Below the pieces are notes generated by a model that did not search any database, had not been told where the DNA came from, and was given only the letters and a program-made list of their open reading frames with translations. Made by a program: the position numbers and the translations under genes. A DNA stretch of 64,000 bases from Candidatus Kuenenia stuttgartensis (GTDB lineage: Bacteria > Planctomycetota > JAKEIC01 > DYIT01), in the NCBI GenBank assembly GCA_020723505.1, contig DYIT01000008.1, forward strand, positions 14,579 through 78,578, written 5' to 3'. Shown in pieces: positions 1 through 64,000 of the stretch (positions are counted from its first letter, which is position 1; the number at the start of each line of letters is the position of its first letter).

Positions 1-141
1 GTCGTTTTCATGTCCGGGTATACCGACAACGCGATTCATCATCATGGCGTCCTCGATCCCGGGACGGCATTCATGGAAAAACCCTTCTCCCAGGCCAGCT
101 TGACGGTAAAAATCAGGGAAGTGCTGGGCAAAGGGGAGTAG
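1..141 (+). CDS. C-terminal end of a response-regulator receiver (REC) domain protein, 5'-truncated by the window edge
   Basis: Frame 1 reads VVFMSGYTDNAIHHHGVLDPGTAFMEKPFSQASLTVKIREVLGKGE*. The FMSGYTD...PG.AF..KPF....L...IR.VL pattern is the beta4-alpha5 end of CheY-like receivers and is often the C-terminus of hybrid sensor kinases. Confidence 0.6.
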   Translation, partial: VVFMSGYTDNAIHHHGVLDPGTAFMEKPFSQASLTVKIREVLGKGE

Positions 142-310
142 GCCGAATACCTGCACGGTCGCCGTCGCATCGCAGGTTTCCCAGATTTCCTTGCGCCTTT
201 ACGTCCGCGTTTCCCCGGAACCGCTTCTACGGACATAACTTCTGAATCGGACATGGCATGTGCCTTGCCCAGCGAGTTGCTAGTCTTCTCCGCGCGCGCA
301 GCGCGTGGAA

Positions 311-357
311 TAACGCTGACGAGCCGTTGTACTTCTAGACTCCGCTCGTCAGCGTTA
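311..357. terminator. Bidirectional hairpin between convergent genes
   Basis: Perfect 14-bp inverted repeat TAACGCTGACGAGC / GCTCGTCAGCGTTA with a 19-nt loop. It lies between the stop at 139-141 (+) and the stop at 355-357 (-); the right arm overlaps the TAA of the DUF4956 gene. No clear U-tract. Confidence 0.4.
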
Positions 358-1056
358 CAGGTCGATTTCCTGGAACCCGGTGACGACGGTGACTTTCTGG
401 CCGCCGTTCACCTTCCTGACCTCGTCCATGAGGTCCTCTTCGCGGGTCTTCCTCATGAGCCGGACAGTGTAGACAACCTCCCTCGTCCCGTCGGCGCTCA
501 CCGTCTCGACCGAGACCAGCGCGGCCGCGTCCGCAAGGCGCTCGAAAATCGGGGCGAGGAGCGCGTCCGGGTCGGCGGCCGCCGGGAACCTGGCCCTGAG
601 GATGCGCTCGCGGAACTCCATTGCGAACAGGTCGAGCTTGTGCATCGCGAGGATAATCGCCGAGATGACGATCGCGCTGAACGCCCCCAGCAGGTAGAAG
701 CGCGTGCCGCAGGCCATGCCCACGGCCATGGCGAGGAACAGGAAAGCCACGTCGCGGCTTTCCTTCACGGCGTTGCGGAACCGGATTATCGACAGTGCTC
801 CGACAAGGGCGAATGCCCTTGCGATGTCCGATCCTATGACAAGCATCACGAGACCCACCACCGTCCCCAGGATGATGAGCGTATGGGCGAAGGACTGCGA
901 ATACGAGATTCCCTTGTGCGTCCGGCGGTATGTCCACGCCACGACCAGGTTGAGGACGAAGCTCAGGAGGAGAACTGCCCCCACGTCGAAGGCGGTGAAC
1001 CTGCCGCTGAGATCCCCGAACCTCGCGAGTTCCTTCAGGAATTCGTCCATATGCAC
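355..1056 (-). CDS. DUF4956-family polytopic membrane protein
   Basis: 233-aa ORF with several hydrophobic helices and the signature ALSIIRFRNAVKESRDVAFLFLAMAVGMACG that I associate with DUF4956. It lies downstream of a VTC-domain gene. A second in-frame ATG at 1050 follows AGGTG and may be the real start. Confidence 0.75.
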   Translation of the reverse strand: MHMDEFLKELARFGDLSGRFTAFDVGAVLLLSFVLNLVVAWTYRRTHKGISYSQSFAHTLIILGTVVGLVMLVIGSDIARAFALVGALSIIRFRNAVKESRDVAFLFLAMAVGMACGTRFYLLGAFSAIVISAIILAMHKLDLFAMEFRERILRARFPAAADPDALLAPIFERLADAAALVSVETVSADGTREVVYTVRLMRKTREEDLMDEVRKVNGGQKVTVVTGFQEIDL

Positions 1057-1210
1057 CTATAAACCGGACAAGCCGGAATCCGACCCCGTCTCGAATTTAC
1101 GATACCCCGCCCGCCGCCTCATTTCAAGGCAGCGTCGCGCGAGCCCGGCGCGAACGGGCAGAAGCCGCTCATGGGCGAAGGCCCGTTTGCGGGCAGGCGG
1201 CACCGGCTCT

Positions 1211-1978
1211 TCATCCGGAATCCCCCCGGCCAGGCGCCGGATAGTATCCCGCGAATTCCCGGAAACCGGCCCTCGACCTCTCGAGCCCCAGGCAGTACTT
1301 GCTGATTCTCATCATCGAGAAGTCGTGTGCGGCGAGCAGGTTCGCAATCCACCTCGGCGCCTTGTCGTCAATCTTCACTTCCAAAATGCAGCTAGAAGGG
1401 TGGAGGAACCTCCGGCCCCTGAGCCCGGCTTCCACGTCGAGCGCATGGGCTCTCGCGGTCAAATCCGTGTCGAACGTCACCCTGAGCCCCTCGTCGTACT
1501 CCCCTCCGACGAAAGCCCGGCGCAAGTAAGAAATCACGCATGCAGGTCCCAGCCGGAACGCCTCGACCAGTGACCGGACCTCCCACGCGGCGGCTCTTTC
1601 CCCGGCCTCAAGCGCATCGGGATCAAGCTCTCCCGCGCAGAGCGCCCTGGCGGACTCGAGGTCCATTTCGAGCCTGGTCTTCTGCACCGTCCTGTCCGTC
1701 CTCCGCTTTATTTCGACCCACGCCCTGCCCGAATCCGGTAACCCCGGCCACGGGTAGATTCTGATCCTGAGCTTCCTCCTGTTCCTGAGCCCGTCAATCT
1801 TTTCCCTGTAGAACCGGAAGTCCGGGCTGTCGTAGTAGAGGCTCGTGACCCGGTAGAAGCCCTCGCCGCTGCCGTGCGGATCGGGCTTGACGAACGGGAG
1901 GAGATCGGACATGAACGCCTTCGCCCTGAGGGCGTCCACCACGTACTTGAGCTCGAACCTGTTGGCCCGGTGGAGCAT
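1211..1978 (-). CDS. VTC-domain (polyphosphate-polymerase-like, triphosphate-tunnel) protein
   Basis: From the internal Met the product reads MLHRANRFELKYVV...SLYYDSPDFRFYREKIDGLRNRRKLRIRIY...VEIKRRTDRTVQKTR, showing the RFE.KY, SLY.D and EIK motifs of VTC/TTM-fold proteins. The track start at 2038 adds 20 Arg/Gly-rich residues overlapping the upstream gene and is rejected. The ATG at 1978 overlaps the upstream stop (TGATG). Confidence 0.8.
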   Translation of the reverse strand: MLHRANRFELKYVVDALRAKAFMSDLLPFVKPDPHGSGEGFYRVTSLYYDSPDFRFYREKIDGLRNRRKLRIRIYPWPGLPDSGRAWVEIKRRTDRTVQKTRLEMDLESARALCAGELDPDALEAGERAAAWEVRSLVEAFRLGPACVISYLRRAFVGGEYDEGLRVTFDTDLTARAHALDVEAGLRGRRFLHPSSCILEVKIDDKAPRWIANLLAAHDFSMMRISKYCLGLERSRAGFREFAGYYPAPGRGDSG

Positions 1979-2547
1979 CAGCCCTTCCCCCCCCCGCCCG
2001 CCGACAGGACCTGCATTCCTGCCTTGAGCCCGCCGCATCCCCCGGAATCTTCAAGCCTGATTTCGATGAGCATCGAGGACCGGAGGCTTTCGGGGATTTC
2101 AAAGTCGACCTCCCCGGATTTTTCCGCCGAAATCCGGACCTCCTCGGCGTCCCCGGACAGGATGATTGCGGCGGGCCGTGGCGGGCCGGAAGGACGCCAG
2201 CGGAACTTGAGCCTCGCGGCTTTCGCCGGACCGGGCGCGATGAGGAGGTACGCGGCCTCGGTCTCAATCCATCCCTCCGTGTTGGCGCTGAGTATCCTCG
2301 CTTCCGCCCCGTCCAGGATTGCCGGGGAGAGGTCGGGGTGGCTGCGGAGCGTGTCGCGAAGGAGGCGGAGGTCACCACTGGAAAGGCACTGTTTCTTTCC
2401 GATTTTGAGCTCGTGGAGCAGCTTCCAGACCCTGTCGAGCCCGGGCTCGCGCAGCCCCCATGCGAAGAAGACGGCCGCGAATGCGGCTGTTCCGCAGAGC
2501 CACAGGAATCCGGCGCTAGGGAGCCTGCTTTTCAAGGGGAAATCCAT
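1978..2547 (-). CDS. Hypothetical membrane-anchored protein in the CotH-VTC operon
   Basis: 189-aa ORF with an N-terminal hydrophobic segment (FLWLCGTAAFAAVFFAWGL). Its start is 1 nt after the CotH stop and its stop overlaps the VTC start, indicating translational coupling. I recognise no family. Confidence 0.55.
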   Translation of the reverse strand: MDFPLKSRLPSAGFLWLCGTAAFAAVFFAWGLREPGLDRVWKLLHELKIGKKQCLSSGDLRLLRDTLRSHPDLSPAILDGAEARILSANTEGWIETEAAYLLIAPGPAKAARLKFRWRPSGPPRPAAIILSGDAEEVRISAEKSGEVDFEIPESLRSSMLIEIRLEDSGGCGGLKAGMQVLSAGGGGKG

Positions 2548-2548
2548 C

Positions 2549-5461
2549 TCAATTCCTCATCCTCCCGACCAGCCCGGCAAGATCATCCCACTTCTCGAGG
2601 CCCAGGACGTGCTTCAGGAGATGGCCGAGCGAATCGTCCGGCGGAAAGTCCGTCATGACGCGGAGGAAGCCCGGCGCGGACCCGTCGTCGGACTTGAAGA
2701 CCCCGCCGCACTCCACGGCGTCGAGCGTCTCGCCGCGGACCTCGCTGCGGCCGCCGTACTTCGGACTCCTGGTCTCGAGCTCGACCGCAAGCCCGCAGCG
2801 GAAGAACAGGCTGCATGCGACGACCGCCTCGGACCTGCTTTTCACGAGCAGGCCCTTGCGGCAGGAAGCCGCCAGGCAGCCGCGGATTTGGGCCGAGGAT
2901 CTCTCCCCCACCGAAATCGCGTTTCCGCCCGCCCCGGTCACGATGCAGTCCAATATTTCCGCGGTCGAAGCCATCATGTCCACCGCCTCTTCGCCGGGGT
3001 TCCGGAAATTGCAGGACGTGATTCTCGCCGAGGAGAATTCGAGGTCCAACGCGTCCGCTTTCATGCCCTCGAACCGGCAGTTCTCAATCACCGCGTCCTG
3101 CGCGTATCCCAGGTGAACCGCGTCTGCGGAATCGCGGGCCGCGCGGAAGACGCAGCCGGAAATCACGACACCGCCGGCATCGTGGACGTTCAGGGCCGCG
3201 GGATACGACGCGAGGTTCCATTCCGGCGCGGTCGCGCCCTGGATCCGCACGCATCGCAGGACCGATCCCGAGGCCCCGCGACCCTGCAGGGCTATCCCCC
3301 CGAAGCTGGTCCCGCCCGCAACCGGCTCGATTGAGACAGGCTGTTCCTCCGTCCCCGCCGCCTCGACCCTGCCTCGGAAGACCAGCGACGCGCCGGGCGA
3401 AAGCCTTATCGCGGTGCCCGCTGCGATGAAGACCGGCTCCGTTTCGCGGAAAACGCGGGTCTTCTCAATCAGCACTTCCCCCGGGCCGAGCCGCACCGGC
3501 AGCCCGCGCCTCTCCTCTAGGAGCCACGGATGGACGTCCGTCTCTTCGGCCGCGAACCGCTGCACGCTCCCGGGCGAGCCGGCGGGCGCCGGAGCCTCGG
3601 TCCCCTTCCTCCAGTCCCCCGCGCGGACCGTCCTTTGAAACGACCATCCGGTCACCTCGTTGCGGAACTTGAGATTCGCGGCCTCCATTCCTTCGCCCGC
3701 CTCTATGAAGAACCTGTAGATCCTCGGAGCGGGCGAGATTGTCACGTTGCCCGCCTCGGGGGACGGATCCGCGCGCGCCACGGTTCTCGCCGCGGGGATG
3801 AGCAGCCCCGGGTCCTCCGCGAGCGAGCCGCCCGAGGATTCGTCCGCCAGGGCCTGGTCCGCCCCCGGGTCGAAGGCCCCGTCGAGGTCGAGGTCGCGCC
3901 AGAGCCTCCAGCCGCCTCCCACTCCCGGACCCGGCCGGAAATCCACTCCCGCGGATTCGAGCCTGTAAGCCCCGCGGCCGGTCACCTCGACCTCGAGCGC
4001 CGCGGCCGCTTCCCGTGCCTCTTTCCTTCCCAGCCTCAGCGTAATCCCGTCCTCCTCAAGACCGCGCAGGAGGAACGCGCTGCGCTCCGCGAAGGTCTTG
4101 ATCTCGGATTCGAGAATCAGCGCCTGGCGCTCCTCGTCCATGGGCCTGACCAGGCGCCTCAGTTCCCTGTTGACCGGCGGAAGCAGCCTGTATGCGTCCC
4201 AGTACGGGTCGGCCGCGTACTCCGGGGCCGCGAGCTTGATTTGACCAAGCAGCCGGCTGCGGATTTCCGACACCGCGCAGGGGCCGTTCAGAAGACCATA
4301 GAGGATGCGGTTGCGCAATGCGAGGTATCCCGGAACATGCGCCAGCTTGAGGCGCAGCGGATGCTCCACGGGCTGGAACAGCGGCTCGTGCCTCCATCCG
4401 CGGAAGTTCCAGCCGATGGGCTCGAATCTGCCCTTGTACGCGTCGAAATAAATCTTGTGGTTCGACCTCGCATCGTGCTGGTTGCCTCCGAATGCCGCGT
4501 CCACGGCGTCGAACGCCGCGAATTTCCCGAGGTCCAGCTCGTCCTTCGCGAAAGCCGCGAACTCGGCTGCGCCCGCCTTGTTCACCTTTTCAATCAGCCT
4601 TTCGATTTCCGCCATGCCGCCGGCCTTGCCCGGTCCGGAGGAGGCCGCCTTGGTCCATGCGCGCGGATCGCGGAAGAGCGTCCCGAGACCCGTCGCCGAA
4701 TCCACGGGCGCGTCGTCGCCCGAGAATATGCTCCCGGGCATTCTGCCGTTCTTCCTCAGCAATCCGGCCTCAGCGTGGCCCGAGAACAGGTAGACTCCCA
4801 TGGGGCGCTTGTTGATCACCACGCGCACAAGCCTGCTGTCCGGGGCCAGCACGCCGAGGCCGCGGAGGACTTCGAGAACAACGGGTTCGCCGACGCTGAT
4901 GGGCGCGACCTCGTTTATCAGGTTGAACACGTCCTCGCCCTCGAGCGCGGCGCCTGAATCCATGGCTATCTTCAGGGATTTCTGCGGATGCGCCCAGTGC
5001 CAGTGAGGGCCGCCCCTCACCCTTGCCCGGGCGGGGAGGAACTGGCCGCCCCCTTTCGAGACGAAGACCGGCACGTAGGGCCGCTGCGAATCCGCCGAGA
5101 GGTTCGAAGAGAGCGTCTGGCTGTCGGCGCGGCTAATCAAGAGCGAGTAGACCGGGAGCGAAGGGGGTTCAGGCGGCGGCGGCATGGACATGCGGCGGAT
5201 GTCCTGGCGCAGCCTGTCGTGAAGGTTGAGATGGAAGATCTCGGTGGTCATCGGACAGGCGGCGCCTGCGGCGTCGCAGTACGCGGCATGGGTGGACCAT
5301 GCTCCCCAGGCGAGCCATCCGCAGAGGAACAGCACCGGAGAGGAAATCATGAACGCAGTGAGGAAGCGGATGCGCCACAGCGATCGGAATCCTCGGTTTC
5401 CGGTATGACGCCGCATTGCCCGGGAAACTCCGTTATAATGGCCGCCCGGAAACACACACAT
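2549..5461 (-). CDS. CotH-family atypical kinase fused to a C-terminal parallel beta-helix domain
   Basis: 970-aa ORF with an N-terminal anchor (FLTAFMISSPVLFLCGWLAWGAW). The CotH region includes NHKIYFDAYKGRFEPIGWNFRGW and FDAVDAAFGGNQHD. The C-terminus has beta-helix repeats (NCRFEGMKADALDLEFSSARITSCNFRN ... GGNAISVGERSSAQIRGC). The start may be Met16 (5416). Confidence 0.85.
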   Translation of the reverse strand: MCVFPGGHYNGVSRAMRRHTGNRGFRSLWRIRFLTAFMISSPVLFLCGWLAWGAWSTHAAYCDAAGAACPMTTEIFHLNLHDRLRQDIRRMSMPPPPEPPSLPVYSLLISRADSQTLSSNLSADSQRPYVPVFVSKGGGQFLPARARVRGGPHWHWAHPQKSLKIAMDSGAALEGEDVFNLINEVAPISVGEPVVLEVLRGLGVLAPDSRLVRVVINKRPMGVYLFSGHAEAGLLRKNGRMPGSIFSGDDAPVDSATGLGTLFRDPRAWTKAASSGPGKAGGMAEIERLIEKVNKAGAAEFAAFAKDELDLGKFAAFDAVDAAFGGNQHDARSNHKIYFDAYKGRFEPIGWNFRGWRHEPLFQPVEHPLRLKLAHVPGYLALRNRILYGLLNGPCAVSEIRSRLLGQIKLAAPEYAADPYWDAYRLLPPVNRELRRLVRPMDEERQALILESEIKTFAERSAFLLRGLEEDGITLRLGRKEAREAAAALEVEVTGRGAYRLESAGVDFRPGPGVGGGWRLWRDLDLDGAFDPGADQALADESSGGSLAEDPGLLIPAARTVARADPSPEAGNVTISPAPRIYRFFIEAGEGMEAANLKFRNEVTGWSFQRTVRAGDWRKGTEAPAPAGSPGSVQRFAAEETDVHPWLLEERRGLPVRLGPGEVLIEKTRVFRETEPVFIAAGTAIRLSPGASLVFRGRVEAAGTEEQPVSIEPVAGGTSFGGIALQGRGASGSVLRCVRIQGATAPEWNLASYPAALNVHDAGGVVISGCVFRAARDSADAVHLGYAQDAVIENCRFEGMKADALDLEFSSARITSCNFRNPGEEAVDMMASTAEILDCIVTGAGGNAISVGERSSAQIRGCLAASCRKGLLVKSRSEAVVACSLFFRCGLAVELETRSPKYGGRSEVRGETLDAVECGGVFKSDDGSAPGFLRVMTDFPPDDSLGHLLKHVLGLEKWDDLAGLVGRMRN

Positions 5462-5583
5462 TGGATGCCGGACGGGAGATACCTTAATTTATATCCGTTT
5501 GTCCCGGATAATTCACGGGTGATCGCGATTATCCGTACCGGCGACCGGCTGCGGGGGCCGCCGGGAAGGCCTCGTTTCTCGTT

Positions 5584-5630
5584 TGTGGGAGCCGCCGGGA
5601 AGGCGTTGCTGCCAAAGGCGGCGATAATCA
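5584..5630 (+). repeat. Conserved-arm hairpin motif, copy 1 (TGTGGGAGCCGCCGG-N16-AAGGCGGCGATAATCA)
   Basis: The two arms are identical to those at 43099-43146 (+) and 42948-42990 (-); the loops differ. GCCGCC and GGCGGC can pair. It ends 29 nt before the TTG start at 5659. Confidence 0.7.
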
Positions 5631-5658
5631 GATTCGCACAATTGGTGAGGAGACACCG

Positions 5659-7989
5659 TTGGGAAAGGAAACGAAGGGCATCCTGGGTCCGGGGGCAAGG
5701 CGGGCGGCGGGTTTTGCGACTTGCTTTCTGGTCGGATTCATCACGGCGACATGGGCGGCGGGGGCGGAGAAGAAGGAAAAGCCCGCTCCCGAAGCCAGGT
5801 GGGAGGCGGTATTCCCCGAGGATCAGGTGCTCGAAATCCGCCTCGAGATTGCGCGCGAGGACTGGGAAAAGATTATGAGGAGGCCTTTCGAGAACGTCCG
5901 TGCCCGGTTCCGCTGCGGCCAGGTCGCAATCGACGCCATTGCCGTCAGGGTGAAGGGCAACTCGTCGGCAGGGGTGCCGAGCGAACGGAAGTCGCTCAAG
6001 CTCGATTTCGACGCGTACGACAAGAAGGCCTCTTTCCACGGCGCGGTCAAGCTGAACCTGCACAACGCGTTCAAGGACCCCACCCTGATGCGGGAATTCC
6101 TCGCTTACCGGCTCTTCAAGGCCGCCGGGGTTCCATCGAGCCGCGCGGGGTTCGCGAGGGTCTTCGTCCGTATCGGGGACGAAAAGGAGAGATATCTCGG
6201 CCTCTACACCACCGTCCAGCAGGCCGACCGCCTGTTCCTGCAGCAGAACTTCAGGAACGCGGAAGGGAACCTGTGGAAGGGGGAGGCTGGTAGCGATTTC
6301 ACGTGGTTCGGCGATGATCCCGAGCCGTACGGGGGATACGAGCTCAACTCGAACGGCAAGCGGGGGGACTATTCCCGGCTCATCGAGCTCGTGAAGACCG
6401 TCAACCAGGCGCCGGACTCCTCTTTCGCCGCTGAAATCGAGAAGCGCCTCGACGTGGACAGGCTGCTCTCCTATATCGCGGTCAACACGCTTCTTTCCAA
6501 TCTCGACAGTCCTTCCGGCAGCGGTCACAACTATTACCTTTATCATGACCCGGAAGCGGACCGGTTCACGGTAATCCCGTGGGACCTGAACGAGGCTTTC
6601 GGCAACTTCAAGATGCAGGAAGGCTCGGACATGCTGGAGATGTCGATTGACGAGCCGTATTCGGGCGAAAAGATACTGTTCAAGCGGATCCTCTCCGTCG
6701 CCAGGTTCAGGGACAAGTACCGGCAGATTCTCAAGACCATCTGCTCCGGACCGTTTTCGCCGGCGAACATGAACCGGGAAATCGACCGCCTGGTGAAGCT
6801 CATAGGCAGGGCTGTCGAGGAGGACTCGATGAAGCCCTATTCCACGGATGATTTCCGCAGGGGCGTCGAGTCGGACATCCAGGCGAGGGGTCCGTTCGAC
6901 AGGGGCGGCGGGATTCTCGGGCTCAAGTCGTTCGTCGCCGGAAGAACCACGTCGGTGGCCGAGCAGCTAGCCGGCAAGTCCAAAGGGGTGAAACCCCGGG
7001 GCAATTCCTTCATGCCTCCTCCTGCATCCACCGGGCCGGTGAAGGCGGCCCCAGCGCTCGCAGGAGGCGCTCTTTTCATCCTTTCCGACGAAGGCGTGCT
7101 GTCCAGGTTTCCGCTCGATACCATGAAGACCGCGGCTTCTGCCATTCTCCCGAAGGCGGTTCAAATCGCGGGACGCGGCATGCCGGACAGGCCGGGCGGG
7201 GATGAGATGCTCAAGCGCATGGACCGCGACGGGGACGGCAGGATTACGCAGAAGGAATTCGAGGGGCCTCCGGAGGTGTTCAAGCGCCTCGACAGGAACA
7301 GGGACGGGGCGCTCGACAGGGATGAAATAAGGTCAGGAGACAGGCGCGGAGACGACCCGGGCAGGCGCCAGGGCCCGGAACCCGGGGGCGAGAGCCGCGA
7401 GATGGCGGTGTACGCCGGGGAAACCGTCGTTGCGGTGGTCGGCCCGAACACCCTGTACTTGTTCTCTGCGTCCGATCTCTCGCCGCTGGGGCACAACCGC
7501 TTCGGGGAGCCCGCTGGCGGCCCCTTCGACAAGAAGGGAAGGCCGTCTTCCCGCAACGCGCCGTCGGTTTCCGGCGAAGGGGATCTGCTCTGGATTCTAT
7601 CGGGTTACCGCGTCCTGCGCGTTGACCTCAAGGAAATGAAGGTGAAGGCCGACGTCGATCTGCCTGCCGGTCTCGACGGCCGGATGGAGGCGGAGAGAAT
7701 CAAGCGGCTGGACGGCAACGGCGACGGCAGGGTGGACAGGATGGAGTTCAGGGGGCCGCCCGAGATGTTCGACCATGCGGACCGGAATCGCGACGGATTC
7801 CTCGACGCGAAGGAAATCCGGGAGCTTCCTCCGCTGCCCGGGGAGGACAGGCAGGGGGCCTCTGCGAAAATCCTCAGATCCGGCGAAGAGCTCGTGGCAG
7901 TGCTCGGGGATTCGGTCTTCAGGCTCGACCCGAAAACCCTGGAAATCAGGGGAACGGCGAAGCTCGAAAAAGGGAAGGAAAAGAAGTAA
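5659..7989 (+). CDS. Secreted CotH-family atypical kinase with two C-terminal EF-hand pairs
   Basis: 776-aa ORF with a TTG start 6 nt after GGTGAGGAG and a signal-like N-terminus. CotH motifs include VRVKGNSS...SLKLDFD and GHNYYLYHDPEADRFTVIPWDLNEAFGNF. EF-hand loops are DRDGDGRITQKEF/DRNRDGALDRDEI (7201-7332) and DGNGDGRVDRMEF/DRNRDGFLDAKEI (7681-7825). Confidence 0.85.
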   Translation: MGKETKGILGPGARRAAGFATCFLVGFITATWAAGAEKKEKPAPEARWEAVFPEDQVLEIRLEIAREDWEKIMRRPFENVRARFRCGQVAIDAIAVRVKGNSSAGVPSERKSLKLDFDAYDKKASFHGAVKLNLHNAFKDPTLMREFLAYRLFKAAGVPSSRAGFARVFVRIGDEKERYLGLYTTVQQADRLFLQQNFRNAEGNLWKGEAGSDFTWFGDDPEPYGGYELNSNGKRGDYSRLIELVKTVNQAPDSSFAAEIEKRLDVDRLLSYIAVNTLLSNLDSPSGSGHNYYLYHDPEADRFTVIPWDLNEAFGNFKMQEGSDMLEMSIDEPYSGEKILFKRILSVARFRDKYRQILKTICSGPFSPANMNREIDRLVKLIGRAVEEDSMKPYSTDDFRRGVESDIQARGPFDRGGGILGLKSFVAGRTTSVAEQLAGKSKGVKPRGNSFMPPPASTGPVKAAPALAGGALFILSDEGVLSRFPLDTMKTAASAILPKAVQIAGRGMPDRPGGDEMLKRMDRDGDGRITQKEFEGPPEVFKRLDRNRDGALDRDEIRSGDRRGDDPGRRQGPEPGGESREMAVYAGETVVAVVGPNTLYLFSASDLSPLGHNRFGEPAGGPFDKKGRPSSRNAPSVSGEGDLLWILSGYRVLRVDLKEMKVKADVDLPAGLDGRMEAERIKRLDGNGDGRVDRMEFRGPPEMFDHADRNRDGFLDAKEIRELPPLPGEDRQGASAKILRSGEELVAVLGDSVFRLDPKTLEIRGTAKLEKGKEKK

Positions 7990-8259
7990 CTAATTCCACA
8001 CGAAGATGGTGTATCGTTTGCGATGGCCCAGCTGGCGTTTTTCGATACGTGGCACGTAATCGCCAGAGATGCGGAGCACAGTGCAAGGGAGAAGCGGTTC
8101 TTCTGCATCGCGAGAAAGGGGTCAGGTCGACTGTTGACGTTTGTCAATCCAGTCCGGATCGAGAGATTCAAGCATATAAACTCATTCCAGGAATTGGACT
8201 CCCTCCTAATCAGGCAACGGCGCAATCAGGGAATTTCTCGGGGCATTCAAAGTCGACTT

Positions 8260-9615
8260 TCATCGCTTCGTCAAAATGAATTCCGCCAGGTCCGAAATCA
8301 CCTCCTTCGAGACGTGGAGCGGCAGGGTGTATTCCATGGGCGTGGCCTTGCCCTTGCCGTGCATGAAGCAATGATTGAGCGCAGGATAGGATTTGAGAAC
8401 CGCGTTGCTCCGGCCGTCGAACCCCTTGCGCCAAAGGGCGAAGTCCTCCATCGTTACCTGGTAGTCGCGCTCGCCCTGCAGCACCAGAACCGGCTTCTCG
8501 ATTGAGGCAGCCTCTTCAGCCGGCCGGTATGTCCGCAAGTCAATCCAGTAGCGGGCGGGGCACCCCAGGGGCAGCTGTCCCGGCGGGGTGTCAGGGGAGA
8601 GTGAGGGGTCCTTGGCTCTTGCCGCCTGTTCCTTAAGGCGTTCGAGGTTCTTCTTCTCGGTCTCCGAGACGGATCCGTCCAGGGAATAGATGTAGGCGTA
8701 CTGGTCGAGAATCAGGTCTTCGAGCGGTCTGGCCGCGCCTGCGAGCACCACGAACCCGGCCGCGGACGGACAGCGCTTCGCAATTCGGGGAATCATCATG
8801 CCGCCCAGGCTGTGGCCGAGGATGAAGACCTTCGACTTGTCCACGCCGGGGGTCTTTGCCATGAGTTCCGCGGCGAGGACCGCGTCGTCCACGGTTTCCT
8901 CGTTTATCGTGAGCGCTCCCGCGCCCGTGTTCATGGAGACCATCCTCGATCCGTGAACGAGCGTCCTCTTGTCGTAGCGCAGCACGGCGACTCCCGAGGA
9001 AGCGAGGCCCCAGGCGATGTCCTTGAACGGCTTGTTGGGCCCGATGGTTTCGTCCCGGTCGTTGGGTCCGGACCCGTGCACAAGCACGATGGCCGGGAAG
9101 GGGCCCTCCCCCTTGGGCAGCGCAAGGGTCGCAGGCAGCTCCCAACCCTCGGCTCCGAACCTGAGCTCCTTCTCCTCGAACGCCGACTGATCGACGTAGG
9201 ACGGGGCCTTGTACGGCATCTCCTTCCGGGTGGGAACATAGAAGAAGCCCGTTATTCCGCCTTTCATGACGAACGCGACCTTGACGTCGAATCCGCCTTT
9301 TTCGAACTTGCAGGAGACGAACGACACGGGACGATCCTCGTGCATTTCGTTCCGGACCGAGACGATTTCCTTGAACGGGCCGAATCGCTCGATGGCCGCG
9401 GACCAGGCTTCCTTGAGTTTCTCGGGAGGAATCTGCTTCTTGACGCTCTCGTCGATCATTGCAGCTGCGTCCTCGTGTTTGCCCTCGGACAGCAGCGTCA
9501 CGAACTTCCTCGCCGCCTCCTCGAAGCGGCTAAAATCCGGTTCCTGCTTTTCCTGGCCGCTGGAAAATCCGCAGACGGCCGTAAGGAAGAGGAGAAATGC
9601 AATGGCTGATTTCAT
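8260..9615 (-). CDS. Secreted alpha/beta-hydrolase
   Basis: Signal peptide MKSAIAFLLFLTAVCGFSS starts at ATG 9615. The 36 upstream codons in the track ORF overlap the methylase gene and are rejected. The nucleophile elbow ILGHSLGG is present, and the acid/His region (GERDYQV...LNHCF) is consistent with the fold. Confidence 0.8.
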   Translation of the reverse strand: MKSAIAFLLFLTAVCGFSSGQEKQEPDFSRFEEAARKFVTLLSEGKHEDAAAMIDESVKKQIPPEKLKEAWSAAIERFGPFKEIVSVRNEMHEDRPVSFVSCKFEKGGFDVKVAFVMKGGITGFFYVPTRKEMPYKAPSYVDQSAFEEKELRFGAEGWELPATLALPKGEGPFPAIVLVHGSGPNDRDETIGPNKPFKDIAWGLASSGVAVLRYDKRTLVHGSRMVSMNTGAGALTINEETVDDAVLAAELMAKTPGVDKSKVFILGHSLGGMMIPRIAKRCPSAAGFVVLAGAARPLEDLILDQYAYIYSLDGSVSETEKKNLERLKEQAARAKDPSLSPDTPPGQLPLGCPARYWIDLRTYRPAEEAASIEKPVLVLQGERDYQVTMEDFALWRKGFDGRSNAVLKSYPALNHCFMHGKGKATPMEYTLPLHVSKEVISDLAEFILTKR

Positions 9616-10568
9616 GCGTGCTTCCTGAAAGAGTTCGACAATTTCACGCTTTTGAAAAAGGTCGATTTCCGCGGCTGCTTGAATCGCGGTTTTTGCGGTG
9701 GAATCAGTATTGAATTCCGGCATGCATCCGGTCTCATGATGTTCATGGCCTCGAACCTGCGTATGGAAAGGTCCAGGAATTTCCTCTCCGTATCTATCCC
9801 GACGAACCTGCGGCCCAGTGAGACGGCCGCCATGCCGGTTGTCGAGCTTCCGGTGAACGGATCAAGAACGAGGTCGCCCGGCTGCGTCGAGGCGCGTATG
9901 ATTCTCTCCAAAAGCTTGAGGGGCTTCTGAGTCGGATGCTTGCCCTGCTTCTTCTCATCAGGTCCCGGGGCGGTGAGCGACCAGACATCCCGCATCTGTC
10001 TTCCCAGGTTTTCAGCCTTCATTTCCTTGTAGTTGAACACGTGCCTCGATTTCTTGTCCGGAGCTGCCCAGATGATTGTCTCATGCGAATGAGTGAAGTA
10101 TCTGCAGCTCAGGTTCGGAGGGGCGTTGGTCTTGAACCACACGATGGAATTGAGCATTTTGAATCCCAGTTCCTGCATGGCGAAGCCGATTGAATAGATG
10201 GCATGCTGTGTTCCGGAGACCCAAAGCGAGCCGTCTGCTTCCAGCGCGTTTCTGCAAGCCGAAAGCCACTTCCTGTTGAAATCATGATTCCAGGAAACAC
10301 CCCGCGATTTATCCCATTTCCCCTTGTTCACCGAAACCTGCTTCCCCGCATGACAGGTGAATCCGTCATTGGACAGGAAGTAGGGCGGATCCGCAAAGAT
10401 GAGGTCGATATCCTTGAGACCCTGAAGGATATCAAGACAGTCCCCGTGATAGAGGACGAAATAGCCGCGAGCATCCCTGAAATATGGCTTTAGCTTTATA
10501 GGATTCTTGGCGATGCTGCGCTCCCTGGATATTCGATTGTTCTTCATCGCTTCTCGCTTGGGAATCAT
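9612..10568 (-). CDS. Beta-class N6-adenine/N4-cytosine DNA methyltransferase
   Basis: Motif IV DPPY (LIFADPPYFLS) precedes motif I (VLDPFTGSSTTG), which is the order seen in N4/N6 MTase-family enzymes. ATGA overlaps occur at both ends, with the endonuclease stop and with the hydrolase start. The gene is visibly AT-richer than its flanks. Confidence 0.9.
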   Translation of the reverse strand: MIPKREAMKNNRISRERSIAKNPIKLKPYFRDARGYFVLYHGDCLDILQGLKDIDLIFADPPYFLSNDGFTCHAGKQVSVNKGKWDKSRGVSWNHDFNRKWLSACRNALEADGSLWVSGTQHAIYSIGFAMQELGFKMLNSIVWFKTNAPPNLSCRYFTHSHETIIWAAPDKKSRHVFNYKEMKAENLGRQMRDVWSLTAPGPDEKKQGKHPTQKPLKLLERIIRASTQPGDLVLDPFTGSSTTGMAAVSLGRRFVGIDTERKFLDLSIRRFEAMNIMRPDACRNSILIPPQKPRFKQPRKSTFFKSVKLSNSFRKHA

Positions 10569-11242
10569 TCGATTCCGAAGACCTCCTTCATGAACCTCTT
10601 CCTGAAATAGATGGCGACTCTTTTATCACAAAGGGTCTTGCTTAGCACCCTGGAATAGAGCTGCCTGTATGGTTTGGAGTCCTTGGTCCTCAATTGGAGA
10701 TAGACTCCGTTTGAAGTATGGAACTTTCCCGACTTGCAAATGTGTTTATGGAGTTCATCCAACACTTGATTGTAGGAAGATTCGAATTCCATGAACCAGC
10801 GCGTCCCATCCCTTGCATCAATCATGGCGGCATGTGCGATGTACCAATTCCCCGGGTCCTTCGGGACTTTGCAGATAGGTATGATAATCATTCTGCTTGT
10901 CTTCTTGTGGATTGAGGAAGATTTGAAAGGCTGCTTCCTGATTAAATCGTCTATATCGTCCCCGAACTGGTGGATGGCTATTGTTTCCAGAGGATCGCCA
11001 TCGGGTTTGGATTTGTATGTCTTGAGGTCTCCGTCTTCGAAATCAAGCAACTGCGAGCTTTGAGGGAGGCCAATCGCCTTTTCCATCAACTGACCAGCTT
11101 TGCCTTTGTTTTCTCGAATTTCTTCCATGTCAGCATTGGGAATGAATTCACGGAACCTGAGCATCAGGAATGCCTGAATCCGCTCCAATGCCTCGTCGAT
11201 TTTCATGAACTCCAGTATAGTTCGGAGAACTAAAATCGCCAT
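10565..11242 (-). CDS. MutH/Sau3AI-family type II restriction endonuclease (GATC-type specificity inferred)
   Basis: KGKAGQLMEKAIG...LLDFEDGDLKTYKS...GDPLETIAI aligns by eye with E. coli MutH KGWIGVLLEIWLG...EQDFAALGVELKTIPV...GRPLETTFV. C-terminal GVYLQLRTK / IYFRKRFM match MutH GEYLQIRPK / FYLKKNF. It is ATGA-coupled to the methylase gene. Confidence 0.7.
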   Translation of the reverse strand: MAILVLRTILEFMKIDEALERIQAFLMLRFREFIPNADMEEIRENKGKAGQLMEKAIGLPQSSQLLDFEDGDLKTYKSKPDGDPLETIAIHQFGDDIDDLIRKQPFKSSSIHKKTSRMIIIPICKVPKDPGNWYIAHAAMIDARDGTRWFMEFESSYNQVLDELHKHICKSGKFHTSNGVYLQLRTKDSKPYRQLYSRVLSKTLCDKRVAIYFRKRFMKEVFGIE

Positions 11243-11331
11243 CAGATACCAATCTAGCGATTGTTATTCCTGAAACACATCTGCCAAATGGATACCTGTG
11301 GCGAGGTTATTCTGAAAATCTTTGATTTATG

Positions 11332-11359
11332 TTGCTTTTTTGAGAATATGTGATATAAT
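11332..11359 (+). promoter_or_regulatory. Sigma-70-type promoter with extended -10
   Basis: TTGCTT-N16-TATAAT with TG one base upstream of the -10 (TGATATAAT). It faces the lipoprotein genes that start at 11553. Confidence 0.45.
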
Positions 11360-11361
11360 TA

Positions 11362-11375
11362 TTCTGATATCAGAA
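11362..11375. promoter_or_regulatory. Perfect 14-bp palindrome TTCTGATATCAGAA (operator-like)
   Basis: It starts 3 nt after the -10 hexamer and would cover the predicted transcription start. It lies in the divergent region between the R-M operon and the lipoprotein genes. Confidence 0.35.
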
Positions 11376-11552
11376 CACGAAAGCCGGAGAAACCAGGGCA
11401 GTTTAATTCAGCCTCAATTGGTCCAATCGAGGCAATTACTCATTTGTGCTGCTACAGGAACGATTTGCTAGAGAGGAAGGGGGGAGTTTTTTTTTGAATA
11501 GTGTTCTCAATTCAGCACAAGATAAAATTGAATCTCAAAGCGGAGGTGAGCC

Positions 11553-12011
11553 ATGAGGCGACTTGTTCTTGCACCTGTAATCTGTCTCTTCGCAACCGGT
11601 TGCGCTTGCATGGATTACGACAATCTCAGGGTTACAAAATACCTTGATTCGAAGACCACCTGGATTAATCGGCCTTCAGAGCGGCTGGCGCTGTCACCGC
11701 TCGTGCTTCCCGTGGGATTGTCAAGCGTGGCTCTGGACGTATTTCTGGTTCATCCGGTTACGAGGATTCCCGGCTCCATCGATCGCACCTACGACCTCCT
11801 CTGGAGAACGGAAATCAGGAGCTATTACCTTAGGGTTCTGCTGTTCATTCCCTCGGTGATAGCCAGCCCGGTCTATTTCATGTTCGACTTGCTCGGGCAT
11901 TCGGTTTTCGATTTGGACGACCCGAGACCATCGCGCCTTTTCGCCAGCCGCATGGATGATGCCGGCGCGTTCTCGGTGGCACGGCAGGGATCGGAGATTC
12001 TCCTGGATTGA
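11553..12011 (+). CDS. Small lipoprotein (YceK/DUF1375-like), paralog 1
   Basis: Lipobox LFATGC after MRRLVLAPVIC. The shared core with the next gene is D(Y/R)DNLR...LSP(L/V)VLPVGL..(V/L)ALD.F(L/V)(V/L)HPV. The family assignment is tentative. Confidence 0.65.
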   Translation: MRRLVLAPVICLFATGCACMDYDNLRVTKYLDSKTTWINRPSERLALSPLVLPVGLSSVALDVFLVHPVTRIPGSIDRTYDLLWRTEIRSYYLRVLLFIPSVIASPVYFMFDLLGHSVFDLDDPRPSRLFASRMDDAGAFSVARQGSEILLD

Positions 12012-12061
12012 ATGCTGATGCTCGGTTCCTTTCTACAGGAAGACATTTGGAGGAACAGGCA

Positions 12062-12487
12062 ATGAAACGCGCTGCTTTGATATTAGTGCTGGTTTCCATG
12101 TTCGCAGCAACCGGTTGCGCGATTCTGGAAAGGGACAACCTGAGGGCGTTCAACTGGGTGGAGCGGAATATGACTCCCGAATCGACGGCGATGAAGGTCA
12201 TGCTGACACCCGTTCTCGTTCCCGTGGGCCTGGGCGCTCTTGCGCTCGACCAGTTCGTCCTTCACCCGGTTTCCGTCCTGGACGACGCGGCGGACGACAT
12301 CCTTGACTTGTTCTGGGGCGAGCTTTGGAGCAGGAAATACGTGACAGGCTGCGCTGGTTTAGGCTGGTGGGCGCTTCCGCTCACTCCCGTGGCCTTCACC
12401 TTCAACTGGCTGGCGAGGTGCGTATTCGACATTCCGCACAACAACGGCTACAAGGCGCAGAGGGACCCGATTCGGGATGAAGGCTGA
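12062..12487 (+). CDS. Small lipoprotein (YceK/DUF1375-like), paralog 2
   Basis: The ATG at 12062 gives MKRAALILVLVSMFAATGC (lipobox). The 18 upstream codons in the track are not needed. It is a tandem paralog of 11553-12011. Confidence 0.65.
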   Translation: MKRAALILVLVSMFAATGCAILERDNLRAFNWVERNMTPESTAMKVMLTPVLVPVGLGALALDQFVLHPVSVLDDAADDILDLFWGELWSRKYVTGCAGLGWWALPLTPVAFTFNWLARCVFDIPHNNGYKAQRDPIRDEG

Positions 12488-12493
12488 TCCCAT

Positions 12494-12518
12494 GGGGTCA
12501 GTCCCCGCAATTAAACAT
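12494..12518 (+). repeat. REP-like 25-mer GGGGTCAGTCCCCGCAATTAAACAT
   Basis: It differs at one base from the copy at 19776-19800 and at two bases from the inverted copy at 20834-20858, which flank the RAYT-like gene. It contains a GGGG-N5-CCCC mini-hairpin. Confidence 0.8.
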
Positions 12519-12520
12519 AC

Positions 12521-12560
12521 AGCCCGGACAATCCGCGACTCTTCGAGGATTATCCGGGCT
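12521..12560. terminator. Bidirectional hairpin between convergent genes
   Basis: AGCCCGGACAATCC / GGATTATCCGGGCT forms a 14-bp stem with 1 mismatch and a 12-nt loop. The right arm overlaps the TAG stop (12559-12561) of the TGT-like gene. Confidence 0.45.
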
Positions 12561-14412
12561 ACAGCAGGCGTCTACACAGTTCTTCGAGCAGCATTGCGAC
12601 GCACTTCTCTGAAGCGATGTCGGCTTTTCCGCCCTTTTCAGGGATGACCACGGATTCCGGGAAGCGGGAGGAGACTGATTCGGCAATCTCCCTGTACGGG
12701 GACTTGGAAACCAGGAACAGGATGGACTTGAAATCGGCGCTGTACTTGTCCAGGAAGTCGGCAAGCCTGTCCTTCACGAGCTGCTTCTGGGGATTGAAGA
12801 TGTCGTAGGTCCGGAGCCTGTAATCGTAGCGCATCACCGGCTTGTCGAGCTCATGCGTTTCCGGCACCGGCCCGTAAAGCCCCGAGAGCGTGATTTTTTC
12901 GATTAGATTCCGCCTTTCGCCGAACCTCCCCCGGACGGCATCCATAATCCTGGTATGGGTCTTCGAGGATGCGTATGGTTTCTGCGGCGTGCAAGGCAGG
13001 ATTAGGGCGATTCTTCCCTCGGGCCTGTACTTCTTCTCGAGGATGTTGAACGAATCGCTGGTCAGTGAAAGCGAAATGACCTGCTTCTCCCCGGCCGGCC
13101 GGGCTTCCGGAGGAGGAGAAGGGGGCACGAGCAGCGTCCTGCGCGCCTCGGCCCCCGTCGCCTCATCGTTCAAAGCAAGCCAGGCGAGGGCGTCGCCGAG
13201 GTCGGATCCCTGCTTTTCGCAGTGCATGAACAAGTACGACGGATCCCCGTCGAGGAGCCCGGATTTCCCGTATTCCGCGAAGGTCCGTTTCACGGCGTAG
13301 AAGTTATGCATGGCAAGCAGCGCGTACACGCTCGACTTCCCATCCATGCGGTTCGCCGCTTCGGCGGGATCGAAGCGGGCAAGCTCCTCGAGACTGCCGC
13401 GCTCCCTGCCTTTCAGGGCTGCATGCACCCGCCCAATCCCGATTTCCCCCATCAGGCGGCAATAATCGCAGCCGCAATCCTCCAAATCCCCGTCTGTGAC
13501 GTCGTACATGGCCTTCTTCCTGCCTGCGGAATAGGAAAGTGTTTTCGCCCCCACGATGAAGCTCGATCCGTCGAATGATCCCACTCCCATGTAGGCCAGG
13601 AACGGGACTATCGGGCCCGACATGCCCAGCGCATGGACGGGCAACCCCCTGTGCTCCTCGGGAATCGAATCCATGACCGCTGAAACGATTTCGAGGATCT
13701 TCACGGAGTTCTTCGACGACGGCAGCGCAAGGGGCACAAGAGATCCCACTGCAAGGCCGAAGGCCGGAAGCGGTTTGCCCATCCCGCCGATATGCCTGAA
13801 CAGCTCCTTGACGTACGATGCCGCCATCGCGGCGTCCAGGCCGTGAACCGCCAGCATCGGCAGCGGCCGCCCCGCCTCGGGCTCTTGCGACACGCGATTG
13901 AGGAGGTCCGTTGCGTTGGCGATGCTGCGTTCGCACCTCTCCCAAGCCTCGGTCACGGCGAGCCTCGGATCGAGGGGATAGTCGAAAGACACGACGTAGT
14001 CCGCGCCGAGGCGCCTCTGGAGCATGTACGATCCGCCGGCGTCCACGTCGATGCCCATATCCACTCTGAGGTAGTCCTTCAGGCAGTCGTTCGCGTCGTG
14101 AAGAAACTGGAATCCGCCGGAGTCGAGGAAGACCGCGGGTTTCAGTCCCGGATCGGCCTCCCTTATCCACTCGAGAAGCGGTTTTTCGAGCCACCGGTCC
14201 AGTACCCTGCGCTTGACGCCGAAGTCGAGGAAATGCAGCACCTGGGAGAGGAACAGCGGATCCTTCTCCGCCCTGAGCATGAAGATTTTCAGCCACCGGA
14301 ACAGTCCGCCGTTCCTGTAGAACCCGGGAGGGCCGGTCATGAAGCCGAGCACGGGGAAATACGCCGGTTTCTGGATTTGGCGCCACGATTTCTCTGATTC
14401 CTGTCCATCCAT
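12559..14412 (-). CDS. TGT-fold (tRNA-guanine transglycosylase-like) protein fused to an ArcS-type DUF5591 domain
   Basis: 617 aa. The N-terminal ~400 aa carry FLD97SGGFQ, GVGSFD281, the Zn motif C313GCDYC318 and LLAMHNFY. The C-terminal ~170 aa carry LPCTPQKPYASSKTH (nt 12955-12996), which equals PC-X3-KPY-X2-S-X2-H. I see no PUA domain. The gene is monocistronic. Confidence 0.65.
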   Translation of the reverse strand: MDGQESEKSWRQIQKPAYFPVLGFMTGPPGFYRNGGLFRWLKIFMLRAEKDPLFLSQVLHFLDFGVKRRVLDRWLEKPLLEWIREADPGLKPAVFLDSGGFQFLHDANDCLKDYLRVDMGIDVDAGGSYMLQRRLGADYVVSFDYPLDPRLAVTEAWERCERSIANATDLLNRVSQEPEAGRPLPMLAVHGLDAAMAASYVKELFRHIGGMGKPLPAFGLAVGSLVPLALPSSKNSVKILEIVSAVMDSIPEEHRGLPVHALGMSGPIVPFLAYMGVGSFDGSSFIVGAKTLSYSAGRKKAMYDVTDGDLEDCGCDYCRLMGEIGIGRVHAALKGRERGSLEELARFDPAEAANRMDGKSSVYALLAMHNFYAVKRTFAEYGKSGLLDGDPSYLFMHCEKQGSDLGDALAWLALNDEATGAEARRTLLVPPSPPPEARPAGEKQVISLSLTSDSFNILEKKYRPEGRIALILPCTPQKPYASSKTHTRIMDAVRGRFGERRNLIEKITLSGLYGPVPETHELDKPVMRYDYRLRTYDIFNPQKQLVKDRLADFLDKYSADFKSILFLVSKSPYREIAESVSSRFPESVVIPEKGGKADIASEKCVAMLLEELCRRLL

Positions 14413-14663
14413 GTCCGGATGTTATCAAAAGCATTAAGGTATCTCGATTGCATTGACGCTTCGATTGCTGGTTTTCTCATGGATTCGTCGGTTCGGTTTG
14501 GAAGGGGGCAGTGTCCAGGATCTTTCGCACTTCTAATATTGGTCAGAGGACACACCTGGTAGCAAGACGCGTATTGCATGAAAAAGAGAATCGATCGAAC
14601 TGAATTGACGTCAGCGGATCACTTGCCCTTCCCCTTCCCCACTCTCCCCCCTCACCCTTGCCA

Positions 14664-14688
14664 CTCTCCCCCGAAAATCGGGGGAGAG
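14664..14688. repeat. Perfect hairpin CTCTCCCCCG-AAAAT-CGGGGGAGAG
   Basis: 10-bp stem and 5-nt loop in a divergent intergenic region, so it is not positioned as a terminator. It is preceded by C/T-rich CTTGCCCTTCCCC-type sequence, which recurs inverted at 63048-63061. Confidence 0.6.
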
Positions 14689-14694
14689 GGTATA

Positions 14695-14728
14695 TTCCAC
14701 ACGAAGCGCGTTCGTGCTTCATGTGGAA
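14695..14728. repeat. REP-like hairpin TTCCACACGAAGC-N8-GCTTCATGTGGAA
   Basis: 13-bp arms with 1 mismatch. It belongs to the same family as 14776-14809 and 56112-56145. A half copy (TTCCACACGAAG) lies at 7994-8005. Confidence 0.7.
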
Positions 14729-14775
14729 TTCGTGTACGAGAACGTGGACGGGAACAAGTACGCGAAGCGGTTAAT

Positions 14776-14809
14776 CCGCACGAAGCGCGAGGCACCATGC
14801 TTCGTACGG
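14776..14809. repeat. REP-like hairpin CCGCACGAAGC-N12-GCTTCGTACGG
   Basis: Second member of the CACGAAGC...GCTTCGTG family, 48 nt after the first. Its loop GCGAGGCACCAT resembles the loop GCAAAGTCCCAT of the 56112 copy. Confidence 0.65.
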
Positions 14810-14845
14810 ATTATTCACGTTCCTTCGGGCGTTATCCGCGTTAGT

Positions 14846-17800
14846 ATGATGGATGGGATTTCGACCGGACATGGTGATGAAAAGGGGGGGAGGGTGGCGG
14901 TTCCGGACAGGAAAATCGGGGGCAGGTTCGCGCTGCTCGCGAGACTCGGCGGCGGCGCGACGGGCGAGGTCTGGCTGGCGGAGGACGGGGCTGCCGGACT
15001 CAGGACCGCGGTGAAGATATCGGGACCGGATGCCGGATCCCGGTCGTCGCTCGAGGCGGAGGCGGGCATTCTCAAGGCCTTGTCGCATCCCGCCGTGCCG
15101 AAGGTCCTTGCCGAGGGGACGGGCTGGTTCGCCATGGAATACGCCATGGGTTCGAAGCTTTCCAAAGCGATGGCCTCCCCGCTGCCTGCGGTCCAGGCAT
15201 GCTCGCAGATTGCCCGCGCGCTCGAACACGTGCACGGCAGGGGCTTCGTGCATGGCGACGTCAACCCCGAACACATACTGGTCTCGGAGGAAGGGCGCGC
15301 CATGCTCGTTGATTTCTCCCACGCTTCCGGCCCGGGTCTCGATTCCCGGCCCGGCAGGGGGACCCCGGGATTCATGGCGCCCGAGAACCTGATGGGGCTC
15401 GAACTGGGACCCGCTGGCGACGTCTATTCCCTCGGCGCGTCCCTCTATTGCGCGCTTTCCGGCGCTCCCCCATATCCCGCAACGGGCGCAGGCGAGGAAG
15501 CGGCCCGGATGAACCGGGAAGCTCCGAAACCCGTCCATCTCGTCAATCCCGCAGTGGACGAAAAGCTCGCCGCCGCAATAATGAAGGCAATCCATCCCGA
15601 CCCGAAGGATAGGTACAGGGACGCCGCGGAGTTCGCCGGCGCCCTGGAGAGGTGGGCCGACCTGCGGGGCGGCGCATTCGTGCCGGGCAGGATGTCCGGA
15701 AGATCGGAGGATCTCGACAGGGCGCTCAGAATCCACGCATGCGCGAAACCCGGGACCGGAATCGTGCTCGCCGTCACCGGCTCGAAGGGGGTCGGCAAGA
15801 CGAGGTTCATCGAGGAACTGCATTCATCAATCAGGGCCCTTGGGCTCGCGTCGATGCTCGTGAGATGCCGCGGGCTTTCAGATGCCGAAGCGGAGAAGAG
15901 GATATCCTGGGCGCTGGGGACGCTTGCGGCATCCTCCCGGCGGGCCTCGGCGCCGGGTCTTCCGCCGGCGCTGCTGGTATGCGGGCTTGAGAACGCCGAG
16001 CCCTTGCGCATGGCGCTCAAGGGCGCGGGCTCTTCTCCTTGTCCGTTCGCGGCTGCGTCGCTTCCTCCCGGCACTGTCCTGCCTTCAATGCCCAAGGACT
16101 TCAGGGTCGAGCGCATAGAGCTGCTTCCGCTCAAGCATCGGGAAATCGAGGAGGCGGTGAACGGCAAAGCGTGGGCGGGAGCCTTTTCCCCGAAGGTTCT
16201 CGAATCCATCGTCGCGGTTTCCGCCGGTCTTCCCGGCGTGGCCATGGGCATCGTCGAGGCCGCGATGCGCGCGACCGGGAAGCAGGGCGGGATTCTGTCT
16301 CCGGTTCTTCCCTTCGAAGCGGGGGAAGCAGGAGCAGGGGCGTTCGCGGGGAGGGTAATCCGGATGGATTCGCAGGCGAGGTCGGCTGCCGAAGCGGTCG
16401 CCGTTCTTGGCGAGGAGGCCTCGGAAGAGACCGTCGCCCGGACCTCCGGGCTCGGGACCAGGCGGGCTAAGATTGCCGTGGAGAAGCTCTGTTCCGCCTC
16501 GGTCCTGGTGAGGCAGGCCGGCATGCTGAGGTTCGCCGTGCAGGGAGCGGAGGAATCCATTCTCGCGTCGGCTGAACCCGGCATGCTCAAGGCCATGAAT
16601 CTCGCCGCTGCGAAGGCCCTCAGGAAGACCTCCGGGCCGGTGCAGAGGATTGCTCTCCACATGCTCAGGGCCGGTGAAATCTCGGAAGGGCTCGGCATGC
16701 TCTCTGCGCATCCGCAATCTCGCGCGCAAGCGGAGGTGGAGGATGCCCTCAGGCGCGCTGCTGATTCCCTGAAGGGCAGCCTCGAGGGTGCTCAGGCCGA
16801 CGCGGCGCTGGGGAGGATGCTGGTGGCGGCCGGGAAGCACGGGGAGGCCGAAGAGAGGATCCGGTCCGCGCTCAGGTGGGGCGGGTTGAGCGGAAAAGAG
16901 AGGGAGAACCTCGCCATCGCCGCCGCCGATACCGGTCTTGCGATTGGGGACTTCGCCGGCGCCATGGAGGCCCTCTCCGGCATTCCGCGGTTTCCGGCCG
17001 GACCTGCGCGGGCGCTCCTCGCCGCGGCCGAGGCGAAGAGGGGGCTCGGGAGATTCGAGGAGGCGAGGGAGGAACTTGGATTCGCGCTCGTTTCCGGCGG
17101 ACTTGCGCCGGAGGAGACAGCAGGTTGCCACCACGTCCTCGGGAAGATAGCGCTCGACCTCGCGGAGATTTCCAGGGCCGAGGCCAATTTCGCGAAGGCG
17201 CTGAATCATGCTGAGGGTTCGGGCGACTTCCGCCTCGAGACCTCGTGCCTCGTCAATCTCGGCCTTTGCAGCATAGCCGCCGCCGATTTCGCCGAAGCGG
17301 GAAGCAGGCTTCTCAGGGCGGGCGAAATCAACATGCGGAGGAAGGCGGGACTCGAGGCCGAGATTGACCTTGCGACTGGAATCGTCTCGGCCATGACCGG
17401 CGACTCTCCAGGCGGATTCGCCGCGCTTGCAAGGGCTCTTTCCGCCTCGCGCCGGGGACTCAGGCCTGCCCGCGGGACGGCGCTGTCCGCGATAGGCAAG
17501 GCGTATTCAGCATCCGGGGGGCTGAGAAAGGCAGGAAGATATCTCGCGGCCGCCAGGGAGGCGCTGCGCGCGGCCGGCGCTGTTGCCGAGGAGCTCTCGG
17601 CCTCGACTAGGCTCGCGCTTGTGCTTTTGAGGGAGAAGAGGTTCCGGGAGGCGGATGATCTCAAGGCGGATTTCGAAGGCAGGACCGAGCCGCTGTTCAG
17701 GGCGGTCTTCCTGCTGGTTGACTCCGAGGTCCATCTGTCCCGCGGGGACGCGGCGCGGGCGCTGGATTCCGCCCGCGCCGGGATTGGGTGCCTTCCTACG

Positions 17801-19753
17801 CACGTCGCGGCCCCTCAGGTGCGGTCGAGGCTTGCGGCGGCGGAAGCCTCGTGCCTTCTCAGGAGCGGCGGCGCCGGGGACGCGGAGCGGGCCTTCGCGA
17901 CCGCGGTTTCCCTTCTCGAACCGTTCCCTGTGCACCTGCTCGAAGTCGCCACGGACTTCGCCGCATCTGCAGCCGCATGCGCGAATCTTGCCCCGGAGAC
18001 GAGGCGGTTCGCGCTTTCGGCCCTGGACGACGCGAGGCGGAAGCTCTCTTCCGCGCCGGATGCCGCGTTGAACCTCAGGGCTTCCAACGCCGCCGCCGCC
18101 CTCGAAGCGGCTCTAAGCCCTCCCGCAGCCCGGAGCCCTGCGCCGGCGATCGGCTCCTCCGCAAGCCAGGGGACGCCGCCGGGCGGAGGAGGGCGCGCCG
18201 TCGCGGACCGCGAGAAGAGGCTCCTGATTCTCCAGGCCGTTGCCAGGAGGATGAACCAGGAGCAGGACTTCGCCCGGATACCCGAGATGGTCCTCGACAT
18301 GGCGTTGTCGGCGGTCGGGGCCCAGCGCGGCTTCATCCTGGCGTCGGGGGGAGGGTTCGAGATTCTCGCGGCAAGAAACATGGAGGGGGGCAGGGTTCTC
18401 AGTCCCGAGGGAGAGATTAGCTTTTCCATTGCGAAGCAAGTGGTCGAGACCGGGCTGCCGGTGATGACGGAAGATGCGACGTGCGACGGGAGGTTCATGG
18501 ACAACGTGAGCGTTCGTAACCTGAATCTCAAGTCGGTCATGTGCGTGCCGCTGTTGGGCCCGGCCGGAGTCCTCGGCGCCCTGTACGCCGAGGACAGGCA
18601 GAGAGCCGGGGCGTTCACCGAGGACGACCTGTGGTTCCTGTCGATGTTCGCGGAACACGCGGCGGTTGCCCTGTCCAACGCGCGGCTCCGAAACGAAATC
18701 GAGCGGCGCGGAAAGGAACTGGACAGGCTGAACAGGGAGCTTTGCGAAAAGGTAGCGCGCCAGGAGGAATCCATCGCGGACCTGAAGAGCAAGGTTCCGG
18801 CGGACGGATCGACGGGGCCGTCGCGGTACCCCGGGATGGTGGGTATTAGCGCGGCCATGCAGAAGGTCTTCTCGCTCATGGACCGCATTGCGGCGTCCGA
18901 GGCGCCGGTGCTGATTGTGGGCCGGAGCGGGACGGGCAAGGAGCTGGTTGCGAAGGCGATTCATGCGTGCGGGCCTAGGAAGGCGGCGGTTTTCGCGGCG
19001 GAGAACTGCGCTGCGCTCACTGAGACGCTGCTCGAGAGCGAGCTTTTCGGCCACGAGAAGGGATCCTTCACGGGCGCGTTCGAAACCAAGAAGGGGCTGT
19101 TCGAGCTGGCGGACGGGGGCACGCTGTTCCTGGACGAGGTTTCGGACATGAGCCACGGCCTGCAGAGCAAGCTCCTTAGGGTCTTGCAGGAGGGCGAAAT
19201 CCGCAGGGTGGGGGGCAAGGCGTCGATACGGGTTGACGCGAGGATAATATCGGCCACGAACAGGGAGCTCGAGGATATGGTCAAGGCGGGATCGTTCAGG
19301 GAGGACCTCTATTACAGGCTCAACGTGCTCAAGATAGAGGTTCCGCCGCTCAAGGACCGGAAGGAGGACATCCCGCTCCTGGCAAGGCATTTCCTGAACC
19401 GTGTGGCGAAGCCCGGAGAGAAGCTCGAGTTGAGCGGCGGGGCGCTGGATTTGCTCGCTGCCTACGACTGGCCTGGGAACGTGCGCGAGCTCGAGAACGA
19501 GATACTCCGCGCTGCGGCGCTGGGTGGGAAGGTGATAGGCGCGGATGATCTTTCTCCGAGGCTCAAGGAAGCTCATTCCGACCAGCCCCCGGAGGCAGGC
19601 CTTGACATGGGCGAGAGGGTGAAAGCACTCGAGATTGAGATGATACGTGACGCTCTGGCCCGGGCGGGCGGAAACAAGTCGAAAGCCGCGCAGATCCTCG
19701 GCATCAGCAGGTTCGGGCTCCAGAAGAAGATGGACAGGTACGGGATGTCGTGA
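14846..19753 (+). CDS. Ser/Thr-kinase-like / STAND P-loop NTPase / TPR / GAF / sigma-54 enhancer-binding protein fusion
   Basis: N-terminal kinase fold: GGGATGEVWLA, AVKI, FVHGDVNPEHILV, LVDFS, GFMAPE. P-loop: VTGSKGVGKTRF. About 700 aa of Ala/Leu-rich TPR-like repeats follow, then a GAF domain (RGFILASGGG...MCVPLL...GALYAED). The sigma-54 AAA+ core shows GRSGTGKE, ESELFGHEKGSFTGA, GGTLFLDEV and RVGG, followed by a Fis-type HTH (SKAAQILGISRFGLQKKM). Start set at ATG 14846; the 44 upstream track codons run across REP hairpins. Confidence 0.85.
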   Translation: MMDGISTGHGDEKGGRVAVPDRKIGGRFALLARLGGGATGEVWLAEDGAAGLRTAVKISGPDAGSRSSLEAEAGILKALSHPAVPKVLAEGTGWFAMEYAMGSKLSKAMASPLPAVQACSQIARALEHVHGRGFVHGDVNPEHILVSEEGRAMLVDFSHASGPGLDSRPGRGTPGFMAPENLMGLELGPAGDVYSLGASLYCALSGAPPYPATGAGEEAARMNREAPKPVHLVNPAVDEKLAAAIMKAIHPDPKDRYRDAAEFAGALERWADLRGGAFVPGRMSGRSEDLDRALRIHACAKPGTGIVLAVTGSKGVGKTRFIEELHSSIRALGLASMLVRCRGLSDAEAEKRISWALGTLAASSRRASAPGLPPALLVCGLENAEPLRMALKGAGSSPCPFAAASLPPGTVLPSMPKDFRVERIELLPLKHREIEEAVNGKAWAGAFSPKVLESIVAVSAGLPGVAMGIVEAAMRATGKQGGILSPVLPFEAGEAGAGAFAGRVIRMDSQARSAAEAVAVLGEEASEETVARTSGLGTRRAKIAVEKLCSASVLVRQAGMLRFAVQGAEESILASAEPGMLKAMNLAAAKALRKTSGPVQRIALHMLRAGEISEGLGMLSAHPQSRAQAEVEDALRRAADSLKGSLEGAQADAALGRMLVAAGKHGEAEERIRSALRWGGLSGKERENLAIAAADTGLAIGDFAGAMEALSGIPRFPAGPARALLAAAEAKRGLGRFEEAREELGFALVSGGLAPEETAGCHHVLGKIALDLAEISRAEANFAKALNHAEGSGDFRLETSCLVNLGLCSIAAADFAEAGSRLLRAGEINMRRKAGLEAEIDLATGIVSAMTGDSPGGFAALARALSASRRGLRPARGTALSAIGKAYSASGGLRKAGRYLAAAREALRAAGAVAEELSASTRLALVLLREKRFREADDLKADFEGRTEPLFRAVFLLVDSEVHLSRGDAARALDSARAGIGCLPTHVAAPQVRSRLAAAEASCLLRSGGAGDAERAFATAVSLLEPFPVHLLEVATDFAASAAACANLAPETRRFALSALDDARRKLSSAPDAALNLRASNAAAALEAALSPPAARSPAPAIGSSASQGTPPGGGGRAVADREKRLLILQAVARRMNQEQDFARIPEMVLDMALSAVGAQRGFILASGGGFEILAARNMEGGRVLSPEGEISFSIAKQVVETGLPVMTEDATCDGRFMDNVSVRNLNLKSVMCVPLLGPAGVLGALYAEDRQRAGAFTEDDLWFLSMFAEHAAVALSNARLRNEIERRGKELDRLNRELCEKVARQEESIADLKSKVPADGSTGPSRYPGMVGISAAMQKVFSLMDRIAASEAPVLIVGRSGTGKELVAKAIHACGPRKAAVFAAENCAALTETLLESELFGHEKGSFTGAFETKKGLFELADGGTLFLDEVSDMSHGLQSKLLRVLQEGEIRRVGGKASIRVDARIISATNRELEDMVKAGSFREDLYYRLNVLKIEVPPLKDRKEDIPLLARHFLNRVAKPGEKLELSGGALDLLAAYDWPGNVRELENEILRAAALGGKVIGADDLSPRLKEAHSDQPPEAGLDMGERVKALEIEMIRDALARAGGNKSKAAQILGISRFGLQKKMDRYGMS

Positions 19754-19775
19754 TAGGCTTATTGTTCGGTATTAA

Positions 19776-20858
19776 GGGGTCAGTCCCCGCATTTAAACAT
19801 TGACTGCCAGTTGAGAAGCGTGCGGAGCACCATGGCAAGAAAACCGCGCATCGAATACGCGGGTGCGTTCTACCACGTGATGAGCAGAGGCAACCGGGGA
19901 GACTCCATTTTTCTTGATGACACAGACAGGGAACTCTGGTTGAGAACTTTAGGTCAGGCATGCAACAAGACAGGCTGGAGGGTGCATGCATACGTACAGA
20001 TGGTGAATCATTATCATCTGCTTCTCGAGACGCCTGAGCCGAACCTGGTAGCGGGAATGAAGTGGATGCAGGGAACATACACCCAAAGAGTCAACAGAAT
20101 CCACAATCTTTATGGTCACCTTTTGCAGGGGCGGTACAAGGCCCTTCCGATTGACACTGAAGACGGGAAGTGGTTCCGGACGGTTGTTGATTACATCCAT
20201 TTGAATCCTGTTCGCAGCGGTCTTGTCCAAGCCGGCAAAGACATGCTTGGGGATTATGTCTGGAGCAGTTTCAAGGAGTACTTATCGAGTCCGAATCGCC
20301 GTCCTTTCTGGCTCACTGTCAACCTGGCGCTTGGGGAACTCGGGCTCGAGGACACCCCGAAAGGCCGATCGAACTTTGAGTTGTACACCGAGAACCTGGC
20401 GGAAAAATTGGAAACCAGAAATGGGGACGCACTGAGGCAGGGATGGGAAAGGATTCGCCGAGGGTGGTTTCTAGGCGATGATAGTTTCCAGGAGACCCTC
20501 GTCATTCATCTGCCCGGATTGCTGAAAGGAAAGAAGGCGGAATCATTCGGAGGCGCGGCGAAGCGAGAACATGGGATTCGTGAAGCCCAGAAGCTGCTCG
20601 CAACTGGACTGCGCATCCTCCGTCTCGATGCAGGGATGCTTCCCGGTATGAGGAAAGGAAGTGAGGAAAAGGCTTTTCTAGCATGGCTGCTTCGGAGAAG
20701 AACGACGGCGGACAGCAACTGGATTGCGGGAAAGATATACGCCGGACATCATGGGAACATAAGCCGCCTGGTAAAGCAGGCGGAATCGAAAGAAGCAGGA
20801 CCCATGGGGAAATGGAAGCGGGAGGCCGGAAGAATGCTTAAATGCGGGGACTGACCCC
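19776..20858 (+). mobile_element. RAYT-like unit: Y1-transposase gene bracketed by inverted 25-nt REP-like repeats
   Basis: Left repeat GGGGTCAGTCCCCGCATTTAAACAT (19776-19800). The right repeat at 20834-20858 is its reverse complement with 1 mismatch and overlaps the last codons and the stop of the gene. Confidence 0.7.
19832..20854 (+). CDS. IS200/IS605-type Y1 (HUH) transposase-like protein, REP-associated (RAYT-like), with a long C-terminal extension
   Basis: ARKPRIEYAGAFYHVMSRGN, HUH motif NHYHLLLE and catalytic-Tyr region VVDYIHLNPVRSGLV. The C-terminal ~150 aa include WIAGKIYAGHHGNISRLV, which resembles a DnaA-C-type HTH. ATG 19832 is preferred over TTG 19811. Confidence 0.8.
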   Translation: MARKPRIEYAGAFYHVMSRGNRGDSIFLDDTDRELWLRTLGQACNKTGWRVHAYVQMVNHYHLLLETPEPNLVAGMKWMQGTYTQRVNRIHNLYGHLLQGRYKALPIDTEDGKWFRTVVDYIHLNPVRSGLVQAGKDMLGDYVWSSFKEYLSSPNRRPFWLTVNLALGELGLEDTPKGRSNFELYTENLAEKLETRNGDALRQGWERIRRGWFLGDDSFQETLVIHLPGLLKGKKAESFGGAAKREHGIREAQKLLATGLRILRLDAGMLPGMRKGSEEKAFLAWLLRRRTTADSNWIAGKIYAGHHGNISRLVKQAESKEAGPMGKWKREAGRMLKCGD

Positions 20859-21063
20859 AAATTATTACTCCGTCAATACCCGTGGAAACGAGGGTCTTTC
20901 CATCGGGTGAAAAAGCAATGCATGCAGCTATCTTGCATTACCGGGATGGTTTTCGAGGGAGGGGTTCCGAGGCGGAGGCAGTCGATTCCAGGAGCCGCTG
21001 TTCAACGGGCGTCAGGTCGATTAGAATCAGGGCAAACCGCGGTCGGTATTCCAGCGACAATCC

Positions 21064-22542
21064 ATGCCCGACGAAAACGACATTTTGTTCGCGCGCAGCG
21101 CCCTGAAGGCGGGGTACATCACGCTCGACGGACTTTCCGAGGCGGTCAGGGCGCAGGCCTCGGAGAAGACGGGCGATGATGAGGACGCGCTCGACGCGGT
21201 GCTCCTGAGGAAGAGCCTGATAAAGGCGGAGGACAGGGACAGGCTCAGGGAAGCCATACGCAAGCACCGCAAGAGCGTGGACGTCAAGGGGTACGAGGTT
21301 TACGAGCTCATAGGGCGCGGCGGGATGGGCAGCGTGTTCCGGGCGAAGCAGCTCTCCATGGACCGGATTGTCGCCCTGAAGCAGCTCCCGAAAATCGCGG
21401 TAGGCGACAGGACCGACGTCCAGCGTTTCCTGCGCGAGGCGAGACTTGCGGCATCGCTGAACCACAAGTACATAGTCAGGGTCTTCGAAGTCGGCGAGGC
21501 CAGCGACAGGTACTTCATCTCGATGGAGTTCATAAACGGCAGGACCCTCGAGGATCTGCTCGACAAGGAAGGGGCCATGCCCGCCGGGAAGGCGCTGTCG
21601 GTCGCGAGGATGGCCGCCGAAGCCCTGGACCATGCTCATGGCAAGGGGATAATCCACCGGGATCTCAAGCCCGGGAACGTGATGATGACCGCGGGCCAGG
21701 GTATCAGGATAGTGGACTTCGGCCTCGCAGTGGGATACGGAGCGATCTCCTCCGAGAAGATAACCAGGGCGGGGATCATCCTCGGGACGCCCGAGTACAT
21801 CGCTCCCGAGCAGGCGCGGAAGCCCGCCGAGGTCACGTCCGCAGCGGACATCTATTCGCTCGGGGCGATACTCTACCACATGCTCTCGGGCAAGGCGCCC
21901 TTCGCAGGCGAGAACATGCTGGACGTTCTCGGGAAGGTGTTCAGGAGGGAGTTCGAGCCGCTGGAATCCGCCCGCAGCGGCCTGCAGCCCGAGATCTACG
22001 CGCTCGTGTCCGACTGCATGGCGTCCGACCCGGAGGCCCGGCCCACGGCTTCGGGCTTCGCGGAGGCGGTGGACGCCGTTTTCACCTCGTATCCGAACCT
22101 CCAGAAGGAGCGGGCCAAGGACATGAAGGACACGCACGTCATCAGCCTTGACGCGGCGTTCCCCGAGGAGGAGCACCATGCTCCGTTCTCGCTCAGGGGA
22201 TGGCAGGCTGTCGCTGTCGCCGCATTCCTGCTGTCGGCATTCTTCTTCGTCGTCGTCCTGGTCACCGTAATGCTTTCCGGCGGCGACGATTCCCAGGAAC
22301 AGCCTGCTCCGGACCAGGCGCAGGGCAGTAATTCCGGCGATGCCACCCGCACCCCGGTCGAGGTGCAGAAGGACGCGGAGGCCATGAGGATGTTCGAGGA
22401 GGCCAAGGCCTTCGCGAAGAAGCATGGTGGCCGCAAGAACGAGGTCCTGGCTAAATACAGGAGGATAGTCGAGCAGTATCCGGGGACCATGGGCGCGTTC
22501 AAGGCCAAGGACGAGATTGAGAAGGCTGCCGGGCGGAAATGA
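21064..22542 (+). CDS. Hanks-type Ser/Thr protein kinase with T2SSE_N/MshEN-like N-terminus and a C-terminal TM segment
   Basis: GRGGMGSVFRA, VALKQL, IIHRDLKPGNVMM, IVDFGLA, PEYIAPE. N-terminal ILFARSALKAGYITLDGLSEAVRAQ. TM segment WQAVAVAAFLLSAFFFVVVLVTVML. Confidence 0.9.
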   Translation: MPDENDILFARSALKAGYITLDGLSEAVRAQASEKTGDDEDALDAVLLRKSLIKAEDRDRLREAIRKHRKSVDVKGYEVYELIGRGGMGSVFRAKQLSMDRIVALKQLPKIAVGDRTDVQRFLREARLAASLNHKYIVRVFEVGEASDRYFISMEFINGRTLEDLLDKEGAMPAGKALSVARMAAEALDHAHGKGIIHRDLKPGNVMMTAGQGIRIVDFGLAVGYGAISSEKITRAGIILGTPEYIAPEQARKPAEVTSAADIYSLGAILYHMLSGKAPFAGENMLDVLGKVFRREFEPLESARSGLQPEIYALVSDCMASDPEARPTASGFAEAVDAVFTSYPNLQKERAKDMKDTHVISLDAAFPEEEHHAPFSLRGWQAVAVAAFLLSAFFFVVVLVTVMLSGGDDSQEQPAPDQAQGSNSGDATRTPVEVQKDAEAMRMFEEAKAFAKKHGGRKNEVLAKYRRIVEQYPGTMGAFKAKDEIEKAAGRK

Positions 22543-22592
22543 ACGGGGAAGAGAATCAGTAAGTGCGGAATGATATTGACCCAATGGGAGCC

Positions 22593-22702
22593 TTCGACAC
22601 TGAAAACGCCGAAGGGAAGCTGACAACGCTGAAGGGTTTCAAGGGGTTTGATTGCATTCTCTCGGCGTTCTTCAGTACATTTTCAGCGTCCTCAGATTCG
22701 AA
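22593..22702. repeat. ~110-bp imperfect palindromic (MITE/REP-like) element, copy 1
   Basis: Arms TTCGACACTGAAAACGCCGAAGGG... and ...CATTTTCAGCGTCCTCAGATTCGAA. It aligns with 56222-56345, best in the opposite orientation (TTCGACACTGAAAACGC[C/T]GAA[G/A]G). It contains 9-11-nt-spaced (G/A)C(T/C)GA units. Confidence 0.65.
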
Positions 22703-22743
22703 AGAGCATCGACATTTCGAGGTCTGGTTTGGAGGTGGCGGAT

Positions 22744-22893
22744 TTGAAGATTGAACTTTCGGTCAACGGCGGCAAGGTGATGATGAACCCGTTCGTGTCG
22801 GAGCTGCTCGCCAAGGTGGTGATGGCCATCGTATCGACGCTGAAGGGCGTCGAGGACCCGAAGAAGATATCGATCCAGATAAAGACCGAATGA
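22744..22893 (+). CDS. Small hypothetical protein (~49 aa)
   Basis: The TTG at 22744 follows GGAGGTGGCGGA. The product KIELSVNGGKVMMNPFVSELLAKVVMAIVSTLKGVEDPKKISIQIKTE has ordinary protein composition. Its stop overlaps the next start (ATGA). I recognise no family. Confidence 0.4.
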   Translation: MKIELSVNGGKVMMNPFVSELLAKVVMAIVSTLKGVEDPKKISIQIKTE

Positions 22894-23621
22894 AGAAACT
22901 CACGTTCGGCGAAAAGGTCCTGCTCTTCCTTGTGAAACGGCTCGGCACTTTCACGTACCGGCTCGTCTGCTCGACGTACATCATGAAAGTCGAGGGGCTT
23001 TGGAAAATCCGGAAATACCTCCGGCCGGGGGTGCCGCGCATAGGCGCATGCTGGCACCAGAGAAGCCTCTGCGTCCCCTTATTCACGCTCAGGCTTCCGA
23101 AATTCGCCTACATCGTGAGCCAGAGCAAGGACGGGCAGATGATCGCGTACGTCCTCGAGGGCATGGGCTATCCTCTAATCCGCGGATCCAGCTCGAAACG
23201 CGGGTTAGAGGCCATGAGCGAGTGCCGCTCGCTTCTCATGGGCGGGACCGGCCTCGGGATAACGCCTGACGGCCCCAGGGGCCCCGGGAGGAAGGTGCAG
23301 CCCGGCACCGCCTGGCTGTCCATGGAAACCGGCGCGGCGGTGCTCCCAATGGCGATTTCAGCCAAACGCGCCTGGTGGGCGCGAGGATGGGACCGGTTCA
23401 TGTTTCCAAAGCCGTTCACTGAAATCCTGGTCGTGGTCGGCGATGCGATTCTCCCACCGAAGCGCCCGGCGACCGACGAGGCGGTCGAGGATTTCGCCTT
23501 GGAGATAGCGAAGGCGCTCGACCAGGTGACCGCCGAGGCGGACAGGCGATACTGCTGGCGGGAAAGACGGCCGAGAGCGTGCTTGGGGCTGCCCGAGAGG
23601 GCGCTCCGACCCGGAGAATGA
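22890..23621 (+). CDS. DUF374-family (lysophospholipid-acyltransferase superfamily) protein
   Basis: IVSQSKDGQMIAYVLEGMGYPLIRGSSSKRGLEAM...GITPDGPRGPGRKVQPGTAWLSMETGAAVLP matches the SqSxDGe...RGSSsrgG...tpDGPRGP pattern of DUF374 proteins, which are often linked to Kdo/LPS genes. Confidence 0.8.
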   Translation: MKKLTFGEKVLLFLVKRLGTFTYRLVCSTYIMKVEGLWKIRKYLRPGVPRIGACWHQRSLCVPLFTLRLPKFAYIVSQSKDGQMIAYVLEGMGYPLIRGSSSKRGLEAMSECRSLLMGGTGLGITPDGPRGPGRKVQPGTAWLSMETGAAVLPMAISAKRAWWARGWDRFMFPKPFTEILVVVGDAILPPKRPATDEAVEDFALEIAKALDQVTAEADRRYCWRERRPRACLGLPERALRPGE

Positions 23622-23732
23622 GGCAGGACGCGGCGGTTGCCAATGCGCTCGCCCGGTTGATATCCTATTCCTGTTTTCCCGCTCCCGGGCGGGAAGGAAA
23701 CCTCGAAGAGCGCAGCGCTGGGGGATTGACGC

Positions 23733-25889
23733 TTGGCGGAAAACGTGCAGACCAGACCCGTGCCGGAAGGGCCGGAGAGAGAACTCCGGGATTTCGGCCC
23801 CTTCGAAATAATCGAGAAAATCGGGGCCGGCGCAGCGGGAATCGTCTACAAGGCCAGGCACAAGTCCATGGACAAGATTGTGGCCCTCAAGATCCTGTCG
23901 CGCAAACTGTCGGAGAATCCCAAGTTCATAAAGAGGTTCGTGGCCGAGGCCCGCGCAGCGGGCAAGCTTTCCCACCCGAACATCGTGCGCGGCATAGACG
24001 TGGGCGAGGCGGGCGGGAAGTACTACTTCTCCATGGAAATAGTCGAGGGCAGGAACCTCGACCAGGTCCTGAAGGACGAGGGGCGCTTCGAGGAGAAGAG
24101 GGCGCTTCGAATCGCGCTCGACATCGCCTCGGCCCTGGGGCATGCATGCGCGAACGGCATCATACACCGTGACGTCAAGCCATCGAACATCATGATCGAC
24201 CCGGAGAACAGGGCGCTCCTTACCGACATGGGGCTCGCAAGGAGGGACGACGCGGAGTCGTGGGAAAAGGAAGGGGCCGTGCTCGGCACTCCGGACTACA
24301 TGTCTCCGGAGCAAATAGAGGGCGCCTCTGACCTCGACACGCGCACCGACATCTACTCGCTCGGGATCACCCTCTTCCAGATGCTCACCGGCGCGCCGCC
24401 GTTCACCGGCGGATCGCCGAAAGACGTAATGGCCAAGCACCTCCGGGATGATTTGCCGCATCCCTTGGATTCCGGCGTCGAGGTTTCGCAGGCGGCATGG
24501 GATCTCCTGGCCAGGATGACGGCCAAGGACAAGAGGGACAGGTTCGGGGCTCCGGACGAGCTCGCCGACGCGATACGCGCCGCGCTCGCCGGGCCATTCG
24601 TTCCGGCGGCGAGGCCCTCGCAGAGGATGAGCAGCCGCAGGCCGAGGAGGCGCAGAGCGGCGGGAATGGACTATCTCTACGTGCTGGTCGCCGCAGCCGT
24701 GCTTCTGATTGGGGCGGTAATCGTATTCTCGTCAATCGGCGGGGAGGACGGGGACGGGGAGGGCGGCGACTTGACGCCCGGCCCGAAACCCAAGCCCGTT
24801 CCCGGCCCGCGGAAAGACGAGGAGCCCCGGCGTCCCGGCGACGACGAGGCCATGGAGCGGGAGATGAGGAAGGCGCTGGATGCGTATGCCCTTAATCCCG
24901 ACCTTCTTGACGCGACCATAAAGCGGCTCAAGGAGATTGCCGCGGACGCGCCGCCGGAATCCTCGGCGATAATCTGGAAGGAAATCGAGCGAATCAGGGG
25001 GGAGGCGACGGGCATCTTCAAGTCGCTGCTTTCCTCCTTCGACAAAGCCGCGGGGAACCTCATCAAGTCGGGGGAATACGGCAAGGCATGGGCGCTTGCG
25101 GTCGATTTCCGGGGGAAGTTCTCGGCGCGCTACGGCTGCCTCGAGGCGTTCTCGACGACCGACGCCGTCGAGAAGAAGATTGTCTCCGCGGCCGAGGCGG
25201 AGGCGGAGACGCTCAAGAGCCGGATTGACGCGCTGGTCACGAACGACAAGTTCGACGAGGCGATGGAGCTCGCGGACCGTATCGGCCGCATGGGCGTCGG
25301 GAAGACGGGTTCCGAGGCATCGGCCCTTCGCAAGGCCATATCGCAGGCGAAAGCCGAATGGGAGGACGAGATGCGCCGCGCAGCCGAGATGGAGGCGCTC
25401 AACGCTGCGAGGAGCAAGGCGCAGCCCCTGGTCAAATCGCGCGATTTCGCAGGGGCGGTGAGGGTGTTCGAGGAGGCGAGGTCGCGCATAAAGGAGAAGG
25501 CAATCTGGGAGGAGGTCACGAGGGAGATACGGGACGTCGACGATCTGGCCGCATTCCTTAAGGCAGCCGGCGGCGCGGGCAACAAGGCGGCCGGGAGGGT
25601 CGTGGAAATCCAGGGGAACAAGGGCGAGATAACCAGGATCGAGGGCGGCAAGGTGTTCGTGAAGTCCGGCAACGTCCAGGTGGGGATCCGGATTGAGGAC
25701 ATGACCCCCGCCGAACTGTCGGGGATAGTCGAGGCGGGGCTGGACATGTCCTCGGACAAGGCGCTGCGCAGGGGGTATGCCGTCTACCACATCCGGTTCG
25801 GAGACAGGAGGAAGGCCGCGGAGATTCTCGCAATGCTCGGCCTCGGGGATGAGGAAAAGGCGTATTACGCGGCCAAGACCGGGGATTGA
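23733..25889 (+). CDS. Hanks-type Ser/Thr protein kinase, membrane-spanning, with a long helical C-terminal region
   Basis: GAGAAGIVYKA, VALKIL, IIHRDVKPSNIMI, LTDMGLA (DMG instead of DFG), PDYMSPE. TM segment YLYVLVAAAVLLIGAVIVFSSI. The TTG start at 23733 is uncertain. Confidence 0.85.
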   Translation: MAENVQTRPVPEGPERELRDFGPFEIIEKIGAGAAGIVYKARHKSMDKIVALKILSRKLSENPKFIKRFVAEARAAGKLSHPNIVRGIDVGEAGGKYYFSMEIVEGRNLDQVLKDEGRFEEKRALRIALDIASALGHACANGIIHRDVKPSNIMIDPENRALLTDMGLARRDDAESWEKEGAVLGTPDYMSPEQIEGASDLDTRTDIYSLGITLFQMLTGAPPFTGGSPKDVMAKHLRDDLPHPLDSGVEVSQAAWDLLARMTAKDKRDRFGAPDELADAIRAALAGPFVPAARPSQRMSSRRPRRRRAAGMDYLYVLVAAAVLLIGAVIVFSSIGGEDGDGEGGDLTPGPKPKPVPGPRKDEEPRRPGDDEAMEREMRKALDAYALNPDLLDATIKRLKEIAADAPPESSAIIWKEIERIRGEATGIFKSLLSSFDKAAGNLIKSGEYGKAWALAVDFRGKFSARYGCLEAFSTTDAVEKKIVSAAEAEAETLKSRIDALVTNDKFDEAMELADRIGRMGVGKTGSEASALRKAISQAKAEWEDEMRRAAEMEALNAARSKAQPLVKSRDFAGAVRVFEEARSRIKEKAIWEEVTREIRDVDDLAAFLKAAGGAGNKAAGRVVEIQGNKGEITRIEGGKVFVKSGNVQVGIRIEDMTPAELSGIVEAGLDMSSDKALRRGYAVYHIRFGDRRKAAEILAMLGLGDEEKAYYAAKTGD

Positions 25890-25905
25890 ATCGCATTCAT
25901 TTCGA

Positions 25906-25933
25906 TTGCAGGCCGCCGGGACTCGGTTATAAT
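25906..25933 (+). promoter_or_regulatory. Sigma-70-type promoter
   Basis: TTGCAG-N16-TATAAT, about 85 nt upstream of ATG 26018. Confidence 0.4.
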
Positions 25934-26017
25934 CCCGCGGGTTTCAACATATGGCGCCGGGTTCGCGATATCCATAGCCGTTCCCGGCTTTCCGGCTTGT
26001 CCGGATCTGGAGGAAAG

Positions 26018-26596
26018 ATGAGTCTCAATATGACCCTGGCCGAACTCAAGAAGCTGCTCGAGAAGAAGCAGGGCATGCTCGAGAAGCTCTATTCGAAGCG
26101 TGAGAAGCTGGCCGCGAAGCTGGAGGCCGTGGATGCTGCCATAGCGGAGATAGCCGGCGGGGCGCCCGGGAAGCGCCGGGGCAGGGGCAGGAAGGCCAGG
26201 GCGGAGGGGACCGCCGCGCCTGCGGAAGGGGCGAAAGCCGCGGAGCAGAAAACACGGAGGAAGCGCGGGAGGCCGAGGAGGACCGAGACAATCGAGCCGG
26301 CGGTGGTGCAGGCCGTCTCAGCGACTGCGGCCTCACCCGGGCCCGCGCCCTTGGAGCCTGCAGCGCCTGCCGGGGAACCTGCGAAGAAATCGGGGCCCAG
26401 GCTGGCCGACCTGATGGCCAAGGTCCTCGACTCCGCGCCCGGCAGGGAGATGAGCGCCGTGCAGCTGGCAATCGAAGTGGAGAAGCTCGGTTACGTCTCG
26501 AAGAACACCGAGCAGGTGATCAGGCTCACCTCGGGGCGCGGCGGCAGGTTCAACAAGACCGAAGAGGATATGATTCAGCTCATAAGCTGGACGTAG
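26018..26596 (+). CDS. Hypothetical coiled-coil protein with AT-hook-like RGRP motif; possible DNA-binding protein
   Basis: The ATG at 26018 follows GGAGGAAAG. The N-terminal coiled coil is LAELKKLLEKKQGMLEKLYSKREKLAAKLEAVDAAI and the basic tract contains RRKRGRPRR. The C-terminal globular part (LADLMAKVLDSAPGREMSAVQLAIEVEKLGY) resembles a winged-helix module. The function is a guess. Confidence 0.5.
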   Translation: MSLNMTLAELKKLLEKKQGMLEKLYSKREKLAAKLEAVDAAIAEIAGGAPGKRRGRGRKARAEGTAAPAEGAKAAEQKTRRKRGRPRRTETIEPAVVQAVSATAASPGPAPLEPAAPAGEPAKKSGPRLADLMAKVLDSAPGREMSAVQLAIEVEKLGYVSKNTEQVIRLTSGRGGRFNKTEEDMIQLISWT

Positions 26597-26694
26597 CTTT
26601 TCGTCTTCCGCGTACGTAATCCATGAACAGCTTCCCTCTCCCAGGCCGCGCTTTCGAGCGGAATGGCGAGGGGAACGCCTGAGCGTCCGGAATG

Positions 26695-26717
26695 GGCGCG
26701 GCCGCCGGGGCCGCGCC
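26695..26717. terminator. GC-rich hairpin between convergent genes
   Basis: GGCGCGGCC-GCCGG-GGCCGCGCC (9-bp stem), 3 nt from the fba stop at 26721-26723. Confidence 0.45.
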
Positions 26718-26720
26718 TGA

Positions 26721-27644
26721 TTATGCCTTCCCCGCGCAGCCGAACATGTCGAACTTCTCGAGCACGACCTTCTCGATTGCGTCGCGCGCCGGTCCCAGAA
26801 TCTTGCGCGGGTCGAATTCTTCCGGCTTGTTCGCCATGATCTCGCGGATCGCTCCTGCCAGGGCCAGCCTCAGGTCCGTGTCGATGTTGATTTTGCAGAC
26901 GCCGTTCTTGATCGCGCCCCTGATTTGATCCTCCGGCACCCCCTTGGCCTCGCTCACCTTGGCGCCGTACTTGACCGCCTTTTCGAGCACCCACTGCGGC
27001 ACGCCCGACGCGCCGTGGAGCACGAGGGGAAGCCCGGTGATCTTCTTGCATGCCGCGAGCCGTTCGAAATCCAGCTTCGCGTCGCCTTTGAACTTGAACG
27101 CGCCGTGGGACGTGCCTATTGCAGGCGCGAGCGAGTCGATTCCCGTCTCCTTCGCGAACTTTCCCGCCTCTTCGGGATTCACGAGCACTGCGTCGCGGGC
27201 GTCCACGCTGACGTTGTCCTCGACGCCTACGAGCCTTCCCAGTTCGGCTTCGACCGAGACGCCCTTCTTGCGGGCCATCTCCACAACCTGCTTCGTCTTC
27301 TTCAGGTTTTCCGCGAAGGGGTGCTCCGAGCCGTCGATCATGACGGATGTGAAGCCGCCATCCACGCATGCCTGGATAATCTTCAGGTCCTTGCCGTGAT
27401 CAAGGTGCAGCGCCACGGGGACGGGCGCTTCGGATGCGAGGGTTTTCACTATGGCCACGAGCATCTTGAGGCCCGCGTACTGTATTGCGCCTTCCGAAGC
27501 CGAGAGGAACACCGGGGCCTTCCTGGCGGCGGCGGCCTTGAGAACGGCCTGGGCGATTTCCATGTTGTTGATGTTGAAAGCGCCTACGGCGTATTTGCCC
27601 TTGTCGGCTGCCTGAAGGATTTCCTTTCCGGTGACGAGCGGCAT
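26721..27644 (-). CDS. fba: Class II fructose-bisphosphate aldolase
   Basis: MPLVTGKEILQAADKGKYAVGAFNINNMEIAQAVLKAA..., LHLDHG, GTSHGAFKF and LVLHGASG are typical of class II FBA/ketose-bisphosphate aldolases. Confidence 0.9.
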   Translation of the reverse strand: MPLVTGKEILQAADKGKYAVGAFNINNMEIAQAVLKAAAARKAPVFLSASEGAIQYAGLKMLVAIVKTLASEAPVPVALHLDHGKDLKIIQACVDGGFTSVMIDGSEHPFAENLKKTKQVVEMARKKGVSVEAELGRLVGVEDNVSVDARDAVLVNPEEAGKFAKETGIDSLAPAIGTSHGAFKFKGDAKLDFERLAACKKITGLPLVLHGASGVPQWVLEKAVKYGAKVSEAKGVPEDQIRGAIKNGVCKINIDTDLRLALAGAIREIMANKPEEFDPRKILGPARDAIEKVVLEKFDMFGCAGKA

Positions 27645-27827
27645 GCGATTCTCCTGAAAAAGACCTTTATCCGGACATCACGGGAAGGATTATATCCCGG
27701 ACGATGAGCGAAGAAACGCGAATTATCAGGGTTGGAGATTGCATCCAGGCATTTTCCGCCCCTCTTTGGTCGTTGCATTGCCGCTCACGAATCCGGAACC
27801 CGGGAAATCCGATGGAACGCGAAGAAA

Positions 27828-29084
27828 TCACGCGAAATGCCGCAGAGCTTCCGCCGCGCCCGTCACGAGGAGTCTTGAATCTCCGAATTCGTGCATGGCC
27901 CGGTGCGGGCCGGAGACAATCTGAAGACCGGCCTTGCAGGGCAGCATGCCTGCGAATTTCCTCCAGGATGACGAAGGTTCGGTTTCGTTGAGCTTCGCTT
28001 CCACTGGAAGCCACGGGACCCCGTCGCGGACGACCAGGAAATCGATTTCCCGCTTTTCCTTGTCGCGAAGATAGAAAAGCTCGAACACTCCCTCCCCGGT
28101 GTCGGTCCAGAACTGGCAGGTTTTGAGCAGATGGGAAGCCACAAGATTCTCGAAGCGTGCGGCCTTGTCCCTGATTGCTCCGTAATCCCAAAGGTACATT
28201 TTGCCCTGGTCGCGCAAGGACCTGGCGATGCTCCTTGAATATGGTTTGACCTCGAAGGCGTAGTACAGGGCCTTGAGGTAAGCCATCCATCTCGCAATTG
28301 AAGGAATGCTTGCTTCCAGGTCGCGGGCAAGGGAGGCGGGACTGAACGGCGAGCCGACGCGCTCGGGAAGCAGGGCAGTCATCATCTCAATTCGCCCAAG
28401 ATCGGGCAGGCGGCTCAGATCGCGCAGATCCTCGCGGACGACAAGCTGCTCGCGGTTGCGCCGCCATAGCATGGCCTTGCGCGCGTTCTGATCCAGCAGC
28501 GGCTTCGGGAATGGGCCGTACGTCATCAGCGCCGCAAGGTTCTCCTCGTCCGAATTCCGCCTGCGATCCGCCCCGGAGAAGAGATTTTCAAGCATCTCGT
28601 CCGGCGCCTGGACGTCCGGGCGGTCCATCTCCCGAACGGAAAACGGATGAAGTCGGAAGCTGTAATGCCGCCCGAGAAGGCTGTCGCTCCCCTTCGCGTA
28701 CACGTTCAGCCGCGCGCTTCCGGTCACGAGGAAATCGCAGGGCCTTTTCAGGGTATCGAACACCCCCTTCAGATTGCGCTTCCAGAGGCGTTCCTTGTGT
28801 ATCTCGTCGAGCACGACAAGGGGCGTTTCCCCGCCGTGCGGCTTCGGAACGATTGATGACGGGCTTTTGGCCCAGGCGCGGCGGAATTCAATCTCGTCCC
28901 AGTTGCGGTAGACCCCTGCCCGCCTGCGGGCCAGCATCATCTTCGCGAGCGTGGTCTTTCCGCACTGACGCGGTCCGGACACGAGCGCGATTTTATGGTC
29001 CGAGAAAGCCAGATCCTCAATCGCCATTGCCAGCGAGCGTTCTTTCATATCGACTATACTAACGCCTGTCGTTAATTTGGTCAA
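27828..29084 (-). CDS. AAA+ ATPase (AAA_14 + DUF4143 architecture)
   Basis: Walker A GPRQCGKTTLAK, Walker B VVLDEIH, and a C-terminal DUF4143-like FENLVASHLLK. Confidence 0.8.
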   Translation of the reverse strand: MTKLTTGVSIVDMKERSLAMAIEDLAFSDHKIALVSGPRQCGKTTLAKMMLARRRAGVYRNWDEIEFRRAWAKSPSSIVPKPHGGETPLVVLDEIHKERLWKRNLKGVFDTLKRPCDFLVTGSARLNVYAKGSDSLLGRHYSFRLHPFSVREMDRPDVQAPDEMLENLFSGADRRRNSDEENLAALMTYGPFPKPLLDQNARKAMLWRRNREQLVVREDLRDLSRLPDLGRIEMMTALLPERVGSPFSPASLARDLEASIPSIARWMAYLKALYYAFEVKPYSRSIARSLRDQGKMYLWDYGAIRDKAARFENLVASHLLKTCQFWTDTGEGVFELFYLRDKEKREIDFLVVRDGVPWLPVEAKLNETEPSSSWRKFAGMLPCKAGLQIVSGPHRAMHEFGDSRLLVTGAAEALRHFA

Positions 29085-29258
29085 GTCAGGGAATGAGATG
29101 ACGGGAAATCAGGAAAGGCTAAGCCGCGGGAGCAGCCGGAAGGCCGATTGCCTTGCCGGATTCCGGCCCGCCCGACGCTCAAGGGTGAGATCAGGCGGAA
29201 CATGAATCCGGAGGTTAATTCGCCCGTTCGACGCATACCGGCGAATTCACCGACGGAT

Positions 29259-32177
29259 TCATTCCGACTTCTTCTTCGCCAGTCCGCCGCGCCATTCGGA
29301 TCCGGGCCAGCCGGAGACCGAGGGGCTGGTCTTGTCCCTGAGGGTGGTGTCCTTGTTGCCGAAGTTCTGTGTCCAGTGCACGCCACTGAGCCCCGAGCCC
29401 AGGACTGTCCAGTCGCGGCAGATCATGTTGCGGTGGTGGCCCGAGGAGTTGTACCAGGCTATGTGAGTGCCCTGCGCGTCCGAATGGCCCATGGAGATGT
29501 TTTCCGACACACCGGCGCCGGAATAGCCCTCTTTCGCGCACCGGTCGGAAGGCGCCCTGCCGTTCGGGTGTCCCTCAATCACGTGCGCGAACTGGCCGGA
29601 CGAGGACATGTACGCCGAATGGCCCCTGGCGGCGCGCACGAGCATCTCCTCGATTTTCACGCACCTCCTGCCCAGCATCATGCGATACTCGTTGAGGATT
29701 GCGACCTGCCTCCTCTCAATCTGGCCGGCCTCCTTGTTCGTCTCGTTCCACTTCATGATTTCGATATTGCAGGCGATCATCTTCTGTTCTTTGGACTCGA
29801 CGGAGAACGTCCTTATGTTGAGCTCGGAGTTGGCAAGGGAGGTGATGTAGTCCATGTCGACCTTGTCCTCCTTGTCCTTGTCGAAGCCCTTGTCGGCCGA
29901 GGCGAGCCACTCGTTCACGCGCTTCAGGTCGTTGTTGATGTTGCTGGCGGCCGCGTTGAGCTGTATCGCCGCGCTGTACGGGTTATTCCAAATCTCCTCC
30001 ACGGCCTTCACCCTCTTGTCCACCTCCTCCTGCGCGAGGCGGTAGACGTTGGGGTCAGCTACCTTCTTGTCCGGGTATCGCTCCTCGTCCTCTATGAAAT
30101 CGAGCGCATACGCCCTGCGCTTGTCTAGCTCCGCTTTCAGGGTGATCAGCGTCTGGTTGTTGAACTGGAGGTTGCCGGCGATTCGCTTCTTGAGCATCTC
30201 CCGCTTCTCGCGAAGCGCGTCGAGCAGGGCAGGCAGGCCCCTTTCGATGAGCTTGAGCCGCGCGACGGCGGCCGTTGCGGCGTCGAGATTCCCCTTCTTT
30301 ATCGCCTCCACATGCTGGGCGATTTTCTCATCCTCGATTGCGATATCGCGGTCCTTGAGCGTGTACCAGCGGTGCCGGTAGGGCACGAAGCCGCCGTCCG
30401 GGACCTTTGCGTCCCGCATGCGGGCGATGAGCGGATTGATGCGGCTTATAAGCCCCGAATCGCGGTCGAAGGCTTCGGCCAGCACGCCTTCGCCGGCCTC
30501 GGGCAGGTTGTTCATGAGGCAGAAAACGCCGAGCGCGTAGAGCTTCTCTGCGTCGAGGTCCACGAGCCTCATGAGCGCGACGACTTCCCTGTCAGAGAAC
30601 ATCTTCCAGCGCTTCTGGGTCGATCCCTGGTTGTTCTGTATGCTGAACTTGACCCACTCGGAGTCGGCGCTCGTGACGAACACCTCGGTGCCTCCGCCCA
30701 AGTCCCACGCCTTGGACTTGAGCGCGCCAGAGGCCGCAATCCCGATGAAGTGCCCGAACAGGGACTTCACGGCCTTGAGGTCCCCCACGCGGGCCGTGAA
30801 CTCCTCCTTGACGGTCCTGTCTTCGGCCTCGGCAAGGATTCCATTGTATATCTCGACGGCCCTGTCGAAATCACGCTTCTTCGAGAACACGTCGGCCTCG
30901 GCGGCGCTGTGGTACACCTTCTGGTTCGATGCGATTTCCGCCTCGGCCGACGATCTGTTCCCGCCGCCTTCCACCAGGACCTTGATCACCCTCAGCTTCA
31001 TGGCGGCTTCCAGGGCGCACTCCGTGCCCTCGTACTTCTTTATCGCGTTCCGGAACATCACCTGGGCCTGCTCGTACATCTTCTGGTCGATGAGCTGGTC
31101 GCCCTTGGAGATGAGCAGTCTGAAGTCGTTCAGCGCCTTCTTCTTGACGTTGTCTATTTCCGCCTTGGCTTTGCCGGCGACGTCCGGATACTTCTTGTAA
31201 TCCTCGGCGAAGTACTCCCAGCGCCGGATGGCGTTCCCGTACTCCTCCATGTTGAGGACGAGGTCTATTTCGGATTTCTTCTCGTTGTAGACCTTGGAAA
31301 TCCCGGACGCGACGTAGCCCTCGATTTTCGCGGCCTCGTCCTGAATAATCGGCCCGAGCTCGCTGTACGGGCATTTCTCCGCGAATTCGCCCAGCCTGCG
31401 CTTCAAGTCGAGCAGCGCGCCGATGGACGTTGCAGGCGACTGGAGACCGACTTCGGCGATCAGGGTCCTGTACGAGTCGTTCCATTTCTTGATTTCCCGG
31501 TACTCGGTCCTCGCGTCGCCGAGAATCCTCTCCGCGCTCTTCGCCCCGGAGGAGTCGGGGTACTGGTCAATCAGCGCCTCGAACTTGTTGAACGCCTCCT
31601 CGTACAGCCTGACTTTCACCGAGAGCTCGCCTTCCTTGCCCGCTTTCGCAAGGGCTTCCTCGGCGTTCGCCAGCGATTTCTTGACCGCCGAATCCGTCGA
31701 CAGCTTGTTGAATATTACCGTCCCAAGGATGAGAAGGACGATGATCCCTCCCGCGACGTAGAACAGCTCCCAGGGCGGCCTCTTCGAGGAAGCCGCGACA
31801 GCTTCGGGCGACCTCGCAGATTCGCGGACCTTCGGCTTCTCAATCATCCTCGTCCTGCCCTCGGGGGCGAACGAGCGGGCGCGGACGTCCTCCGCGAGTT
31901 TTATCACGGTCTCGCCAATCTGGATGGCGTCCCCGTCCGCGATGATCTTCGCGTTGACCATGACCCCGTTTATCCGGGTGCCGTTCGAGCTTTCCATGTC
32001 GACCAGCTTGAACCCGTCCCCGGACTGTTCGATGAAGCAGTGCTCCCTCGAAGCCCTGGGCTCGGCTATCTGCACGTCGTTTTCCGGGCTCCTGCCGATT
32101 TTGATTTTTCCCTGGCCTTCCTTAATCTTGAATTCCCTGGCAGGCTGGTCTTTTTCCTCGATAATCAGCTTGAACAT
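29259..32177 (-). CDS. FHA domain / TM helix / long helical region / C-terminal CAP (SCP/PR-1) domain protein
   Basis: FHA: IKIGRSPENDVQIAEPRASREHCFIEQSGDGFKLVDMESSNGTRINGV. TM: LFYVAGGIIVLLILGTVIF. CAP: LNEYRMMLGRR...AARGHSAYM...ENISMGHSDAQGTHIAWYNSSGHHRNM. Start set at ATG 32177 (GAGGAG 4 nt upstream) rather than 32195. Confidence 0.85.
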   Translation of the reverse strand: MFKLIIEEKDQPAREFKIKEGQGKIKIGRSPENDVQIAEPRASREHCFIEQSGDGFKLVDMESSNGTRINGVMVNAKIIADGDAIQIGETVIKLAEDVRARSFAPEGRTRMIEKPKVRESARSPEAVAASSKRPPWELFYVAGGIIVLLILGTVIFNKLSTDSAVKKSLANAEEALAKAGKEGELSVKVRLYEEAFNKFEALIDQYPDSSGAKSAERILGDARTEYREIKKWNDSYRTLIAEVGLQSPATSIGALLDLKRRLGEFAEKCPYSELGPIIQDEAAKIEGYVASGISKVYNEKKSEIDLVLNMEEYGNAIRRWEYFAEDYKKYPDVAGKAKAEIDNVKKKALNDFRLLISKGDQLIDQKMYEQAQVMFRNAIKKYEGTECALEAAMKLRVIKVLVEGGGNRSSAEAEIASNQKVYHSAAEADVFSKKRDFDRAVEIYNGILAEAEDRTVKEEFTARVGDLKAVKSLFGHFIGIAASGALKSKAWDLGGGTEVFVTSADSEWVKFSIQNNQGSTQKRWKMFSDREVVALMRLVDLDAEKLYALGVFCLMNNLPEAGEGVLAEAFDRDSGLISRINPLIARMRDAKVPDGGFVPYRHRWYTLKDRDIAIEDEKIAQHVEAIKKGNLDAATAAVARLKLIERGLPALLDALREKREMLKKRIAGNLQFNNQTLITLKAELDKRRAYALDFIEDEERYPDKKVADPNVYRLAQEEVDKRVKAVEEIWNNPYSAAIQLNAAASNINNDLKRVNEWLASADKGFDKDKEDKVDMDYITSLANSELNIRTFSVESKEQKMIACNIEIMKWNETNKEAGQIERRQVAILNEYRMMLGRRCVKIEEMLVRAARGHSAYMSSSGQFAHVIEGHPNGRAPSDRCAKEGYSGAGVSENISMGHSDAQGTHIAWYNSSGHHRNMICRDWTVLGSGLSGVHWTQNFGNKDTTLRDKTSPSVSGWPGSEWRGGLAKKKSE

Positions 32178-32217
32178 AGGCTCCTCGAAAAACAATGGTG
32201 CAAAACGCCGTTAGTAT

Positions 32218-32233
32218 AGCAAACTTGATGCCA
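32218..32233 (-). promoter_or_regulatory. Sigma-54 (-24/-12) promoter
   Basis: The minus strand reads TGGCATCAAGTTTGCT, against the consensus TGGCACG-N4-TTGCW, with GG-N10-GC spacing exact. The predicted start near 32207 leaves a ~30-nt leader with an SD before ATG 32177. Confidence 0.6.
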
Positions 32234-32460
32234 ACTTTGCAGGCGGCATTAATGATGATTTAACTTTTTATTTGCCATAGTGTTATGTCACTAACCCAGG
32301 GCAAATGCAACCAGAGAAACATTTGAACGGCTGGAAATCTGTAAGATTCTCTTTACGCGGCAAAAGATGCTATTGGAGACATAACATATTGATGCAATTA
32401 AAGATATACGTGCCTCCATCGGGAATCGAATGTAAATCTTTCTTGACACATCTTCCGAGG

Positions 32461-33708
32461 TCAAATATCCAGCGCCCATTTCCACAAGGGCGTGAAACGG
32501 ACTCTCCCCCGTAAGCCGAACCATGAAACATCTTCTTCGCTTTCGAAAGAATCGGTGAGAATCAGCAAATCAACGCATCCTAGCGCGACCGACGCCTTGA
32601 GCAAAGCGCGCATCTCCCTCATCCTGGTCCCGGAATCTGGCACTTCAGCGCAGACTTGGATGAGCCGTGTCACCCGCCTATCCTCCCTGACAACGAAATC
32701 CACCTCCTCCCCCTCGGCGTTCCGCCAGAAGAACAGCCCGATTTTGCCTTCCAATTCCAGCTTCCTCAACGTTACTGCCGCGACGTTTTCATACCGCTTA
32801 CCGATGTCTGGACTCAACCGGAATGAAGACGACGTCGCCATGCCGTTGTCCATGCAATACAGTTTGCGATCCGCCCGCGTCTGCTCGCGGATTTTGAAGG
32901 AGAACCGGCGGATGGAGAAGAAAAGAAACGACTCCTCGAGGTGGCTCATGTATTTCTCGGCAGTGTGGACGCTGAACCTGCCCGCGACCTTTGCCAGCGA
33001 ATTCCAGGAATACCGCTGCGCCGAGTTGGCCAAGAGATGGGCTGTCAGGTCCTCCAAGCCTTTCGGGATGCGTATCCGGTGCCTGACGACTATGTCCTTG
33101 TAGAGAATCGACTGGAGAAGCGTCGAGAGATACTCACGGGGATCGAATCCCTTGACGATGGGCTCAGGATAACCCCCCGTTTCCGCGTATTTCCGGAATG
33201 CCTCCAACTTCTCGGCGTCTGTGGAGTCCTCCTTCCGGAGAAGAAGATACTCCCTGAAGGAGAAAGGGAATATGTAGATTGGCAGGTGCCTGCCAGTAAG
33301 ATGAGTCGCCAGTTCCGATGCGAGGAGATGCGCATTGCTTCCGGTAATCGTCAGGCGATAACCCTGACGCTGCAAACGGTTCACGAAAAGTTCCCACTTC
33401 GGAATGTTCTGAATTTCGTCAAGAAGGAGATGCTTGGGCTTCCCGTAGATTGAATCCACGGCTGCCATGAGTTCGTCATTATCCTTCAGTCCGGAAAGCC
33501 GTTCATCATCGAAATTGACATAACCGAAATCGCCCTGATCCCGGACAAGGTGCATCGCGAAGAACGATTTGCCTGCCCTTCGCGGACCGATGACGACCTT
33601 TATCAAATCGTTATCGGCCTTCCTTGCGTCGTATGCGCGAGCGACGTATGGTTCCTGAAGCCGGGCCAGGATTTCATTTTTTTGCTGTAGAATAACGTCT
33701 TTTATCAT
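32461..33708 (-). CDS. AAA+ ATPase (AAA_14 + DUF4143 architecture), second copy
   Basis: Walker A GPRRAGKSFFA, Walker B LLLDEIQ, and a C-terminal DUF4143-like region. It is a paralog of 27828-29084. Confidence 0.8.
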   Translation of the reverse strand: MIKDVILQQKNEILARLQEPYVARAYDARKADNDLIKVVIGPRRAGKSFFAMHLVRDQGDFGYVNFDDERLSGLKDNDELMAAVDSIYGKPKHLLLDEIQNIPKWELFVNRLQRQGYRLTITGSNAHLLASELATHLTGRHLPIYIFPFSFREYLLLRKEDSTDAEKLEAFRKYAETGGYPEPIVKGFDPREYLSTLLQSILYKDIVVRHRIRIPKGLEDLTAHLLANSAQRYSWNSLAKVAGRFSVHTAEKYMSHLEESFLFFSIRRFSFKIREQTRADRKLYCMDNGMATSSSFRLSPDIGKRYENVAAVTLRKLELEGKIGLFFWRNAEGEEVDFVVREDRRVTRLIQVCAEVPDSGTRMREMRALLKASVALGCVDLLILTDSFESEEDVSWFGLRGRVRFTPLWKWALDI

Positions 33709-33760
33709 ACAACCTGTGCACTTGCGGAATCATACTGCATATAATTAGACATTTTTATGA

Positions 33761-33789
33761 AGTATAGCTCTGGAATTAGCTGAAATCAA
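33761..33789 (-). promoter_or_regulatory. Sigma-70-type promoter
   Basis: The minus strand reads TTGATT-N17-TATACT, about 50 nt upstream of ATG 33708. Confidence 0.4.
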
Positions 33790-33797
33790 GCAGCTTT

Positions 33798-33840
33798 GGA
33801 TTTCCGCGGAGCCGCATGATGTCCGGCCCCGCGGAAATCC
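33798..33840 (-). terminator. Hairpin directly after the lipoprotein gene stop
   Basis: Perfect 12-bp inverted repeat GGATTTCCGCGG / CCGCGGAAATCC with a 19-nt loop. It begins 1 nt after the TAG stop (33842-33844). Confidence 0.5.
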
Positions 33841-33841
33841 T

Positions 33842-36800
33842 CTACTTAATCGTGACGCCTGAGGCGAACAGCCTTGTCCGGTTGCCGTTGGTCTGGTGGT
33901 TCTGGTCGACCGTGTGGACGATTGCGAAATCGCCCGACCCGCCCGGTACGAGGATTCCCGAGGAAGAGATCTCCGCGTCGGATCCGGATCCCGGCCCGCC
34001 GGTGCCCGTGTTCATCATGCGGCAGGCGAGCACGGCCTGGCCGAACGACGCCGTGCTTTCCCTGTAGGTCCTCGCGAAGAGGAAAGCCCTGGAAAGGTCT
34101 GGATCGGCCGACACGGCGAGCTCGCTGTGCAGCAGCACTCCCCTGCCGGTCCTGTCGATTTCAATCGAGAAGCTGATGACCCTGGTGGAAACGACCGCGC
34201 CGCCTTCGTTCCTGTCGGAAGCGTGGGAATCGAACGCGGGGAGCCCTGCGGCGCCCTGCGCGAGGTCGAAGCCCCTGGTGTAGATTCTCTCGAGGCCCGC
34301 GTCGTCAATCTGAATGAAGGCCACTGCTCCCCGGCCGGTGGAGCGGTTCATGCCAATGCGGCAGTTCAGCGCGGGGTATCCGGCAGCGCCGTTGTCGCTG
34401 TCGATGTACTCGGGCGTGGAGAACTGGCCTGTCGCCGGCCTGAGGACCGCGGCCATGAGGTTGACTGCGGGAACCGGATTCGTGATGTTCTCGGTGAACG
34501 CAATCATCCCGCCGCCCGAGTCGCACATGCCGGCATTGGGAGTGGAGAAGAACTTCGAAGCCGAAGCCGGGCCGCTCACGGTCAGCGGCGCGGATCCTTC
34601 CCATGCCCCTGCCATGTGCCTGCGGGCGCAGATCGTCAATCCGACGCCGTCATCCTGCTCGAAAGCGGCCAGGTAGAGGTTTCCGCCGGCAGCGAGCGAC
34701 ACGACGTTAACCGGTCCCGCCGACGACTCGACGTCGGCCGTCACCGCCGCAGCCGTAGCCCCGAACAGCGAGGATGACGGGTAGTAGTTCGACTTGAGGG
34801 TGGCGGGCACGCTCTCGACATGCAGAACGAGCGCCGAGCCGTCCGAGGCCAGGGCCAGCGAGGGCGCCTGTACCGAGAACATGGCGGGCGAGGAGAGCTC
34901 GATCGGCCCGGTGACCAGGCCCGATGGGTCAATCCTGACCGCGGCGGCGCAGACCTGGCCTGCGGCCTTGTTCTGCAGGAAGGCGACGCAGGCGCGGCCC
35001 GAGGCATCGAGCTCGAAGGAGAAGCCCGCGACTGACATGTAGGACGCGGTCGTGAAGCTGATTGGCTCGTTGGCGCCCGGAACCGGCGTGGTCCCGACGT
35101 TGGAGACGCCGCTCGAGTTGATTCTCCTTGCGTAGAGCTGGACGATGCCCGTCCCGTTGTCCTGCGCGAAGAGCACGAATCCGGCGCCGTCGCTCCCGAG
35201 CTTGACTCCGGGCGAGGCCGGGCTCGTCATTGTGCCGTTGTCCATGGAGTTCGAGCTCCAGTCCTGGCCGCCGCCCGCGATTGAGCCGTACTTCACGTAG
35301 AGCTCGTCCGTGGTGCCGTTGTTCTGGACGTATGCGGTGGCGGACTTTCCAGCCGCCGACCCGGCTGCGTCGAAGGAGGAGACGTCCCTGGCAGATGACG
35401 CGTCAAGGAACCCGTCGGCGATGCATGCCGCCTTAAACAGCGTGTCAGGGGCGGGATTGAACCCGTTGTAGGAGCATGCCCAGAGCCTGACGGTATCCGC
35501 GCCGGCGCCGAAGGTCTCCCTCTGGAGCATGGCCGCGAAGCCGGAGCCGTCTGAGGGATTCAGGTAGAACCTGCCTGACCCGGGTTCGACCCTGTTAATC
35601 ACCTGCTGCGCGGTCGAGGAGAACACGGAGTTGTGGAACGCGCCGTCGACCGGGAACGCTTCGCCGAACTTCTTGAGGTCGGCAAGCTCGCTGCGGCTCA
35701 CGTAAAGCCTGGAGAGCCTGCCGTCCGAGAGCGTGAATGATATGAACGCCCTTCCGTCCTGGGCGAACGTTATGCCCGTGATTTCGGGCGAGGAGAAGGC
35801 AAGCGGCATGGCGGAGAGCTCGCCGGTCTCCACGTTCCCAGGGTCGATTCTTCTCGGGGTCTCGAAGGCCGTGATTCCGGCGGTATATCTGGCGGCCCAG
35901 ACGCTTTTAGAAGCCCCTGACGCGTCGTTGGACTGTACGTAGCCCGCCTCGCCGTTTCCTGAGGAGTCGAAGCTCAACATGAACCCCGCTTCGACCGCTC
36001 CGCCCGCGGTGCTCAGCGGATAGGGCCCGCCCGTGGAGAACGCCTCGAGCGAGGAGTTGAATATATTGTAATAGAGCGCGGGCGATCCCGGCGTTTCGCG
36101 CAGGAACAGGGCGATTGCGTTTCCGAAGGGATCGTTGACCAGGGCGGGATGGGCGAAATCGCTGGTCGCGTCGTTGAGCGCGATGTCCACCGGAGAAGCC
36201 TCCTCGAACGCCCCCGTGTTCCCGTCCATGCGCCTGTAGAGCACCCTGCTGTTGCCCGAACCGTCGTTCTGCTCGATGAGCCACAGCAGATCGCCGTTGG
36301 GCAGGCAGGAGAGGTCCACTTCGCGGACGGGGTTGTCGAACGGCGGGGTGTTGTCGTTGACCCGAATCGGAGCGGAGAACGACGAGAGGCTCGATTCGGA
36401 CGAGAACTTGCTCCCTGCCGCGCAGTCGTTCTGTCCTGCGCCGGAATCCGTATCCTGGAGGAACGACAGCGCGCCTGCGCCGGCGGGACCTGCTTCGGCC
36501 ATGATTTTAGAGAAGGGGTGGCCTGCTTCGGACCCGAAGAGACCGATTTTCTCCGGGGCGTTGAAGACGCGCAGCGACTTGTCGTAGTAGACGCCGAAAG
36601 CCTCGCAGGGGCTTGCGGAGTTCTCGTAGAATCCGATCATGCCGTTGCCGTCCGCGTCGAGCGCGATGTCGAAGGCGTCAACGCCCTCGGGAACCGCGTT
36701 CTCGCCGTCCGGAGTGTAATCGACGACCCTGGGGAAGGAGAATGAATCCGTCGAGCCGGTATAGATGCTCGCGAAGAGCCGGTTGATTGATCCCGAAACC

Positions 36801-37219
36801 TGCGTCCATACGAGCAGGCCGTCGCCGAACCTGTCCATCCTGATCATTGCGTCAGCGACGTCGCCCGTGTTGGCGTCGAACTTCTCCGGAGCCCTGAATT
36901 CGGCAGCGATGGGGTTGTTCTTCTTGTCGAACCTTATTACGCTCAGCCTGGAAGTGCCGGACCCGTCGTCTGAGACGTATGCAATCAACGCCCTTTCATT
37001 GCCGCCGTATGAAACCATCCGGTTCTTGTCGAACGTCACCTGGGAACCAGGAACAGCGGGATATCCGTCAACAGCCTTGGCCGCTGCGAATTCGAGGCTT
37101 CCGGCCTGGGGATACACGGGCCGGAAGATTTTCTTCTCGTCCGGGCATCCGCTCGAATATATCAGGAGCGCCGCGAATCCGAGCAGCAGCGCCGAGTATT
37201 TGATTCTATGCTTCTTCAT
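33842..37219 (-). CDS. Large (1125-aa) repeat-rich lipoprotein, function unknown
   Basis: Signal and lipobox MKKHRIKYSALLLGFAALLIYSSGC. It is Ser/Gly/Ala-rich with recurring ...DG.G...(F/W)...D...(R/L)(L/I)Y..R-type blades suggestive of a beta-propeller or beta-sandwich array. The SD GGGAGA lies 6 nt before the ATG. Confidence 0.8.
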   Translation of the reverse strand: MKKHRIKYSALLLGFAALLIYSSGCPDEKKIFRPVYPQAGSLEFAAAKAVDGYPAVPGSQVTFDKNRMVSYGGNERALIAYVSDDGSGTSRLSVIRFDKKNNPIAAEFRAPEKFDANTGDVADAMIRMDRFGDGLLVWTQVSGSINRLFASIYTGSTDSFSFPRVVDYTPDGENAVPEGVDAFDIALDADGNGMIGFYENSASPCEAFGVYYDKSLRVFNAPEKIGLFGSEAGHPFSKIMAEAGPAGAGALSFLQDTDSGAGQNDCAAGSKFSSESSLSSFSAPIRVNDNTPPFDNPVREVDLSCLPNGDLLWLIEQNDGSGNSRVLYRRMDGNTGAFEEASPVDIALNDATSDFAHPALVNDPFGNAIALFLRETPGSPALYYNIFNSSLEAFSTGGPYPLSTAGGAVEAGFMLSFDSSGNGEAGYVQSNDASGASKSVWAARYTAGITAFETPRRIDPGNVETGELSAMPLAFSSPEITGITFAQDGRAFISFTLSDGRLSRLYVSRSELADLKKFGEAFPVDGAFHNSVFSSTAQQVINRVEPGSGRFYLNPSDGSGFAAMLQRETFGAGADTVRLWACSYNGFNPAPDTLFKAACIADGFLDASSARDVSSFDAAGSAAGKSATAYVQNNGTTDELYVKYGSIAGGGQDWSSNSMDNGTMTSPASPGVKLGSDGAGFVLFAQDNGTGIVQLYARRINSSGVSNVGTTPVPGANEPISFTTASYMSVAGFSFELDASGRACVAFLQNKAAGQVCAAAVRIDPSGLVTGPIELSSPAMFSVQAPSLALASDGSALVLHVESVPATLKSNYYPSSSLFGATAAAVTADVESSAGPVNVVSLAAGGNLYLAAFEQDDGVGLTICARRHMAGAWEGSAPLTVSGPASASKFFSTPNAGMCDSGGGMIAFTENITNPVPAVNLMAAVLRPATGQFSTPEYIDSDNGAAGYPALNCRIGMNRSTGRGAVAFIQIDDAGLERIYTRGFDLAQGAAGLPAFDSHASDRNEGGAVVSTRVISFSIEIDRTGRGVLLHSELAVSADPDLSRAFLFARTYRESTASFGQAVLACRMMNTGTGGPGSGSDAEISSSGILVPGGSGDFAIVHTVDQNHQTNGNRTRLFASGVTIK

Positions 37220-37278
37220 CTTACGTCTCCCAAACAGGAGCGGCGATCCACGATCGGCACAAACTCCACGCTTAAGAG

Positions 37279-37294
37279 TGCAATCTCCATACCA
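37279..37294 (-). promoter_or_regulatory. Sigma-54 (-24/-12) promoter
   Basis: The minus strand reads TGGTATGGAGATTGCA, against the consensus TGGCACG-N4-TTGCW, with GG-N10-GC spacing exact. The predicted leader to ATG 37219 is ~50 nt. Confidence 0.55.
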
Positions 37295-37407
37295 AACATT
37301 AAATATTTACCGGTTTTGACTGCCAATCATAACATCATATTTATCAATTTGTTATGAACTCCAAAGCAATGCTTTTCGGACTTCCCGGGAAAATCCATGA
37401 AATCGAG

Positions 37408-37517
37408 CTGTAAACAAATGTTTATTTTCCCTTTGTTCCATTATCACTGATGATATCCAAGAGCGCAGAGGATTTCAAGCCAGGAGTCTGTAAACAAAAG
37501 CAAACAACCTTTTGTTT
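37408..37517. promoter_or_regulatory. Candidate upstream activator sites (two palindromic elements sharing CTGTAAACAAA)
   Basis: CTGTAAACAAATGTTTA at 37408-37424 contains the palindrome TAAACA-AA-TGTTTA. CTGTAAACAAAAG-N8-CTTTTGTTT at 37488-37517 has 9-bp inverted arms. They lie about 115-225 nt upstream of the -24 element in an AT-rich spacer. Confidence 0.35.
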
Positions 37518-37620
37518 TAGGCATGGAGCTTCCCAATCGGTGTAGACTGCAGGGACCGTTCGCGAACGGCCCCAACGACGGCTATGTCAAGTCATGGTTT
37601 CAGGTTGAGATTGCTTGCCT

Positions 37621-37647
37621 GGATTCCGGCTTTCGCCGGAATGACGA
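37621..37647 (+). repeat. REP-like 27-mer GGATTCCGGCTTTCGCCGGAATGACGA
   Basis: It is the reverse complement, with 1 mismatch, of 56148-56174. It contains the hairpin ATTCCGGC-N4-GCCGGAAT. Confidence 0.75.
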
Positions 37648-37725
37648 CGATGCTTACTGACATCGCAATGCCATGACCCGGACAAGCCGGAACCAAACGG
37701 ATTGTAGTATGCAGGCTCGTCCGGG

Positions 37726-38985
37726 TTATGCGTAAGTCAGGGGGAAATCCAGGTCATGGGTTGCCTGGAAATCCCTGATTTTCTCGGCGATTTCCCTGGC
37801 TGTCGCGTATCTCTGATCCGGCTCGCAGTTGATGGCTTTCATGACGATGAGCGAAAGCTCCTCGGGTATGGCGGGATTTATCTGCGTGGGCGTATCGGGA
37901 TCGCAGGAGAAGTTGGGGATGTACTGGCCGTAGGAGTCAATCCTGTACGGCACGCTGTTGACGAGCATCTCGTACAGAAGCACGCCCAGGGAGAAGATGT
38001 CCATGCTTGCGGATTCGGGGATTTCGGCGGTCGTGAACCGTTCCGGGGCGATATAGCCGAGAGTGCCGAAAATCTTTTTCGTATTCGTAATCCTTGCGCT
38101 GTCCCGAATCGATTTCGCGAGCCCGAAATCGATTATCCGCGGCTTCCACGCCCTGTCGATGATGATGTTGGAGGGCTTCAAATCGCGGTGCAGGATGCCG
38201 GATTCGTGGGCGTAATGAACGGCTTCCGCGACCTCGATCATAATCGCAAGCGCTTTCTTGAACGTCAGCTTCTTTTCCGAAATCATGTCGTCGAGACCAG
38301 CGCCGTCTATGAAATCCATGGCGATGAAATGCCTGGAATTGTACGCGCCTACCTCTTTTATCTTCACGATGTTCGGATGCTTGAGATGCTGGATCGTCCT
38401 GGCTTCCCTGTGGAACCGGAGGACCTTCTCCTCGCTCGCATGGGGATCGGACAGGAGCACCTTGAGCGCGACCGTCTCCCCGGTTCCGATATCCTCGGCC
38501 TTGTAGACGATTCCGCCTCCGCCGGACGCGATTTCCTCGATTATCCGGAACGGACCCAGGTATTCCTGTTTGCCGAGCCTTTCCGCGACCTTCCTGGAGT
38601 ATTTCCTGAGGGCGTCCGAGATCTTCTCGCGGAACTCATCCATGGCGAAAGGCTTGCGGACGAGGTCGTATATCCCCCTTCTCATGAGCGTAATGGCCTT
38701 CTCGAGCGTCGCGAATCCCGTGATGACTATCACCACTAGGTCGGGTTTCATGCCGAGCGCGAGATGGGCGACCTCTTCGCCCGGCACGCCGGGCATTGCG
38801 AGGTCGAGCAGGACCATGTCGAGGCTGGACATTCTGATTTTCCTGAGACCCTCCTCGCCGTCCGGAGCGGCCTCGACGTTCACGAAGCCCATCGCAAGCA
38901 GGTTTTCCACGATAAGCGTGCGTACGGTCTCCTCGTCATCCACGACGAGCACCCTGAATTTCGTGAAATCAAGCTCCGTTTCCAC
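37726..38985 (-). CDS. Response-regulator receiver (REC) domain fused to a Hanks-type Ser/Thr kinase
   Basis: REC: RVLVVDDEETVRTLI...MVLLDLAMPG...VIVITGFATLEKA. Kinase: VALKVL, ILHRDLKPSNIII, IIDFGLA, GYIAPE. The start is uncertain. The GTG at 38985 is chosen because the 67 upstream track codons are Arg-rich and overlap the preceding gene. Confidence 0.8.
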   Translation of the reverse strand: METELDFTKFRVLVVDDEETVRTLIVENLLAMGFVNVEAAPDGEEGLRKIRMSSLDMVLLDLAMPGVPGEEVAHLALGMKPDLVVIVITGFATLEKAITLMRRGIYDLVRKPFAMDEFREKISDALRKYSRKVAERLGKQEYLGPFRIIEEIASGGGGIVYKAEDIGTGETVALKVLLSDPHASEEKVLRFHREARTIQHLKHPNIVKIKEVGAYNSRHFIAMDFIDGAGLDDMISEKKLTFKKALAIMIEVAEAVHYAHESGILHRDLKPSNIIIDRAWKPRIIDFGLAKSIRDSARITNTKKIFGTLGYIAPERFTTAEIPESASMDIFSLGVLLYEMLVNSVPYRIDSYGQYIPNFSCDPDTPTQINPAIPEELSLIVMKAINCEPDQRYATAREIAEKIRDFQATHDLDFPLTYA

Positions 38986-39116
38986 CGCTGGTCCCTGAAA
39001 GCCCGGAAGCGCGTAAAATCCGGGGATTCTAGCATTTTCCGGGATTCGAGATAACAGGCAAGTAAGACTGCGGTACCGATTCCGGAAAAGAGCCGGATGG
39101 TCAAGCCGAAAGCTTG

Positions 39117-39833
39117 CTACCTGAGTCCGAGGAGCTTGAGGGGCGTGGACGAGACCATTGCTTCGGCGGCGTCGGCCGACCCGCACCAGCGCCCGGCCTC
39201 CTCGGCGGCCTCGACCAGATTGAGCGGCCTCCAGGGGCTGCCGTGCGCGTCAGACGCGATGACGTCCACAAGCCCTTCGCGGAGCAGCGCCCGGGCGAAA
39301 TTGCGCTCCTCCCTGCCGAAATCCCCGGAGAGCGAGCCGGCGGTGATTTGCACCGCTGCGCCGGATTCGCGCAGAAGCCTGACCTGGCGCGGGTCGTTCG
39401 AAAAGGCAGGGCTTCTTTCGGGATGCGCCAGCACGGGCCTGTATCCTCTGGCCGCCAGCGAGAAGACGAATTCCCTGAACCTGGGCGGCAGGGGCCCCAT
39501 GGGCATTTCGAGGAGCACGGATCTCGCCGTTCCGGTGGTGAGAAGCCTGCCTGCATCGGCGTCGGCCTGTATTTCCGGATACAGGGAATTCTCCGCGCCC
39601 AAAACGAGCTTCACCGGGATGCGGGCCCCTGCGACGGCCGACTCCAGGGCCGCGAACTTCTCCTTCAATCCCGCGAGATCGTACACCGGAGGGATGTAAT
39701 GGGGCGTTGCCGCGCAGACGGCCGTTCCCGCGTCCGCCATCCGGGACAGGAGTTCCAGGCATAGGCCCGTTTCGGGCGGCCCGTCGTCCACGCCCGGGAT
39801 TACATGCGCGTGAAGGTCGGCAGTCCTAATCAT
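39117..39833 (-). CDS. CpsB/YwqE-type PHP-family protein-tyrosine phosphatase
   Basis: MIRTADLHAHVIPGVDDGP matches the D(I/L)HxH(I/V)xxGVDDGP start of CpsB/CapC phosphatases. Later ATPH, AHPER and ASDAHG metal-ligand motifs are present. Confidence 0.8.
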   Translation of the reverse strand: MIRTADLHAHVIPGVDDGPPETGLCLELLSRMADAGTAVCAATPHYIPPVYDLAGLKEKFAALESAVAGARIPVKLVLGAENSLYPEIQADADAGRLLTTGTARSVLLEMPMGPLPPRFREFVFSLAARGYRPVLAHPERSPAFSNDPRQVRLLRESGAAVQITAGSLSGDFGREERNFARALLREGLVDVIASDAHGSPWRPLNLVEAAEEAGRWCGSADAAEAMVSSTPLKLLGLR

Positions 39834-40938
39834 CCGGCCTCATTATCTCGGCCAGGAGCGTTTCGAACACGGTCCGCGGCCTGCCCTGCCCGGTCTTGAG
39901 AGCGAAATCCGCGGCTACGAGCGCCCTGAGCGAGCCGGCGAGCCTTGGGACCTCGTGCCTGCCTGCCTCGGAGGCCAGCTGCGGCGCGAACACGCGGTTC
40001 TTCTTGAGCTTTTCGACCAGCCCGTCGACCCCCAGCCCCGCGTCCAGCACGGACTTGGCCTCGAGGATTTCCCTGACGCGGGCGAAGATTCTGTCCGTGA
40101 GAATCACGGCAATCGCGCCCTCGTCCTGCACCATGCCGGCCTCGCCGGGCCTGGACACCCCCTGCGAGAACAGCGCGGAGGAAATCCTGAGGGCCTCGGC
40201 GAAGTCCCCCCTGACGACCGAATCCGCGAGCTTGAAGACGCCGTATTCGTTGTATTCGCCCACGACGGCGTCCATGGCGGACTCCGTTACCTCCACGGGC
40301 GACCCGGCCGACGCTCGCAGGTAGATTGAGAGCTTTTCGAGTTCCTCGAACAGGCTGCGCAGTCCGGGTCCGACCCTGTCGATGAGGCGCTGTACCATCT
40401 GCCGGGTCATGGACAGGCCCGCGGCCTGCGCCTCTTTCGCGGTCCATCGCGCCACGTCGTTGTCCCACCGCTCGGCCGTCGACCAGGGAGGCGGCTGGTC
40501 GTAGAGCTTCCTGCAGTTGACAATTCCGCCGGCGGATTTGACCGCCTTCGCGGCCTTCCTCCTCCTGTCGAACTTGCCGGCTTCGAGCACGATGTGCGCC
40601 CCCCCGGCCTGCGATTCCACGTACTCCTCGAGCGCATCGCCGCCGTCGTCGAGGACCGAATCCGCCCTTTTCACCACCGCGATTTTCGGCCCGCCGAAAA
40701 GCGACGGCGTGAGGACATCCGCCACTATGGCCGACATGGATGGCGCAGGCTCGTCGCCTCCGTCGAAGGCGACCCTTGAATACCCGGAATCGTCGCCGGA
40801 CGACAGGCTCCGTACGATGCCGCCCACGGCCCTGTCGCGGAGGAAGGGCTCCTCGCCGCACACGACGTAGACCGGGAGCGGGGGCCCCTTTCCGAGCCGG
40901 GCGTCAAGTTCCAGAAAGTCGCATTCGAAAGGCGTCAA
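39826..40938 (-). CDS. holA: DNA polymerase III delta subunit
   Basis: PVYVVCGEEPFLRDRAV...LTPSLFGGPKIAVVKRAD is the typical HolA N-terminus. The TTG start at 40938 lies 5 nt after the upstream stop. The N-terminal 226 residues of the 597-aa track ORF are a shadow over 40944-41588. Confidence 0.75.
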   Translation of the reverse strand: MTPFECDFLELDARLGKGPPLPVYVVCGEEPFLRDRAVGGIVRSLSSGDDSGYSRVAFDGGDEPAPSMSAIVADVLTPSLFGGPKIAVVKRADSVLDDGGDALEEYVESQAGGAHIVLEAGKFDRRRKAAKAVKSAGGIVNCRKLYDQPPPWSTAERWDNDVARWTAKEAQAAGLSMTRQMVQRLIDRVGPGLRSLFEELEKLSIYLRASAGSPVEVTESAMDAVVGEYNEYGVFKLADSVVRGDFAEALRISSALFSQGVSRPGEAGMVQDEGAIAVILTDRIFARVREILEAKSVLDAGLGVDGLVEKLKKNRVFAPQLASEAGRHEVPRLAGSLRALVAADFALKTGQGRPRTVFETLLAEIMRPDD

Positions 40939-40943
40939 TGGGT

Positions 40944-41588
40944 CTACTCGATGCTCTCGTCGCTGCCGGACCCGGGGGCTTCCTCCTCGTCCTCGTCGTC
41001 CCCTCCTGCTGCCCCGAGATTGATGGCTTTGTCGACGGCAATCGAGTGCGGATCCGAGGGCGCTTCCAGCCTGCGGCCGCACTTCGTGCATTTGACAGCA
41101 CGGTCGGGCGTGTAGCCGATGACGTTGAACCGGGTGCCGCATCCGACGCATTCGAGTATTGTCCTGTTCTGCTGCGCTAGGATGTCCTTGACCTGTTCGG
41201 AGGTGAGATAACCCTTTTTGACGAAGACCTCGCCGAGCCGGAAATAGAGGCCCAGCTTGGCGGCCTTGGTCTGCTCGCGGACGCACTCGTAAACCCTGTC
41301 GAGAGTGGTGTACTTGAGTTTGACCGCTATGAACCCGAAGGCTATGTCGGATTTCTGCTCCTCCGGGTCGGTGGCGGGCCTGCGCATGTGCTTCTTCTGG
41401 TATTCGACTATCTCGCGCAGCTGCTCCCTGTTGATGTACCCCTTGTCCCTGAGGATTATGCCGAGGAGCTGGGGCTCGGCGGAACGCTTCTGGATTTCTA
41501 TGCACTCCTTGAGCTGCTCCTCGGTGATGAATCCCTTCTTCACCGCGATTCTGCCGAACAGAAGCTCTTCCTGTATGTTCTGGTACAT
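40944..41588 (-). CDS. Protein with two tandem pairs of MshEN/T2SSE_N-like 24-residue motifs and a C-terminal zinc ribbon
   Basis: Motif-like segments are LFGRIAVKKGFITEEQLKECIEIQ (aa 10-33), LLGIILRDKGYINREQLREIVEYQ (41-64), AFGFIAVKLKYTTLDRVYECVREQ and RLGEVFVKKGYLTSEQVKDILAQQ. The zinc ribbon is CVGCGTRF...CTKCGRRL, followed by an acidic tail. Confidence 0.7.
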   Translation of the reverse strand: MYQNIQEELLFGRIAVKKGFITEEQLKECIEIQKRSAEPQLLGIILRDKGYINREQLREIVEYQKKHMRRPATDPEEQKSDIAFGFIAVKLKYTTLDRVYECVREQTKAAKLGLYFRLGEVFVKKGYLTSEQVKDILAQQNRTILECVGCGTRFNVIGYTPDRAVKCTKCGRRLEAPSDPHSIAVDKAINLGAAGGDDEDEEEAPGSGSDESIE

Positions 41589-41786
41589 AACCCGGACGAA
41601 CCGGACAAGCCGGCTTCACTGGTCCGGCTCGTCCGGGTTATTCCATGCGCTTCGCGCATGCGACTCGACCCGGAGACCGGCACTCAACTTGAATGCACCA
41701 TCAAGTGCGTAAAATCCCGCCCCGGACTATGCTTTCAATCCTGAAAACGCCGAACAGGAGGATGATATAGGGCCGGGCCGCAGGTG

Positions 41787-42785
41787 TCAATCGGCGTCTG
41801 CGCCGCGTCCGTCCATCGGGCCGCTTTCTTCCCCGGCATCTTCCTCCCCGGAGCCTTCGCCCGGCGCGGCTTGGTCCTCGGCGCCGGATTCATCCCCGCC
41901 TGAGGGCCCGGTTTCCGCTCCGGGACCGCCTTCGGCGGCGGGTTCTGTTTCCTCCGGAGGCGCGCTTTCCGTTTCGGCGGCCGACTCCTCCGCGTGCCCC
42001 TCCCCTGCTCCGGGAGCCGCGTCGCCGTTCTCCTCATCCATGGCCGACGCCTCCGAGGGGTCGGCCTTGGCCAGGGAAATCTCTCCGAATTCCTCCTCCT
42101 GGCTTATCTTGACGAGCTTCTGCCTGACGAGCTCGAGAAGGGCGAGGAAGGCTCCGAGGACGTGCGACTTCTTCGTCCTTCCTTTGACGATGGTCGAGAA
42201 CCCTCCCCCGTCTCCGCTCCTGAGGAAGTCGAGGATGAGGTCGATGTGTTCTCCGATGGGGATGTCGTCGTAGACGATCTTCCTCCTCGGGTCAATCAGC
42301 GTCTCCCTGGCAATCCTCGCGTACGCCGACACCAAATCCCACAGGGTGACGCCCTCGAGGATTTTTTCGATGTCCACGGGGGCCTTCTTGATTTCCGGAA
42401 TCATCCCGCGGCCGTGCCTCTTCCCGGCCATGGCCGAGCGTTTCCTGAGGTTGCGCGAGAGGTCCTTGATTGCCCTGTATTCGAGCAGCCGCTGGATGAG
42501 GTCCGAGCCCGCCTCCAGTTCAGGCAGTTCCCCCGCCTCCTCGCCCCTTTCCTCCCTGGGCAGGAGCTCCCTGGATTTAATCTCCATGAGATGGCAGGCA
42601 ATCACGATGAAGTCGGCGGCCGTCTCGATGTCCGTGAACTCCATCGTCTTGATATGTTCGACGAACTGGTCGGCGACCGAGGCGAGGGAGACGTCGGCGA
42701 GCTCGATCTCGTCGGTTTTCACGAGCTGCAGCAGCAGATCGAGCGGCCCGCAGAAGACGTCAAGATTAACGCTGTAGGATTCCAT
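41787..42785 (-). CDS. scpA: Segregation and condensation protein A (kleisin) with an acidic/Gly-rich C-terminal extension
   Basis: VNLDVFCGPLDLLLQLVKTDEIELADVSLASVADQFVEHI is the characteristic ScpA N-terminus. Confidence 0.85.
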   Translation of the reverse strand: MESYSVNLDVFCGPLDLLLQLVKTDEIELADVSLASVADQFVEHIKTMEFTDIETAADFIVIACHLMEIKSRELLPREERGEEAGELPELEAGSDLIQRLLEYRAIKDLSRNLRKRSAMAGKRHGRGMIPEIKKAPVDIEKILEGVTLWDLVSAYARIARETLIDPRRKIVYDDIPIGEHIDLILDFLRSGDGGGFSTIVKGRTKKSHVLGAFLALLELVRQKLVKISQEEEFGEISLAKADPSEASAMDEENGDAAPGAGEGHAEESAAETESAPPEETEPAAEGGPGAETGPSGGDESGAEDQAAPGEGSGEEDAGEESGPMDGRGADAD

Positions 42786-42947
42786 CTTTCGCTTGTGGCT
42801 CCGGAGTCGGAATGCGCATGGGCCGCACCGGCCGCGACATCCAGGCGGAATCTACCACTGCGCGGAGGCGGTGTCAACGAACAGCGATGAAGGCCGGGAT
42901 TGAAAAACCGCCCGAAGCCAGTCCATGCGATTCCGCATTTCCGGGGA

Positions 42948-42990
42948 ATCGCCGCCTTGCATTGCTGTTTTGGTCCCGGCGGCTCCCACA
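42948..42990 (-). repeat. Conserved-arm hairpin motif, copy 2 (minus strand: TGTGGGAGCCGCCGG-N17-AAGGCGGCGAT)
   Basis: It is oriented toward scpA (start 42785), about 160 nt upstream. Its arms are identical to copies 1 and 3 and its loop is unrelated. Confidence 0.7.
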
Positions 42991-43098
42991 AGCCATACCG
43001 CTCGAGGTCAGGGGCTGAAGTCCAAGGTCTGCGGTCACAGCCCGGATTTTCACCAAGGATCGTGGATTTTCGGGTTTGCTTTGACTGCTGGAAAAGCC

Positions 43099-43146
43099 TG
43101 TGGGAGCCGCCGGAATATTCCTGGCGCAGCAAGGCGGCGATAATCA
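43099..43146 (+). repeat. Conserved-arm hairpin motif, copy 3 (TGTGGGAGCCGCCGG-N17-AAGGCGGCGATAATCA)
   Basis: It is oriented toward kdsC (ATG 43266), about 120 nt upstream. Together with copy 2 it forms a head-to-head pair in the scpA/kdsC divergent region. Confidence 0.7.
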
Positions 43147-43265
43147 AGGGCAATCAGGACTCTTCGACCCCGTTTTGACTGGGGGGAAGTCATTGGCTAT
43201 ACTTACCTTCATACCCGTCCGGGTTGAATCCCGGCGACAAGCCGGGTGCAATTGAAGGATTATCC

Positions 43266-43775
43266 ATGCCCAAGGCGGAAAAGGTCAGCCTTCTGGTCGT
43301 GAACGTGGATGGGACGCTCACGGACGGGAAGATATACATCGACCAGGACGGCAATGAAATCAAGTCGTTCTATGCCCAGGACGGGCCGGCGCTGCGCATG
43401 CTGATGGACGCGGGGATCAGGGTGGCGTTCCTCACGGGCAGGACGTCGCGGTCGGTCGAGAAGATCGCCTCCGAGCTCGGCGTAACCGATCTTTTCCAGG
43501 GCGCGGAGGACAAGTTCGCCGTGCTCTCCGGGCTGCTGGCAAAGTTCAACCTTGGCCTTTCGGAAGTGGCGTTCATAGGCGACGACCTTACCGACCTTCC
43601 CCTGATTCGGCAGGTGGGCTTCTCCTTCGCTCCCGCCAACGCGCGGTCCGTCGTCAGGGAGTTCGCGGGCTTCGTGACCAAGGCGGACGGCGGCGAGGGG
43701 GCGGTTGCCGAAATCTGCGAAAAGATTCTGCGGCAGCAGGGCAAGTGGGACGAGCTGCTGTCCGGATACCTGTAA
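43266..43775 (+). CDS. kdsC: 3-deoxy-D-manno-octulosonate-8-phosphate phosphatase (HAD-IIIA)
   Basis: LLVVNVDGTLTDGKIYIDQDGNEIKSFYAQDG..., FLTGRTS, GDDLTDLP. ATG 43266 is preferred over the TTG at 43224. Confidence 0.85.
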   Translation: MPKAEKVSLLVVNVDGTLTDGKIYIDQDGNEIKSFYAQDGPALRMLMDAGIRVAFLTGRTSRSVEKIASELGVTDLFQGAEDKFAVLSGLLAKFNLGLSEVAFIGDDLTDLPLIRQVGFSFAPANARSVVREFAGFVTKADGGEGAVAEICEKILRQQGKWDELLSGYL

Positions 43776-43833
43776 ACCGTCCCGCCGGGTCCCCGCGGCC
43801 CGGGATTCCGCGGAGAGACGTCAGGAAACCGAA

Positions 43834-46800
43834 TTGCGGTCGTACGTACTCCATTTCGCGCTGCTCCTGCTCGCTTCCCTCTCGGTCCTCTTCGTTCTCC
43901 ACGCGCTTTTCGAGCCCTCGGGCGGGCCCAGAATAGCGGCCTCCAATCCGCCCGAGAATCCCTCGCCTGCGGAGGCGGATTCGGACGTGAAGGACTATTT
44001 CCATCCCCACTACAACGAGGACAACGTGCTCGTGTGGACTATAAGGGGGGAGAAGGCCAGCGGTCTGACCGGGAGGAGCATGAGGTTCCGCGGGACCGAG
44101 CTGACGCTGGTCCAATACGGCAGGGACATGCAGGAGGTGAGGCGCGTGGCGGTCTCGGCACCCGAGGCCTCCGGCGAATGGGACAGGGAGGGAAGCGGAT
44201 CAATCATGTTCGGCGGCGACGTCGCGGTGAAGACGACGGACGGGCTCTGCCTGAGGACGTCGCTGCTGGACGTGAGGTTCAGGAAGTCGGAGGCGAGGCC
44301 GGAAGGCGGCGACCCGTTCAAGGGCTGGAACTGGGAGTTCCGCACGGACAGGGACGTGGAGATAACCGGCCCTGGGATCAAGCTCGACGGGACCGGGCTT
44401 GCGGGGACCAGGGATGAGATGAGGATGACCATTGAGAGGAATCCCTCGGCGTCGATAGGCAGGGGGCTTTCCGAGATCTCGGAGCTCAGGAAGGTCGGCG
44501 CGCCCGAGGGGAACATCCTCATCCGCGCGGGCGGGCCGCTGGTTCTGACCTCGCGGGAGCCGGACAAGGAGTCCGCGGGAACGAAGATTAAAGTCAGGTT
44601 CGAGAACCGGGTCCTGCTCGCGGACCAGGTCCCGGACGAATCGAGGCCCGGCGGGTTCAGGACCGAGTCCGTCCTGTCCTGCCGCATGCTCGAGACCGAC
44701 CTCGAGGTCGCGGGGTCCGATGCCGGGGGAAGGGAGCGGAAGCTTTCCCTGGTCTCGGTTCATGGCGAGGGCGGCGTGAGGTACGTGAACCTCGGGGACG
44801 CGGGGCTGGTCGAGGCCGCATTCAGCGGCAACTCGGTCTCTTTCGAGCGTCCGGCCGAGGCCGGGAACGCGAAGTTCAGGATATCGGGCGTTCCCAGGGC
44901 GGTGTTCCTGAGCTCGTCCTCGATTTCGTCGGGATTCGCGGCCGCGTCGGAGATATTCGCCCCGCCTTCGAAGCAATCCGGGGTCGAGAACCTGCTCTGG
45001 ATTGCCTCGGACAACGAGCTCTGCGCCGAAGCAGGGCGGCATGCCGGGGGAAGGGGCGTGGAGACCGCCTCGGTTTCCATCCCGGCCGGGGCGACGCTGG
45101 CGTCCTATGCGCGGTCGGCTCCGGCCCCGGCCGAGGCGTGGGGGAGGGACCTTTCGGGCTCGGGCATGGCCGGCGAAATCCCGTCCCCGGATTCCCTGAG
45201 GATTGGTTTCAGGCCGGAGCTCGTTCTCACGTCGTCATCCGCGGACCTGAAGCTCAGGAGGGCCCTCAAGCGGGAAGAAAGCAGGGGCGGATACTCCGTC
45301 GAATCGTTCATGGCCAGGGGATCCGCCCGAGTGCTCGACTACGGTCTTTCCGGCGCGGTCGAGAGCTTCTGCGAAGCCGACACCGTGTCCTATTCGGAGA
45401 CGCCGGCGGCCGGCGAATCCGGCGCCGACTTGAGGAGGGAGGTGCTGCTCAGGGGTTCGCCCAGGCTCGGGTTCATCAAGGAATTCAGCATCGTTCCCTG
45501 GTCGAATTCCTCATGGTCGGTCGATGCCGCGGAAGCGGGGCCGTCGACCTTCATGCTTGCATGCAGCGGGGAGATGTACAACATCGCGTTCCTCAAGTCG
45601 CGCGCAGGCGGCGGCCGCGTCTTGAGGCAGATAGTGAACCTGGCGGGCGACGCGGTCGTGCAGGGCTTCGCGCCCGGCCCGGAGGCGAAGGCCGAGGAGT
45701 TTTTCGCGTCGGACCTGAAGCCCGCGGCCGGGTACATGCAGCAGCTCAGGGTCCGCGCGGACTCGGCCGAGCTCGCGTTCGTTCCCCGCGGGACCGGACC
45801 GAAGGACAAGCCCCTGCTGGATTCCGTCAAGGCGGGCGGAGGGGTGAGAATCGAGGCGTTCGACGCAGGCGGGTCGATTGTGCGCAGCGCCGAGGGCGAG
45901 ACCCTGGACTGGAGTTTCCGGACGACGCCGGAAGGGGTTCCGTCCGAATCCGGGAAGCTCGAGGGCGGGAGGGTGAAGCTCGGGTTCACCACGGCCCAGA
46001 ACCCGCTTCCTTTCCGTGAGTCCGGGGACGGCGGGGAGGACTGGGTCGAGGTTTCCACGCCCGGCCCGGTGCGTTTCTCCCGGATTCCCTCCGACGCCAA
46101 GGCCGGCCGCGCGGGGAGGACGGAGGTGTCCGCGCCTTCCGACGCGGAGGTCACGGTCCGGCCTGCCCGGGACCCGGCCGGGAAGCCGGAGTGGAAGCTC
46201 AGGGCCGAGTCCTTGAGCCTTTCGACGGTCGAGTCCGCGGCAAAGGGCGGGAAGCAGGCATGGACGCCCGTGTCGTTCAAGGCCTCGGGAGGGGTCACTT
46301 TCTACAACTACAACGCAGGCGGATCGGTCGAGGCATGGGGCAGGGGCAGGACGCTCGACTGGACGAGGAAGACCGCGGCGGGCAGGGCGGGCGCGGACGA
46401 CTGGGTCCTGGCCCTCGAGGGGGCGCCGATGGTCCAGTTCCCAGCCGACGGGTCGTTCATTCTCGGCGGGGTCGCGCATACTCCATCCGAGGGCGAGGCG
46501 CCCAGGGACGCGTGGATCCGGCTCGAATCCGCGAAATCCATGGAGCTTTCGGCCGGGGCATTCGGTACGGCGTCCGAGGTGCTCAGCCTCAAGGCGACGG
46601 GCGGCGCGGTGCTCACGGCATCCGGCACGCTCAAGGGCGAGGAGGGCAAATCCTACCTGAGGATGGAGGCGCCGGAAATCAGGTGCGACGCGGCGGCCCA
46701 GGGGGGCCGGGAGGCGGGCGGGAAGCCGAGGAGGGGGGTGCGCGAGGCCGCGGGATCGGGCGAGACGGTAATCACGCTGGTCAGGCCGGACGGGGCGTCC

Positions 46801-46905
46801 GGCGTGTACCGGGGGAGCGATCTTTCCTTCAATCCCATGGCCGCGGACGGCGAGAAGCGCGTCTGGGGGCCGGGGAAGTGGACTTTCGAGTTGAAGCGCG
46901 AATGA
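43834..46905 (+). CDS. Large (~1020-aa) membrane-anchored hypothetical protein in the position usually held by lptC/lptA
   Basis: The TTG at 43834 follows AGGAAA. The N-terminal anchor is HFALLLLASLSVLFVLHAL. Repeated beta-rich segments recur, such as GGVRYVNLGDAG...SVSFE, GGVRIEAFDAGGS...LDWSF and GGVTFYNYNAGGS...LDWTR. The upstream part of the track ORF overlaps kdsC and is rejected. Confidence 0.7.
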   Translation: MRSYVLHFALLLLASLSVLFVLHALFEPSGGPRIAASNPPENPSPAEADSDVKDYFHPHYNEDNVLVWTIRGEKASGLTGRSMRFRGTELTLVQYGRDMQEVRRVAVSAPEASGEWDREGSGSIMFGGDVAVKTTDGLCLRTSLLDVRFRKSEARPEGGDPFKGWNWEFRTDRDVEITGPGIKLDGTGLAGTRDEMRMTIERNPSASIGRGLSEISELRKVGAPEGNILIRAGGPLVLTSREPDKESAGTKIKVRFENRVLLADQVPDESRPGGFRTESVLSCRMLETDLEVAGSDAGGRERKLSLVSVHGEGGVRYVNLGDAGLVEAAFSGNSVSFERPAEAGNAKFRISGVPRAVFLSSSSISSGFAAASEIFAPPSKQSGVENLLWIASDNELCAEAGRHAGGRGVETASVSIPAGATLASYARSAPAPAEAWGRDLSGSGMAGEIPSPDSLRIGFRPELVLTSSSADLKLRRALKREESRGGYSVESFMARGSARVLDYGLSGAVESFCEADTVSYSETPAAGESGADLRREVLLRGSPRLGFIKEFSIVPWSNSSWSVDAAEAGPSTFMLACSGEMYNIAFLKSRAGGGRVLRQIVNLAGDAVVQGFAPGPEAKAEEFFASDLKPAAGYMQQLRVRADSAELAFVPRGTGPKDKPLLDSVKAGGGVRIEAFDAGGSIVRSAEGETLDWSFRTTPEGVPSESGKLEGGRVKLGFTTAQNPLPFRESGDGGEDWVEVSTPGPVRFSRIPSDAKAGRAGRTEVSAPSDAEVTVRPARDPAGKPEWKLRAESLSLSTVESAAKGGKQAWTPVSFKASGGVTFYNYNAGGSVEAWGRGRTLDWTRKTAAGRAGADDWVLALEGAPMVQFPADGSFILGGVAHTPSEGEAPRDAWIRLESAKSMELSAGAFGTASEVLSLKATGGAVLTASGTLKGEEGKSYLRMEAPEIRCDAAAQGGREAGGKPRRGVREAAGSGETVITLVRPDGASGVYRGSDLSFNPMAADGEKRVWGPGKWTFELKRE

Positions 46906-47243
46906 GCGGACGCATGGCGAAGGGGTCAGGGACCGGTTCGGAGAGGCGCTGGAAGGCGCATGGAATCCCATGCCCGGTGTGCATGAGGATTGAGCGCATG
47001 CGGGGGTCCTCATGCCCCGCCTGCGAGGGGGGCGGGGTGATTCGGGAACCCCTGGATTCCCTGCGCATGCTGTCGGCGCGGAGGAAGATAATCGGCATGC
47101 TCCAGGCAATGACGGTGAGGGGGAGCGGCAGCCCGGACGAGCGGGACAAACTGCTCAGCGCGCTCGAGGGCCTGTACAATCTCGAGCATGCCCTCGAAAA
47201 GGCCGTGGGCAGGATCCTGCGGGAAATCGGGGATGAGGACTAA
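46902..47243 (+). CDS. Small zinc-ribbon protein
   Basis: ATGA overlap with the upstream stop. The product contains CPVC-N12-CPAC followed by a helical tail. The long upstream extension of the track ORF (46191-) is a shadow frame. Confidence 0.55.
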   Translation: MSGRMAKGSGTGSERRWKAHGIPCPVCMRIERMRGSSCPACEGGGVIREPLDSLRMLSARRKIIGMLQAMTVRGSGSPDERDKLLSALEGLYNLEHALEKAVGRILREIGDED

Positions 47244-47324
47244 CCTGCATATAGGATTGGTATTAATTAATCCATTTGTAGCTAGATATTGCGCGGGCAA
47301 ACTATCAAGACTGAGGATAGCAGT

Positions 47325-48251
47325 ATGGACGTGACTACAAATTCTAATCAAACTTTTATTTGTTCCTTTAATGATTTCATTGAAAAGGCTGAAGAGTTAT
47401 GCCCTCGTAAGGAAAAATGGATTGAGTGGGTTTTTAGGGGCCATGGAAGCTTAGATTGGGAACTCGAGACTTCAATAGAAAGGCTATGCAATAGAATTCA
47501 TGGTAATCTTACATATACGAAGGAATTAGAAATTGAATTACTAAGGGAATTTCAAAGACGGTATCATTTCTATTCGACTAATATTCCTAGAGAAAGCGAT
47601 TTATTGCAATGGTTGTCGATTATGCGACACAATGGTGCACCAACTAGACTGCTTGATTTTACTTATTCCATTTATATTGCTGCATATTTCGCCGTTGAGG
47701 AATACGTGGCAATGAAATCATCCAAAGGTTCTGATATATATGGTTTTGATATATGGGCTATTAATTCGACTGTTTTAGGGGAAACGGTTCGATTAAACAG
47801 TAAGCGGCTTGCTCCAAAGAAGAGTATAGAAGATAATGTCAATTCAGATAACGTCGTAAACAAATTCCTATTCGAACACAACCGAAGAAGAGGTGTAATC
47901 CAAGTCACGCCCTTCAGATTCAACGAAAAGCAATCATTTCAAAAAGGTATTTTTATTTGTCCAATAGATATAACGACTAGTTTTAAAGACAATCTGTTTG
48001 CAAACGGGTCAAATGAAAAGGATTATGTGAAACGCCTTACGTTTGATGAAAAGAAATGGGAGGGGAGTTGCAGAGGTTCCCCTAAGAACGGCAGGGATAT
48101 GGGATGGGAGTTTCTTGAAAGACTTGATGATATGAATATCTCACGTAAGTCTCTTTTTCCGGGATTGCAGGGATTTGCCGAGTCGCTTTCAAAGTATCAT
48201 CATTCGTATTGGAAAATAACCACGAAAAATCTGAATAAAAGCCGCAGATAG
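47325..48251 (+). CDS. FRG-domain protein
   Basis: WIEWVFRGHGSLDWELETSIER ... LQWLSIMRHNGAPTRLLDFTYSIYIAAYFA matches the (F/Y)RGq...a(q/r)HyG.PTrlLDwT pattern of FRG domains. The gene is strongly AT-richer than its neighbours. Confidence 0.7.
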   Translation: MDVTTNSNQTFICSFNDFIEKAEELCPRKEKWIEWVFRGHGSLDWELETSIERLCNRIHGNLTYTKELEIELLREFQRRYHFYSTNIPRESDLLQWLSIMRHNGAPTRLLDFTYSIYIAAYFAVEEYVAMKSSKGSDIYGFDIWAINSTVLGETVRLNSKRLAPKKSIEDNVNSDNVVNKFLFEHNRRRGVIQVTPFRFNEKQSFQKGIFICPIDITTSFKDNLFANGSNEKDYVKRLTFDEKKWEGSCRGSPKNGRDMGWEFLERLDDMNISRKSLFPGLQGFAESLSKYHHSYWKITTKNLNKSRR

Positions 48252-48572
48252 CCTATTCCTTCAAACCCCATGCCTAAGGATCTGATAAATCTGGTTGTTG
48301 GTGGTGACTATCCCCTGTAGTCGCATAAAAAGCGCGCCGTTACATGGAACTCTCGACGAATAGCAATGCGGAATCGCGAGAAACCGCACAAGCCGAAAGT
48401 GTCGCCAACCTCACTGAAAGTGAAGTTGAAGGATAAAGAAAATCGGAACTTCCGGTGCACTAAGAAAGAGGGACGTAGAGGACTAGGATTCACCACACTG
48501 CAGCCCCGGATCCAGGCTTGCGCCGGGACGACGGCGCGGGCTCCGGACCGTGGAATGCGGCGGAGCGAAACC

Positions 48573-51500
48573 CTATTCCAGCTCGAGCAGGGACCTGGCG
48601 AAGGAGCGCAGGACGCACCTGAAGCCCACGAAGCTCTTCCCGACGTTCGGATCAAGCCCGCGCCTTGCAGAGCACTTCGCGTAGTTCTTGCCGAAATTGA
48701 AGTCCCCGCCGCGCACCACGACCTTCCCGGGGGGGATCTGCTTCGCCGATCCCGGGTACGCGGCGAACGGGCTTTCCGTCCACTCGGCCGCGTTCCCGGC
48801 CATGTTGAGGCAGCCCGTCTGGCTCACGTCGCCTGCGAATTCCGCGACCGGCGCAAGCCCCTTCCTCCCGGCCTCGTAGGTGTTGGCCTTGCCTTCCCCG
48901 AATTCCGCCCCCCAGGGCCACGCCCTCCCGTCCTGCCCCCTGGCCGCCCTCTCCCATTCCTCCTCGGTGGGTATCTCGCAGAACACGCTCTTCGCGTACG
49001 CCCGCGCGTCATCCAGCGTTATTGCCGTCACCGGCAGGTCCTTCTTTTTCAGCTGAGCCTCCCAGTCCGGAGGCGTATGGCCCTTCCCAGCCGGCGTCGC
49101 GAGGAACGCCGCGTACTCGGCCACCGTGACCTCGTTCCTCGAGATGCGGAACGCCCCCAGCTTGCGCACAGACGCGGGCCTCTCCCTCTCGGCCCCGGCG
49201 TCGTCGCCCATACCGAACTCGCCCTCCGGGATTTCGGCCATCTTCAGGATTTGCCTCAGGTACGCGCAGGCCTTGGCGGCCACGCGGTTCGCGTCCGCGC
49301 CCGAGGAGGCCGCGGCGTCGGCTTCGGCCAGCGCCTCCGGGTACCTTCCCTCTACGAACAGGGCCTCCATGCGCGACAGGCGGTCTCCGTAGCCGATGAG
49401 CGCCTTGAGCTCCTTAATCCTCTTCAGGGCTTCGGGATGGTCCTTCCGGACGGCAAGCACCTTCGAATAGGTCTCGACCGCCTCGGACCATCTCATCGCC
49501 GCCGCCTGCTCCTCGGCCTTTCCCGTGAGCTCCAGGATTGAAATCCTGTCGAGCCAATCGCGCGCATTCTGGTTCGGGCCGATTAGGGCGGCCTCCTCGA
49601 ACGTCTTCCGCGCAGCTTTGACGTCGCCCGCGTTGAACTCGCTCTCGCCCCTGGCCAGAAGCAGGCTCATGCGGCCCGTCTTAATCGAAGGCTCGAAGTC
49701 GACGTCCGTGAAGAGGGCCTTGGCCTGCTCGAGGATCGACACGCCCTCGGCGAACCTGCCCTGGGCATACAGGCCCTCGGCCAGGGATTTCATCTCGGCG
49801 GCGACTGCCGCGATTTCCGCGGCGATTGCGGAGGCGTAAGCCGGGTTCTTTCCCGCCGCTGTCCTCAGTATTTCCACGGCCTTCTTGAAGTCGCGGCCCT
49901 TCCTCGCGGCCCGCGACGCGCCGATTCCGGACTCCTCGTCGGCCTTTCTGACCAGCGCCTCCGTCTCCTCCTCCCTCCCGAAGGCCTTGCCGACCTTCCT
50001 CAGGAATTCCGCGTGCCTGTCGGGCGAGGATTTGAGGGGCTCGGAGGCCTTTATCTGTTCGTCGAAGAGCCCGTTGATCGCGGCTGCGGACATCGAAGCG
50101 TCCAGGCGCGAGATCTTCCTGTAGGATTCGAGCGCTGCGGCCCAGTCCCCGGCCGATGCCGACTGCGCCCCCTCCTCGAGGATCCTCGCGATGGTGGCCG
50201 CCCTTACCGCCGGCTCGATGTCCGCCTCGGAGGCGCCCTTCTTCATGGCCTCCTCCACGGCGTTGAAGGCTTCCTTCCATTTCCCCTCGGCCGCGAGCTT
50301 CTCGGCGGCGGATATCAGGGTTTTGATGCCAGCGGCCGGCCCCGGCCCCGGTCCGGGCCCGGGCTTCACATCCGGCGGCCTCGACTTCTCGATGGCCGTC
50401 CTGACCCTCGCCTTCAGCTCGTCGCGGCGCGAGACGTCCGTGAGGAAGTCCCCGAGCCCGTCGAGCGCCGCGGCCGCCTCATCGAACCTGCCCTGGGAAT
50501 AGAGCGTCTCCGCCTCTTCGATGACCCCCTGGTTGCGTCCCCTTATGACGAAGAAGCCCGCAACTGCGGCGATGAGCACCGCGGCCGCGCCGGCGAGTAT
50601 GGAAATCTTCCTTATGCGCGCGCCCGCCCTGTCCTTCAGTATCACCTCGATTTGCGCAGTCTTCTGCTCGGCGTCGTAGTCCCCGGGTCTCATGCGGCAA
50701 ATTTTGCCGTAGAGCTCCCTGGCGTCGGCGAAAGCCCCGCTCGCGAACAGCCCCTCCGCCTTCTCCCTGAGCCCCGCGACCGTAGCCTTAAGCCCCTCGA
50801 CCTCGCGCTTGAGCTTCAAGGCCCTGGGATTCTCCGGGCTCGTGTCCAGGACCTCCTGGAGCGCGACTTCCGCCTTCTCGATTGCCTTGTCGTCCCAGAG
50901 GCGCTCGGCGTTCTCTATGAGCTTGTCGAGCTTCTCCTGGACCGCGAGGATCTCCTTGATTCTGGCATCGATTTCGGCCGGATCGGCGAGAAGGGACTTG
51001 AGCTCCTTCAGCGCGGCGATGGCCCTCACGTAGTCCTTGCGGGCGATTTCCTCGTCCGAGGCAATCCGCAGCTCGGCGATCTTCGCCCTTTTCGCGCGAA
51101 TCTCCTCCCCGAGCTTGGCAACGTCGGGGTTCTGGGCGTCGAGGGCGGTTATCTGCTCGATGACCGCCTCCACCTCGTCGAACGATTTCCGCTCCATCAG
51201 GCGGTAGCACTTGAGGACAAGGCGCTGCGCCTCCTCCTTCTTCAGCGCCTCCTTCCTCAGGGTCTCGAGGCTGTCGACGTAGTTCCTCGCGCCCGGATCG
51301 TCCGGCTTTATCTCGAGGATCTCCCTTGCCAGCTTCTCGATGTCCTTCTCGCTGCCCTTGTCCATGAGCCGCTCGAACTCCTCGGTCTTGCGGATGTAGG
51401 AGTCCCTCAGCGCCGTCGCTTTCTTGAGGAGCTCGGCCGCGGCCTTGTCGCCGGGCGACGCGGCGAGGATTTGGTTCAGCAGGAAGACCGCGCGGATGAA

Positions 51501-52811
51501 GTCGAACCTGGCGAGGGCGTCCTCGGCCTGCCCCATCTTGTCGCGGGTCTTCGGCTCCTTTCCGGCCTGTTCGGCGGCGGAAATCCTTTCCGGTATCTGC
51601 GTCTCCCGCTTGACTTGCCCGCGGTCCAAGAGCTCGCCGTATTCCGCGAAATCCGCGTCGCTGACGACCGGAACCTTCCCCTTGGCCCGCGGCGGGGCCG
51701 CGGGTTTCGGCGGGGGCGGCGGCTGGGGGGCGCGGGGCTTGCCCGCCTCCGGCGCGGGAGGCATGGGGCCGGGCGCCGGGGCCGGCGCTTTCGGGGCCTG
51801 TGCGGGTTTCTGCGGCGCGGGCGCCGGACGCGGTGGCTCCTCGGCCACGGGCATGGCCTCGGCCTCGTCGGACGTCGAGAACATGGCTGCGAGGATGGAT
51901 TTCGAATCCCTGCCCGGATCGAGCTTCCTGGGCTCCGTGCGGACGGTCTGGGGCTTCTGCGGCGCGGGCGCGGCGCCGGGGGCCGTGCCGAACGCCGAAT
52001 CGAGGGCCGAGACGGCTTCGGCGGCGGAGTCGAACCTCGCCGAGGGCTCCTTGGCCATGAGCCTGCGCACGTACGCGGCCATGGCTTGGGTGACGCCCGG
52101 GACCTCCGCGGCCAGGTCGGGCGGCTCCTCGGTCGCGTGCATCATGCGCACGGCCATCATCGACTCGGAGGTGAACGGGGGCCTTCCCGCGAGCATCTCG
52201 AACAGGACGAGTCCGGCGGCGTAGAGATCGGATCTCTCGTCGACCGGGGAATCGGACACATGCTCGGGGGTGATGTATTCCGCGGTTTCGATTTCGTACC
52301 CCGGCATTGCGACACCCGCCTCCGCGAGGAGGCGCTTGGAAATCCCGAAGCCCATGACCTTGGCCTGGCCTTTTCCGGTCACCATGACGCAGGCGGGGGA
52401 AAGCCCTCCGTGCACGAGGCCCGCCGAGTGCCCGGCCGCGAGCCCGAGAAGGATGCCCCGCATCACGGACGCGGCCTCGGCAGGGGCAAGGCGCCCCTTC
52501 TGCGAGACGAGGCGGGTCAGCGGCCCGCCGTCCACGAACTCGAGCACCGCGTACTGTATCCCCCTGTACTCGCCGGTCGAGACTATCCTCACGACGTTGT
52601 CGCTCTTGATGCCGGCGGCGGCCTCGAGGTCGCGGTTGAACCTCGACGCGGCCTCGTTCATCGTCGAGGGCAGCCGGGGAGGAAGGGCCTTCAGGGCGTA
52701 CGGGACGCCGTCCTTCTCCGCGGCATAGACGATGCCCGAGGCGCTCTTCCCGATGAGCTTCTTCACGCTTAGACCGGCGAATTCCGCGCCTGCAAGATGT
52801 TCGAATTCCAT
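48573..52811 (-). CDS. Kinase-fold (predicted pseudokinase) / TM / TPR / C-terminal FGE-sulfatase (formylglycine-generating-enzyme-like) domain protein
   Basis: Kinase fold with YALKAL, but the catalytic loop reads LVHGGLSPACVMV (no HRD Asp) and DFG reads VMGFGIS. TM segment ILAGAAAVLIAAVAGFFVI. TPR-like repeats follow. The C-terminus has EGEFGMGDD...RISRNEVTVAEYAAF...WPWG...NMAGNAAEWT...VVRGGDF...FVGFRCV, typical of FGE-sulfatase domains. Confidence 0.85.
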   Translation of the reverse strand: MEFEHLAGAEFAGLSVKKLIGKSASGIVYAAEKDGVPYALKALPPRLPSTMNEAASRFNRDLEAAAGIKSDNVVRIVSTGEYRGIQYAVLEFVDGGPLTRLVSQKGRLAPAEAASVMRGILLGLAAGHSAGLVHGGLSPACVMVTGKGQAKVMGFGISKRLLAEAGVAMPGYEIETAEYITPEHVSDSPVDERSDLYAAGLVLFEMLAGRPPFTSESMMAVRMMHATEEPPDLAAEVPGVTQAMAAYVRRLMAKEPSARFDSAAEAVSALDSAFGTAPGAAPAPQKPQTVRTEPRKLDPGRDSKSILAAMFSTSDEAEAMPVAEEPPRPAPAPQKPAQAPKAPAPAPGPMPPAPEAGKPRAPQPPPPPKPAAPPRAKGKVPVVSDADFAEYGELLDRGQVKRETQIPERISAAEQAGKEPKTRDKMGQAEDALARFDFIRAVFLLNQILAASPGDKAAAELLKKATALRDSYIRKTEEFERLMDKGSEKDIEKLAREILEIKPDDPGARNYVDSLETLRKEALKKEEAQRLVLKCYRLMERKSFDEVEAVIEQITALDAQNPDVAKLGEEIRAKRAKIAELRIASDEEIARKDYVRAIAALKELKSLLADPAEIDARIKEILAVQEKLDKLIENAERLWDDKAIEKAEVALQEVLDTSPENPRALKLKREVEGLKATVAGLREKAEGLFASGAFADARELYGKICRMRPGDYDAEQKTAQIEVILKDRAGARIRKISILAGAAAVLIAAVAGFFVIRGRNQGVIEEAETLYSQGRFDEAAAALDGLGDFLTDVSRRDELKARVRTAIEKSRPPDVKPGPGPGPGPAAGIKTLISAAEKLAAEGKWKEAFNAVEEAMKKGASEADIEPAVRAATIARILEEGAQSASAGDWAAALESYRKISRLDASMSAAAINGLFDEQIKASEPLKSSPDRHAEFLRKVGKAFGREEETEALVRKADEESGIGASRAARKGRDFKKAVEILRTAAGKNPAYASAIAAEIAAVAAEMKSLAEGLYAQGRFAEGVSILEQAKALFTDVDFEPSIKTGRMSLLLARGESEFNAGDVKAARKTFEEAALIGPNQNARDWLDRISILELTGKAEEQAAAMRWSEAVETYSKVLAVRKDHPEALKRIKELKALIGYGDRLSRMEALFVEGRYPEALAEADAAASSGADANRVAAKACAYLRQILKMAEIPEGEFGMGDDAGAERERPASVRKLGAFRISRNEVTVAEYAAFLATPAGKGHTPPDWEAQLKKKDLPVTAITLDDARAYAKSVFCEIPTEEEWERAARGQDGRAWPWGAEFGEGKANTYEAGRKGLAPVAEFAGDVSQTGCLNMAGNAAEWTESPFAAYPGSAKQIPPGKVVVRGGDFNFGKNYAKCSARRGLDPNVGKSFVGFRCVLRSFARSLLELE

Positions 52812-52830
52812 GATCGCACCTGGAACAGAG

Positions 52831-54036
52831 TTACCTCATCCCGACGGAGACGCCTGCAAGCATGGAGTCCTTGTCCACGTCCCCTTCGCCCGGGATTTGC
52901 TGTGTGAAGAATACGTCGATGTGGACCGGGCCGAACTTGAGCCCGAGCCCGAGATAGAAACCCGTGGATTCTGCCGTGAAGATGGAGGGGTCGTTGTCCG
53001 TGCCGATGAACGACTGGGTCACGCCGAACCTGAGGAACAGCGCGTTCGAATCCCCGTATTCCTCCCCCTCCTCGGGGCCTATGGCCCTGTACTCGAAACC
53101 GAACTTGAATACCGGGTAGCTGTGCGGAATCGCGTTCGGGAACTCGTCCGGGGAGTCGAAGAACAGCCAGGAGAACTCGACCGAATACGCAATCCTCTTG
53201 AAGAAGAGCGCGGAGAGGCCAATCGCCCCCTCCTGGGGGGGAGGCATGAACGCGCCGTCCGCGGCGACCTTGTAGCCCTGGTTCGGGAACGAGAGCGCGT
53301 CCCCGCCCGAGAGGCCCAGCACGCCCCTGTAGCGCACTCCGAAGTCTAGGTTCAGGAAGCCGCCCGACAGGGAGAAGATCAGCCCCAGGGAGACCGGCGC
53401 GGAAACGCGCATCCCCGAGAACGAGTCGGACTCGAGCAGGGCGCCGCCCGGCGACTGGTACAGCCCCCCCGTCGCGGCCGATGAGGACATGCCCAGTCCG
53501 ATTGACAGGCCGAGGGAAAGGCTCATTCCGCCGAGAGGCGTCCCGATGCCGCGGAGCGGATTCAAGGCGGCCGCCGCCAGCACCTCGGAGTAGTCCTCGC
53601 TGGATTTCATGGACAGGAACGCCGATCCGCCCGCGCCGGGCGCCACCTGGCGGACCCCGGAATACTCGAAACGCGGCCACGGCGTGCCGGCGGCCAGGCC
53701 CGCGCCGAACAGGCCGGGCCGGTCCTTTTCCCCGCCTTCCTCGAGCCAGGAGCATCCGATGAAGAACCGGTTGGTCGCGCCGTATTCTCCCGCGGAGTGG
53801 TCGGGCCTCTGCAGCATGCCGTAGGAGAACAGGAAATCGAAGCCGTGCCTTCCGCGTCCGAGCCCGGCCGGGTTCCAGTAGGCTGCGGAAGGCCCCTCGG
53901 CTTCGGCGGCCCACGCGCCGCCCTTGCCCAGGGGTCCGGCGTCGGGCCCGAGCGGGCCGAAGTCGGCCGCCGCCGGGGCTGCAAACGCCAAAATGCAGGC
54001 CAGGACAGCGGGCGCGAGAAGAGGTCTCCTGGACAT
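52831..54036 (-). CDS. Putative outer-membrane beta-barrel protein
   Basis: Signal peptide MSRRPLLAPAVLACILAFAAPAAA. The AAYWNPAGLG motif is seen in PorV/TraF/UPF0164-type barrels, and alternating beta-strand patterns run throughout. The family assignment is weak. Confidence 0.5.
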   Translation of the reverse strand: MSRRPLLAPAVLACILAFAAPAAADFGPLGPDAGPLGKGGAWAAEAEGPSAAYWNPAGLGRGRHGFDFLFSYGMLQRPDHSAGEYGATNRFFIGCSWLEEGGEKDRPGLFGAGLAAGTPWPRFEYSGVRQVAPGAGGSAFLSMKSSEDYSEVLAAAALNPLRGIGTPLGGMSLSLGLSIGLGMSSSAATGGLYQSPGGALLESDSFSGMRVSAPVSLGLIFSLSGGFLNLDFGVRYRGVLGLSGGDALSFPNQGYKVAADGAFMPPPQEGAIGLSALFFKRIAYSVEFSWLFFDSPDEFPNAIPHSYPVFKFGFEYRAIGPEEGEEYGDSNALFLRFGVTQSFIGTDNDPSIFTAESTGFYLGLGLKFGPVHIDVFFTQQIPGEGDVDKDSMLAGVSVGMR

Positions 54037-54081
54037 CTGCTTTTCCTCAATGGGGCCGGCCGGCGCAGCGCGGCGGCCGCC

Positions 54082-54897
54082 CTAGCCCATGACGAGCTTC
54101 TCGTATATTTCCCCGAGCGCGGACGGATCGATAATCACTTCCCTGGTCGCCTTCCTGTCGCCGAAGGAGATGCTGAACCTTATGGTGAGCCCCTTGCCCT
54201 CCTGCGACAGCTGCGCCTGGGAGTCGGTCAGCCTGAAAAGCGCCGTGCCGGAATCATCCGCCCTGAGGCTCATGCTTTTGTTCAGCTCCGGCAGAATCAC
54301 CGTCACCCGGGCGCCGGAGGCGATCTTGTCCTCTTTCTGCTCGATGACAGGGCTGTTCTCCACGTTCGGAGTCCCGGTGTCCTCGAACATGGCCGTCTTC
54401 CCGTACACGTTCGCCTTCACCGCCCATTCATCGGAATTGTAGGCGGGGTGTATGAACTCGAACGGCATCTTCATCAGGTTCCAGGACGTGAGCCTGCCGT
54501 CCTTTGCGTCCTTGGACAGGAGAAGCTCGAACGGGGCCATCAGCAGCCCGGCGGGAAGCGAGAGGAGGAACATGAAGGGCGACGAGACGACCTCGAGTAT
54601 CTCATTCCCGGCCTCATAGGGGTAGTATTCCCTGAGCACCTTGAACGTCTTCTGGACCCGGTATTCCTTCCTGAAGACCCAGGAAATCTTCAGCTTGACG
54701 AAGGGCTTCTCAGGGGTGGGAAGATTCAGCATCTCGACGTCGAGTTCGTCCTTGGAGACTTTTTCCTCTATCCGCTTCTCGGAGACGAGTTCGTTCCTGA
54801 CGGCCCCCGTGTACGAATTGCAGCCCGATCCGGCGGCCGAGGCCAGCATTGCGCCCAGGATGAGCCCCGGCAGCGCCGCGGAGGATGTGAACCTCAT
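54082..54897 (-). CDS. Hypothetical lipoprotein
   Basis: ATG 54897 (GGAGG 7 nt upstream) gives MRFTSSAALPGLILGAMLASAAGSGC (lipobox). The upstream track codons are not needed. Confidence 0.65.
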   Translation of the reverse strand: MRFTSSAALPGLILGAMLASAAGSGCNSYTGAVRNELVSEKRIEEKVSKDELDVEMLNLPTPEKPFVKLKISWVFRKEYRVQKTFKVLREYYPYEAGNEILEVVSSPFMFLLSLPAGLLMAPFELLLSKDAKDGRLTSWNLMKMPFEFIHPAYNSDEWAVKANVYGKTAMFEDTGTPNVENSPVIEQKEDKIASGARVTVILPELNKSMSLRADDSGTALFRLTDSQAQLSQEGKGLTIRFSISFGDRKATREVIIDPSALGEIYEKLVMG

Positions 54898-55094
54898 CAG
54901 TGACCTCCAAATCCGGGGCAAGCCGCGTTCCAGGCGTTGCCCCGGGGCCATTATATATGCGGAGGGGGCAAACACAATCTATTTCGGCCGAGGCTGCAAA
55001 CGCGAATGAGGTCGCGCGCCTCGTGGTCAACCCGGACATAAGCGGCTACAATGGCGGGTTCCCCGGCAAGTCAACCGTTTCATCCCGGTGATTC

Positions 55095-56021
55095 GTGAAG
55101 AAGGAGAAGAAGAGCAGGAGAAAGAGGAGGCTGAGGACGCTGGCGAACCGTCTTGGGTGGCTCGCGGCGCTCGTGCTCATCGCCATCCTCAGGCGCTGCG
55201 CCTTCGGCGCGGCCCTCTCTCTCGGGGCCGCGGCAGGCAGGCTCGCGTTCATGCTCTCGGGATCGGAAAGGCGGCACGCGCTTTCGAACCTCGCCGCTGC
55301 CTTCCCCGGCATGCCGGAAGCGGAGCGGCGCGAAATCGCGGCCAGGTCCTTCTCCAACATGGGCGCGTCGGCCGCGGCGGCGGTCTCGTTCTCCTTCATG
55401 AGTGACGAGGAGGCCGGCAGACGCGTCGCGAACCTCGGGGAAATCGTGGCCCAGCTCAACGGAGTGCTGTCGCGCGGCAAGGGGCTCATCGCCCTGACGG
55501 GGCATCTGGGCTGCTGGGAAGCGCTCGCAGGCCTTCCGACCCGAAGGCTCGAATGCGGCGTGAACGTGGTGGCGAACAGGCTCAACTACGGGCCGTTCAA
55601 CGACCTTCTCGAGAAATTCCGGGCTTCGTGGGGTCTCAAGACGATTTATCTTTCCGAATCTCCCCGTGAGATTGCCAGGGCGCTCAGGCGCAACGAAATC
55701 GTGGGGCTGCTTCCGGACCAGGACATAAGCTTCCTGCCCGGAGTGTTCGTGGACTTCTTCGGAAGGCCCGCATGGACGCCCGTGGGGCCGGTGCTGACCG
55801 CGAAGCTCTCCGGATCGCCGGTCTATCCGTATTTCCTCGTCCGCGAAGGGCGGGGCTTCAGGTTCGTCTGGGGCGAGGAAATCCCCATGGTCTTCGCCGG
55901 CAGGAGGAAGGAGGATCTGCTCGAAAACACGAAGCGCTGGTCCGCCGTGTTCGAGAGCTTCATCCGCCGATACCCCGACCAGTGGGCATGGAACCACAGG
56001 AGATGGAAGACCAGGCCATAA
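55095..56021 (+). CDS. Lipid A biosynthesis (Kdo)2-lipid IVA acyltransferase family protein (LpxL/LpxM/LpxP-like)
   Basis: Basic N-terminus plus TM, HX4E motif (LTGHLGCWE), LPDQD, and C-terminal YPDQWAWNHRRWK, typical of this family. GTG start. Confidence 0.8.
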   Translation: MKKEKKSRRKRRLRTLANRLGWLAALVLIAILRRCAFGAALSLGAAAGRLAFMLSGSERRHALSNLAAAFPGMPEAERREIAARSFSNMGASAAAAVSFSFMSDEEAGRRVANLGEIVAQLNGVLSRGKGLIALTGHLGCWEALAGLPTRRLECGVNVVANRLNYGPFNDLLEKFRASWGLKTIYLSESPREIARALRRNEIVGLLPDQDISFLPGVFVDFFGRPAWTPVGPVLTAKLSGSPVYPYFLVREGRGFRFVWGEEIPMVFAGRRKEDLLENTKRWSAVFESFIRRYPDQWAWNHRRWKTRP

Positions 56022-56111
56022 CGCAGCAAAGCCGCAACCCCTGCTTCGCTTGAGAGCCTTGATGAAGCTACGCAGGGCTTCGCGAAGGCCAATCGCGTTA
56101 AATCCCAACCA

Positions 56112-56145
56112 CCACACGAAGCGCAAAGTCCCATGCTTCGTGTGG
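56112..56145. repeat. REP-like hairpin CCACACGAAGC-N12-GCTTCGTGTGG
   Basis: Perfect 11-bp arms. It belongs to the same family as 14695-14728 and 14776-14809. Confidence 0.75.
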
Positions 56146-56147
56146 AA

Positions 56148-56174
56148 TCGTCATTCCGGCGGAAGCCGGAATCC
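56148..56174 (-). repeat. REP-like 27-mer (inverted copy of 37621-37647)
   Basis: The plus strand TCGTCATTCCGGCGGAAGCCGGAATCC is the reverse complement of GGATTCCGGCTT[C/T]CGCCGGAATGACGA. It directly abuts the preceding hairpin. Confidence 0.75.
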
Positions 56175-56221
56175 AGGGCCGGCGCATATGTGTCAATTTA
56201 AGAAACCATGGTAAGAGCTTT

Positions 56222-56345
56222 TTCGACGCTGAGAACGCTGATAGGAGGCTGAAAGACGCTGAACTTTCAAAACGGGTTTATTGCCGGTGTCTTCCTTTTG
56301 TAAACTCAGCGGGAATCAGTATCTTTCAGCGTTTTCAGTGTCGAA
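56222..56345. repeat. ~124-bp imperfect palindromic (MITE/REP-like) element, copy 2
   Basis: Arms TTCGACGCTGAGAACGCTGATAGG... and ...CTTTCAGCGTTTTCAGTGTCGAA. It is homologous to 22593-22702. Confidence 0.65.
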
Positions 56346-56521
56346 TGCCCTTTTCCGCATTACTTAAGTTGACACCTTGAGGGCCGCTGCCGCGAACCGG
56401 TGACCGTTGAACATAACCATGGCGCGTTCTTTCACTTCATCGAACCGCGGGCGGGGAAATTCGTTTATCATTCAATGGGCCCCGGTTTCCGGCCCAGTCC
56501 TTCATTAACCGGAGGTTCAAC

Positions 56522-57463
56522 ATGATTCGCTCGCTAATCGCATTTGCGGTGCTGTCGATCCCCGTCATGCTCTGCTGCACGGTTTCCGGGGAGGAGGCCG
56601 GGGCCGATTCCCCGCCCTCGAACCCCTTTGAAGGGTGCTGGCAGCGGGCCGACGACGCGGGATTCATGCTGAAAATCGAACGGGACAGGTTCGTGATTTC
56701 AACGCGAGGAAGGCTGCAGGCGGGGAGGATACTGCGCGCCGAAACCGGGGGTCTCCTGGTCAGGTTCGAGGGCATCCGCATGCTTCTCAGGCTCGAAATC
56801 GGGGAGGACGGGCGGCTCAAGGCCGACCTCATGCACCCGATAAAGCGGGGAAAGCTTGAATGGAAGACCTACGCGAAGATTGACCCGGCCCCGCCTGAGC
56901 TCGATCTCAAGCCCCTGGAGCTCGGCAAATCCGGCGAATTGGCCGCGGAAAGAACGGAAGAAATCAAAAGCAGCCTCGAACGGCGCATGAAGGAGGACCA
57001 GGCGGTCCGTAAGGATCAGAAGCGCATGCCCGACATGGCGAAGACTGACCGGGAGAACACCGCATGGCTCAGGAAGATCGGGGCGGAGGTCGGCTGGATT
57101 GACACGGCGCGTTTCGGGCCGGCCGCTGCCTCGGCTGCTTTCCTCATAGTGCAGCATTCCGGCGACCTCCCGTTCATGCTCGCGGCGCTGCCCGAAATCG
57201 GGAAGGACCTCAGGGCTTCGAAGGGCGACCCGCAGGCGTATGCGCTGCTCTACGACAGGGTGAGGATATTCCTCGGGGAGAAGCAGCGGTACGGGTCCCA
57301 GGTTGGGATGAACGAGAAGGGGAAACATGCAGTGCTTCCCCTCGAGGACGGAGCCAAGGTGGACGAGTTCAGGAAGGAGCTCGGTCTGCAGCCGCTTCGG
57401 GAGTATCTCGATTCGGTGGAGAAGATGACCGGAAGGGAAGTGGAAATCTCGTCGGAGGAGTAG
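56522..57463 (+). CDS. Secreted hypothetical protein
   Basis: Signal peptide MIRSLIAFAVLSIPVMLCCTVSG and SD GGAGG before the ATG. The C-terminal half (NTAWLRKIGAEVGWIDTARFG...AFLIVQHS...YALLYDRV) resembles a conserved DUF I cannot name with confidence. Confidence 0.7.
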   Translation: MIRSLIAFAVLSIPVMLCCTVSGEEAGADSPPSNPFEGCWQRADDAGFMLKIERDRFVISTRGRLQAGRILRAETGGLLVRFEGIRMLLRLEIGEDGRLKADLMHPIKRGKLEWKTYAKIDPAPPELDLKPLELGKSGELAAERTEEIKSSLERRMKEDQAVRKDQKRMPDMAKTDRENTAWLRKIGAEVGWIDTARFGPAAASAAFLIVQHSGDLPFMLAALPEIGKDLRASKGDPQAYALLYDRVRIFLGEKQRYGSQVGMNEKGKHAVLPLEDGAKVDEFRKELGLQPLREYLDSVEKMTGREVEISSEE

Positions 57464-57659
57464 GGGACCGCATGCCCTGCCGAAGGCGGAGCGGAGATTG
57501 CCCTGATTCGGAATTTTCACCCGATATTGGGGAATCCAGCGAAAATTCAGGATAAACGAGCCTCAGGCGAAGCCCTGACGGACAAGCGAAACGCGTTCCT
57601 TCATGGCGACGCATGCCGCTAATCTCTGATTCGCCGATTCCAACTCCTCACGAACCGTA

Positions 57660-57700
57660 TTTTTCGCGCCTTGGGCATAAAAGACAGGAGGCGCGAAAAT
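57660..57700. terminator. Hairpin with flanking A/T runs
   Basis: TTTTCGCGCC-N19-GGCGCGAAAA (10-bp perfect stem). It lies ~25 nt downstream of the stop (57726) of the minus-strand ATPase gene. Confidence 0.45.
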
Positions 57701-57725
57701 TACTGATAAGATTTATATTTTCACA

Positions 57726-59108
57726 TCACAGCTTCAAGGCGGAAACATCCAAAAGCCTCTCGTCGGACGACGTCTTTCTACGTTTCGAGAATCCGTTCCT
57801 TGCAGCCGCGCAGAAGGTGAGCTTCATGCCCGCGAAGGCAGGTTCGCGGCATGCCTTTTCACGCAGGCCGTCGAGCAGTCCGGGATCCGCGCGTCCGGAA
57901 CCCCACTTGAACTCGGCTATGAAGGCGTTTTTCCGTACCTCGTCGAGCAGGACCGCGTCGAACTCCGCCTCTCGGCTCCACTGGCGTCCTGCGGCTGCGG
58001 GTCTGAACGGCACGAAATCCGAAAGGGGAGGATCGAGCAGCATGCCGCGCAATACCGGTTCGACCGCCCTTGGCATTGAATCGCGGACACGGGCGAGGAT
58101 TTCGCGCATGGTTTCAGGGCCGGGCCCCCCACGCTCGATGGCGTCCCGGTATGGATGAACGAAGGCGAACCATGTCGCCACGAAAGGGTCGGATATCCGG
58201 TAAAGGCCGTTGCGGCTTTTATCCGGCTTGCGCTCGGTCACCGGGACCTCCCTTTCCACTAGGCCGAGTTCAGAGAGAGTTCCGAGGTAGCGGGACAGGT
58301 TCGCGCGGTCGAGCCCGGCTTTGGAGCAGATTTCCCCGAACTTCCGCGCCCCGCCCGCCATCGCGGCCAGAATCGAGTGATAGACCCTCGGCTCGCGCAG
58401 TTCCTCGCGCAGGAGGAACGGGATTTCCTCATAGAGGGGTTCGCCCCTGCGCAGGACTTTTTCCCGAAGGTTTTCCGCGAGGGAAAGCTCCGGGTTGAGC
58501 CTGCACAGGTATCCGGGAACGCCCCCAAAAAGCGCGGAGAGTTCCACTATTTCCGGCGTCTTCCAGCGAAAGGCTTCCTTCAGGCATCCGGCCGCGAGCG
58601 GTCCCAGGCGCAGTTGGCCGGTCCTGCGCCCGTAGAGCGGCGATCTCGGCGAAAGGAAGGTGCCTTCCATCACGGACACGGACGACCCGCAGAATACGAG
58701 TTTCAGGGGGCCCTTGGACAGCCGCCGGTCCCAGGATGCCTGGAGCATTCCCGGGAGGGACGGCTCGCCCTCGGCAAGATATGGGAACTCGTCCAGAACG
58801 AGTATGGACGGTTCCCGCACGGATTCGAGGAGCGCGGCGAGCCCCGCGGGCGAGCTCAGAGGCTGGGCTTCGAGAAGGGGGATGTCCCAGGCGACGGCGA
58901 GGCAGGCGGAAAGCCTGGCCAGTTCGTCCGACGTGGTGGACCTCGTGGCTACGTGGTAGGCTGCGCGCGGCAGGCCTTCGAGCAGCCGCCCGATGAGCGC
59001 GGATTTCCCTATCCGCCGGCGGCCGTAAAGCACGAACATGGAAGCGCCGGGCTTTTTCAGGTGGTCCCGGAGGATTCCGAGTTCGTTTTCCCTGTCTATG
59101 AAATCCAA
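57726..59108 (-). CDS. ATPase (archaeal-type ATPase domain + DUF234 architecture)
   Basis: FIDRENELGILRDHLKKPGASMFVLYGRRRIGKSALI (Walker A), LVLDEFPYL (Walker B), and a C-terminal winged-helix and DUF234-like tail. The start is a TTG. Confidence 0.75.
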   Translation of the reverse strand: MDFIDRENELGILRDHLKKPGASMFVLYGRRRIGKSALIGRLLEGLPRAAYHVATRSTTSDELARLSACLAVAWDIPLLEAQPLSSPAGLAALLESVREPSILVLDEFPYLAEGEPSLPGMLQASWDRRLSKGPLKLVFCGSSVSVMEGTFLSPRSPLYGRRTGQLRLGPLAAGCLKEAFRWKTPEIVELSALFGGVPGYLCRLNPELSLAENLREKVLRRGEPLYEEIPFLLREELREPRVYHSILAAMAGGARKFGEICSKAGLDRANLSRYLGTLSELGLVEREVPVTERKPDKSRNGLYRISDPFVATWFAFVHPYRDAIERGGPGPETMREILARVRDSMPRAVEPVLRGMLLDPPLSDFVPFRPAAAGRQWSREAEFDAVLLDEVRKNAFIAEFKWGSGRADPGLLDGLREKACREPAFAGMKLTFCAAARNGFSKRRKTSSDERLLDVSALKL

Positions 59109-59250
59109 CTGCGGGCTTTCAATTTAGCTGTAGACAAAGTATCATAATCAACCTACAGCTTCAAGTGAAGATTCCCGCTTTTCAAGATTTCAGGATACAG
59201 GATTCAAGTCCGGAGGCGGGGTAATCCGCGTCCTTCGGGAACAAACCGGA

Positions 59251-60546
59251 CTACGACTTCAGTATCGGCAGCACGCTGGACCCGAGCGGCATGAGCCAGG
59301 TCTTCAAGTCCTTGCCTTTTCCGCCGTAGGCCAGATCGAGCGCCTCGGGAAGCGTCTTCACCACGCGGATGTTCGTCTTGGCAAGCAGCGGCTTTTCTAT
59401 GGCGCTCACGACGATTAGGTTGTACTTGTCGGCCGCCGCGCAGATGTACCAGCAGACGTATTTGGGGACCGAGAAGACGCTCCGGACGTCGCTCTCGCGG
59501 TCCTTCGTGGTCTCGAAATCCAGGAATATCCTTCGCGCGTCCTCCGGGCCGAGCCCCTCCCTGCACTCGCTTAGCACGATGAGCGTGCCCCCCGGCTTCA
59601 CGGAGTCCTGGGCGTTGTATATGGCTTTCCCGGTCTGGTAGAACTCGATGTCCTTGGGATACCCGCCCTGGGAGGCTATGGTCAGGTCTCCGAGCTCGGG
59701 AATCGGCACGCCCCAGAGCTCCTCCACGACCCCGCATGCATGCTCGTGCGCGTCGAACCAGTGGCCGGCCGCGGCGCGCGCTATCTTTCCGTCGTATCCC
59801 ATGATCACGTTCAGCAGGAAGGCCGGGTTCGCCATGCGCGTGGCCTCGACCGAGTCCTTGTAGACCGGGTTGCCCTCGATGTTGCCGTTGCGCGCCTCCT
59901 TCCTCTGGCCCCCGCCGACGACGTCGCTCAGGACCATGCGGTGGTTGCGCTGGACCGATTCGAATCCGCAGATGCCTGGCATCACGGACTTCTTGCCCCC
60001 GCCCCAGCCGAAGAACGGATGGTAGGTGCAGCACCCGGTCAGGATCATGAAGTCGCAGTCCATGGCGGTCTTGTTGACCGAGACGGGCGTGCCGAAGCTC
60101 GTCGTGCCGAGGAACCTGAGGTTCGCCTCGTCCTTCGGGTCGTGGTCCTGGATTTTGAACCGTCCCGCGAGCTCCGGCCCGAGGATTTTCGTATGCTCCT
60201 CCGGCGTCTGCTTGCGGTGGAGGCCGATCGAGCCTATGAACCTTATTTTCGAGTCCGGGACTCCGGCGCCGTTGATTTCCTTCACCAGTATGGGAAGGTA
60301 GACGAATGGCCTGTGCCAGAGCCTGGTGACGTCGGACACGACGACCGCCACGGTGCTCCCGGGCTTGAGGATTTCCCCGAGCCTTCCCGACCCCACGGGG
60401 TGCTCGAGCGCATGCCGGACCACGTCCTCCTCGGGCCTGGATTTGGCGCGGCTCTTCTTCTCGATGACGCCCAGCAGGTTCTCCCGCGGCACCGAGACGT
60501 CCAACGTGCCGGCGCCGTACTTCATGGAAACCGTCTTCATCCGCAT
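59251..60546 (-). CDS. larA: LarA-family (nickel-pincer-dependent lactate racemase-like, DUF2088) protein
   Basis: VAVVVSDVTRLWHRP...LPILVKEINGAGV...IGSIGLHRKQTPEEHTKILG and later histidine-containing motifs match the LarA N-terminal domain pattern. ATG 60546 follows AAGGGG. The substrate cannot be inferred. Confidence 0.75.
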   Translation of the reverse strand: MRMKTVSMKYGAGTLDVSVPRENLLGVIEKKSRAKSRPEEDVVRHALEHPVGSGRLGEILKPGSTVAVVVSDVTRLWHRPFVYLPILVKEINGAGVPDSKIRFIGSIGLHRKQTPEEHTKILGPELAGRFKIQDHDPKDEANLRFLGTTSFGTPVSVNKTAMDCDFMILTGCCTYHPFFGWGGGKKSVMPGICGFESVQRNHRMVLSDVVGGGQRKEARNGNIEGNPVYKDSVEATRMANPAFLLNVIMGYDGKIARAAAGHWFDAHEHACGVVEELWGVPIPELGDLTIASQGGYPKDIEFYQTGKAIYNAQDSVKPGGTLIVLSECREGLGPEDARRIFLDFETTKDRESDVRSVFSVPKYVCWYICAAADKYNLIVVSAIEKPLLAKTNIRVVKTLPEALDLAYGGKGKDLKTWLMPLGSSVLPILKS

Positions 60547-60616
60547 TTGATTCCCCTTCACTGTGCATGTCGTAACTGTCTTCCCAATTAACGCAAGGAG
60601 GAACCGATCCAAGGCT

Positions 60617-61393
60617 CTACAAGTGCCATCTTGCCGTGTACGCCTTGCAGATGCGGTCGAGCATGCATGAATATTCGGCGTCGATGTCGATACCTAGCGA
60701 GTTGTCGCGCGCCACGGAAGGCGGATTTACATTATCGATGAAAACGGGCACGAGAAGAACGTAATCGTATGCGACAAGGTCCGTTCTTCCGGGAGGTCGG
60801 GTCGGTAATTCGCGAAACTTCTCCACGGTACGCCTAGCGTCCTGTGGACTGTTGTTGCTCACGGCGTTTGGGAATTCTGCCCATAATTTATCGTCTCCGG
60901 TGGAAAGGCGCGGAAGAATTCGCCCGATGAAGTCACCTGGTGAAAGGAAAGGCTTCAACCTATCCGGTACGTTGAGTACGTTATCTGCAACACCAATGAG
61001 CACAGTTGCTATTAATACGGCGTCGGGCTTCTTCTGATGGAGCACGCCAAGCACGTCACTCAAGTCGTCATAACGGTTTGTGCGGTTGCGGTGTGCCGTG
61101 ACAACGGACTTGTTCTCGATACACAGGCGCAAACTGGCAAGGTCAGGTCCGGATTCATCTTCATTGGGTTCTGCGACGACCAGGTCAAGTTTACGTGCCC
61201 GCCCACCGGGTGATGGGAAGTCGAACCACTCACGAATGAGACCAGCCATAAAATCCCCCCGGATGGGTTCACAAGTATCAATCAGGTCGTTCAAAATACC
61301 GCGACTTACCGTACCCGAATGTTCCTCGAGCCTATGGTTGTGAAAGCCTCGCTTCCGTATGTCATCGACAGTCTGATCAAACGGAGTATGCAT
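60617..61393 (-). CDS. Putative type II restriction endonuclease (PD-(D/E)XK)
   Basis: It lies immediately downstream of the methylase gene. The candidate catalytic pattern is KLDLVV...LCIENKS (D...E.K). ATG 61393 with GAGGT 4 nt upstream is preferred over 61435. I recognise no named family. Confidence 0.55.
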   Translation of the reverse strand: MHTPFDQTVDDIRKRGFHNHRLEEHSGTVSRGILNDLIDTCEPIRGDFMAGLIREWFDFPSPGGRARKLDLVVAEPNEDESGPDLASLRLCIENKSVVTAHRNRTNRYDDLSDVLGVLHQKKPDAVLIATVLIGVADNVLNVPDRLKPFLSPGDFIGRILPRLSTGDDKLWAEFPNAVSNNSPQDARRTVEKFRELPTRPPGRTDLVAYDYVLLVPVFIDNVNPPSVARDNSLGIDIDAEYSCMLDRICKAYTARWHL

Positions 61394-61403
61394 TCGTACC
61401 TCA

Positions 61404-62804
61404 TCACATGAAGGACGGCTCCGCTTGCTGTGCATGGGAGCGTACTCGCCGCATAATTCCTTTCCCCGCGATCGCTAAAGCTACATCATCCGGGAGGGGA
61501 AGTCGCTGCAACGCACGACTCTGGAGGCGCAAGAATCCCTTGGCCGCATGCTGGCAGTTCCGCGTGAGCCACTCCTGGGCAGCTGGGGATTGCAGGTATC
61601 CGGCAATCGCATCTACGGCATCTGGCTCATGAGGGACAATGTAGTAGATAGAGTGACGCGGCACGATTCGGCCGCTGCGATCCACCCAGAAGTGCGGCTT
61701 CTCGCAGATGTCCTTACACAGAATCTTCGGACGCAGGATGTCCCGCAGCATAGGTGTTTCATGAAATGCATGCCACGGCTTCCGCCTGACACACCTTCTA
61801 GCAAGGAGTCTTCTGCGTATATCGCCTCGCATGAGGTAACGGCCGAGGCTTCCGAGCTTCTCCATCGGCAACAGTCTGCAGTTCGTATCGTAAGGTATCA
61901 GCATGACGAAACGATTTTTGAGATCGACTGTCGTCGGAGTGAGCTCTCGGCCAGCTAATGTCGGGTAAGAAAAGCGGCGAATCGTCGGATCGAGACCATC
62001 CATGGGCTGCACGAAAACATCGTCCGCTCCCGTAGCGACTCCGCAACTGATTCGCAGGCACACGTCTGACAGCGTAATTGCGCCGTTTGGTGAAGATTCA
62101 CCTTCCAGCAACGGCAGCCATGAATCTTTCCCGAGCGGCAAACTCACCGTTGTTGTAGTGTTGTCGCGGCGTACAATCTGAGTTGGACCCGGCATGGCAT
62201 TGTTCATCACGGTGACCGTCGGATATGTTACGAGTTTACCGAACGTGTCTTCGCGTACAAAGCGAATTGCCTCGACGTGGAAATGAGAAAGCAGATTACG
62301 CAGCGGACCTGCGGTTTCGACGTACAGGTACTTCTCAGGCGTGATGAAAACGAGACGCCCGCCCGGAGCAAGACTGCTCAGCGCCTTTTCGAAAAAAAGC
62401 AGATAAAGATCAAATCGTCCGCGTGCAGTGGCGTATCGCGCCCGATACTCCGCCTTCTCGCTTTCTGAAAGGGATGTTATCGCCACGTAAGGAGGGTTCC
62501 CGACGACGAAGTCGAACTTCCTGTGGCCATCCGCGAGAAAATCCGCATGCTCCACGCGCACGGCACGATTCTTCTTGTACTTATCAAGCAGCACGGGCAT
62601 GTGACGGGAATCAGATTCAACTCCGGTGATGCTTGGAGGCGCAAGACCCATATGCTTACACCACCGGAGAATACCATCAATGAATTCGCCAGTACCGCAA
62701 CCCGGGTCAAGCACGGTGTCGATCGGTTTGGGTGATCGGGGCTTGAACAGCCAATCAACCATCATGTCGACCGTCTCCTGCGGTGTGGGCACGAAGCCTT
62801 TCAT
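61404..62804 (-). CDS. Gamma-class N6-adenine DNA methyltransferase (Eco57I/TaqI-like)
   Basis: FVPTPQETVDMMV, motif I VLDPGCGTGEF, motif IV VVGNPPYV, and a ~250-aa C-terminal target-recognition region. AAGGAGAA precedes the ATG. Confidence 0.85.
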   Translation of the reverse strand: MKGFVPTPQETVDMMVDWLFKPRSPKPIDTVLDPGCGTGEFIDGILRWCKHMGLAPPSITGVESDSRHMPVLLDKYKKNRAVRVEHADFLADGHRKFDFVVGNPPYVAITSLSESEKAEYRARYATARGRFDLYLLFFEKALSSLAPGGRLVFITPEKYLYVETAGPLRNLLSHFHVEAIRFVREDTFGKLVTYPTVTVMNNAMPGPTQIVRRDNTTTTVSLPLGKDSWLPLLEGESSPNGAITLSDVCLRISCGVATGADDVFVQPMDGLDPTIRRFSYPTLAGRELTPTTVDLKNRFVMLIPYDTNCRLLPMEKLGSLGRYLMRGDIRRRLLARRCVRRKPWHAFHETPMLRDILRPKILCKDICEKPHFWVDRSGRIVPRHSIYYIVPHEPDAVDAIAGYLQSPAAQEWLTRNCQHAAKGFLRLQSRALQRLPLPDDVALAIAGKGIMRRVRSHAQQAEPSFM

Positions 62805-63832
62805 TGAAGGCTTTTCTCCTTTTTACGGGTTTCTGGTGGAATCGGATCTTTTTACAATGATCTCATGTATACGGATAAAACTGCAACCGCGCAACTGTTT
62901 TACCAGCGCTGAAGAGTCCGGGATTCTCCGGGCGGCAAGCCATCGTTTCGTAAACGTGCATTCCTTCCGCATGCTCGTTCCCGTTCCTGTACTCGTACAC
63001 GGCTTGCGCAGAGACTGGGGTGTTTTAGAAAGGCGAAACAGGAAGAGAGGGGAAGGGCAAGAGGAAGGGAAAGAAGCCGGGTTCTGGGGACGCAGGCTAT
63101 CACGAAATGCATTTCCTGTCATAACGCAAAGACCCCGCAGCAGTTATGGGCCGGGAATCCGTACTGCGGCAGGGCCTTTGTATGCGACGAGCTTTCGAAC
63201 GTCCATCCCGCCTATGCAGTGATTCTCCTCCATAAGGGACAGCCGATGGGGGCCGGGATGGAGGTGAATATGCAGGCTTCCGGGCGCGGGATTCGAGGCT
63301 TTCGGCTTGCGCACGGGCCGTGCTCGAGTAACGAGGGCGCGGCCCATGCCGAGCAGTATTCATGGCCAAATCGCTCGGAAAATCTCGAAAACCTGAAAAC
63401 GTGTCCCGAGAAGGCCTGAGCCCGGAAGAATTCAAGCAGGGCTGCGAACAAAAAGGAGCCAGGCGGCTCTTGCCGAGGTTGAGGGAAAGATTTCCAAATG
63501 GAAAGAGATGGACGACTTCCTGAATACGTATATACAGCTTCGTATGGACACATCTTGACTCCCACCTGTTCCCGCCGCCTCTTCTGCACATCCCGCTTCA
63601 ATGAATACCCTTGGCTCCCGTCGAAATTATAACCGCAACCGAGAAGCGCGGCAGCTCCATCTCACAAGTCCTCCCGAAACCCCACGACTCCCTTGCCGGA
63701 CGTCGGCCCGACCGATCCCGCGCCGGACTCTTCATCGCTGGTCGCGAATCACGCTGCTTTCCGCTTCGCGGGGAATTTTGGCATAATGAAGGTCCTTGAT
63801 TCCCCTTTTCACCCTTGCTTTGGAGAACGACC

Positions 63833-64000
63833 ATGAGCGCAAAGACCGTGCAGTACGACAAACTCAAGAACTACACGTCGCAGGTGCTTAAGGGGCTCGG
63901 ATACCCGAAAAAGCAGGCTGACATAACCGCGGAGGTGCTGGTGGAGGCGGACGCGCGGGGCGTGCCTTCGCACGGCGTGGCGCGGCTGGATTTCTACGAG
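63833..64000 (+). CDS. Ldh_2-family (malate/L-lactate/sulfolactate dehydrogenase-like) protein, 3'-truncated by the window edge
   Basis: MSAKTVQYDKLKNYTSQVLKGLGYPKKQADITAEVLVEADARGVPSHGVARLDFYE. The ...EA(D/E).RG..SHG..R...Y motif is the typical N-terminus of this family. Confidence 0.65.
   Translation, partial: MSAKTVQYDKLKNYTSQVLKGLGYPKKQADITAEVLVEADARGVPSHGVARLDFYE

Follow-up and report, generated by a model that had tools for sequence, protein, structure and literature searches.

The VTC-domain gene and the DUF4956 gene of the window (the whole 64,000-nucleotide stretch of DNA analyzed) behave as one unit, and with genes for an anchored protein and CotH-family proteins they form an arrangement that is conserved far beyond chance, since related loci from several phyla share this order of genes. 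The locus may be a membrane-coupled polyphosphate (polyP) module serving exported CotH-family proteins, a reading to which we give an even chance. The cytoplasmic VTC-type tunnel enzyme would make polyP from ATP and would partner an inner-membrane protein, the MgtC-like DUF4956. The DUF4956 protein would conduct the growing chain outward, as the membrane portion does in eukaryotic VTC, or, alternatively, would anchor the VTC enzyme and regulate it via an ACT-like domain. On the outer face, an anchored jelly-roll protein (ORF189) and an anchored CotH and beta-helix protein would accept the polymer or act on it, unless their target is a surface polymer or protein modified by polyP. A divergently encoded EF-hand CotH, a predicted kinase with canonical motifs, would act in the same compartment. 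The data described below show the gene order, its conservation, the family memberships and the conserved residues, whereas we infer that polyP is made, that it crosses the membrane and that the CotHs use it in any way.

The locus bears on two open problems, namely extracytoplasmic phosphorylation in bacteria, where ATP is scarce, and the route by which polyP reaches bacterial surfaces. A widespread operon in which a Vtc4-type enzyme is coupled to a membrane protein and to exported proteins of kinase fold makes both problems testable with a few clones. If the reading is true, polyP synthesis of the VTC type is not confined to eukaryotes and an MgtC-like fold gains a transport-linked role. The gene set is already in print, and the window adds a variant and statistics rather than a first sighting.

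Gene arrangement and conservation

Five ORFs, four on the minus strand and one for the divergent EF-hand CotH, were present as first described (Table 1). The gene list, order and strands of the preliminary description, together with its 1-nt gap, TGATG overlap and 154-nt gap, agreed with the ORFs, the Pfam matches and the sequence itself. The junction of the 970-aa and 189-aa ORFs reads TGA-G-ATG, which leaves the 1-nt gap, and the 189-aa ORF and the VTC ORF share the TGATG overlap. The extent of the VTC ORF is 1211..1978/2038(-). From the VTC ORF to the DUF4956 ORF the gap is 154 nt to an alternative GTG start (355..1056(-)) and 160 nt to the ATG, which agrees with the start in homologues. 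The divergent arrangement of the CotH genes is also present in the closest related locus, and no promoter-like match was found in the intergenic region between them.

Table 1. Features of the locus and their positions in the window.
Feature	Coordinates	Strand	Remarks
DUF4956 / MgtC-like inner-membrane protein (predicted)	355..1050	-	231 aa, ATG start, PF16316
Long VTC-DUF4956 spacer	1051..1210	-	
Stand-alone VTC-domain (triphosphate tunnel) protein	1211..1978	-	255 aa, PF09359; candidate polyphosphate polymerase
ORF189, membrane-anchored protein	1978..2547	-	189 aa; family without a name
CotH and right-handed beta-helix protein, signal-anchored	2549..5461	-	970 aa; Pfam CotH and Beta_helix
Divergent intergenic region between both CotH genes	5462..5658	.	
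EF-hand CotH, exported (predicted)	5659..7989	+	776 aa; Pfam CotH and EF-hand families

Co-occurrence was determined in a sample of 401 genomes of one phylum. VTC and DUF4956 were both present in 105 genomes, VTC only in 5, DUF4956 only in 10 and neither in 281; these genomes are kin, so that such contingency figures overstate independence. All three families, CotH included, were present in 97/401 genomes of the phylum (about a quarter), and in control genomes they were found in the same 3/14. DUF4956 was no farther than 1.5 kb from VTC at 91, and no farther than 6 kb at 111, of the 138 VTC places. In related loci, DUF4956 was directly downstream of VTC in 68 of 70, usually with an overlap. 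An ORF189 homologue was upstream of VTC in 66 of the 76 loci with enough flank, and a long CotH was upstream of the ORF189 homologue in 59/64. The four-gene order CotH-ORF189-VTC-DUF4956 was found in 51 of the 60 related loci with enough flank and spans Planctomycetota, Myxococcota, Aminicenantes, Sericytochromatia and Latescibacterota, and a shorter order (VTC, DUF4956, short CotH) occurs in other phyla. Thus, the co-occurrence of CotH, VTC and DUF4956, on which the preliminary description had staked its proposal beforehand, was found in the genomes as well as in the gene order. This co-occurrence, with CotH joining VTC and DUF4956, favours the membrane-coupled polyP reading.

In the window, the 154-160 nt spacer that separates the VTC gene from the DUF4956 gene is atypical. 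It is an outlier because no relative has a gap of more than 100 nt (0/74); the two genes overlap in 50/74 and are at most 20 nt apart in 16/74. The spacer has no repeat copies elsewhere in the genome and no Rfam match, its structure is ordinary (fold z -0.67) and its one promoter-like match is at chance level. Its length counts against the membrane-coupled polyP reading.

The VTC-domain protein

The VTC ORF matched PF09359 (E 2.2e-45, 155.5 bits against a cut-off of 23) over profile positions 1-232 of 235. There are 1672 homologues of similar length; longer relatives of the 255-aa protein, including a fused VTC-DUF4956 form, were not found, which is weak evidence against the membrane-coupled polyP reading. 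The family profile matched the catalytic domain of yeast Vtc4 (PDB 3g3q) at E 1e-7. In the profile-to-3g3q alignment, R264/R266, E426 and S457/K458 of Vtc4 correspond to R71/R73, E200 and S226/K227 of the window protein, with the Vtc4 numbering taken as the chain index +185, an offset set by matching the RLR motif to R264 and R266. R71, R73, E200 and K227 are invariant in 32 sequences, S226 is likewise invariant, and Vtc4 K281, Y359, R361 and R373 are also matched in the family alignment. Thus, the equivalents of R264, R266, E426 and K458, and further tunnel residues, are kept, as the preliminary description would have it. The alignment starts at profile position 40, and the N-terminal strand of Vtc4 lies outside it. 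The lysine of this strand is reportedly K200, a residue said to come from the work of Hothorn in 2009. A search for the K200 strand with the first 55 residues gave no match, and an invariant N6-R7-x-E9-L-K11-Y12 motif is the likely counterpart of the K200 region, judged by motif only. The lack of alignment over this strand counts against the membrane-coupled polyP reading.

The tunnel residues and the full-length PF09359 match favour the membrane-coupled polyP reading. The hydropathy scan gave no hydrophobic segment, and the protein is a candidate cytoplasmic polyphosphate polymerase. The R264A/R266A/E426N change inactivates yeast VTC (PMC9911596) and Lys-458 of Vtc4 is termed catalytic (PMC4641920). 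Against the reading, our literature search found no report of a bacterial VTC-domain protein making polyP, and other tunnel enzymes with closely similar tunnel centres include hydrolases such as tripolyphosphatases (PMC4641920).

The DUF4956 membrane partner

The DUF4956 ORF matched PF16316 (E 1.7e-18, 67.4 bits against a cut-off of 30.6). Matches to Pfam MgtC (20 bits against 31.4) and to NCBIfam MgtC/SapB (E 2.9e-6, 27.1 bits against 214, residues 65-221) were weaker and below the cut-offs. The AF2 model (pLDDT 78) contains about five helices (20-44, 51-71, 75-91, 98-115, 119-139), for which the hydropathy scan gave four strong segments, followed by a C-terminal beta-alpha, ACT-like domain (148-223). 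In fold, this domain resembled the C-domains of MgtC (2lqj, Z 8.5; 7qa5, Z 8.4), and also ACT domains. From model and sequence, the protein is best placed as a distant relative of MgtC/SapB and not a member, because it shares their architecture and the fold of their C-domain but scores below the cut-offs. A Vtc1-type relationship of the membrane domain was considered and rejected on these MgtC/SapB-like features and the ACT-like cytoplasmic domain of the model; the VTC analogy is therefore functional only. R78, R90, R92, K96 and D100 are invariant in 37 sequences, and the basic residues among them sit on and after the third helix. These basic residues favour the membrane-coupled polyP reading. 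MgtC, the closest relative of DUF4956 that has a name, is known as a regulator and not as a channel, which, with the non-homology to Vtc1, argues against that reading. The split VTC analogue first proposed for the locus is a fair working model given the co-occurrence and the tunnel residues, but its membrane partner is MgtC/SapB-like rather than Vtc1-like.

The resemblance to MgtC/SapB over both the membrane and C-terminal parts is also what would be expected if the locus served cytoplasmic phosphate and energy homeostasis, which we consider unlikely. Here DUF4956 would be an MgtC-like membrane regulator whose ACT-like domain is a sensor, the VTC protein would make or hydrolyse short polyP inside the cell, and the CotHs would be no more than co-regulated envelope proteins, with no transfer across the membrane. 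MgtC is described as acting on ATP synthase and phosphate signalling (PMC12345266), and the same tunnel centre would allow a tripolyphosphatase. In addition, PPK1, PPK2 and Ppx-GppA were not found in this 89%-complete genome, so the VTC enzyme could supply ordinary polyP; however, the absence of PPK1 may be an assembly gap, because a sister genome carries it. In the phylum sample, VTC presence is independent of PPK1, which is found in 62/110 genomes with VTC and 170/291 without (odds ratio 0.92). This independence fits a role apart from the ordinary cytoplasmic polyP pool; it favours the membrane-coupled polyP reading and speaks against homeostasis, which would also leave the exported or anchored CotHs, the anchored jelly-roll protein and the phosphate-type porin in the overlapping operon of relatives unexplained.

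The putative exported proteins

ORF189 has no Pfam or NCBIfam family and one N-terminal hydrophobic segment (9-27). Its AF2 model (pLDDT 87) contains an N-terminal TM helix, a short helical region and a jelly-roll beta-sandwich. The fold matches are generic and CBM-like (AftD Z 8.1, BcsB Z 7.2, CBM35 Z 7.0), and Foldseek gave no match at E<=1e-3. There are 259 relatives in 1.84 billion representatives, which span 109-223 aa among the 150 matches listed.

The preliminary description had given both CotHs a signal or anchor sequence. The long CotH has a TM segment (33-51) after an Arg-rich N-terminus; in the EF-hand CotH, the N-terminus is hydrophobic but below the threshold of our simple hydropathy scan, and it was read as a probable signal peptide by eye only. 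ORF189 and the long CotH each have one N-terminal anchor, so these partners point outward, which favours the membrane-coupled polyP reading.

The two CotHs differ in their catalytic positions. The EF-hand CotH matched Pfam CotH (E 5.9e-68) and several EF-hand families, and aligned with B. cereus CotH (5jd9) at E 1e-20 with the catalytic Asp, the loop Asn and the PWD Asp in register. Each of these residues (D283, N291, D309) is conserved in 14 of the 17 short CotHs that related loci encode, and the motifs of the window copy are those of a canonical kinase. Its EF-hand region is lanmodulin-like (PDB 6mi5/8fns, E about 1e-4; NCBIfam LanM E 1e-10, below cut-off). The long CotH matched Pfam CotH (E 9e-13, 48.9 bits, residues 147-352), Beta_helix of the pectate-lyase type (E 8.9e-12, residues 757-885) and 5jd9 (E 4e-6). 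In its family, the position five before the loop Asn is His in 43/56 and Arg in 11/56, with Asp one later in 45/56. The PWD Asp position holds N in 21, D in 15, S in 6, E in 4 and G in 3 (the five commonest residues, n=56), and Asn in the window. The inactivating positions of B. subtilis CotH are D228 and D251 (PMC7821199), which we placed on the B. cereus chain by an inferred match of their 23-residue spacing. By sequence, the long CotH is thus non-canonical at two catalytic positions, the catalytic Asp and the metal-binding Asp, and may be inactive as a kinase, which counts against the membrane-coupled polyP reading. The kinase fold assigned earlier to both copies therefore holds with canonical residues in the EF-hand copy only.

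A bolder form of the reading would make the locus a bacterial counterpart of the eukaryotic VTC machine, with a tunnel polymerase on an MgtC-like pore and exported polyP as an ATP-independent donor; the His-for-Asp CotH would take phosphate from the polyP chain and the EF-hand CotH would phosphorylate envelope targets. We regard this form as doubtful.

The trio and surface polymers

In streptococci, clostridia and bifidobacteria, the trio cotH, polyphosphate-polymerase-domain gene and DUF4956 lies at the flank of pel operons (PMC7112168, Whitfield et al. 2020). In S. intermedius it is SIR_1592-1594, and Pel production and aggregation fall in DUF4956-type and CotH-type mutants; the same article reports the trio as not found outside Pel loci (PMC12345266). 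The trio is thus already published as accessory genes, of uncharacterised function, that accompany Pel loci in Gram-positive bacteria, and it is widespread outside Pel loci here. The earlier remark that a functional link was untested is not wholly accurate in view of these reports, in which the trio and its polyP-polymerase domain are in print (PMC7112168) and mutants lower Pel and aggregation (PMC12345266). We count the S. intermedius genetics for the membrane-coupled polyP reading. A Pel-type accessory set, defined by contiguity with a pelDEADAFG operon, was rejected for the window, as no pel genes were among the larger ORFs scanned nearby.

The same genetics suits an improbable alternative in which the locus is an accessory module for an exopolysaccharide or other surface polymer. 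The CotH and beta-helix domains would act on a glycan by binding or altering it, for instance through phosphorylation of the glycan or of its secretion proteins, and VTC and DUF4956 would supply or regulate the phosphate donor. In C. perfringens NELoc-2, a chitin-synthase-like gene accompanies VTC, CotH and a membrane protein (PMC2879425). This combination, the pectate-lyase-type beta-helix of the long CotH, and the CBM-like jelly-roll of ORF189, with its weak likeness to BcsB and CBM35, agree with this alternative. However, fold matches of this kind are generic (Z 7-8). Neither a glycosyltransferase nor a Pel family was found when the larger ORFs were scanned over 14.6 kb on the upstream side and 56 kb on the downstream side, and the conserved neighbour clusters scanned in 80 related loci gave no polysaccharide-synthesis family.

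The porin O/P link

A porin O/P-like gene (PF07396, E 3e-10) is present in 41/61 related loci, mostly just upstream of the long CotH, and in Myxococcota it joins the operon. OprP/OprO are phosphate and pyrophosphate channels, and porin O/P serves uptake under phosphate limitation (PMC9769906). This phosphate-type porin in the loci of relatives favours the membrane-coupled polyP reading. No porin O/P gene was found in the window or in this 89%-complete genome, so an outer-membrane route is not visible here, which counts against it. Phosphate capture and periplasmic polyP storage, a counterpart of the yeast vacuolar store with CotH/EF-hand proteins organising a polyP-metal deposit and porin O/P taking up phosphate in relatives, is very unlikely: the porin family, the deposition of polyP in a non-cytosolic compartment by eukaryotic VTC (PMC10657179) and the divalent cations accompanying polyP that the EF-hand CotH could bind would suit it, but the porin is missing here, Pho-regulon and phosphate transporter genes were seen neither next to the operon in the window nor among the scanned recurring neighbours, and the transport direction is conjecture.

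Comparison with known systems

Like the Gram-positive Pel set, the window has the three families side by side, with an exported CotH and a VTC protein that is predicted to be cytoplasmic, and the DUF4956 member of that set is described as an MgtC-type membrane domain with an ACT domain. The window differs in its beta-helix-fused, non-canonical CotH, in its order (CotH, ORF189, VTC, DUF4956), in the conserved fourth gene, ORF189, between CotH and VTC, in its second, divergent EF-hand CotH, and in its host, a double-membraned planctomycete. In its model, the DUF4956 protein has the layout of the MgtC/SapB family, with membrane helices first and an ACT-like C-domain after them; DUF4956 is, however, a separate Pfam family and is genetically bound to VTC. 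As in the Bacillus CotH spore-coat protein kinase (PDB 5jd9/5jda), the EF-hand CotH keeps the catalytic Asp, the loop Asn and the PWD Asp. In contrast to it, both window proteins appear exported or anchored in a cell that does not sporulate, and in the long copy His-Asp replaces the catalytic Asp-Gly and Asn stands at the metal-binding Asp.

The window VTC protein, unlike the eukaryotic VTC complex (yeast Vtc4/Vtc3/Vtc1; PDB 3g3q, 7ytj, 8i6v), lacks an SPX domain and a fused membrane domain, and its membrane partner is MgtC-like and not Vtc1-like. Both systems have a tunnel domain with aligned catalytic residues, coupled to a small polytopic membrane protein, here genetically. By analogy, the window proteins may also work like VTC, making polyP on the cytoplasmic side of the membrane and delivering it across.

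Operon layout and surroundings

The preliminary description listed five ORFs with a 1-nt gap, a TGATG overlap, a 154-nt gap and a divergent EF-hand CotH gene, and both the list of ORFs and the nucleotide sequence bear this out. The gene for the long CotH, a CotH and beta-helix protein, ends one base from the ATG of ORF189, a membrane-anchored ORF whose stop codon TGA overlaps the ATG of the VTC gene as TGATG. The gap between the VTC and DUF4956 genes is 154 nt with a GTG start for the latter and 160 nt with an ATG start, which agrees with the start of all homologues. A hydropathy scan indicated a single N-terminal anchor in both the long CotH and ORF189, four strong segments in the DUF4956 protein and none in the VTC protein. 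The VTC-DUF4956 spacer is an outlier, since it exceeds 100 nt in none of 74 relatives. It has no second copy in the genome and no notable structure. An Rfam search of window positions 1-9000 gave no matches, promoter and terminator scans gave matches no commoner than in shuffles, and no RNA sequencing runs containing the DNA are listed; one listed DNA run that contains it probably comes from the source sample.

Coordinates and domain matches of the features discussed (window positions, except in the last row, where L-numbers denote loci of other genomes)
Feature	Position	Strand	Length	Domain or family match
DUF4956 protein	355..1050	-	231 aa	Pfam DUF4956 E 1.7e-18, weak MgtC match
VTC-DUF4956 spacer	1051-1210
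VTC protein	1211..1978	-	255 aa	Pfam VTC E 2.2e-45
ORF189	1978..2547	-	189 aa	no Pfam family
Long CotH	2549..5461	-	970 aa	Pfam CotH E 9e-13, right-handed beta-helix E 8.9e-12
EF-hand CotH	5659..7989	+, divergent	776 aa	Pfam CotH E 5.9e-68, EF-hands
ORF directly after EF-hand CotH	8023-8505	+	160 aa	weak BrnT toxin match E 0.0019 (under cut-off)
N6/N4 DNA methylase, overlapping 225-aa ORF	9612-11242	-		PF01555 E 9e-59 (methylase), no family (225-aa ORF)
Kinase fusion protein	14714-19753	+	1679 aa	Ser/Thr protein kinase, GAF, sigma-54 activator AAA+, Fis-type HTH
Transposase-domain ORF	19811-20854	+	347 aa	IS200-like Y1 transposase E 7e-7
ATPase gene	27828-29084	-		AAA_14/DUF4143
FHA and CAP-domain protein	29259-32195		978 aa	FHA, CAP
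ATPase gene	32461-33708	-		AAA_14/DUF4143
Ser/Thr kinase	48573-52811	-	1412 aa	kinase, TPR repeats, C-terminal FGE-sulfatase (formylglycine-generating-enzyme-like)
ATPase_2 protein	57726-59108			ATPase_2/DUF234
ORFs beside Eco57I-type gene	59204-61435			no family
Eco57I-type protein	61404-62804	-		Eco57I-type restriction-modification methylase
PPDK_N-domain proteins, Myxococcota	L003:2639-4819, L041:123-3167, L039:15242-18304 and others			PPDK_N

The larger ORFs were scanned with Pfam for 14.6 kb past the left end of the window and for 56 kb rightward. The left neighbours encode an aminotransferase, a U32 peptidase, a MEDS-PAS histidine kinase and a TPR/DUF1570 protein. To the right lie genes for an alpha/beta hydrolase, numerous Ser/Thr kinases, a DNA methylase situated where GC is low and further, unrelated proteins; at least six ORFs of the window have a Pkinase domain. 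GC content in the methylase patch is 0.45-0.53, down from about 0.63, so the methylase and its overlapping ORF are probably an acquired restriction-modification pair. The region of the Eco57I-type methylase, with the ATPase_2 protein and the ORFs without family beside it, may be a defence patch. The kinase fusion is an unusual single-protein path from a kinase to sigma-54 control. The transposase-domain ORF belongs to a family whose members are normally shorter, and the two AAA_14/DUF4143 genes lie on both sides of the FHA and CAP-domain protein.

Conservation of the gene set

A VTC profile from 32 homologues, run against contigs of one genome per species, gave 551 relatives. Of these 551 loci, the best 80 were taken with flanks of up to 10 kb; they are mostly from Myxococcota, and the others include Planctomycetota, Aminicenantes, Sericytochromatia/Cyanobacteria, Latescibacterota, Treponemataceae, Anaerolineae and Desulfocapsa. 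When the window proteins were compared by phmmer with all ORFs of these 80 loci, homologues of the DUF4956 protein were found in 75, of the long CotH in 69, of ORF189 in 66 and of the EF-hand-type CotH in 26. Gene order was counted only in loci with a long enough flank. DUF4956 lies immediately downstream of VTC in 68 of 70 loci, an ORF189 homologue immediately upstream of VTC in 66 of 76, and a long CotH upstream of ORF189 in 59 of 64. Neighbouring genes overlap at the CotH-ORF189 (48/52), ORF189-VTC (61/66) and VTC-DUF4956 (50/74) junctions, and the operon genes are translationally coupled in these relatives. A shorter order of VTC, DUF4956 and a short CotH occurs in three loci (Treponemataceae, Anaerolineae and an unclassified bacterium).

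The 80 loci are a sample biased to the closest relatives, and therefore 401 evenly sampled genomes of the phylum were also searched with three Pfam models. Of these genomes, 110 have a VTC match, 115 a DUF4956 match and 128 a CotH match. VTC and DUF4956 occur together in 105 genomes, VTC without DUF4956 in 5, DUF4956 without VTC in 10 and neither in 281; the corresponding numbers for VTC and CotH are 99, 11, 29 and 262. A DUF4956 match lies within 1.5 kb of 91 of the 138 VTC places and within 6 kb of a further 20; it is 6-20 kb off for one, more than 20 kb off for another and absent from the contig for 25, many of these contigs being short. Because relatedness makes the genomes non-independent, the tiny Fisher p-values should not be taken at face value; the co-occurrence pattern in the phylum is nevertheless unambiguous. 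Three of 14 control genomes have all three families (Bacteroides thetaiotaomicron, Corynebacterium glutamicum and Methanosarcina acetivorans), and Bacillus subtilis, also a control, has a CotH match only. The neighbourhood survey called for in the preliminary description thus found all three families in 97 of the 401 genomes and the four genes in the order of the window in 51 of 60 loci.

The VTC protein

The tunnel residues, on which the preliminary description had made its reading depend, are present in the VTC protein at the Vtc4 positions that could be aligned. The protein alone found no match in the PDB with phmmer, and the family profile reaches both 3g3q, the catalytic domain of yeast Vtc4 (E 1e-7), and the entries for the complete VTC complex. 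With Vtc4 numbering taken as the chain index +185, fixed on the RLR motif, Vtc4 R264/R266, K281, Y359, R361, R373, E426 and S457/K458 pair with window R71/R73, K91, Y151, R153, R166, E200 and S226/K227, respectively, all of which are invariant in the 32-sequence alignment. Roles of K281, Y359, R361, R373 and S457 are reportedly given by Hothorn et al. in 2009. The inactive cryo-EM form of VTC is R264A/R266A/E426N (PMC9911596), and Lys-458 of Vtc4 has been termed catalytic (PMC4641920). The N-terminal strand with Vtc4 K200 falls outside the profile alignment, and a PDB search with the first 55 residues gave nothing usable; an invariant R7-x-E9-x-K11 motif probably corresponds to it.

Hydrolases occur among tunnel enzymes whose centres are almost the same, and polyphosphate was made by Vtc4p alone in the study concerned (PMC4641920), so a polymerase activity of the window protein is treated here as putative. 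A literature search found no paper characterising a bacterial VTC-domain protein. As weak evidence, no longer, fused VTC relatives were found at E<=1e-5.

The DUF4956 protein and ORF189

Mean column identity in the DUF4956 family is 70% (37 sequences), and R78, R90, R92, K96 and D100 are invariant. The AF2 model (pLDDT 78) has five helices followed by a C-terminal beta-alpha domain, which matches ACT domains and the C-domains of MgtC proteins (2lqj, Z 8.5, rmsd 3.7, 86 aligned; 7qa5, Z 8.4). The NCBIfam MgtC/SapB model matches residues 65-221 with E 2.9e-6, far under its cut-off. Because of this fold and this sub-threshold match, the DUF4956 protein is considered a distant MgtC-like protein, unrelated to the Vtc1 membrane domain; its streptococcal counterpart has been described likewise (mBio 2025, PMC12345266). 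The sole matches of the membrane part of the model, helical viral coat proteins (Z 8-9), were taken as chance. From the positive-inside rule we infer an N-out, C-in topology, in which R90, R92 and K96 would lie at the mouth facing the cytoplasm.

A profile search for ORF189 found 259 relatives in 1.84 billion representatives, with lengths of 109-223 aa among the 150 matches listed. The conserved part consists of the N-terminal helix and a short helical region, in which P10, W30 and L37 are invariant, and the C-terminal half is variable. The model (pLDDT 87) comprises a TM helix, three short helices and a jelly-roll. Foldseek found no PDB match at E<=1e-3, and VIA-align gave middling matches to AftD (Z 8.1), BcsB (Z 7.2) and CBM35 (Z 7.0), all of them generic jelly-rolls of the carbohydrate-binding type. 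The ESM Atlas gave unnamed clusters and DUF7024 at 0.92 only, a recognition under the reliable level.

The two CotH proteins

CotH had been called an atypical protein-kinase fold; the EF-hand CotH has the canonical kinase residues, and the long CotH departs from them at two catalytic positions. The EF-hand CotH matches Bacillus cereus CotH 5jd9 (E 1e-20) with the catalytic Asp, loop Asn and PWD Asp all aligned, each of which 14 of the 17 short CotHs from related loci also retain. Its tail is similar to lanmodulin-type EF-hands. Known inactivating positions in B. subtilis CotH are D228 and D251 (PMC7821199), whose presumed places on the B. cereus chain were assigned by spacing.

The long CotH matches 5jd9 with E 4e-6 only. 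Among 56 members of its family, the kinase catalytic Asp site, five before the loop Asn, is occupied by His in 43 and Arg in 11, with an Asp one position later in 45. The five commonest residues at the PWD Asp position are Asn (21), Asp (15), Ser (6), Glu (4) and Gly (3), the window protein having Asn; D340 is invariant in all 56. Being non-canonical at both sites, the long CotH appears from its sequence to be either a pseudokinase or an enzyme of different chemistry. A third CotH is encoded on contig 7 of the genome.

Further neighbours and polyphosphate genes

All ORFs of the 80 loci were clustered and representatives were scanned with Pfam. A porin O/P-like outer-membrane protein gene is found in 41 of the 61 loci with enough flank, usually immediately upstream of the long CotH; three of four representatives match PF07396 (E 3e-10, 6e-7 and 4e-4) and one is unmatched. 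The porins OprP and OprO serve as channels for phosphate and pyrophosphate (PMC9769906). Small lamin-tail-domain proteins are encoded 3' of DUF4956 in related loci; the window's genome has lamin-tail proteins away from the operon. Myxococcota relatives of the operon encode proteins of 700-1000 aa that contain PPDK_N, the ATP-binding domain of dikinases, in some cases together with a lamin-tail domain; this arrangement would place a dikinase-type domain in an apparently exported context. Other recurring neighbours are a 345-aa protein without family and short CotHs.

No porin O/P was found in the window's genome (4.9 Mb, 89% complete, the window lying in its contig 29), nor were PPK1, PPK2 or Ppx-GppA. 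As the genome is incomplete and a sister genome has PPK1, the absence of the three polyphosphate genes may be an assembly gap. PPK1 is present in 62 of 110 genomes with VTC and in 170 of 291 others (odds ratio 0.92, phylum sample), which rules out VTC as a PPK1 substitute for the phylum. VTC neither substitutes for nor tracks PPK1, which is consistent with a function separate from the polyphosphate pool of the cytoplasm.

Interpretation and comparison with known systems

The tightest and most general link in the gene set is that between VTC and DUF4956. The usual third partner is an exported CotH-fold protein, and in relatives with two membranes the set also includes a phosphate-type porin or other components of the outer membrane. 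These observations point the same way. The simplest mechanism using all parts, to which we give an even chance, is that polyphosphate would be made at the inner membrane and passed on to the envelope, the place at which the CotH proteins would act. The split polyphosphate system first proposed is partly supported by the conserved gene set and the aligned tunnel residues, but its membrane partner is not Vtc1-like and its long CotH is non-canonical.

Three other explanations were weighed. First, VTC and DUF4956 may act together as an MgtC-like regulator confined to the cytoplasm, the envelope genes being co-regulated; the MgtC-like C-domain is compatible with this, the independence from PPK1 and the exported partners fit it poorly, and we regard it as unlikely. 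Secondly, the genes may be accessory to a surface-glycan pathway, as suggested by streptococci and clostridia, in which cotH, a polyphosphate polymerase, DUF4956 and DUF4832 directly adjoin pel operons as accessory genes (Whitfield et al. 2020, PMC7112168), and by Streptococcus intermedius, in which mutants of SIR_1592 (DUF4956 type) and SIR_1594 (CotH) had less Pel and less aggregation (PMC12345266, 2025). No glycosyltransferase or Pel-type genes were found among the larger ORFs scanned 14.6 kb left and 56 kb right, the operon lies outside any polysaccharide locus in the window, and such a role seems improbable here. Lastly, periplasmic phosphate storage would suit the porin-like neighbours of relatives and is very unlikely. 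Inner-membrane synthesis with delivery to the envelope, if right, would be a mechanism undescribed in bacteria.

The association of these families is already in print. Bifidobacterial pel loci have a DGC/PDE gene in place of DUF4832 (PMC7112168), VTC/membrane-protein pairs adjoin CotH in NELoc-2 of Clostridium perfringens (PMC2879425), and a statement in PMC12345266 holds that the trio is not found outside Pel loci. The Gram-positive accessory set is contiguous with a pel operon, whereas the window operon has no Pel-type genes among the larger ORFs scanned nearby; the system of the window is a variant of a known, unexplained gene set.

What the first reader, a model, noticed from the sequence alone, without database searches (positions are those of the whole stretch)
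12559..14412. Bacterial TGT-fold enzyme fused to an ArcS-type (DUF5591) domain with an intact archaeosine-synthase motif
The first ~400 aa carry the hallmarks of tRNA-guanine transglycosylase-fold enzymes: FLD97SGGFQ, GVGSFD281, the Zn motif C313GCDYC318 and LLAMHNFY. The last ~170 aa contain LPCTPQKPYASSKTH (nt 12955-12996). That is an exact instance of PC-X3-KPY-X2-S-X2-H, the signature reported for archaeal archaeosine synthase ArcS.

Archaeosine chemistry is regarded as archaeal (tRNA G15) or phage-DNA (dG+) biology. This copy is chromosomal, bacterial and monocistronic, has no recognisable PUA domain, and lies next to an AT-richer island carrying a GATC-type R-M pair. It could be a 7-deazaguanine-type nucleic-acid modification enzyme acting on DNA or tRNA. 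No que genes, dpdB/C or radical-SAM partner are present in this window.
Basis: partly seen in the sequence, partly recalled or inferred. Interest (0 to 1): 0.7.

Follow-up and report, generated by a model that had tools for sequence, protein, structure and literature searches.

The report
Two-in-one deazaguanine DNA-modifying enzyme
This bacterial gene joins an enzyme that swaps guanine for a 7-deazaguanine base to the enzyme part that converts that base to archaeosine; because its relatives sit in operons with deazaguanine-synthesis genes and phage-defence nucleases, it probably marks the cell's own DNA with a base so far reported in DNA only from phages.

Summary
ORF 12559-14412 (-) encodes a 617-aa protein with a TGT-fold N-terminal half and a DUF5591 (ArcS C1 / ArcS2) C-terminal half. 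All quoted motifs are present.

The three catalytic or substrate-binding Asp, the Zn ligands and the PC-X3-KPY-X2-S-X2-H motif are invariant or nearly invariant across 46 relatives. The family is rare, about 150 clusters among 1.84 billion representative proteins. It occurs in Poribacteria, Cyanobacteria, Chloroflexota, Verrucomicrobiota and Planctomycetota, and I found no paper that describes it.

Relatives lie in operon-like rows with que genes (QueD 1 bp upstream; QueF-C-E-D-FolE2). They also lie next to DNA-directed defence modules: a ParB-like protein, DpdJ/DpdK-like proteins, DISARM DrmAB, NurA-HerA, DUF262+HEPN, and a methylase with a Sau3AI/MutH-type nuclease.

The two halves match the two Vibrio phage nt-1 proteins, DpdA2 and ArcS2, that together make dG+ in DNA. 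The base pocket carries the His of DNA transglycosylases, not the Gln of tRNA TGTs.

Best reading, at about 0.55: a single-polypeptide DNA preQ0 insertase plus amidine synthase. In this window the gene stands alone, and the adjacent R-M pair is a separately acquired cassette. The DNA substrate and the dG+ product are inferred, not shown.

The parts
12559..14412 (-). Whole gene: 617-aa protein with a TGT-fold half and a DUF5591 half; monocistronic; host-like codon composition (GC3 0.78)
13135..14367 (-). TGT-fold (TIM-barrel) base-exchange domain, residues ~16-426. Key residues: D97 (nt 14122-14124), D144 (13981-13983), H190 (13843-13845), D281 (13570-13572); Zn site C313/C315/C318 (13459-13476) and H369 (13306-13308)
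   Evidence: These residues align to ArcTGT D95/D130/Q169/D249 and C279/C281/C284/H307. They are invariant in the family. Foldseek matches the model to TGT structures and DpdA.
13039..13134 (-). Interdomain linker, residues ~427-458, low model confidence and poorly conserved
12562..13038 (-). DUF5591 (ArcS C1 / ArcS2-type) domain, residues ~459-617
   Evidence: Pfam PF17884 53.6 bits. NCBIfam ArcS model matches locally. 2Q07 alignment. Match to phage nt-1 ArcS2 by fold and by profile.
12955..12999 (-). LPCTPQKPYASSKTH: exact PC-X3-KPY-X2-S-X2-H motif; C474 (nt 12991-12993) is the proposed nucleophile toward the nitrile
   Evidence: motif definition from PMC10516641 and PMC5699537
10565..11242 (-). 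MutH/Sau3AI-family type II restriction endonuclease candidate (225 aa as the ORF is listed; 213 aa in the database). Neighbour, separately acquired; not a proven partner
   Evidence: Weak MutH hits. Profile of the Poribacteria Sau3AI-family nucleases hits it at E 1e-5. Homologues carry PF02976. GC3 0.59.
9612..10568 (-). Beta-class (CcrM-like) N6A/N4C DNA methyltransferase, overlapping the nuclease gene by 4 bp. Neighbour
   Evidence: PF01555 199.5 bits; NCBIfam CcrM model 234 bits, below cut-off; PADLOC MTase_II 306 bits

Best explanation
The gene encodes a single polypeptide that unites two steps of 7-deazaguanine nucleic-acid modification. Phage nt-1 carries out the same two steps with separate proteins, DpdA2 and ArcS2.

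Step 1 (inferred). preQ0 comes from the cell's queuosine pathway. The que genes are not in this window.

Step 2 (inferred from conserved residues). The TGT-fold domain flips out a guanine. D281 attacks C1' to form a covalent sugar-enzyme intermediate, with D97 as general acid/base. D144 and H190 read the base, and the Zn site C313/C315/C318/H369 is structural. preQ0 is then inserted.

Step 3 (inferred from ArcS and ArcS2). The DUF5591 domain activates the nitrile of the inserted preQ0, probably through C474 of the PC-X3-KPY-X2-S-X2-H motif. It adds an amine, either ammonia or lysine, to give the formamidine base archaeosine (dG+ in DNA) or a related amidine adduct.

The substrate is most likely the cell's own DNA. 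The modification would act as a self-mark or a protective mark in the setting of restriction and phage defence, as dPreQ0/dADG does in Dpd systems.

In this genome the gene stands alone between a hydrolase gene and a kinase/sigma-54 regulator gene. The MTase/MutH-type R-M pair beside it is a more recently inserted, self-sufficient cassette.
For: Domains and residues. Both halves are confirmed by profile, fold and motif searches. All ArcTGT catalytic and Zn residues and the ArcS motif are conserved in 46 relatives that share only ~33% identity, which implies selection on both activities.

Link to 7-deazaguanine.
- A QueD/PTPS gene ends 1 bp before the relative's start codon (L091), and QueD/PTPS lies upstream in 13 Poribacteria loci.
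- Two Verrucomicrobiota loci have QueF, QueC (183 bits, cut-off 150), QueE-like, QueD and FolE2 (280 bits, cut-off 215) directly upstream on the same strand.
- L084 has QueC-like and FolE2 genes upstream.

Link to DNA and defence.
- A ParB_N protein overlaps the gene start by 8 bp in L081. PLD, AAA+, HerA-like and BrxD-like genes follow downstream.
- A DpdJ-like helicase (NCBIfam 201 bits, PADLOC 214 bits) lies 20-30 bp downstream where gene ends were read (L063, L054). It is directly downstream in 6 of 7 cyanobacterial and Chloroflexota loci and convergent in L074. A DpdK-like PLD gene follows it in 3 of them.
- NurA-HerA lies in the same operon in two Chloroflexota loci, with a 14-bp gap or an overlap.
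- DISARM DrmA and DrmB, both above cut-off, are adjacent in L085.
- DUF262 (NsnA/PD-T4-2_A-like) plus HEPN lies downstream in 12 cyanobacterial loci. In L060 this pair occurs together with the DpdJ-like gene.
- A MTase lies directly upstream in 16 Poribacteria loci, 7 of them with a Sau3AI/MutH-family nuclease.

Comparison with proven DNA enzymes.
- BFVD fold hits include phage nt-1 R9TGF0, a 464-aa protein of the same length as VPFG_00171, which I take to be DpdA2. They also include the nt-1 DUF5591 protein (rmsd 3.7 A over 178 columns).
- The nt-1/CZ01 ArcS2 locus gives three of the only four phage tblastn hits of the C-terminal half.
- hhalign matches both nt-1 proteins.
- nt-1 DpdA2 plus ArcS2 gave dG+ in E. 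coli plasmid DNA (PMC10516641).

Active-site signature. The family has invariant His-Gly (H190) where ArcTGT, T. maritima TGT and Z. mobilis TGT have Gln-Gly. nt-1 DpdA2 (FHGN) and 9g DpdA (FHAG) have His. His181 plays this role in S. Montevideo DpdA (PMC10164549).

No PUA, C2 or C3 tRNA-binding domains were found.
Against: There is no biochemical or analytical evidence, so the substrate (DNA or RNA) and the product are inferred.

By sequence the TGT half is much closer to the tRNA enzyme ArcTGT (E 6e-29) than to DpdA (E 0.028). The DpdA models of NCBIfam and PADLOC do not hit it.

The His/Gln distinction rests on a handful of sequences. The correspondence of H190 to DpdA His181 was not aligned directly.

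In the window, and in its two closest relatives, no que gene, ParB-like protein or dedicated nuclease partner is present.

Several partner modules are self-sufficient defence systems: type II R-M, DUF262+HEPN and DISARM. Adjacency could therefore reflect defence-island clustering rather than functional coupling.

Many Poribacteria copies lie among housekeeping genes with conserved synteny, which would also fit a housekeeping tRNA role.

The QueF gene in the Verrucomicrobiota row could mean that preQ1, which has no nitrile, is the inserted base there.

Canonical ArcS needs the radical-SAM subunit RaSEA to reach G+. No such partner was seen, so the product could be a lysine adduct or something else.
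Confidence: 0.55

Rival explanations
1. It is a bacterial tRNA (or other RNA) modification enzyme. An ArcTGT-like domain inserts preQ0 into an RNA guanine, and the ArcS-type domain converts it to archaeosine. This would be an archaeal-type pathway compressed into one protein.
For: The best sequence relatives of both halves are tRNA enzymes: ArcTGT 1IQ8 at E 6e-29, and the ArcS models for the C-terminal half. The PUA domain of ArcTGT is reported to be dispensable (Sabina and Soll 2006, cited in PMC11298593). T. kodakarensis ArcS accepts substrates as small as the preQ0 nucleoside. The gene is monocistronic and compositionally native here. It is near-universal in the sampled Poribacteria and often lies among housekeeping genes. 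HEPN (RNase-type) and RtcR-like neighbours occur in some loci.
Against: No PUA, C2 or C3 domains were found. The base pocket has His instead of the Gln of all tRNA TGTs aligned. Operon partners in five phyla act on DNA: ParB-like, DpdJ/K-like, DrmAB, NurA-HerA, MTase with REase, and PLD nucleases. To my knowledge G+ has never been reported in bacterial tRNA.
Confidence: 0.2
2. It is a defence effector or sensor aimed at invaders rather than a self-marking enzyme. For example, it could bind or covalently trap dPreQ0 in deazaguanine-modified phage DNA through the DUF5591 cysteine. It could also corrupt incoming DNA by base exchange, working beside the neighbouring nucleases.
For: The gene recurs next to self-sufficient defence systems that need no extra modification enzyme: type II R-M, DUF262+HEPN and DISARM. 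Glycosylases that target modified phage bases are an emerging defence theme (title and abstract of bioRxiv 10.1101/2025.10.29.685425; the paper was not read).
Against: Direct coupling to preQ0-synthesis genes argues for consuming preQ0, not sensing it: QueD 1 bp upstream, and whole que rows. From general TGT enzymology, insertion of a 7-deazaguanine is regarded as practically irreversible, so excision is unlikely. No PADLOC model matches the protein.
Confidence: 0.08
3. It acts on free bases or nucleosides. It would be a salvage or secondary-metabolite enzyme that makes an amidine 7-deazapurine, with no nucleic-acid substrate.
For: ArcS can act on the preQ0 nucleoside and its 5'-monophosphate (PMC11298593). 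7-deazapurine secondary-metabolite clusters exist (bioRxiv 10.64898/2026.04.15.718813).
Against: The complete TGT catalytic apparatus for a covalent sugar-enzyme intermediate is conserved. The neighbours are nucleic-acid enzymes, not tailoring enzymes or transporters. According to that preprint, known 7-deazapurine BGCs lack TGT-type genes.
Confidence: 0.05

Closest known systems
Vibrio phage nt-1 DpdA2 (taken here to be VPFG_00171) + ArcS2 (VPFG_00169)
   Same: The same two activities are predicted: a TGT-fold DNA transglycosylase and a stand-alone DUF5591 domain. Expressed together they yield dG+ in plasmid DNA (PMC10516641). Both are fold and profile matches to the two halves of the window protein. 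The His-Gly active-site signature is shared. que genes lie adjacent in the phage, as in some bacterial relatives.
   Different: The phage uses two separate proteins; here there is one chain in a cellular chromosome. Sequence identity is very low (about 13-27% in the fold and tblastn matches). The nt-1 ArcS2 motif is degenerate (LC-X3-RPY-X2-S-X2-W), while the window's motif is canonical. No family member was found in 2.9 million viral contigs.
Dpd system of Salmonella Montevideo and other bacteria (DpdA/DpdB/DpdC modification + DpdD-K restriction)
   Same: It is a chromosomal 7-deazaguanine DNA modification coupled to restriction. It has a TGT-fold insertase with 3 Asp, His and a CxCx2C..H zinc site. 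Relatives of the window protein have a ParB-superfamily helper, DpdJ-like helicase and DpdK-like PLD neighbours.
   Different: The DpdA HMMs do not match the window protein, which is closer to ArcTGT. The second step would be nitrile to amidine by DUF5591, not nitrile to amide by DpdC (DUF328). The partners are interchangeable and mostly small. The window itself has none of them.
Archaeal ArcTGT (P. horikoshii, PDB 1IQ8)
   Same: It is the best sequence and fold match for residues ~16-426 (E 6e-29; Foldseek 5.7e-12). The catalytic Asp residues and the Zn site are identical. ArcTGT uses preQ0 as substrate.
   Different: The window protein has no C1/C2/PUA tRNA-binding domains, and His replaces Gln169. 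The window's subclade also lacks the N-terminal beta-hairpin (GRIG...TP) that the rest of the family keeps. TIGR00432 scores 25.6 against a cut-off of 350.
Archaeal archaeosine synthase ArcS (alpha subunit) with RaSEA
   Same: The DUF5591/C1 domain carries the exact PC-X3-KPY-X2-S-X2-H motif and is preceded by a TGT-like domain.
   Different: Only positions 286-410 of the 575-position ArcS model match (56.7 bits, cut-off 440). There is no PUA domain, and no radical-SAM RaSEA partner was seen. The organism is bacterial, and the TGT half looks catalytically competent.
TGT/GNAT modules of BREX-related 'BRC' systems (PMC12839542)
   Same: A TGT homologue is proposed as an alternative self-DNA marking module inside HerA/ATPase-rich defence loci. 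The Verrucomicrobiota relatives sit with HerA-like and BrxD-like ATPases.
   Different: That paper describes GNAT fusions and does not mention ArcS; a full-text search for DUF5591 returned only the phage paper. I did not test whether the proteins are related beyond the fold.

Membership tests
TGT superfamily (PF01702 fold) | TIM-barrel TGT fold | tested here: met
   Foldseek on the AF2 model matches 1IQ8 at 5.7e-12 and many bacterial and eukaryotic TGTs at ~1e-9. The family profile hits 1IQ8 at 6e-29. The single-sequence Pfam score of 25.0 is just below the cut-off of 26.3.
TGT superfamily (PF01702 fold) | Three active-site Asp (general acid/base, base recognition, nucleophile) and the CxCx2C...H zinc site | tested here: met
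   D97/D144/D281 and C313/C315/C318/H369 align to ArcTGT D95/D130/D249 and C279/C281/C284/H307. They are invariant in 46 sequences.
ArcTGT (tRNA-G15 transglycosylase, TIGR00432) | Full-length equivalog score; C1, C2 and PUA domains | tested here: not met
   TIGR00432 scores 25.6 bits against a cut-off of 350. There is no TGT_C1, TGT_C2 or PUA hit in Pfam.
ArcTGT / tRNA TGTs | Gln at the Watson-Crick-edge position (ArcTGT Q169; Z. mobilis Q203, numbering from memory) | tested here: not met
   The family has invariant H190-G191 aligned to the Q-G of 1IQ8, 2ASH and 4DY1.
ArcS (archaeosine synthase alpha, NF040592) | PC-X3-KPY-X2-S-X2-H motif in the C1 domain | tested here: met
   PCTPQKPYASSKTH at residues 473-486; conserved in the family.
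ArcS (archaeosine synthase alpha, NF040592) | Full-length equivalog match including the PUA domain | tested here: not met
   56.7 bits against a cut-off of 440; only model positions 286-410 match. No PUA domain.
ArcS (archaeosine synthase alpha, NF040592) | Radical-SAM beta subunit RaSEA encoded by the organism | tested here: inconclusive
   No Radical_SAM hit among the window ORFs scanned at 0.7-29 kb. The rest of the window and the genome were not scanned with a RaSEA model.
DUF5591 / ArcS2 (PF17884) | Pfam gathering score; fold match to a functional ArcS2 | tested here: met
   53.6 bits against a cut-off of 26. BFVD hit to the nt-1 DUF5591 protein, rmsd 3.7 A over 178 columns. hhalign E 3e-4.
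DpdA (DNA preQ0 insertase) | Match to DpdA family models | tested here: not met
   No DpdA hit in NCBIfam or PADLOC at E <= 0.1. 7UI4 scores only E 0.028 by profile, although Foldseek gives 4.6e-9.
DpdA (DNA preQ0 insertase) | His at the base-recognition position (S. Montevideo His181) | tested here: met
   H190 is invariant. It aligns to the His of nt-1 DpdA2, and 9g DpdA has FHAG. Equivalence to His181 is inferred from PMC10164549, not aligned directly.
DpdA (DNA preQ0 insertase) | DNA as substrate | not testable with these tools
   Only gene-context evidence is available.
Dpd-type modification-restriction system | ParB-superfamily helper and DpdD-K-type restriction genes in the same locus | tested here: not met
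   Not met in the window: tblastn with ParB, DpdJ-like, DpdK-like, NurA, HerA, DUF262 and HEPN queries found nothing credible. Met in relatives: ParB_N in L077/L081, DpdJ-like in 7 loci, DpdK-like in 3.
Type II R-M (the neighbouring pair) | DNA MTase plus cognate endonuclease in one operon | tested here: met
   MTase PF01555 at 199.5 bits. The genes overlap by 4 bp. The nuclease gives only weak MutH/Sau3AI-family hits (Pfam 13.9 bits; NCBIfam 23.6 bits; c45 profile E 1e-5), but its homologues carry PF02976, and one sits with Dam-like and N6_N4 MTases as in DpnII. GATC specificity was not tested.

The most novel reading that the evidence does not exclude
A rare but phylogenetically wide bacterial family makes archaeosine (dG+), or a lysine-amidine relative, in chromosomal DNA with a single polypeptide. 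This enzyme serves as a plug-in self-marking module for interchangeable restriction modules: DpdJ/K-like, DISARM, NurA-HerA, DUF262-HEPN and type II nucleases. If so, it would be the first cellular DNA archaeosine. It would also define a new, minimal class of Dpd-like modification-restriction systems that arose from the ArcTGT/ArcS lineage independently of DpdA.
Probability: 0.35. Interest if true: 0.8.

Novelty: new variant of a known kind. Interest (0 to 1): 0.66.

Why it matters
In the papers I read, 7-deazaguanines in DNA come in two forms. One is bacterial Dpd systems, which carry dPreQ0 and dADG. The other is phage genomes, which carry eight derivatives including dG+.

A cellular enzyme that both inserts preQ0 and converts it to the positively charged archaeosine base would add a new epigenetic mark to bacterial chromosomes. 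It would show a second, independent recruitment of the tRNA archaeosine machinery to DNA. It would also give a compact one-gene tool for writing dG+ into DNA, which blocks many restriction enzymes.

The family's pairing with at least six different nuclease or helicase modules would make it a test case for how modification and restriction modules are exchanged.

For annotation, these proteins are currently labelled 'tRNA-guanine transglycosylase' or 'hypothetical'. That label is probably misleading.

Tried and rejected
- PADLOC on the protein itself gave no hit.
- An exact look-up of the window protein's contig found nothing on record.
- tblastn of the TGT half against 50,697 phage genomes gave no match. 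The DUF5591 half gave only weak hits: nt-1/CZ01 at E 0.03 and a Methanobacterium virus.
- A scan of IMG/VR viral contigs with the family alignment found no member. A metagenome-contig scan with the single protein found no relative. Both scans are pattern-based, so absence is weak evidence.
- I tested whether the window's nuclease family is specifically tied to TGT-DUF5591. It is not: three homologue contexts lack any TGT gene. I therefore rejected a fixed three-gene TGT/REase/MTase system for this lineage.
- I tested whether the R-M island is shared with the closest relatives. It is absent from L006 and from the P0002 contig.
- I looked for repeats flanking the R-M insertion or the inverted TGT gene. 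Nothing convincing turned up. The promoter and terminator scan was at background level.
- hhalign against 9g DpdA covered only the nucleophile region, so I read the His by eye from the sequence.
- A KamA-like radical-SAM gene lies 2.7 kb downstream in 11 Poribacteria loci. I considered it as a RaSEA analogue and set it aside, because those loci are 95-98% identical at this gene. They therefore count as one lineage's synteny.
- Thiaville 2016 and Phillips 2010 could not be read because they are not held. Statements about the canonical ArcS N-domain therefore rest on secondary sources.
- Literature searches for DUF5591 and PF17884 returned only the phage paper.


Full report
**1. The observation**

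The - strand ORF 12559-14412 encodes 617 aa and cannot start further upstream.

Pfam finds DUF5591 at residues 459-595 (53.6 bits, cut-off 26). It finds TGT at residues 93-319 (25.0 bits, just under the cut-off of 26.3), and no PUA, TGT_C1 or TGT_C2 domain. The NCBIfam ArcS models match only locally (56.7 bits against 440; model positions 286-410). The ArcTGT model gives a weak hit over the N-terminal half.

A 46-sequence family profile hits P. horikoshii ArcTGT (1IQ8) at E 6e-29 and AF0587 (2Q07, DUF5591+PUA) at 4.9e-10. The AlphaFold2 model is confident (pLDDT 84.7, pTM 0.85). It matches ArcTGT, bacterial and eukaryotic TGTs and the DNA insertase DpdA (7UI4) by Foldseek.

**2. Residues**

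In the profile alignment to 1IQ8, ArcTGT D95, D130 and D249 correspond to window D97, D144 and D281. The zinc ligands C279/C281/C284/H307 correspond to C313/C315/C318/H369. All of these are invariant in 46 relatives that share only ~33% identity with the window protein.

The ArcS motif residues C474, P479 and Y480 are also invariant. P473, K478, S483 and H486 are at least 90% conserved. Both halves therefore look catalytically competent and under selection.

One pocket residue differs from all tRNA TGTs. ArcTGT, T. maritima TGT and Z. mobilis TGT have Gln-Gly, whereas the family has invariant His-Gly (H190-G191). Phage nt-1 DpdA2 aligns with His-Gly at this point. Phage 9g DpdA reads FHAG there. 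In S. Montevideo DpdA, His181 together with Asp130 reads the Watson-Crick edge (PMC10164549). This trait is shared with DNA transglycosylases, but it rests on few sequences.

**3. The family**

Only two close relatives exist in the collections searched. P0002 is 60% identical. L006 is 63% identical and comes from a Planctomycetota MAG, so the window is probably planctomycetal. All other relatives are ~33% identical.

An exhaustive profile search of 1.84 billion representative proteins finds 152 clusters at E <= 1e-30. These include apparent stand-alone halves, some of which may be fragments.

Eighty genomic loci were retrieved. They come mostly from Poribacteria, and also from Cyanobacteria, Chloroflexota, Verrucomicrobiota and Planctomycetota, with one Thermoplasmata archaeon. 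No member was found in IMG/VR viral contigs. Where sources give a name, it is 'tRNA-guanine transglycosylase', '7-cyano-7-deazaguanine tRNA-ribosyltransferase' or 'hypothetical protein'.

**4. Gene context of relatives**

I called ORFs around all loci, clustered the neighbours and annotated representatives. I also used precomputed Pfam tables.

*Links to 7-deazaguanine synthesis*

- A PTPS/QueD gene lies directly upstream in 13 Poribacteria loci. In L091 its stop is 1 bp before the TGT-DUF5591 start.
- Two Verrucomicrobiota loci (L077, L081) have a same-strand row: QueF, QueC (183 bits, cut-off 150), QueE-like, QueD, FolE2 (280 bits, cut-off 215) and a ParB_N protein that overlaps the TGT-DUF5591 start by 8 bp. 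The TGT-DUF5591 gene is followed by a small ORF, an AAA+ protein, a PLD nuclease, a HerA-like protein and two BrxD-like ATPases.
- L084 (Chloroflexia) has QueC-like and FolE2 genes just upstream.

*Links to DNA and defence*

- A ~1,320-1,460-aa helicase is best matched by the DpdJ models (NCBIfam 201 bits, below the cut-off of 800; PADLOC 214 bits).
  - It occurs in seven cyanobacterial and Chloroflexota loci.
  - It is directly downstream in six of them, by 20-30 bp where gene ends were read (L063, L054).
  - It is convergent in L074.
  - A DpdK-like PLD protein follows it in three loci.
- NurA-HerA lies in the same operon in L058 and L073.
- DISARM DrmA (1,370 bits) and DrmB (683 bits) abut the gene in L085.
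- DUF262 (PADLOC NsnA 197 bits; PD-T4-2_A) plus HEPN follows the gene in 12 cyanobacterial loci, about 10 distinct genomes. In Spirulina L060 the DpdJ-like gene, DUF262 and HEPN all follow in one row.
- A CcrM-like MTase lies directly upstream in 16 Poribacteria loci, about 14 distinct genomes. In 7 of them a Sau3AI/MutH-family nuclease sits in between. In others the MTase directly abuts the gene or a different ORF intervenes.

All 13 cyanobacterial loci with readable downstream flanks carry one of these modules.

**5. The window's own context**

L006 is syntenic with the window. In both, the gene lies between an alpha/beta-hydrolase gene and the large kinase/sigma-54 regulator gene. L006, however, lacks the MTase, the nuclease and the two small ORFs, and its TGT gene has the opposite orientation. 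The P0002 contig also shows no R-M genes.

The TGT gene has host-like GC3 (0.78). The MTase has 0.67, the nuclease 0.59 and the small ORFs 0.64-0.70.

The nuclease family is small, with 15 database clusters. One homologue sits with Dam-like and N6_N4 MTases, a DpnII-like arrangement that supports GATC specificity. Others have unrelated neighbours, and none sits with a TGT gene.

I conclude that the R-M pair in this window is a separately acquired, self-sufficient cassette. Its recurrence next to distant Poribacteria relatives is notable, but it could reflect either synergy or defence-island clustering. No que, ParB, DpdJ/K, NurA/HerA or DUF262/HEPN homologue is in the window (Pfam on ORFs 0.7-29 kb).

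**6. Comparison with known systems**

The closest functional precedent is Vibrio phage nt-1. There a TGT-fold DpdA2 inserts preQ0 into DNA, and a stand-alone DUF5591 protein, ArcS2 (VPFG_00169), converts it to dG+ when both are expressed in E. coli (PMC10516641).

Both nt-1 proteins are fold matches to the window model. Here I take R9TGF0, a 464-aa protein of the same length as VPFG_00171, to be DpdA2. The nt-1/CZ01 ArcS2 locus accounts for three of the only four phage tblastn hits of the C-terminal half. Profile alignments recover both proteins. The nt-1 genes lie among que genes.

The Dpd system supplies the precedent for chromosomal deazaguanine self-marking coupled to restriction, with a ParB-superfamily helper (PMC10164549). 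TGT modules in BREX-related loci have been proposed as self-markers (PMC12839542).

The window protein is not a member of the DpdA, ArcTGT or ArcS families by their curated models. It belongs to the TGT superfamily and the DUF5591 family. Full-text searches for DUF5591 and PF17884 returned only the phage paper, and I found no description of this bacterial architecture.

**7. Mechanism proposed**

No step has been shown experimentally.

- Inferred from conserved residues: base exchange via D281 (nucleophile) and D97 (acid/base), with D144 and H190 recognising the base and Zn playing a structural role.
- Inferred from ArcS, ArcS2 and QueF-type chemistry (PMC5485725; PMC5699537): the DUF5591 cysteine activates the nitrile, and amine addition gives a formamidine.
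- Inferred from context: the substrate is DNA and the role is self-marking or protection.
- Open: the amine donor; whether a radical-SAM partner is needed as for archaeal ArcS-RaSEA; the sequence motif modified; and whether preQ1 is used where QueF is adjacent.

**8. Verdict**

I rate it a new variant of a known kind. It is a cellular, single-chain, ArcTGT/ArcS-derived analogue of the phage DpdA2+ArcS2 pair and of Dpd modification, with swappable restriction partners.

| Reading | Confidence |
|---|---|
| DNA modification | about 0.55 |
| tRNA/RNA modification | about 0.2 |
| Other readings combined | about 0.13 |

Noticed in passing
window 11553-12011 (+) and 12008-12487 (+): Two tandem paralogous small ORFs (152 and 159 aa) with a lipoprotein-like N-terminus and a shared 'P(V/L)VLPVGL...ALD.F..HPV' core. 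DNA repeats D1 and D2 lie 512-515 nt apart. The ORFs sit between the R-M pair and the TGT gene, are absent from the syntenic L006 locus, and have no Pfam hit.
   Followed up: partly
window 12559-14412 vs L006 10001-11830: The TGT-DUF5591 gene is inverted relative to the conserved flanking hydrolase and kinase genes when compared with the closest relative. No flanking inverted repeats explain this.
   Followed up: partly
window 18052-18136 (-): ARAGORN predicts a tRNA-Ser(CGA) inside the 1,679-aa Ser/Thr-kinase/sigma-54-activator ORF (14714-19753 +). Either it is a false positive in GC-rich DNA or the long ORF is not one gene.
   Followed up: no
window 19811-20854 (+): An IS200-like Y1 transposase domain (PF01797) lies in a lower-GC stretch just downstream of the kinase gene.
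   Followed up: no
window 47289-48251 (+) and 59204-60568 (-): Two strongly AT-rich ORFs (GC3 0.36 and 0.42; window GC drops to 0.43 at 47-48 kb) in a 60-70% GC genome. They are probably foreign DNA and were not annotated.
   Followed up: no
window 5659-7989 (+): A CotH kinase domain protein with several EF-hand motifs.
   Followed up: no
L024/L045, L057/L065, L034/L072, L020/L078 (pairs on the same Poribacteria chromosomes): Several Poribacteria genomes carry two paralogues of the TGT-DUF5591 gene. In three of the four pairs, one copy lies behind a DNA methylase (L065, L072, L078) and the other behind a QueD/PTPS gene (L057, L034, L020).
   Followed up: partly
L036 14165-15226 and 10 other Poribacteria loci: A KamA-family (lysine 2,3-aminomutase-like) radical-SAM gene lies ~2.7 kb downstream of the QueD-linked copy, after an aminotransferase and a cyclophilin. 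This is intriguing because archaeal ArcS transfers lysine and needs a radical-SAM partner. However, the loci are near-identical, so this counts as a single lineage's synteny.
   Followed up: partly
L085 11840-19978: DISARM DrmB and DrmA plus a UvrD-like helicase lie convergent to the TGT-DUF5591 gene. No methylase was identified among the ORFs annotated, but the other ORFs of the locus were not scanned. If none is present, the deazaguanine enzyme may stand in for the DISARM methylase.
   Followed up: no
L093 (Thermoplasmata archaeon) 1350-2951 and 7478-10951: A shorter 533-aa archaeal variant of the family lies a few kb from a ParA/CbiA-like ATPase and a 1,299-aa DEAD/ResIII helicase. This suggests a similar defence-type setting in archaea.
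   Followed up: no
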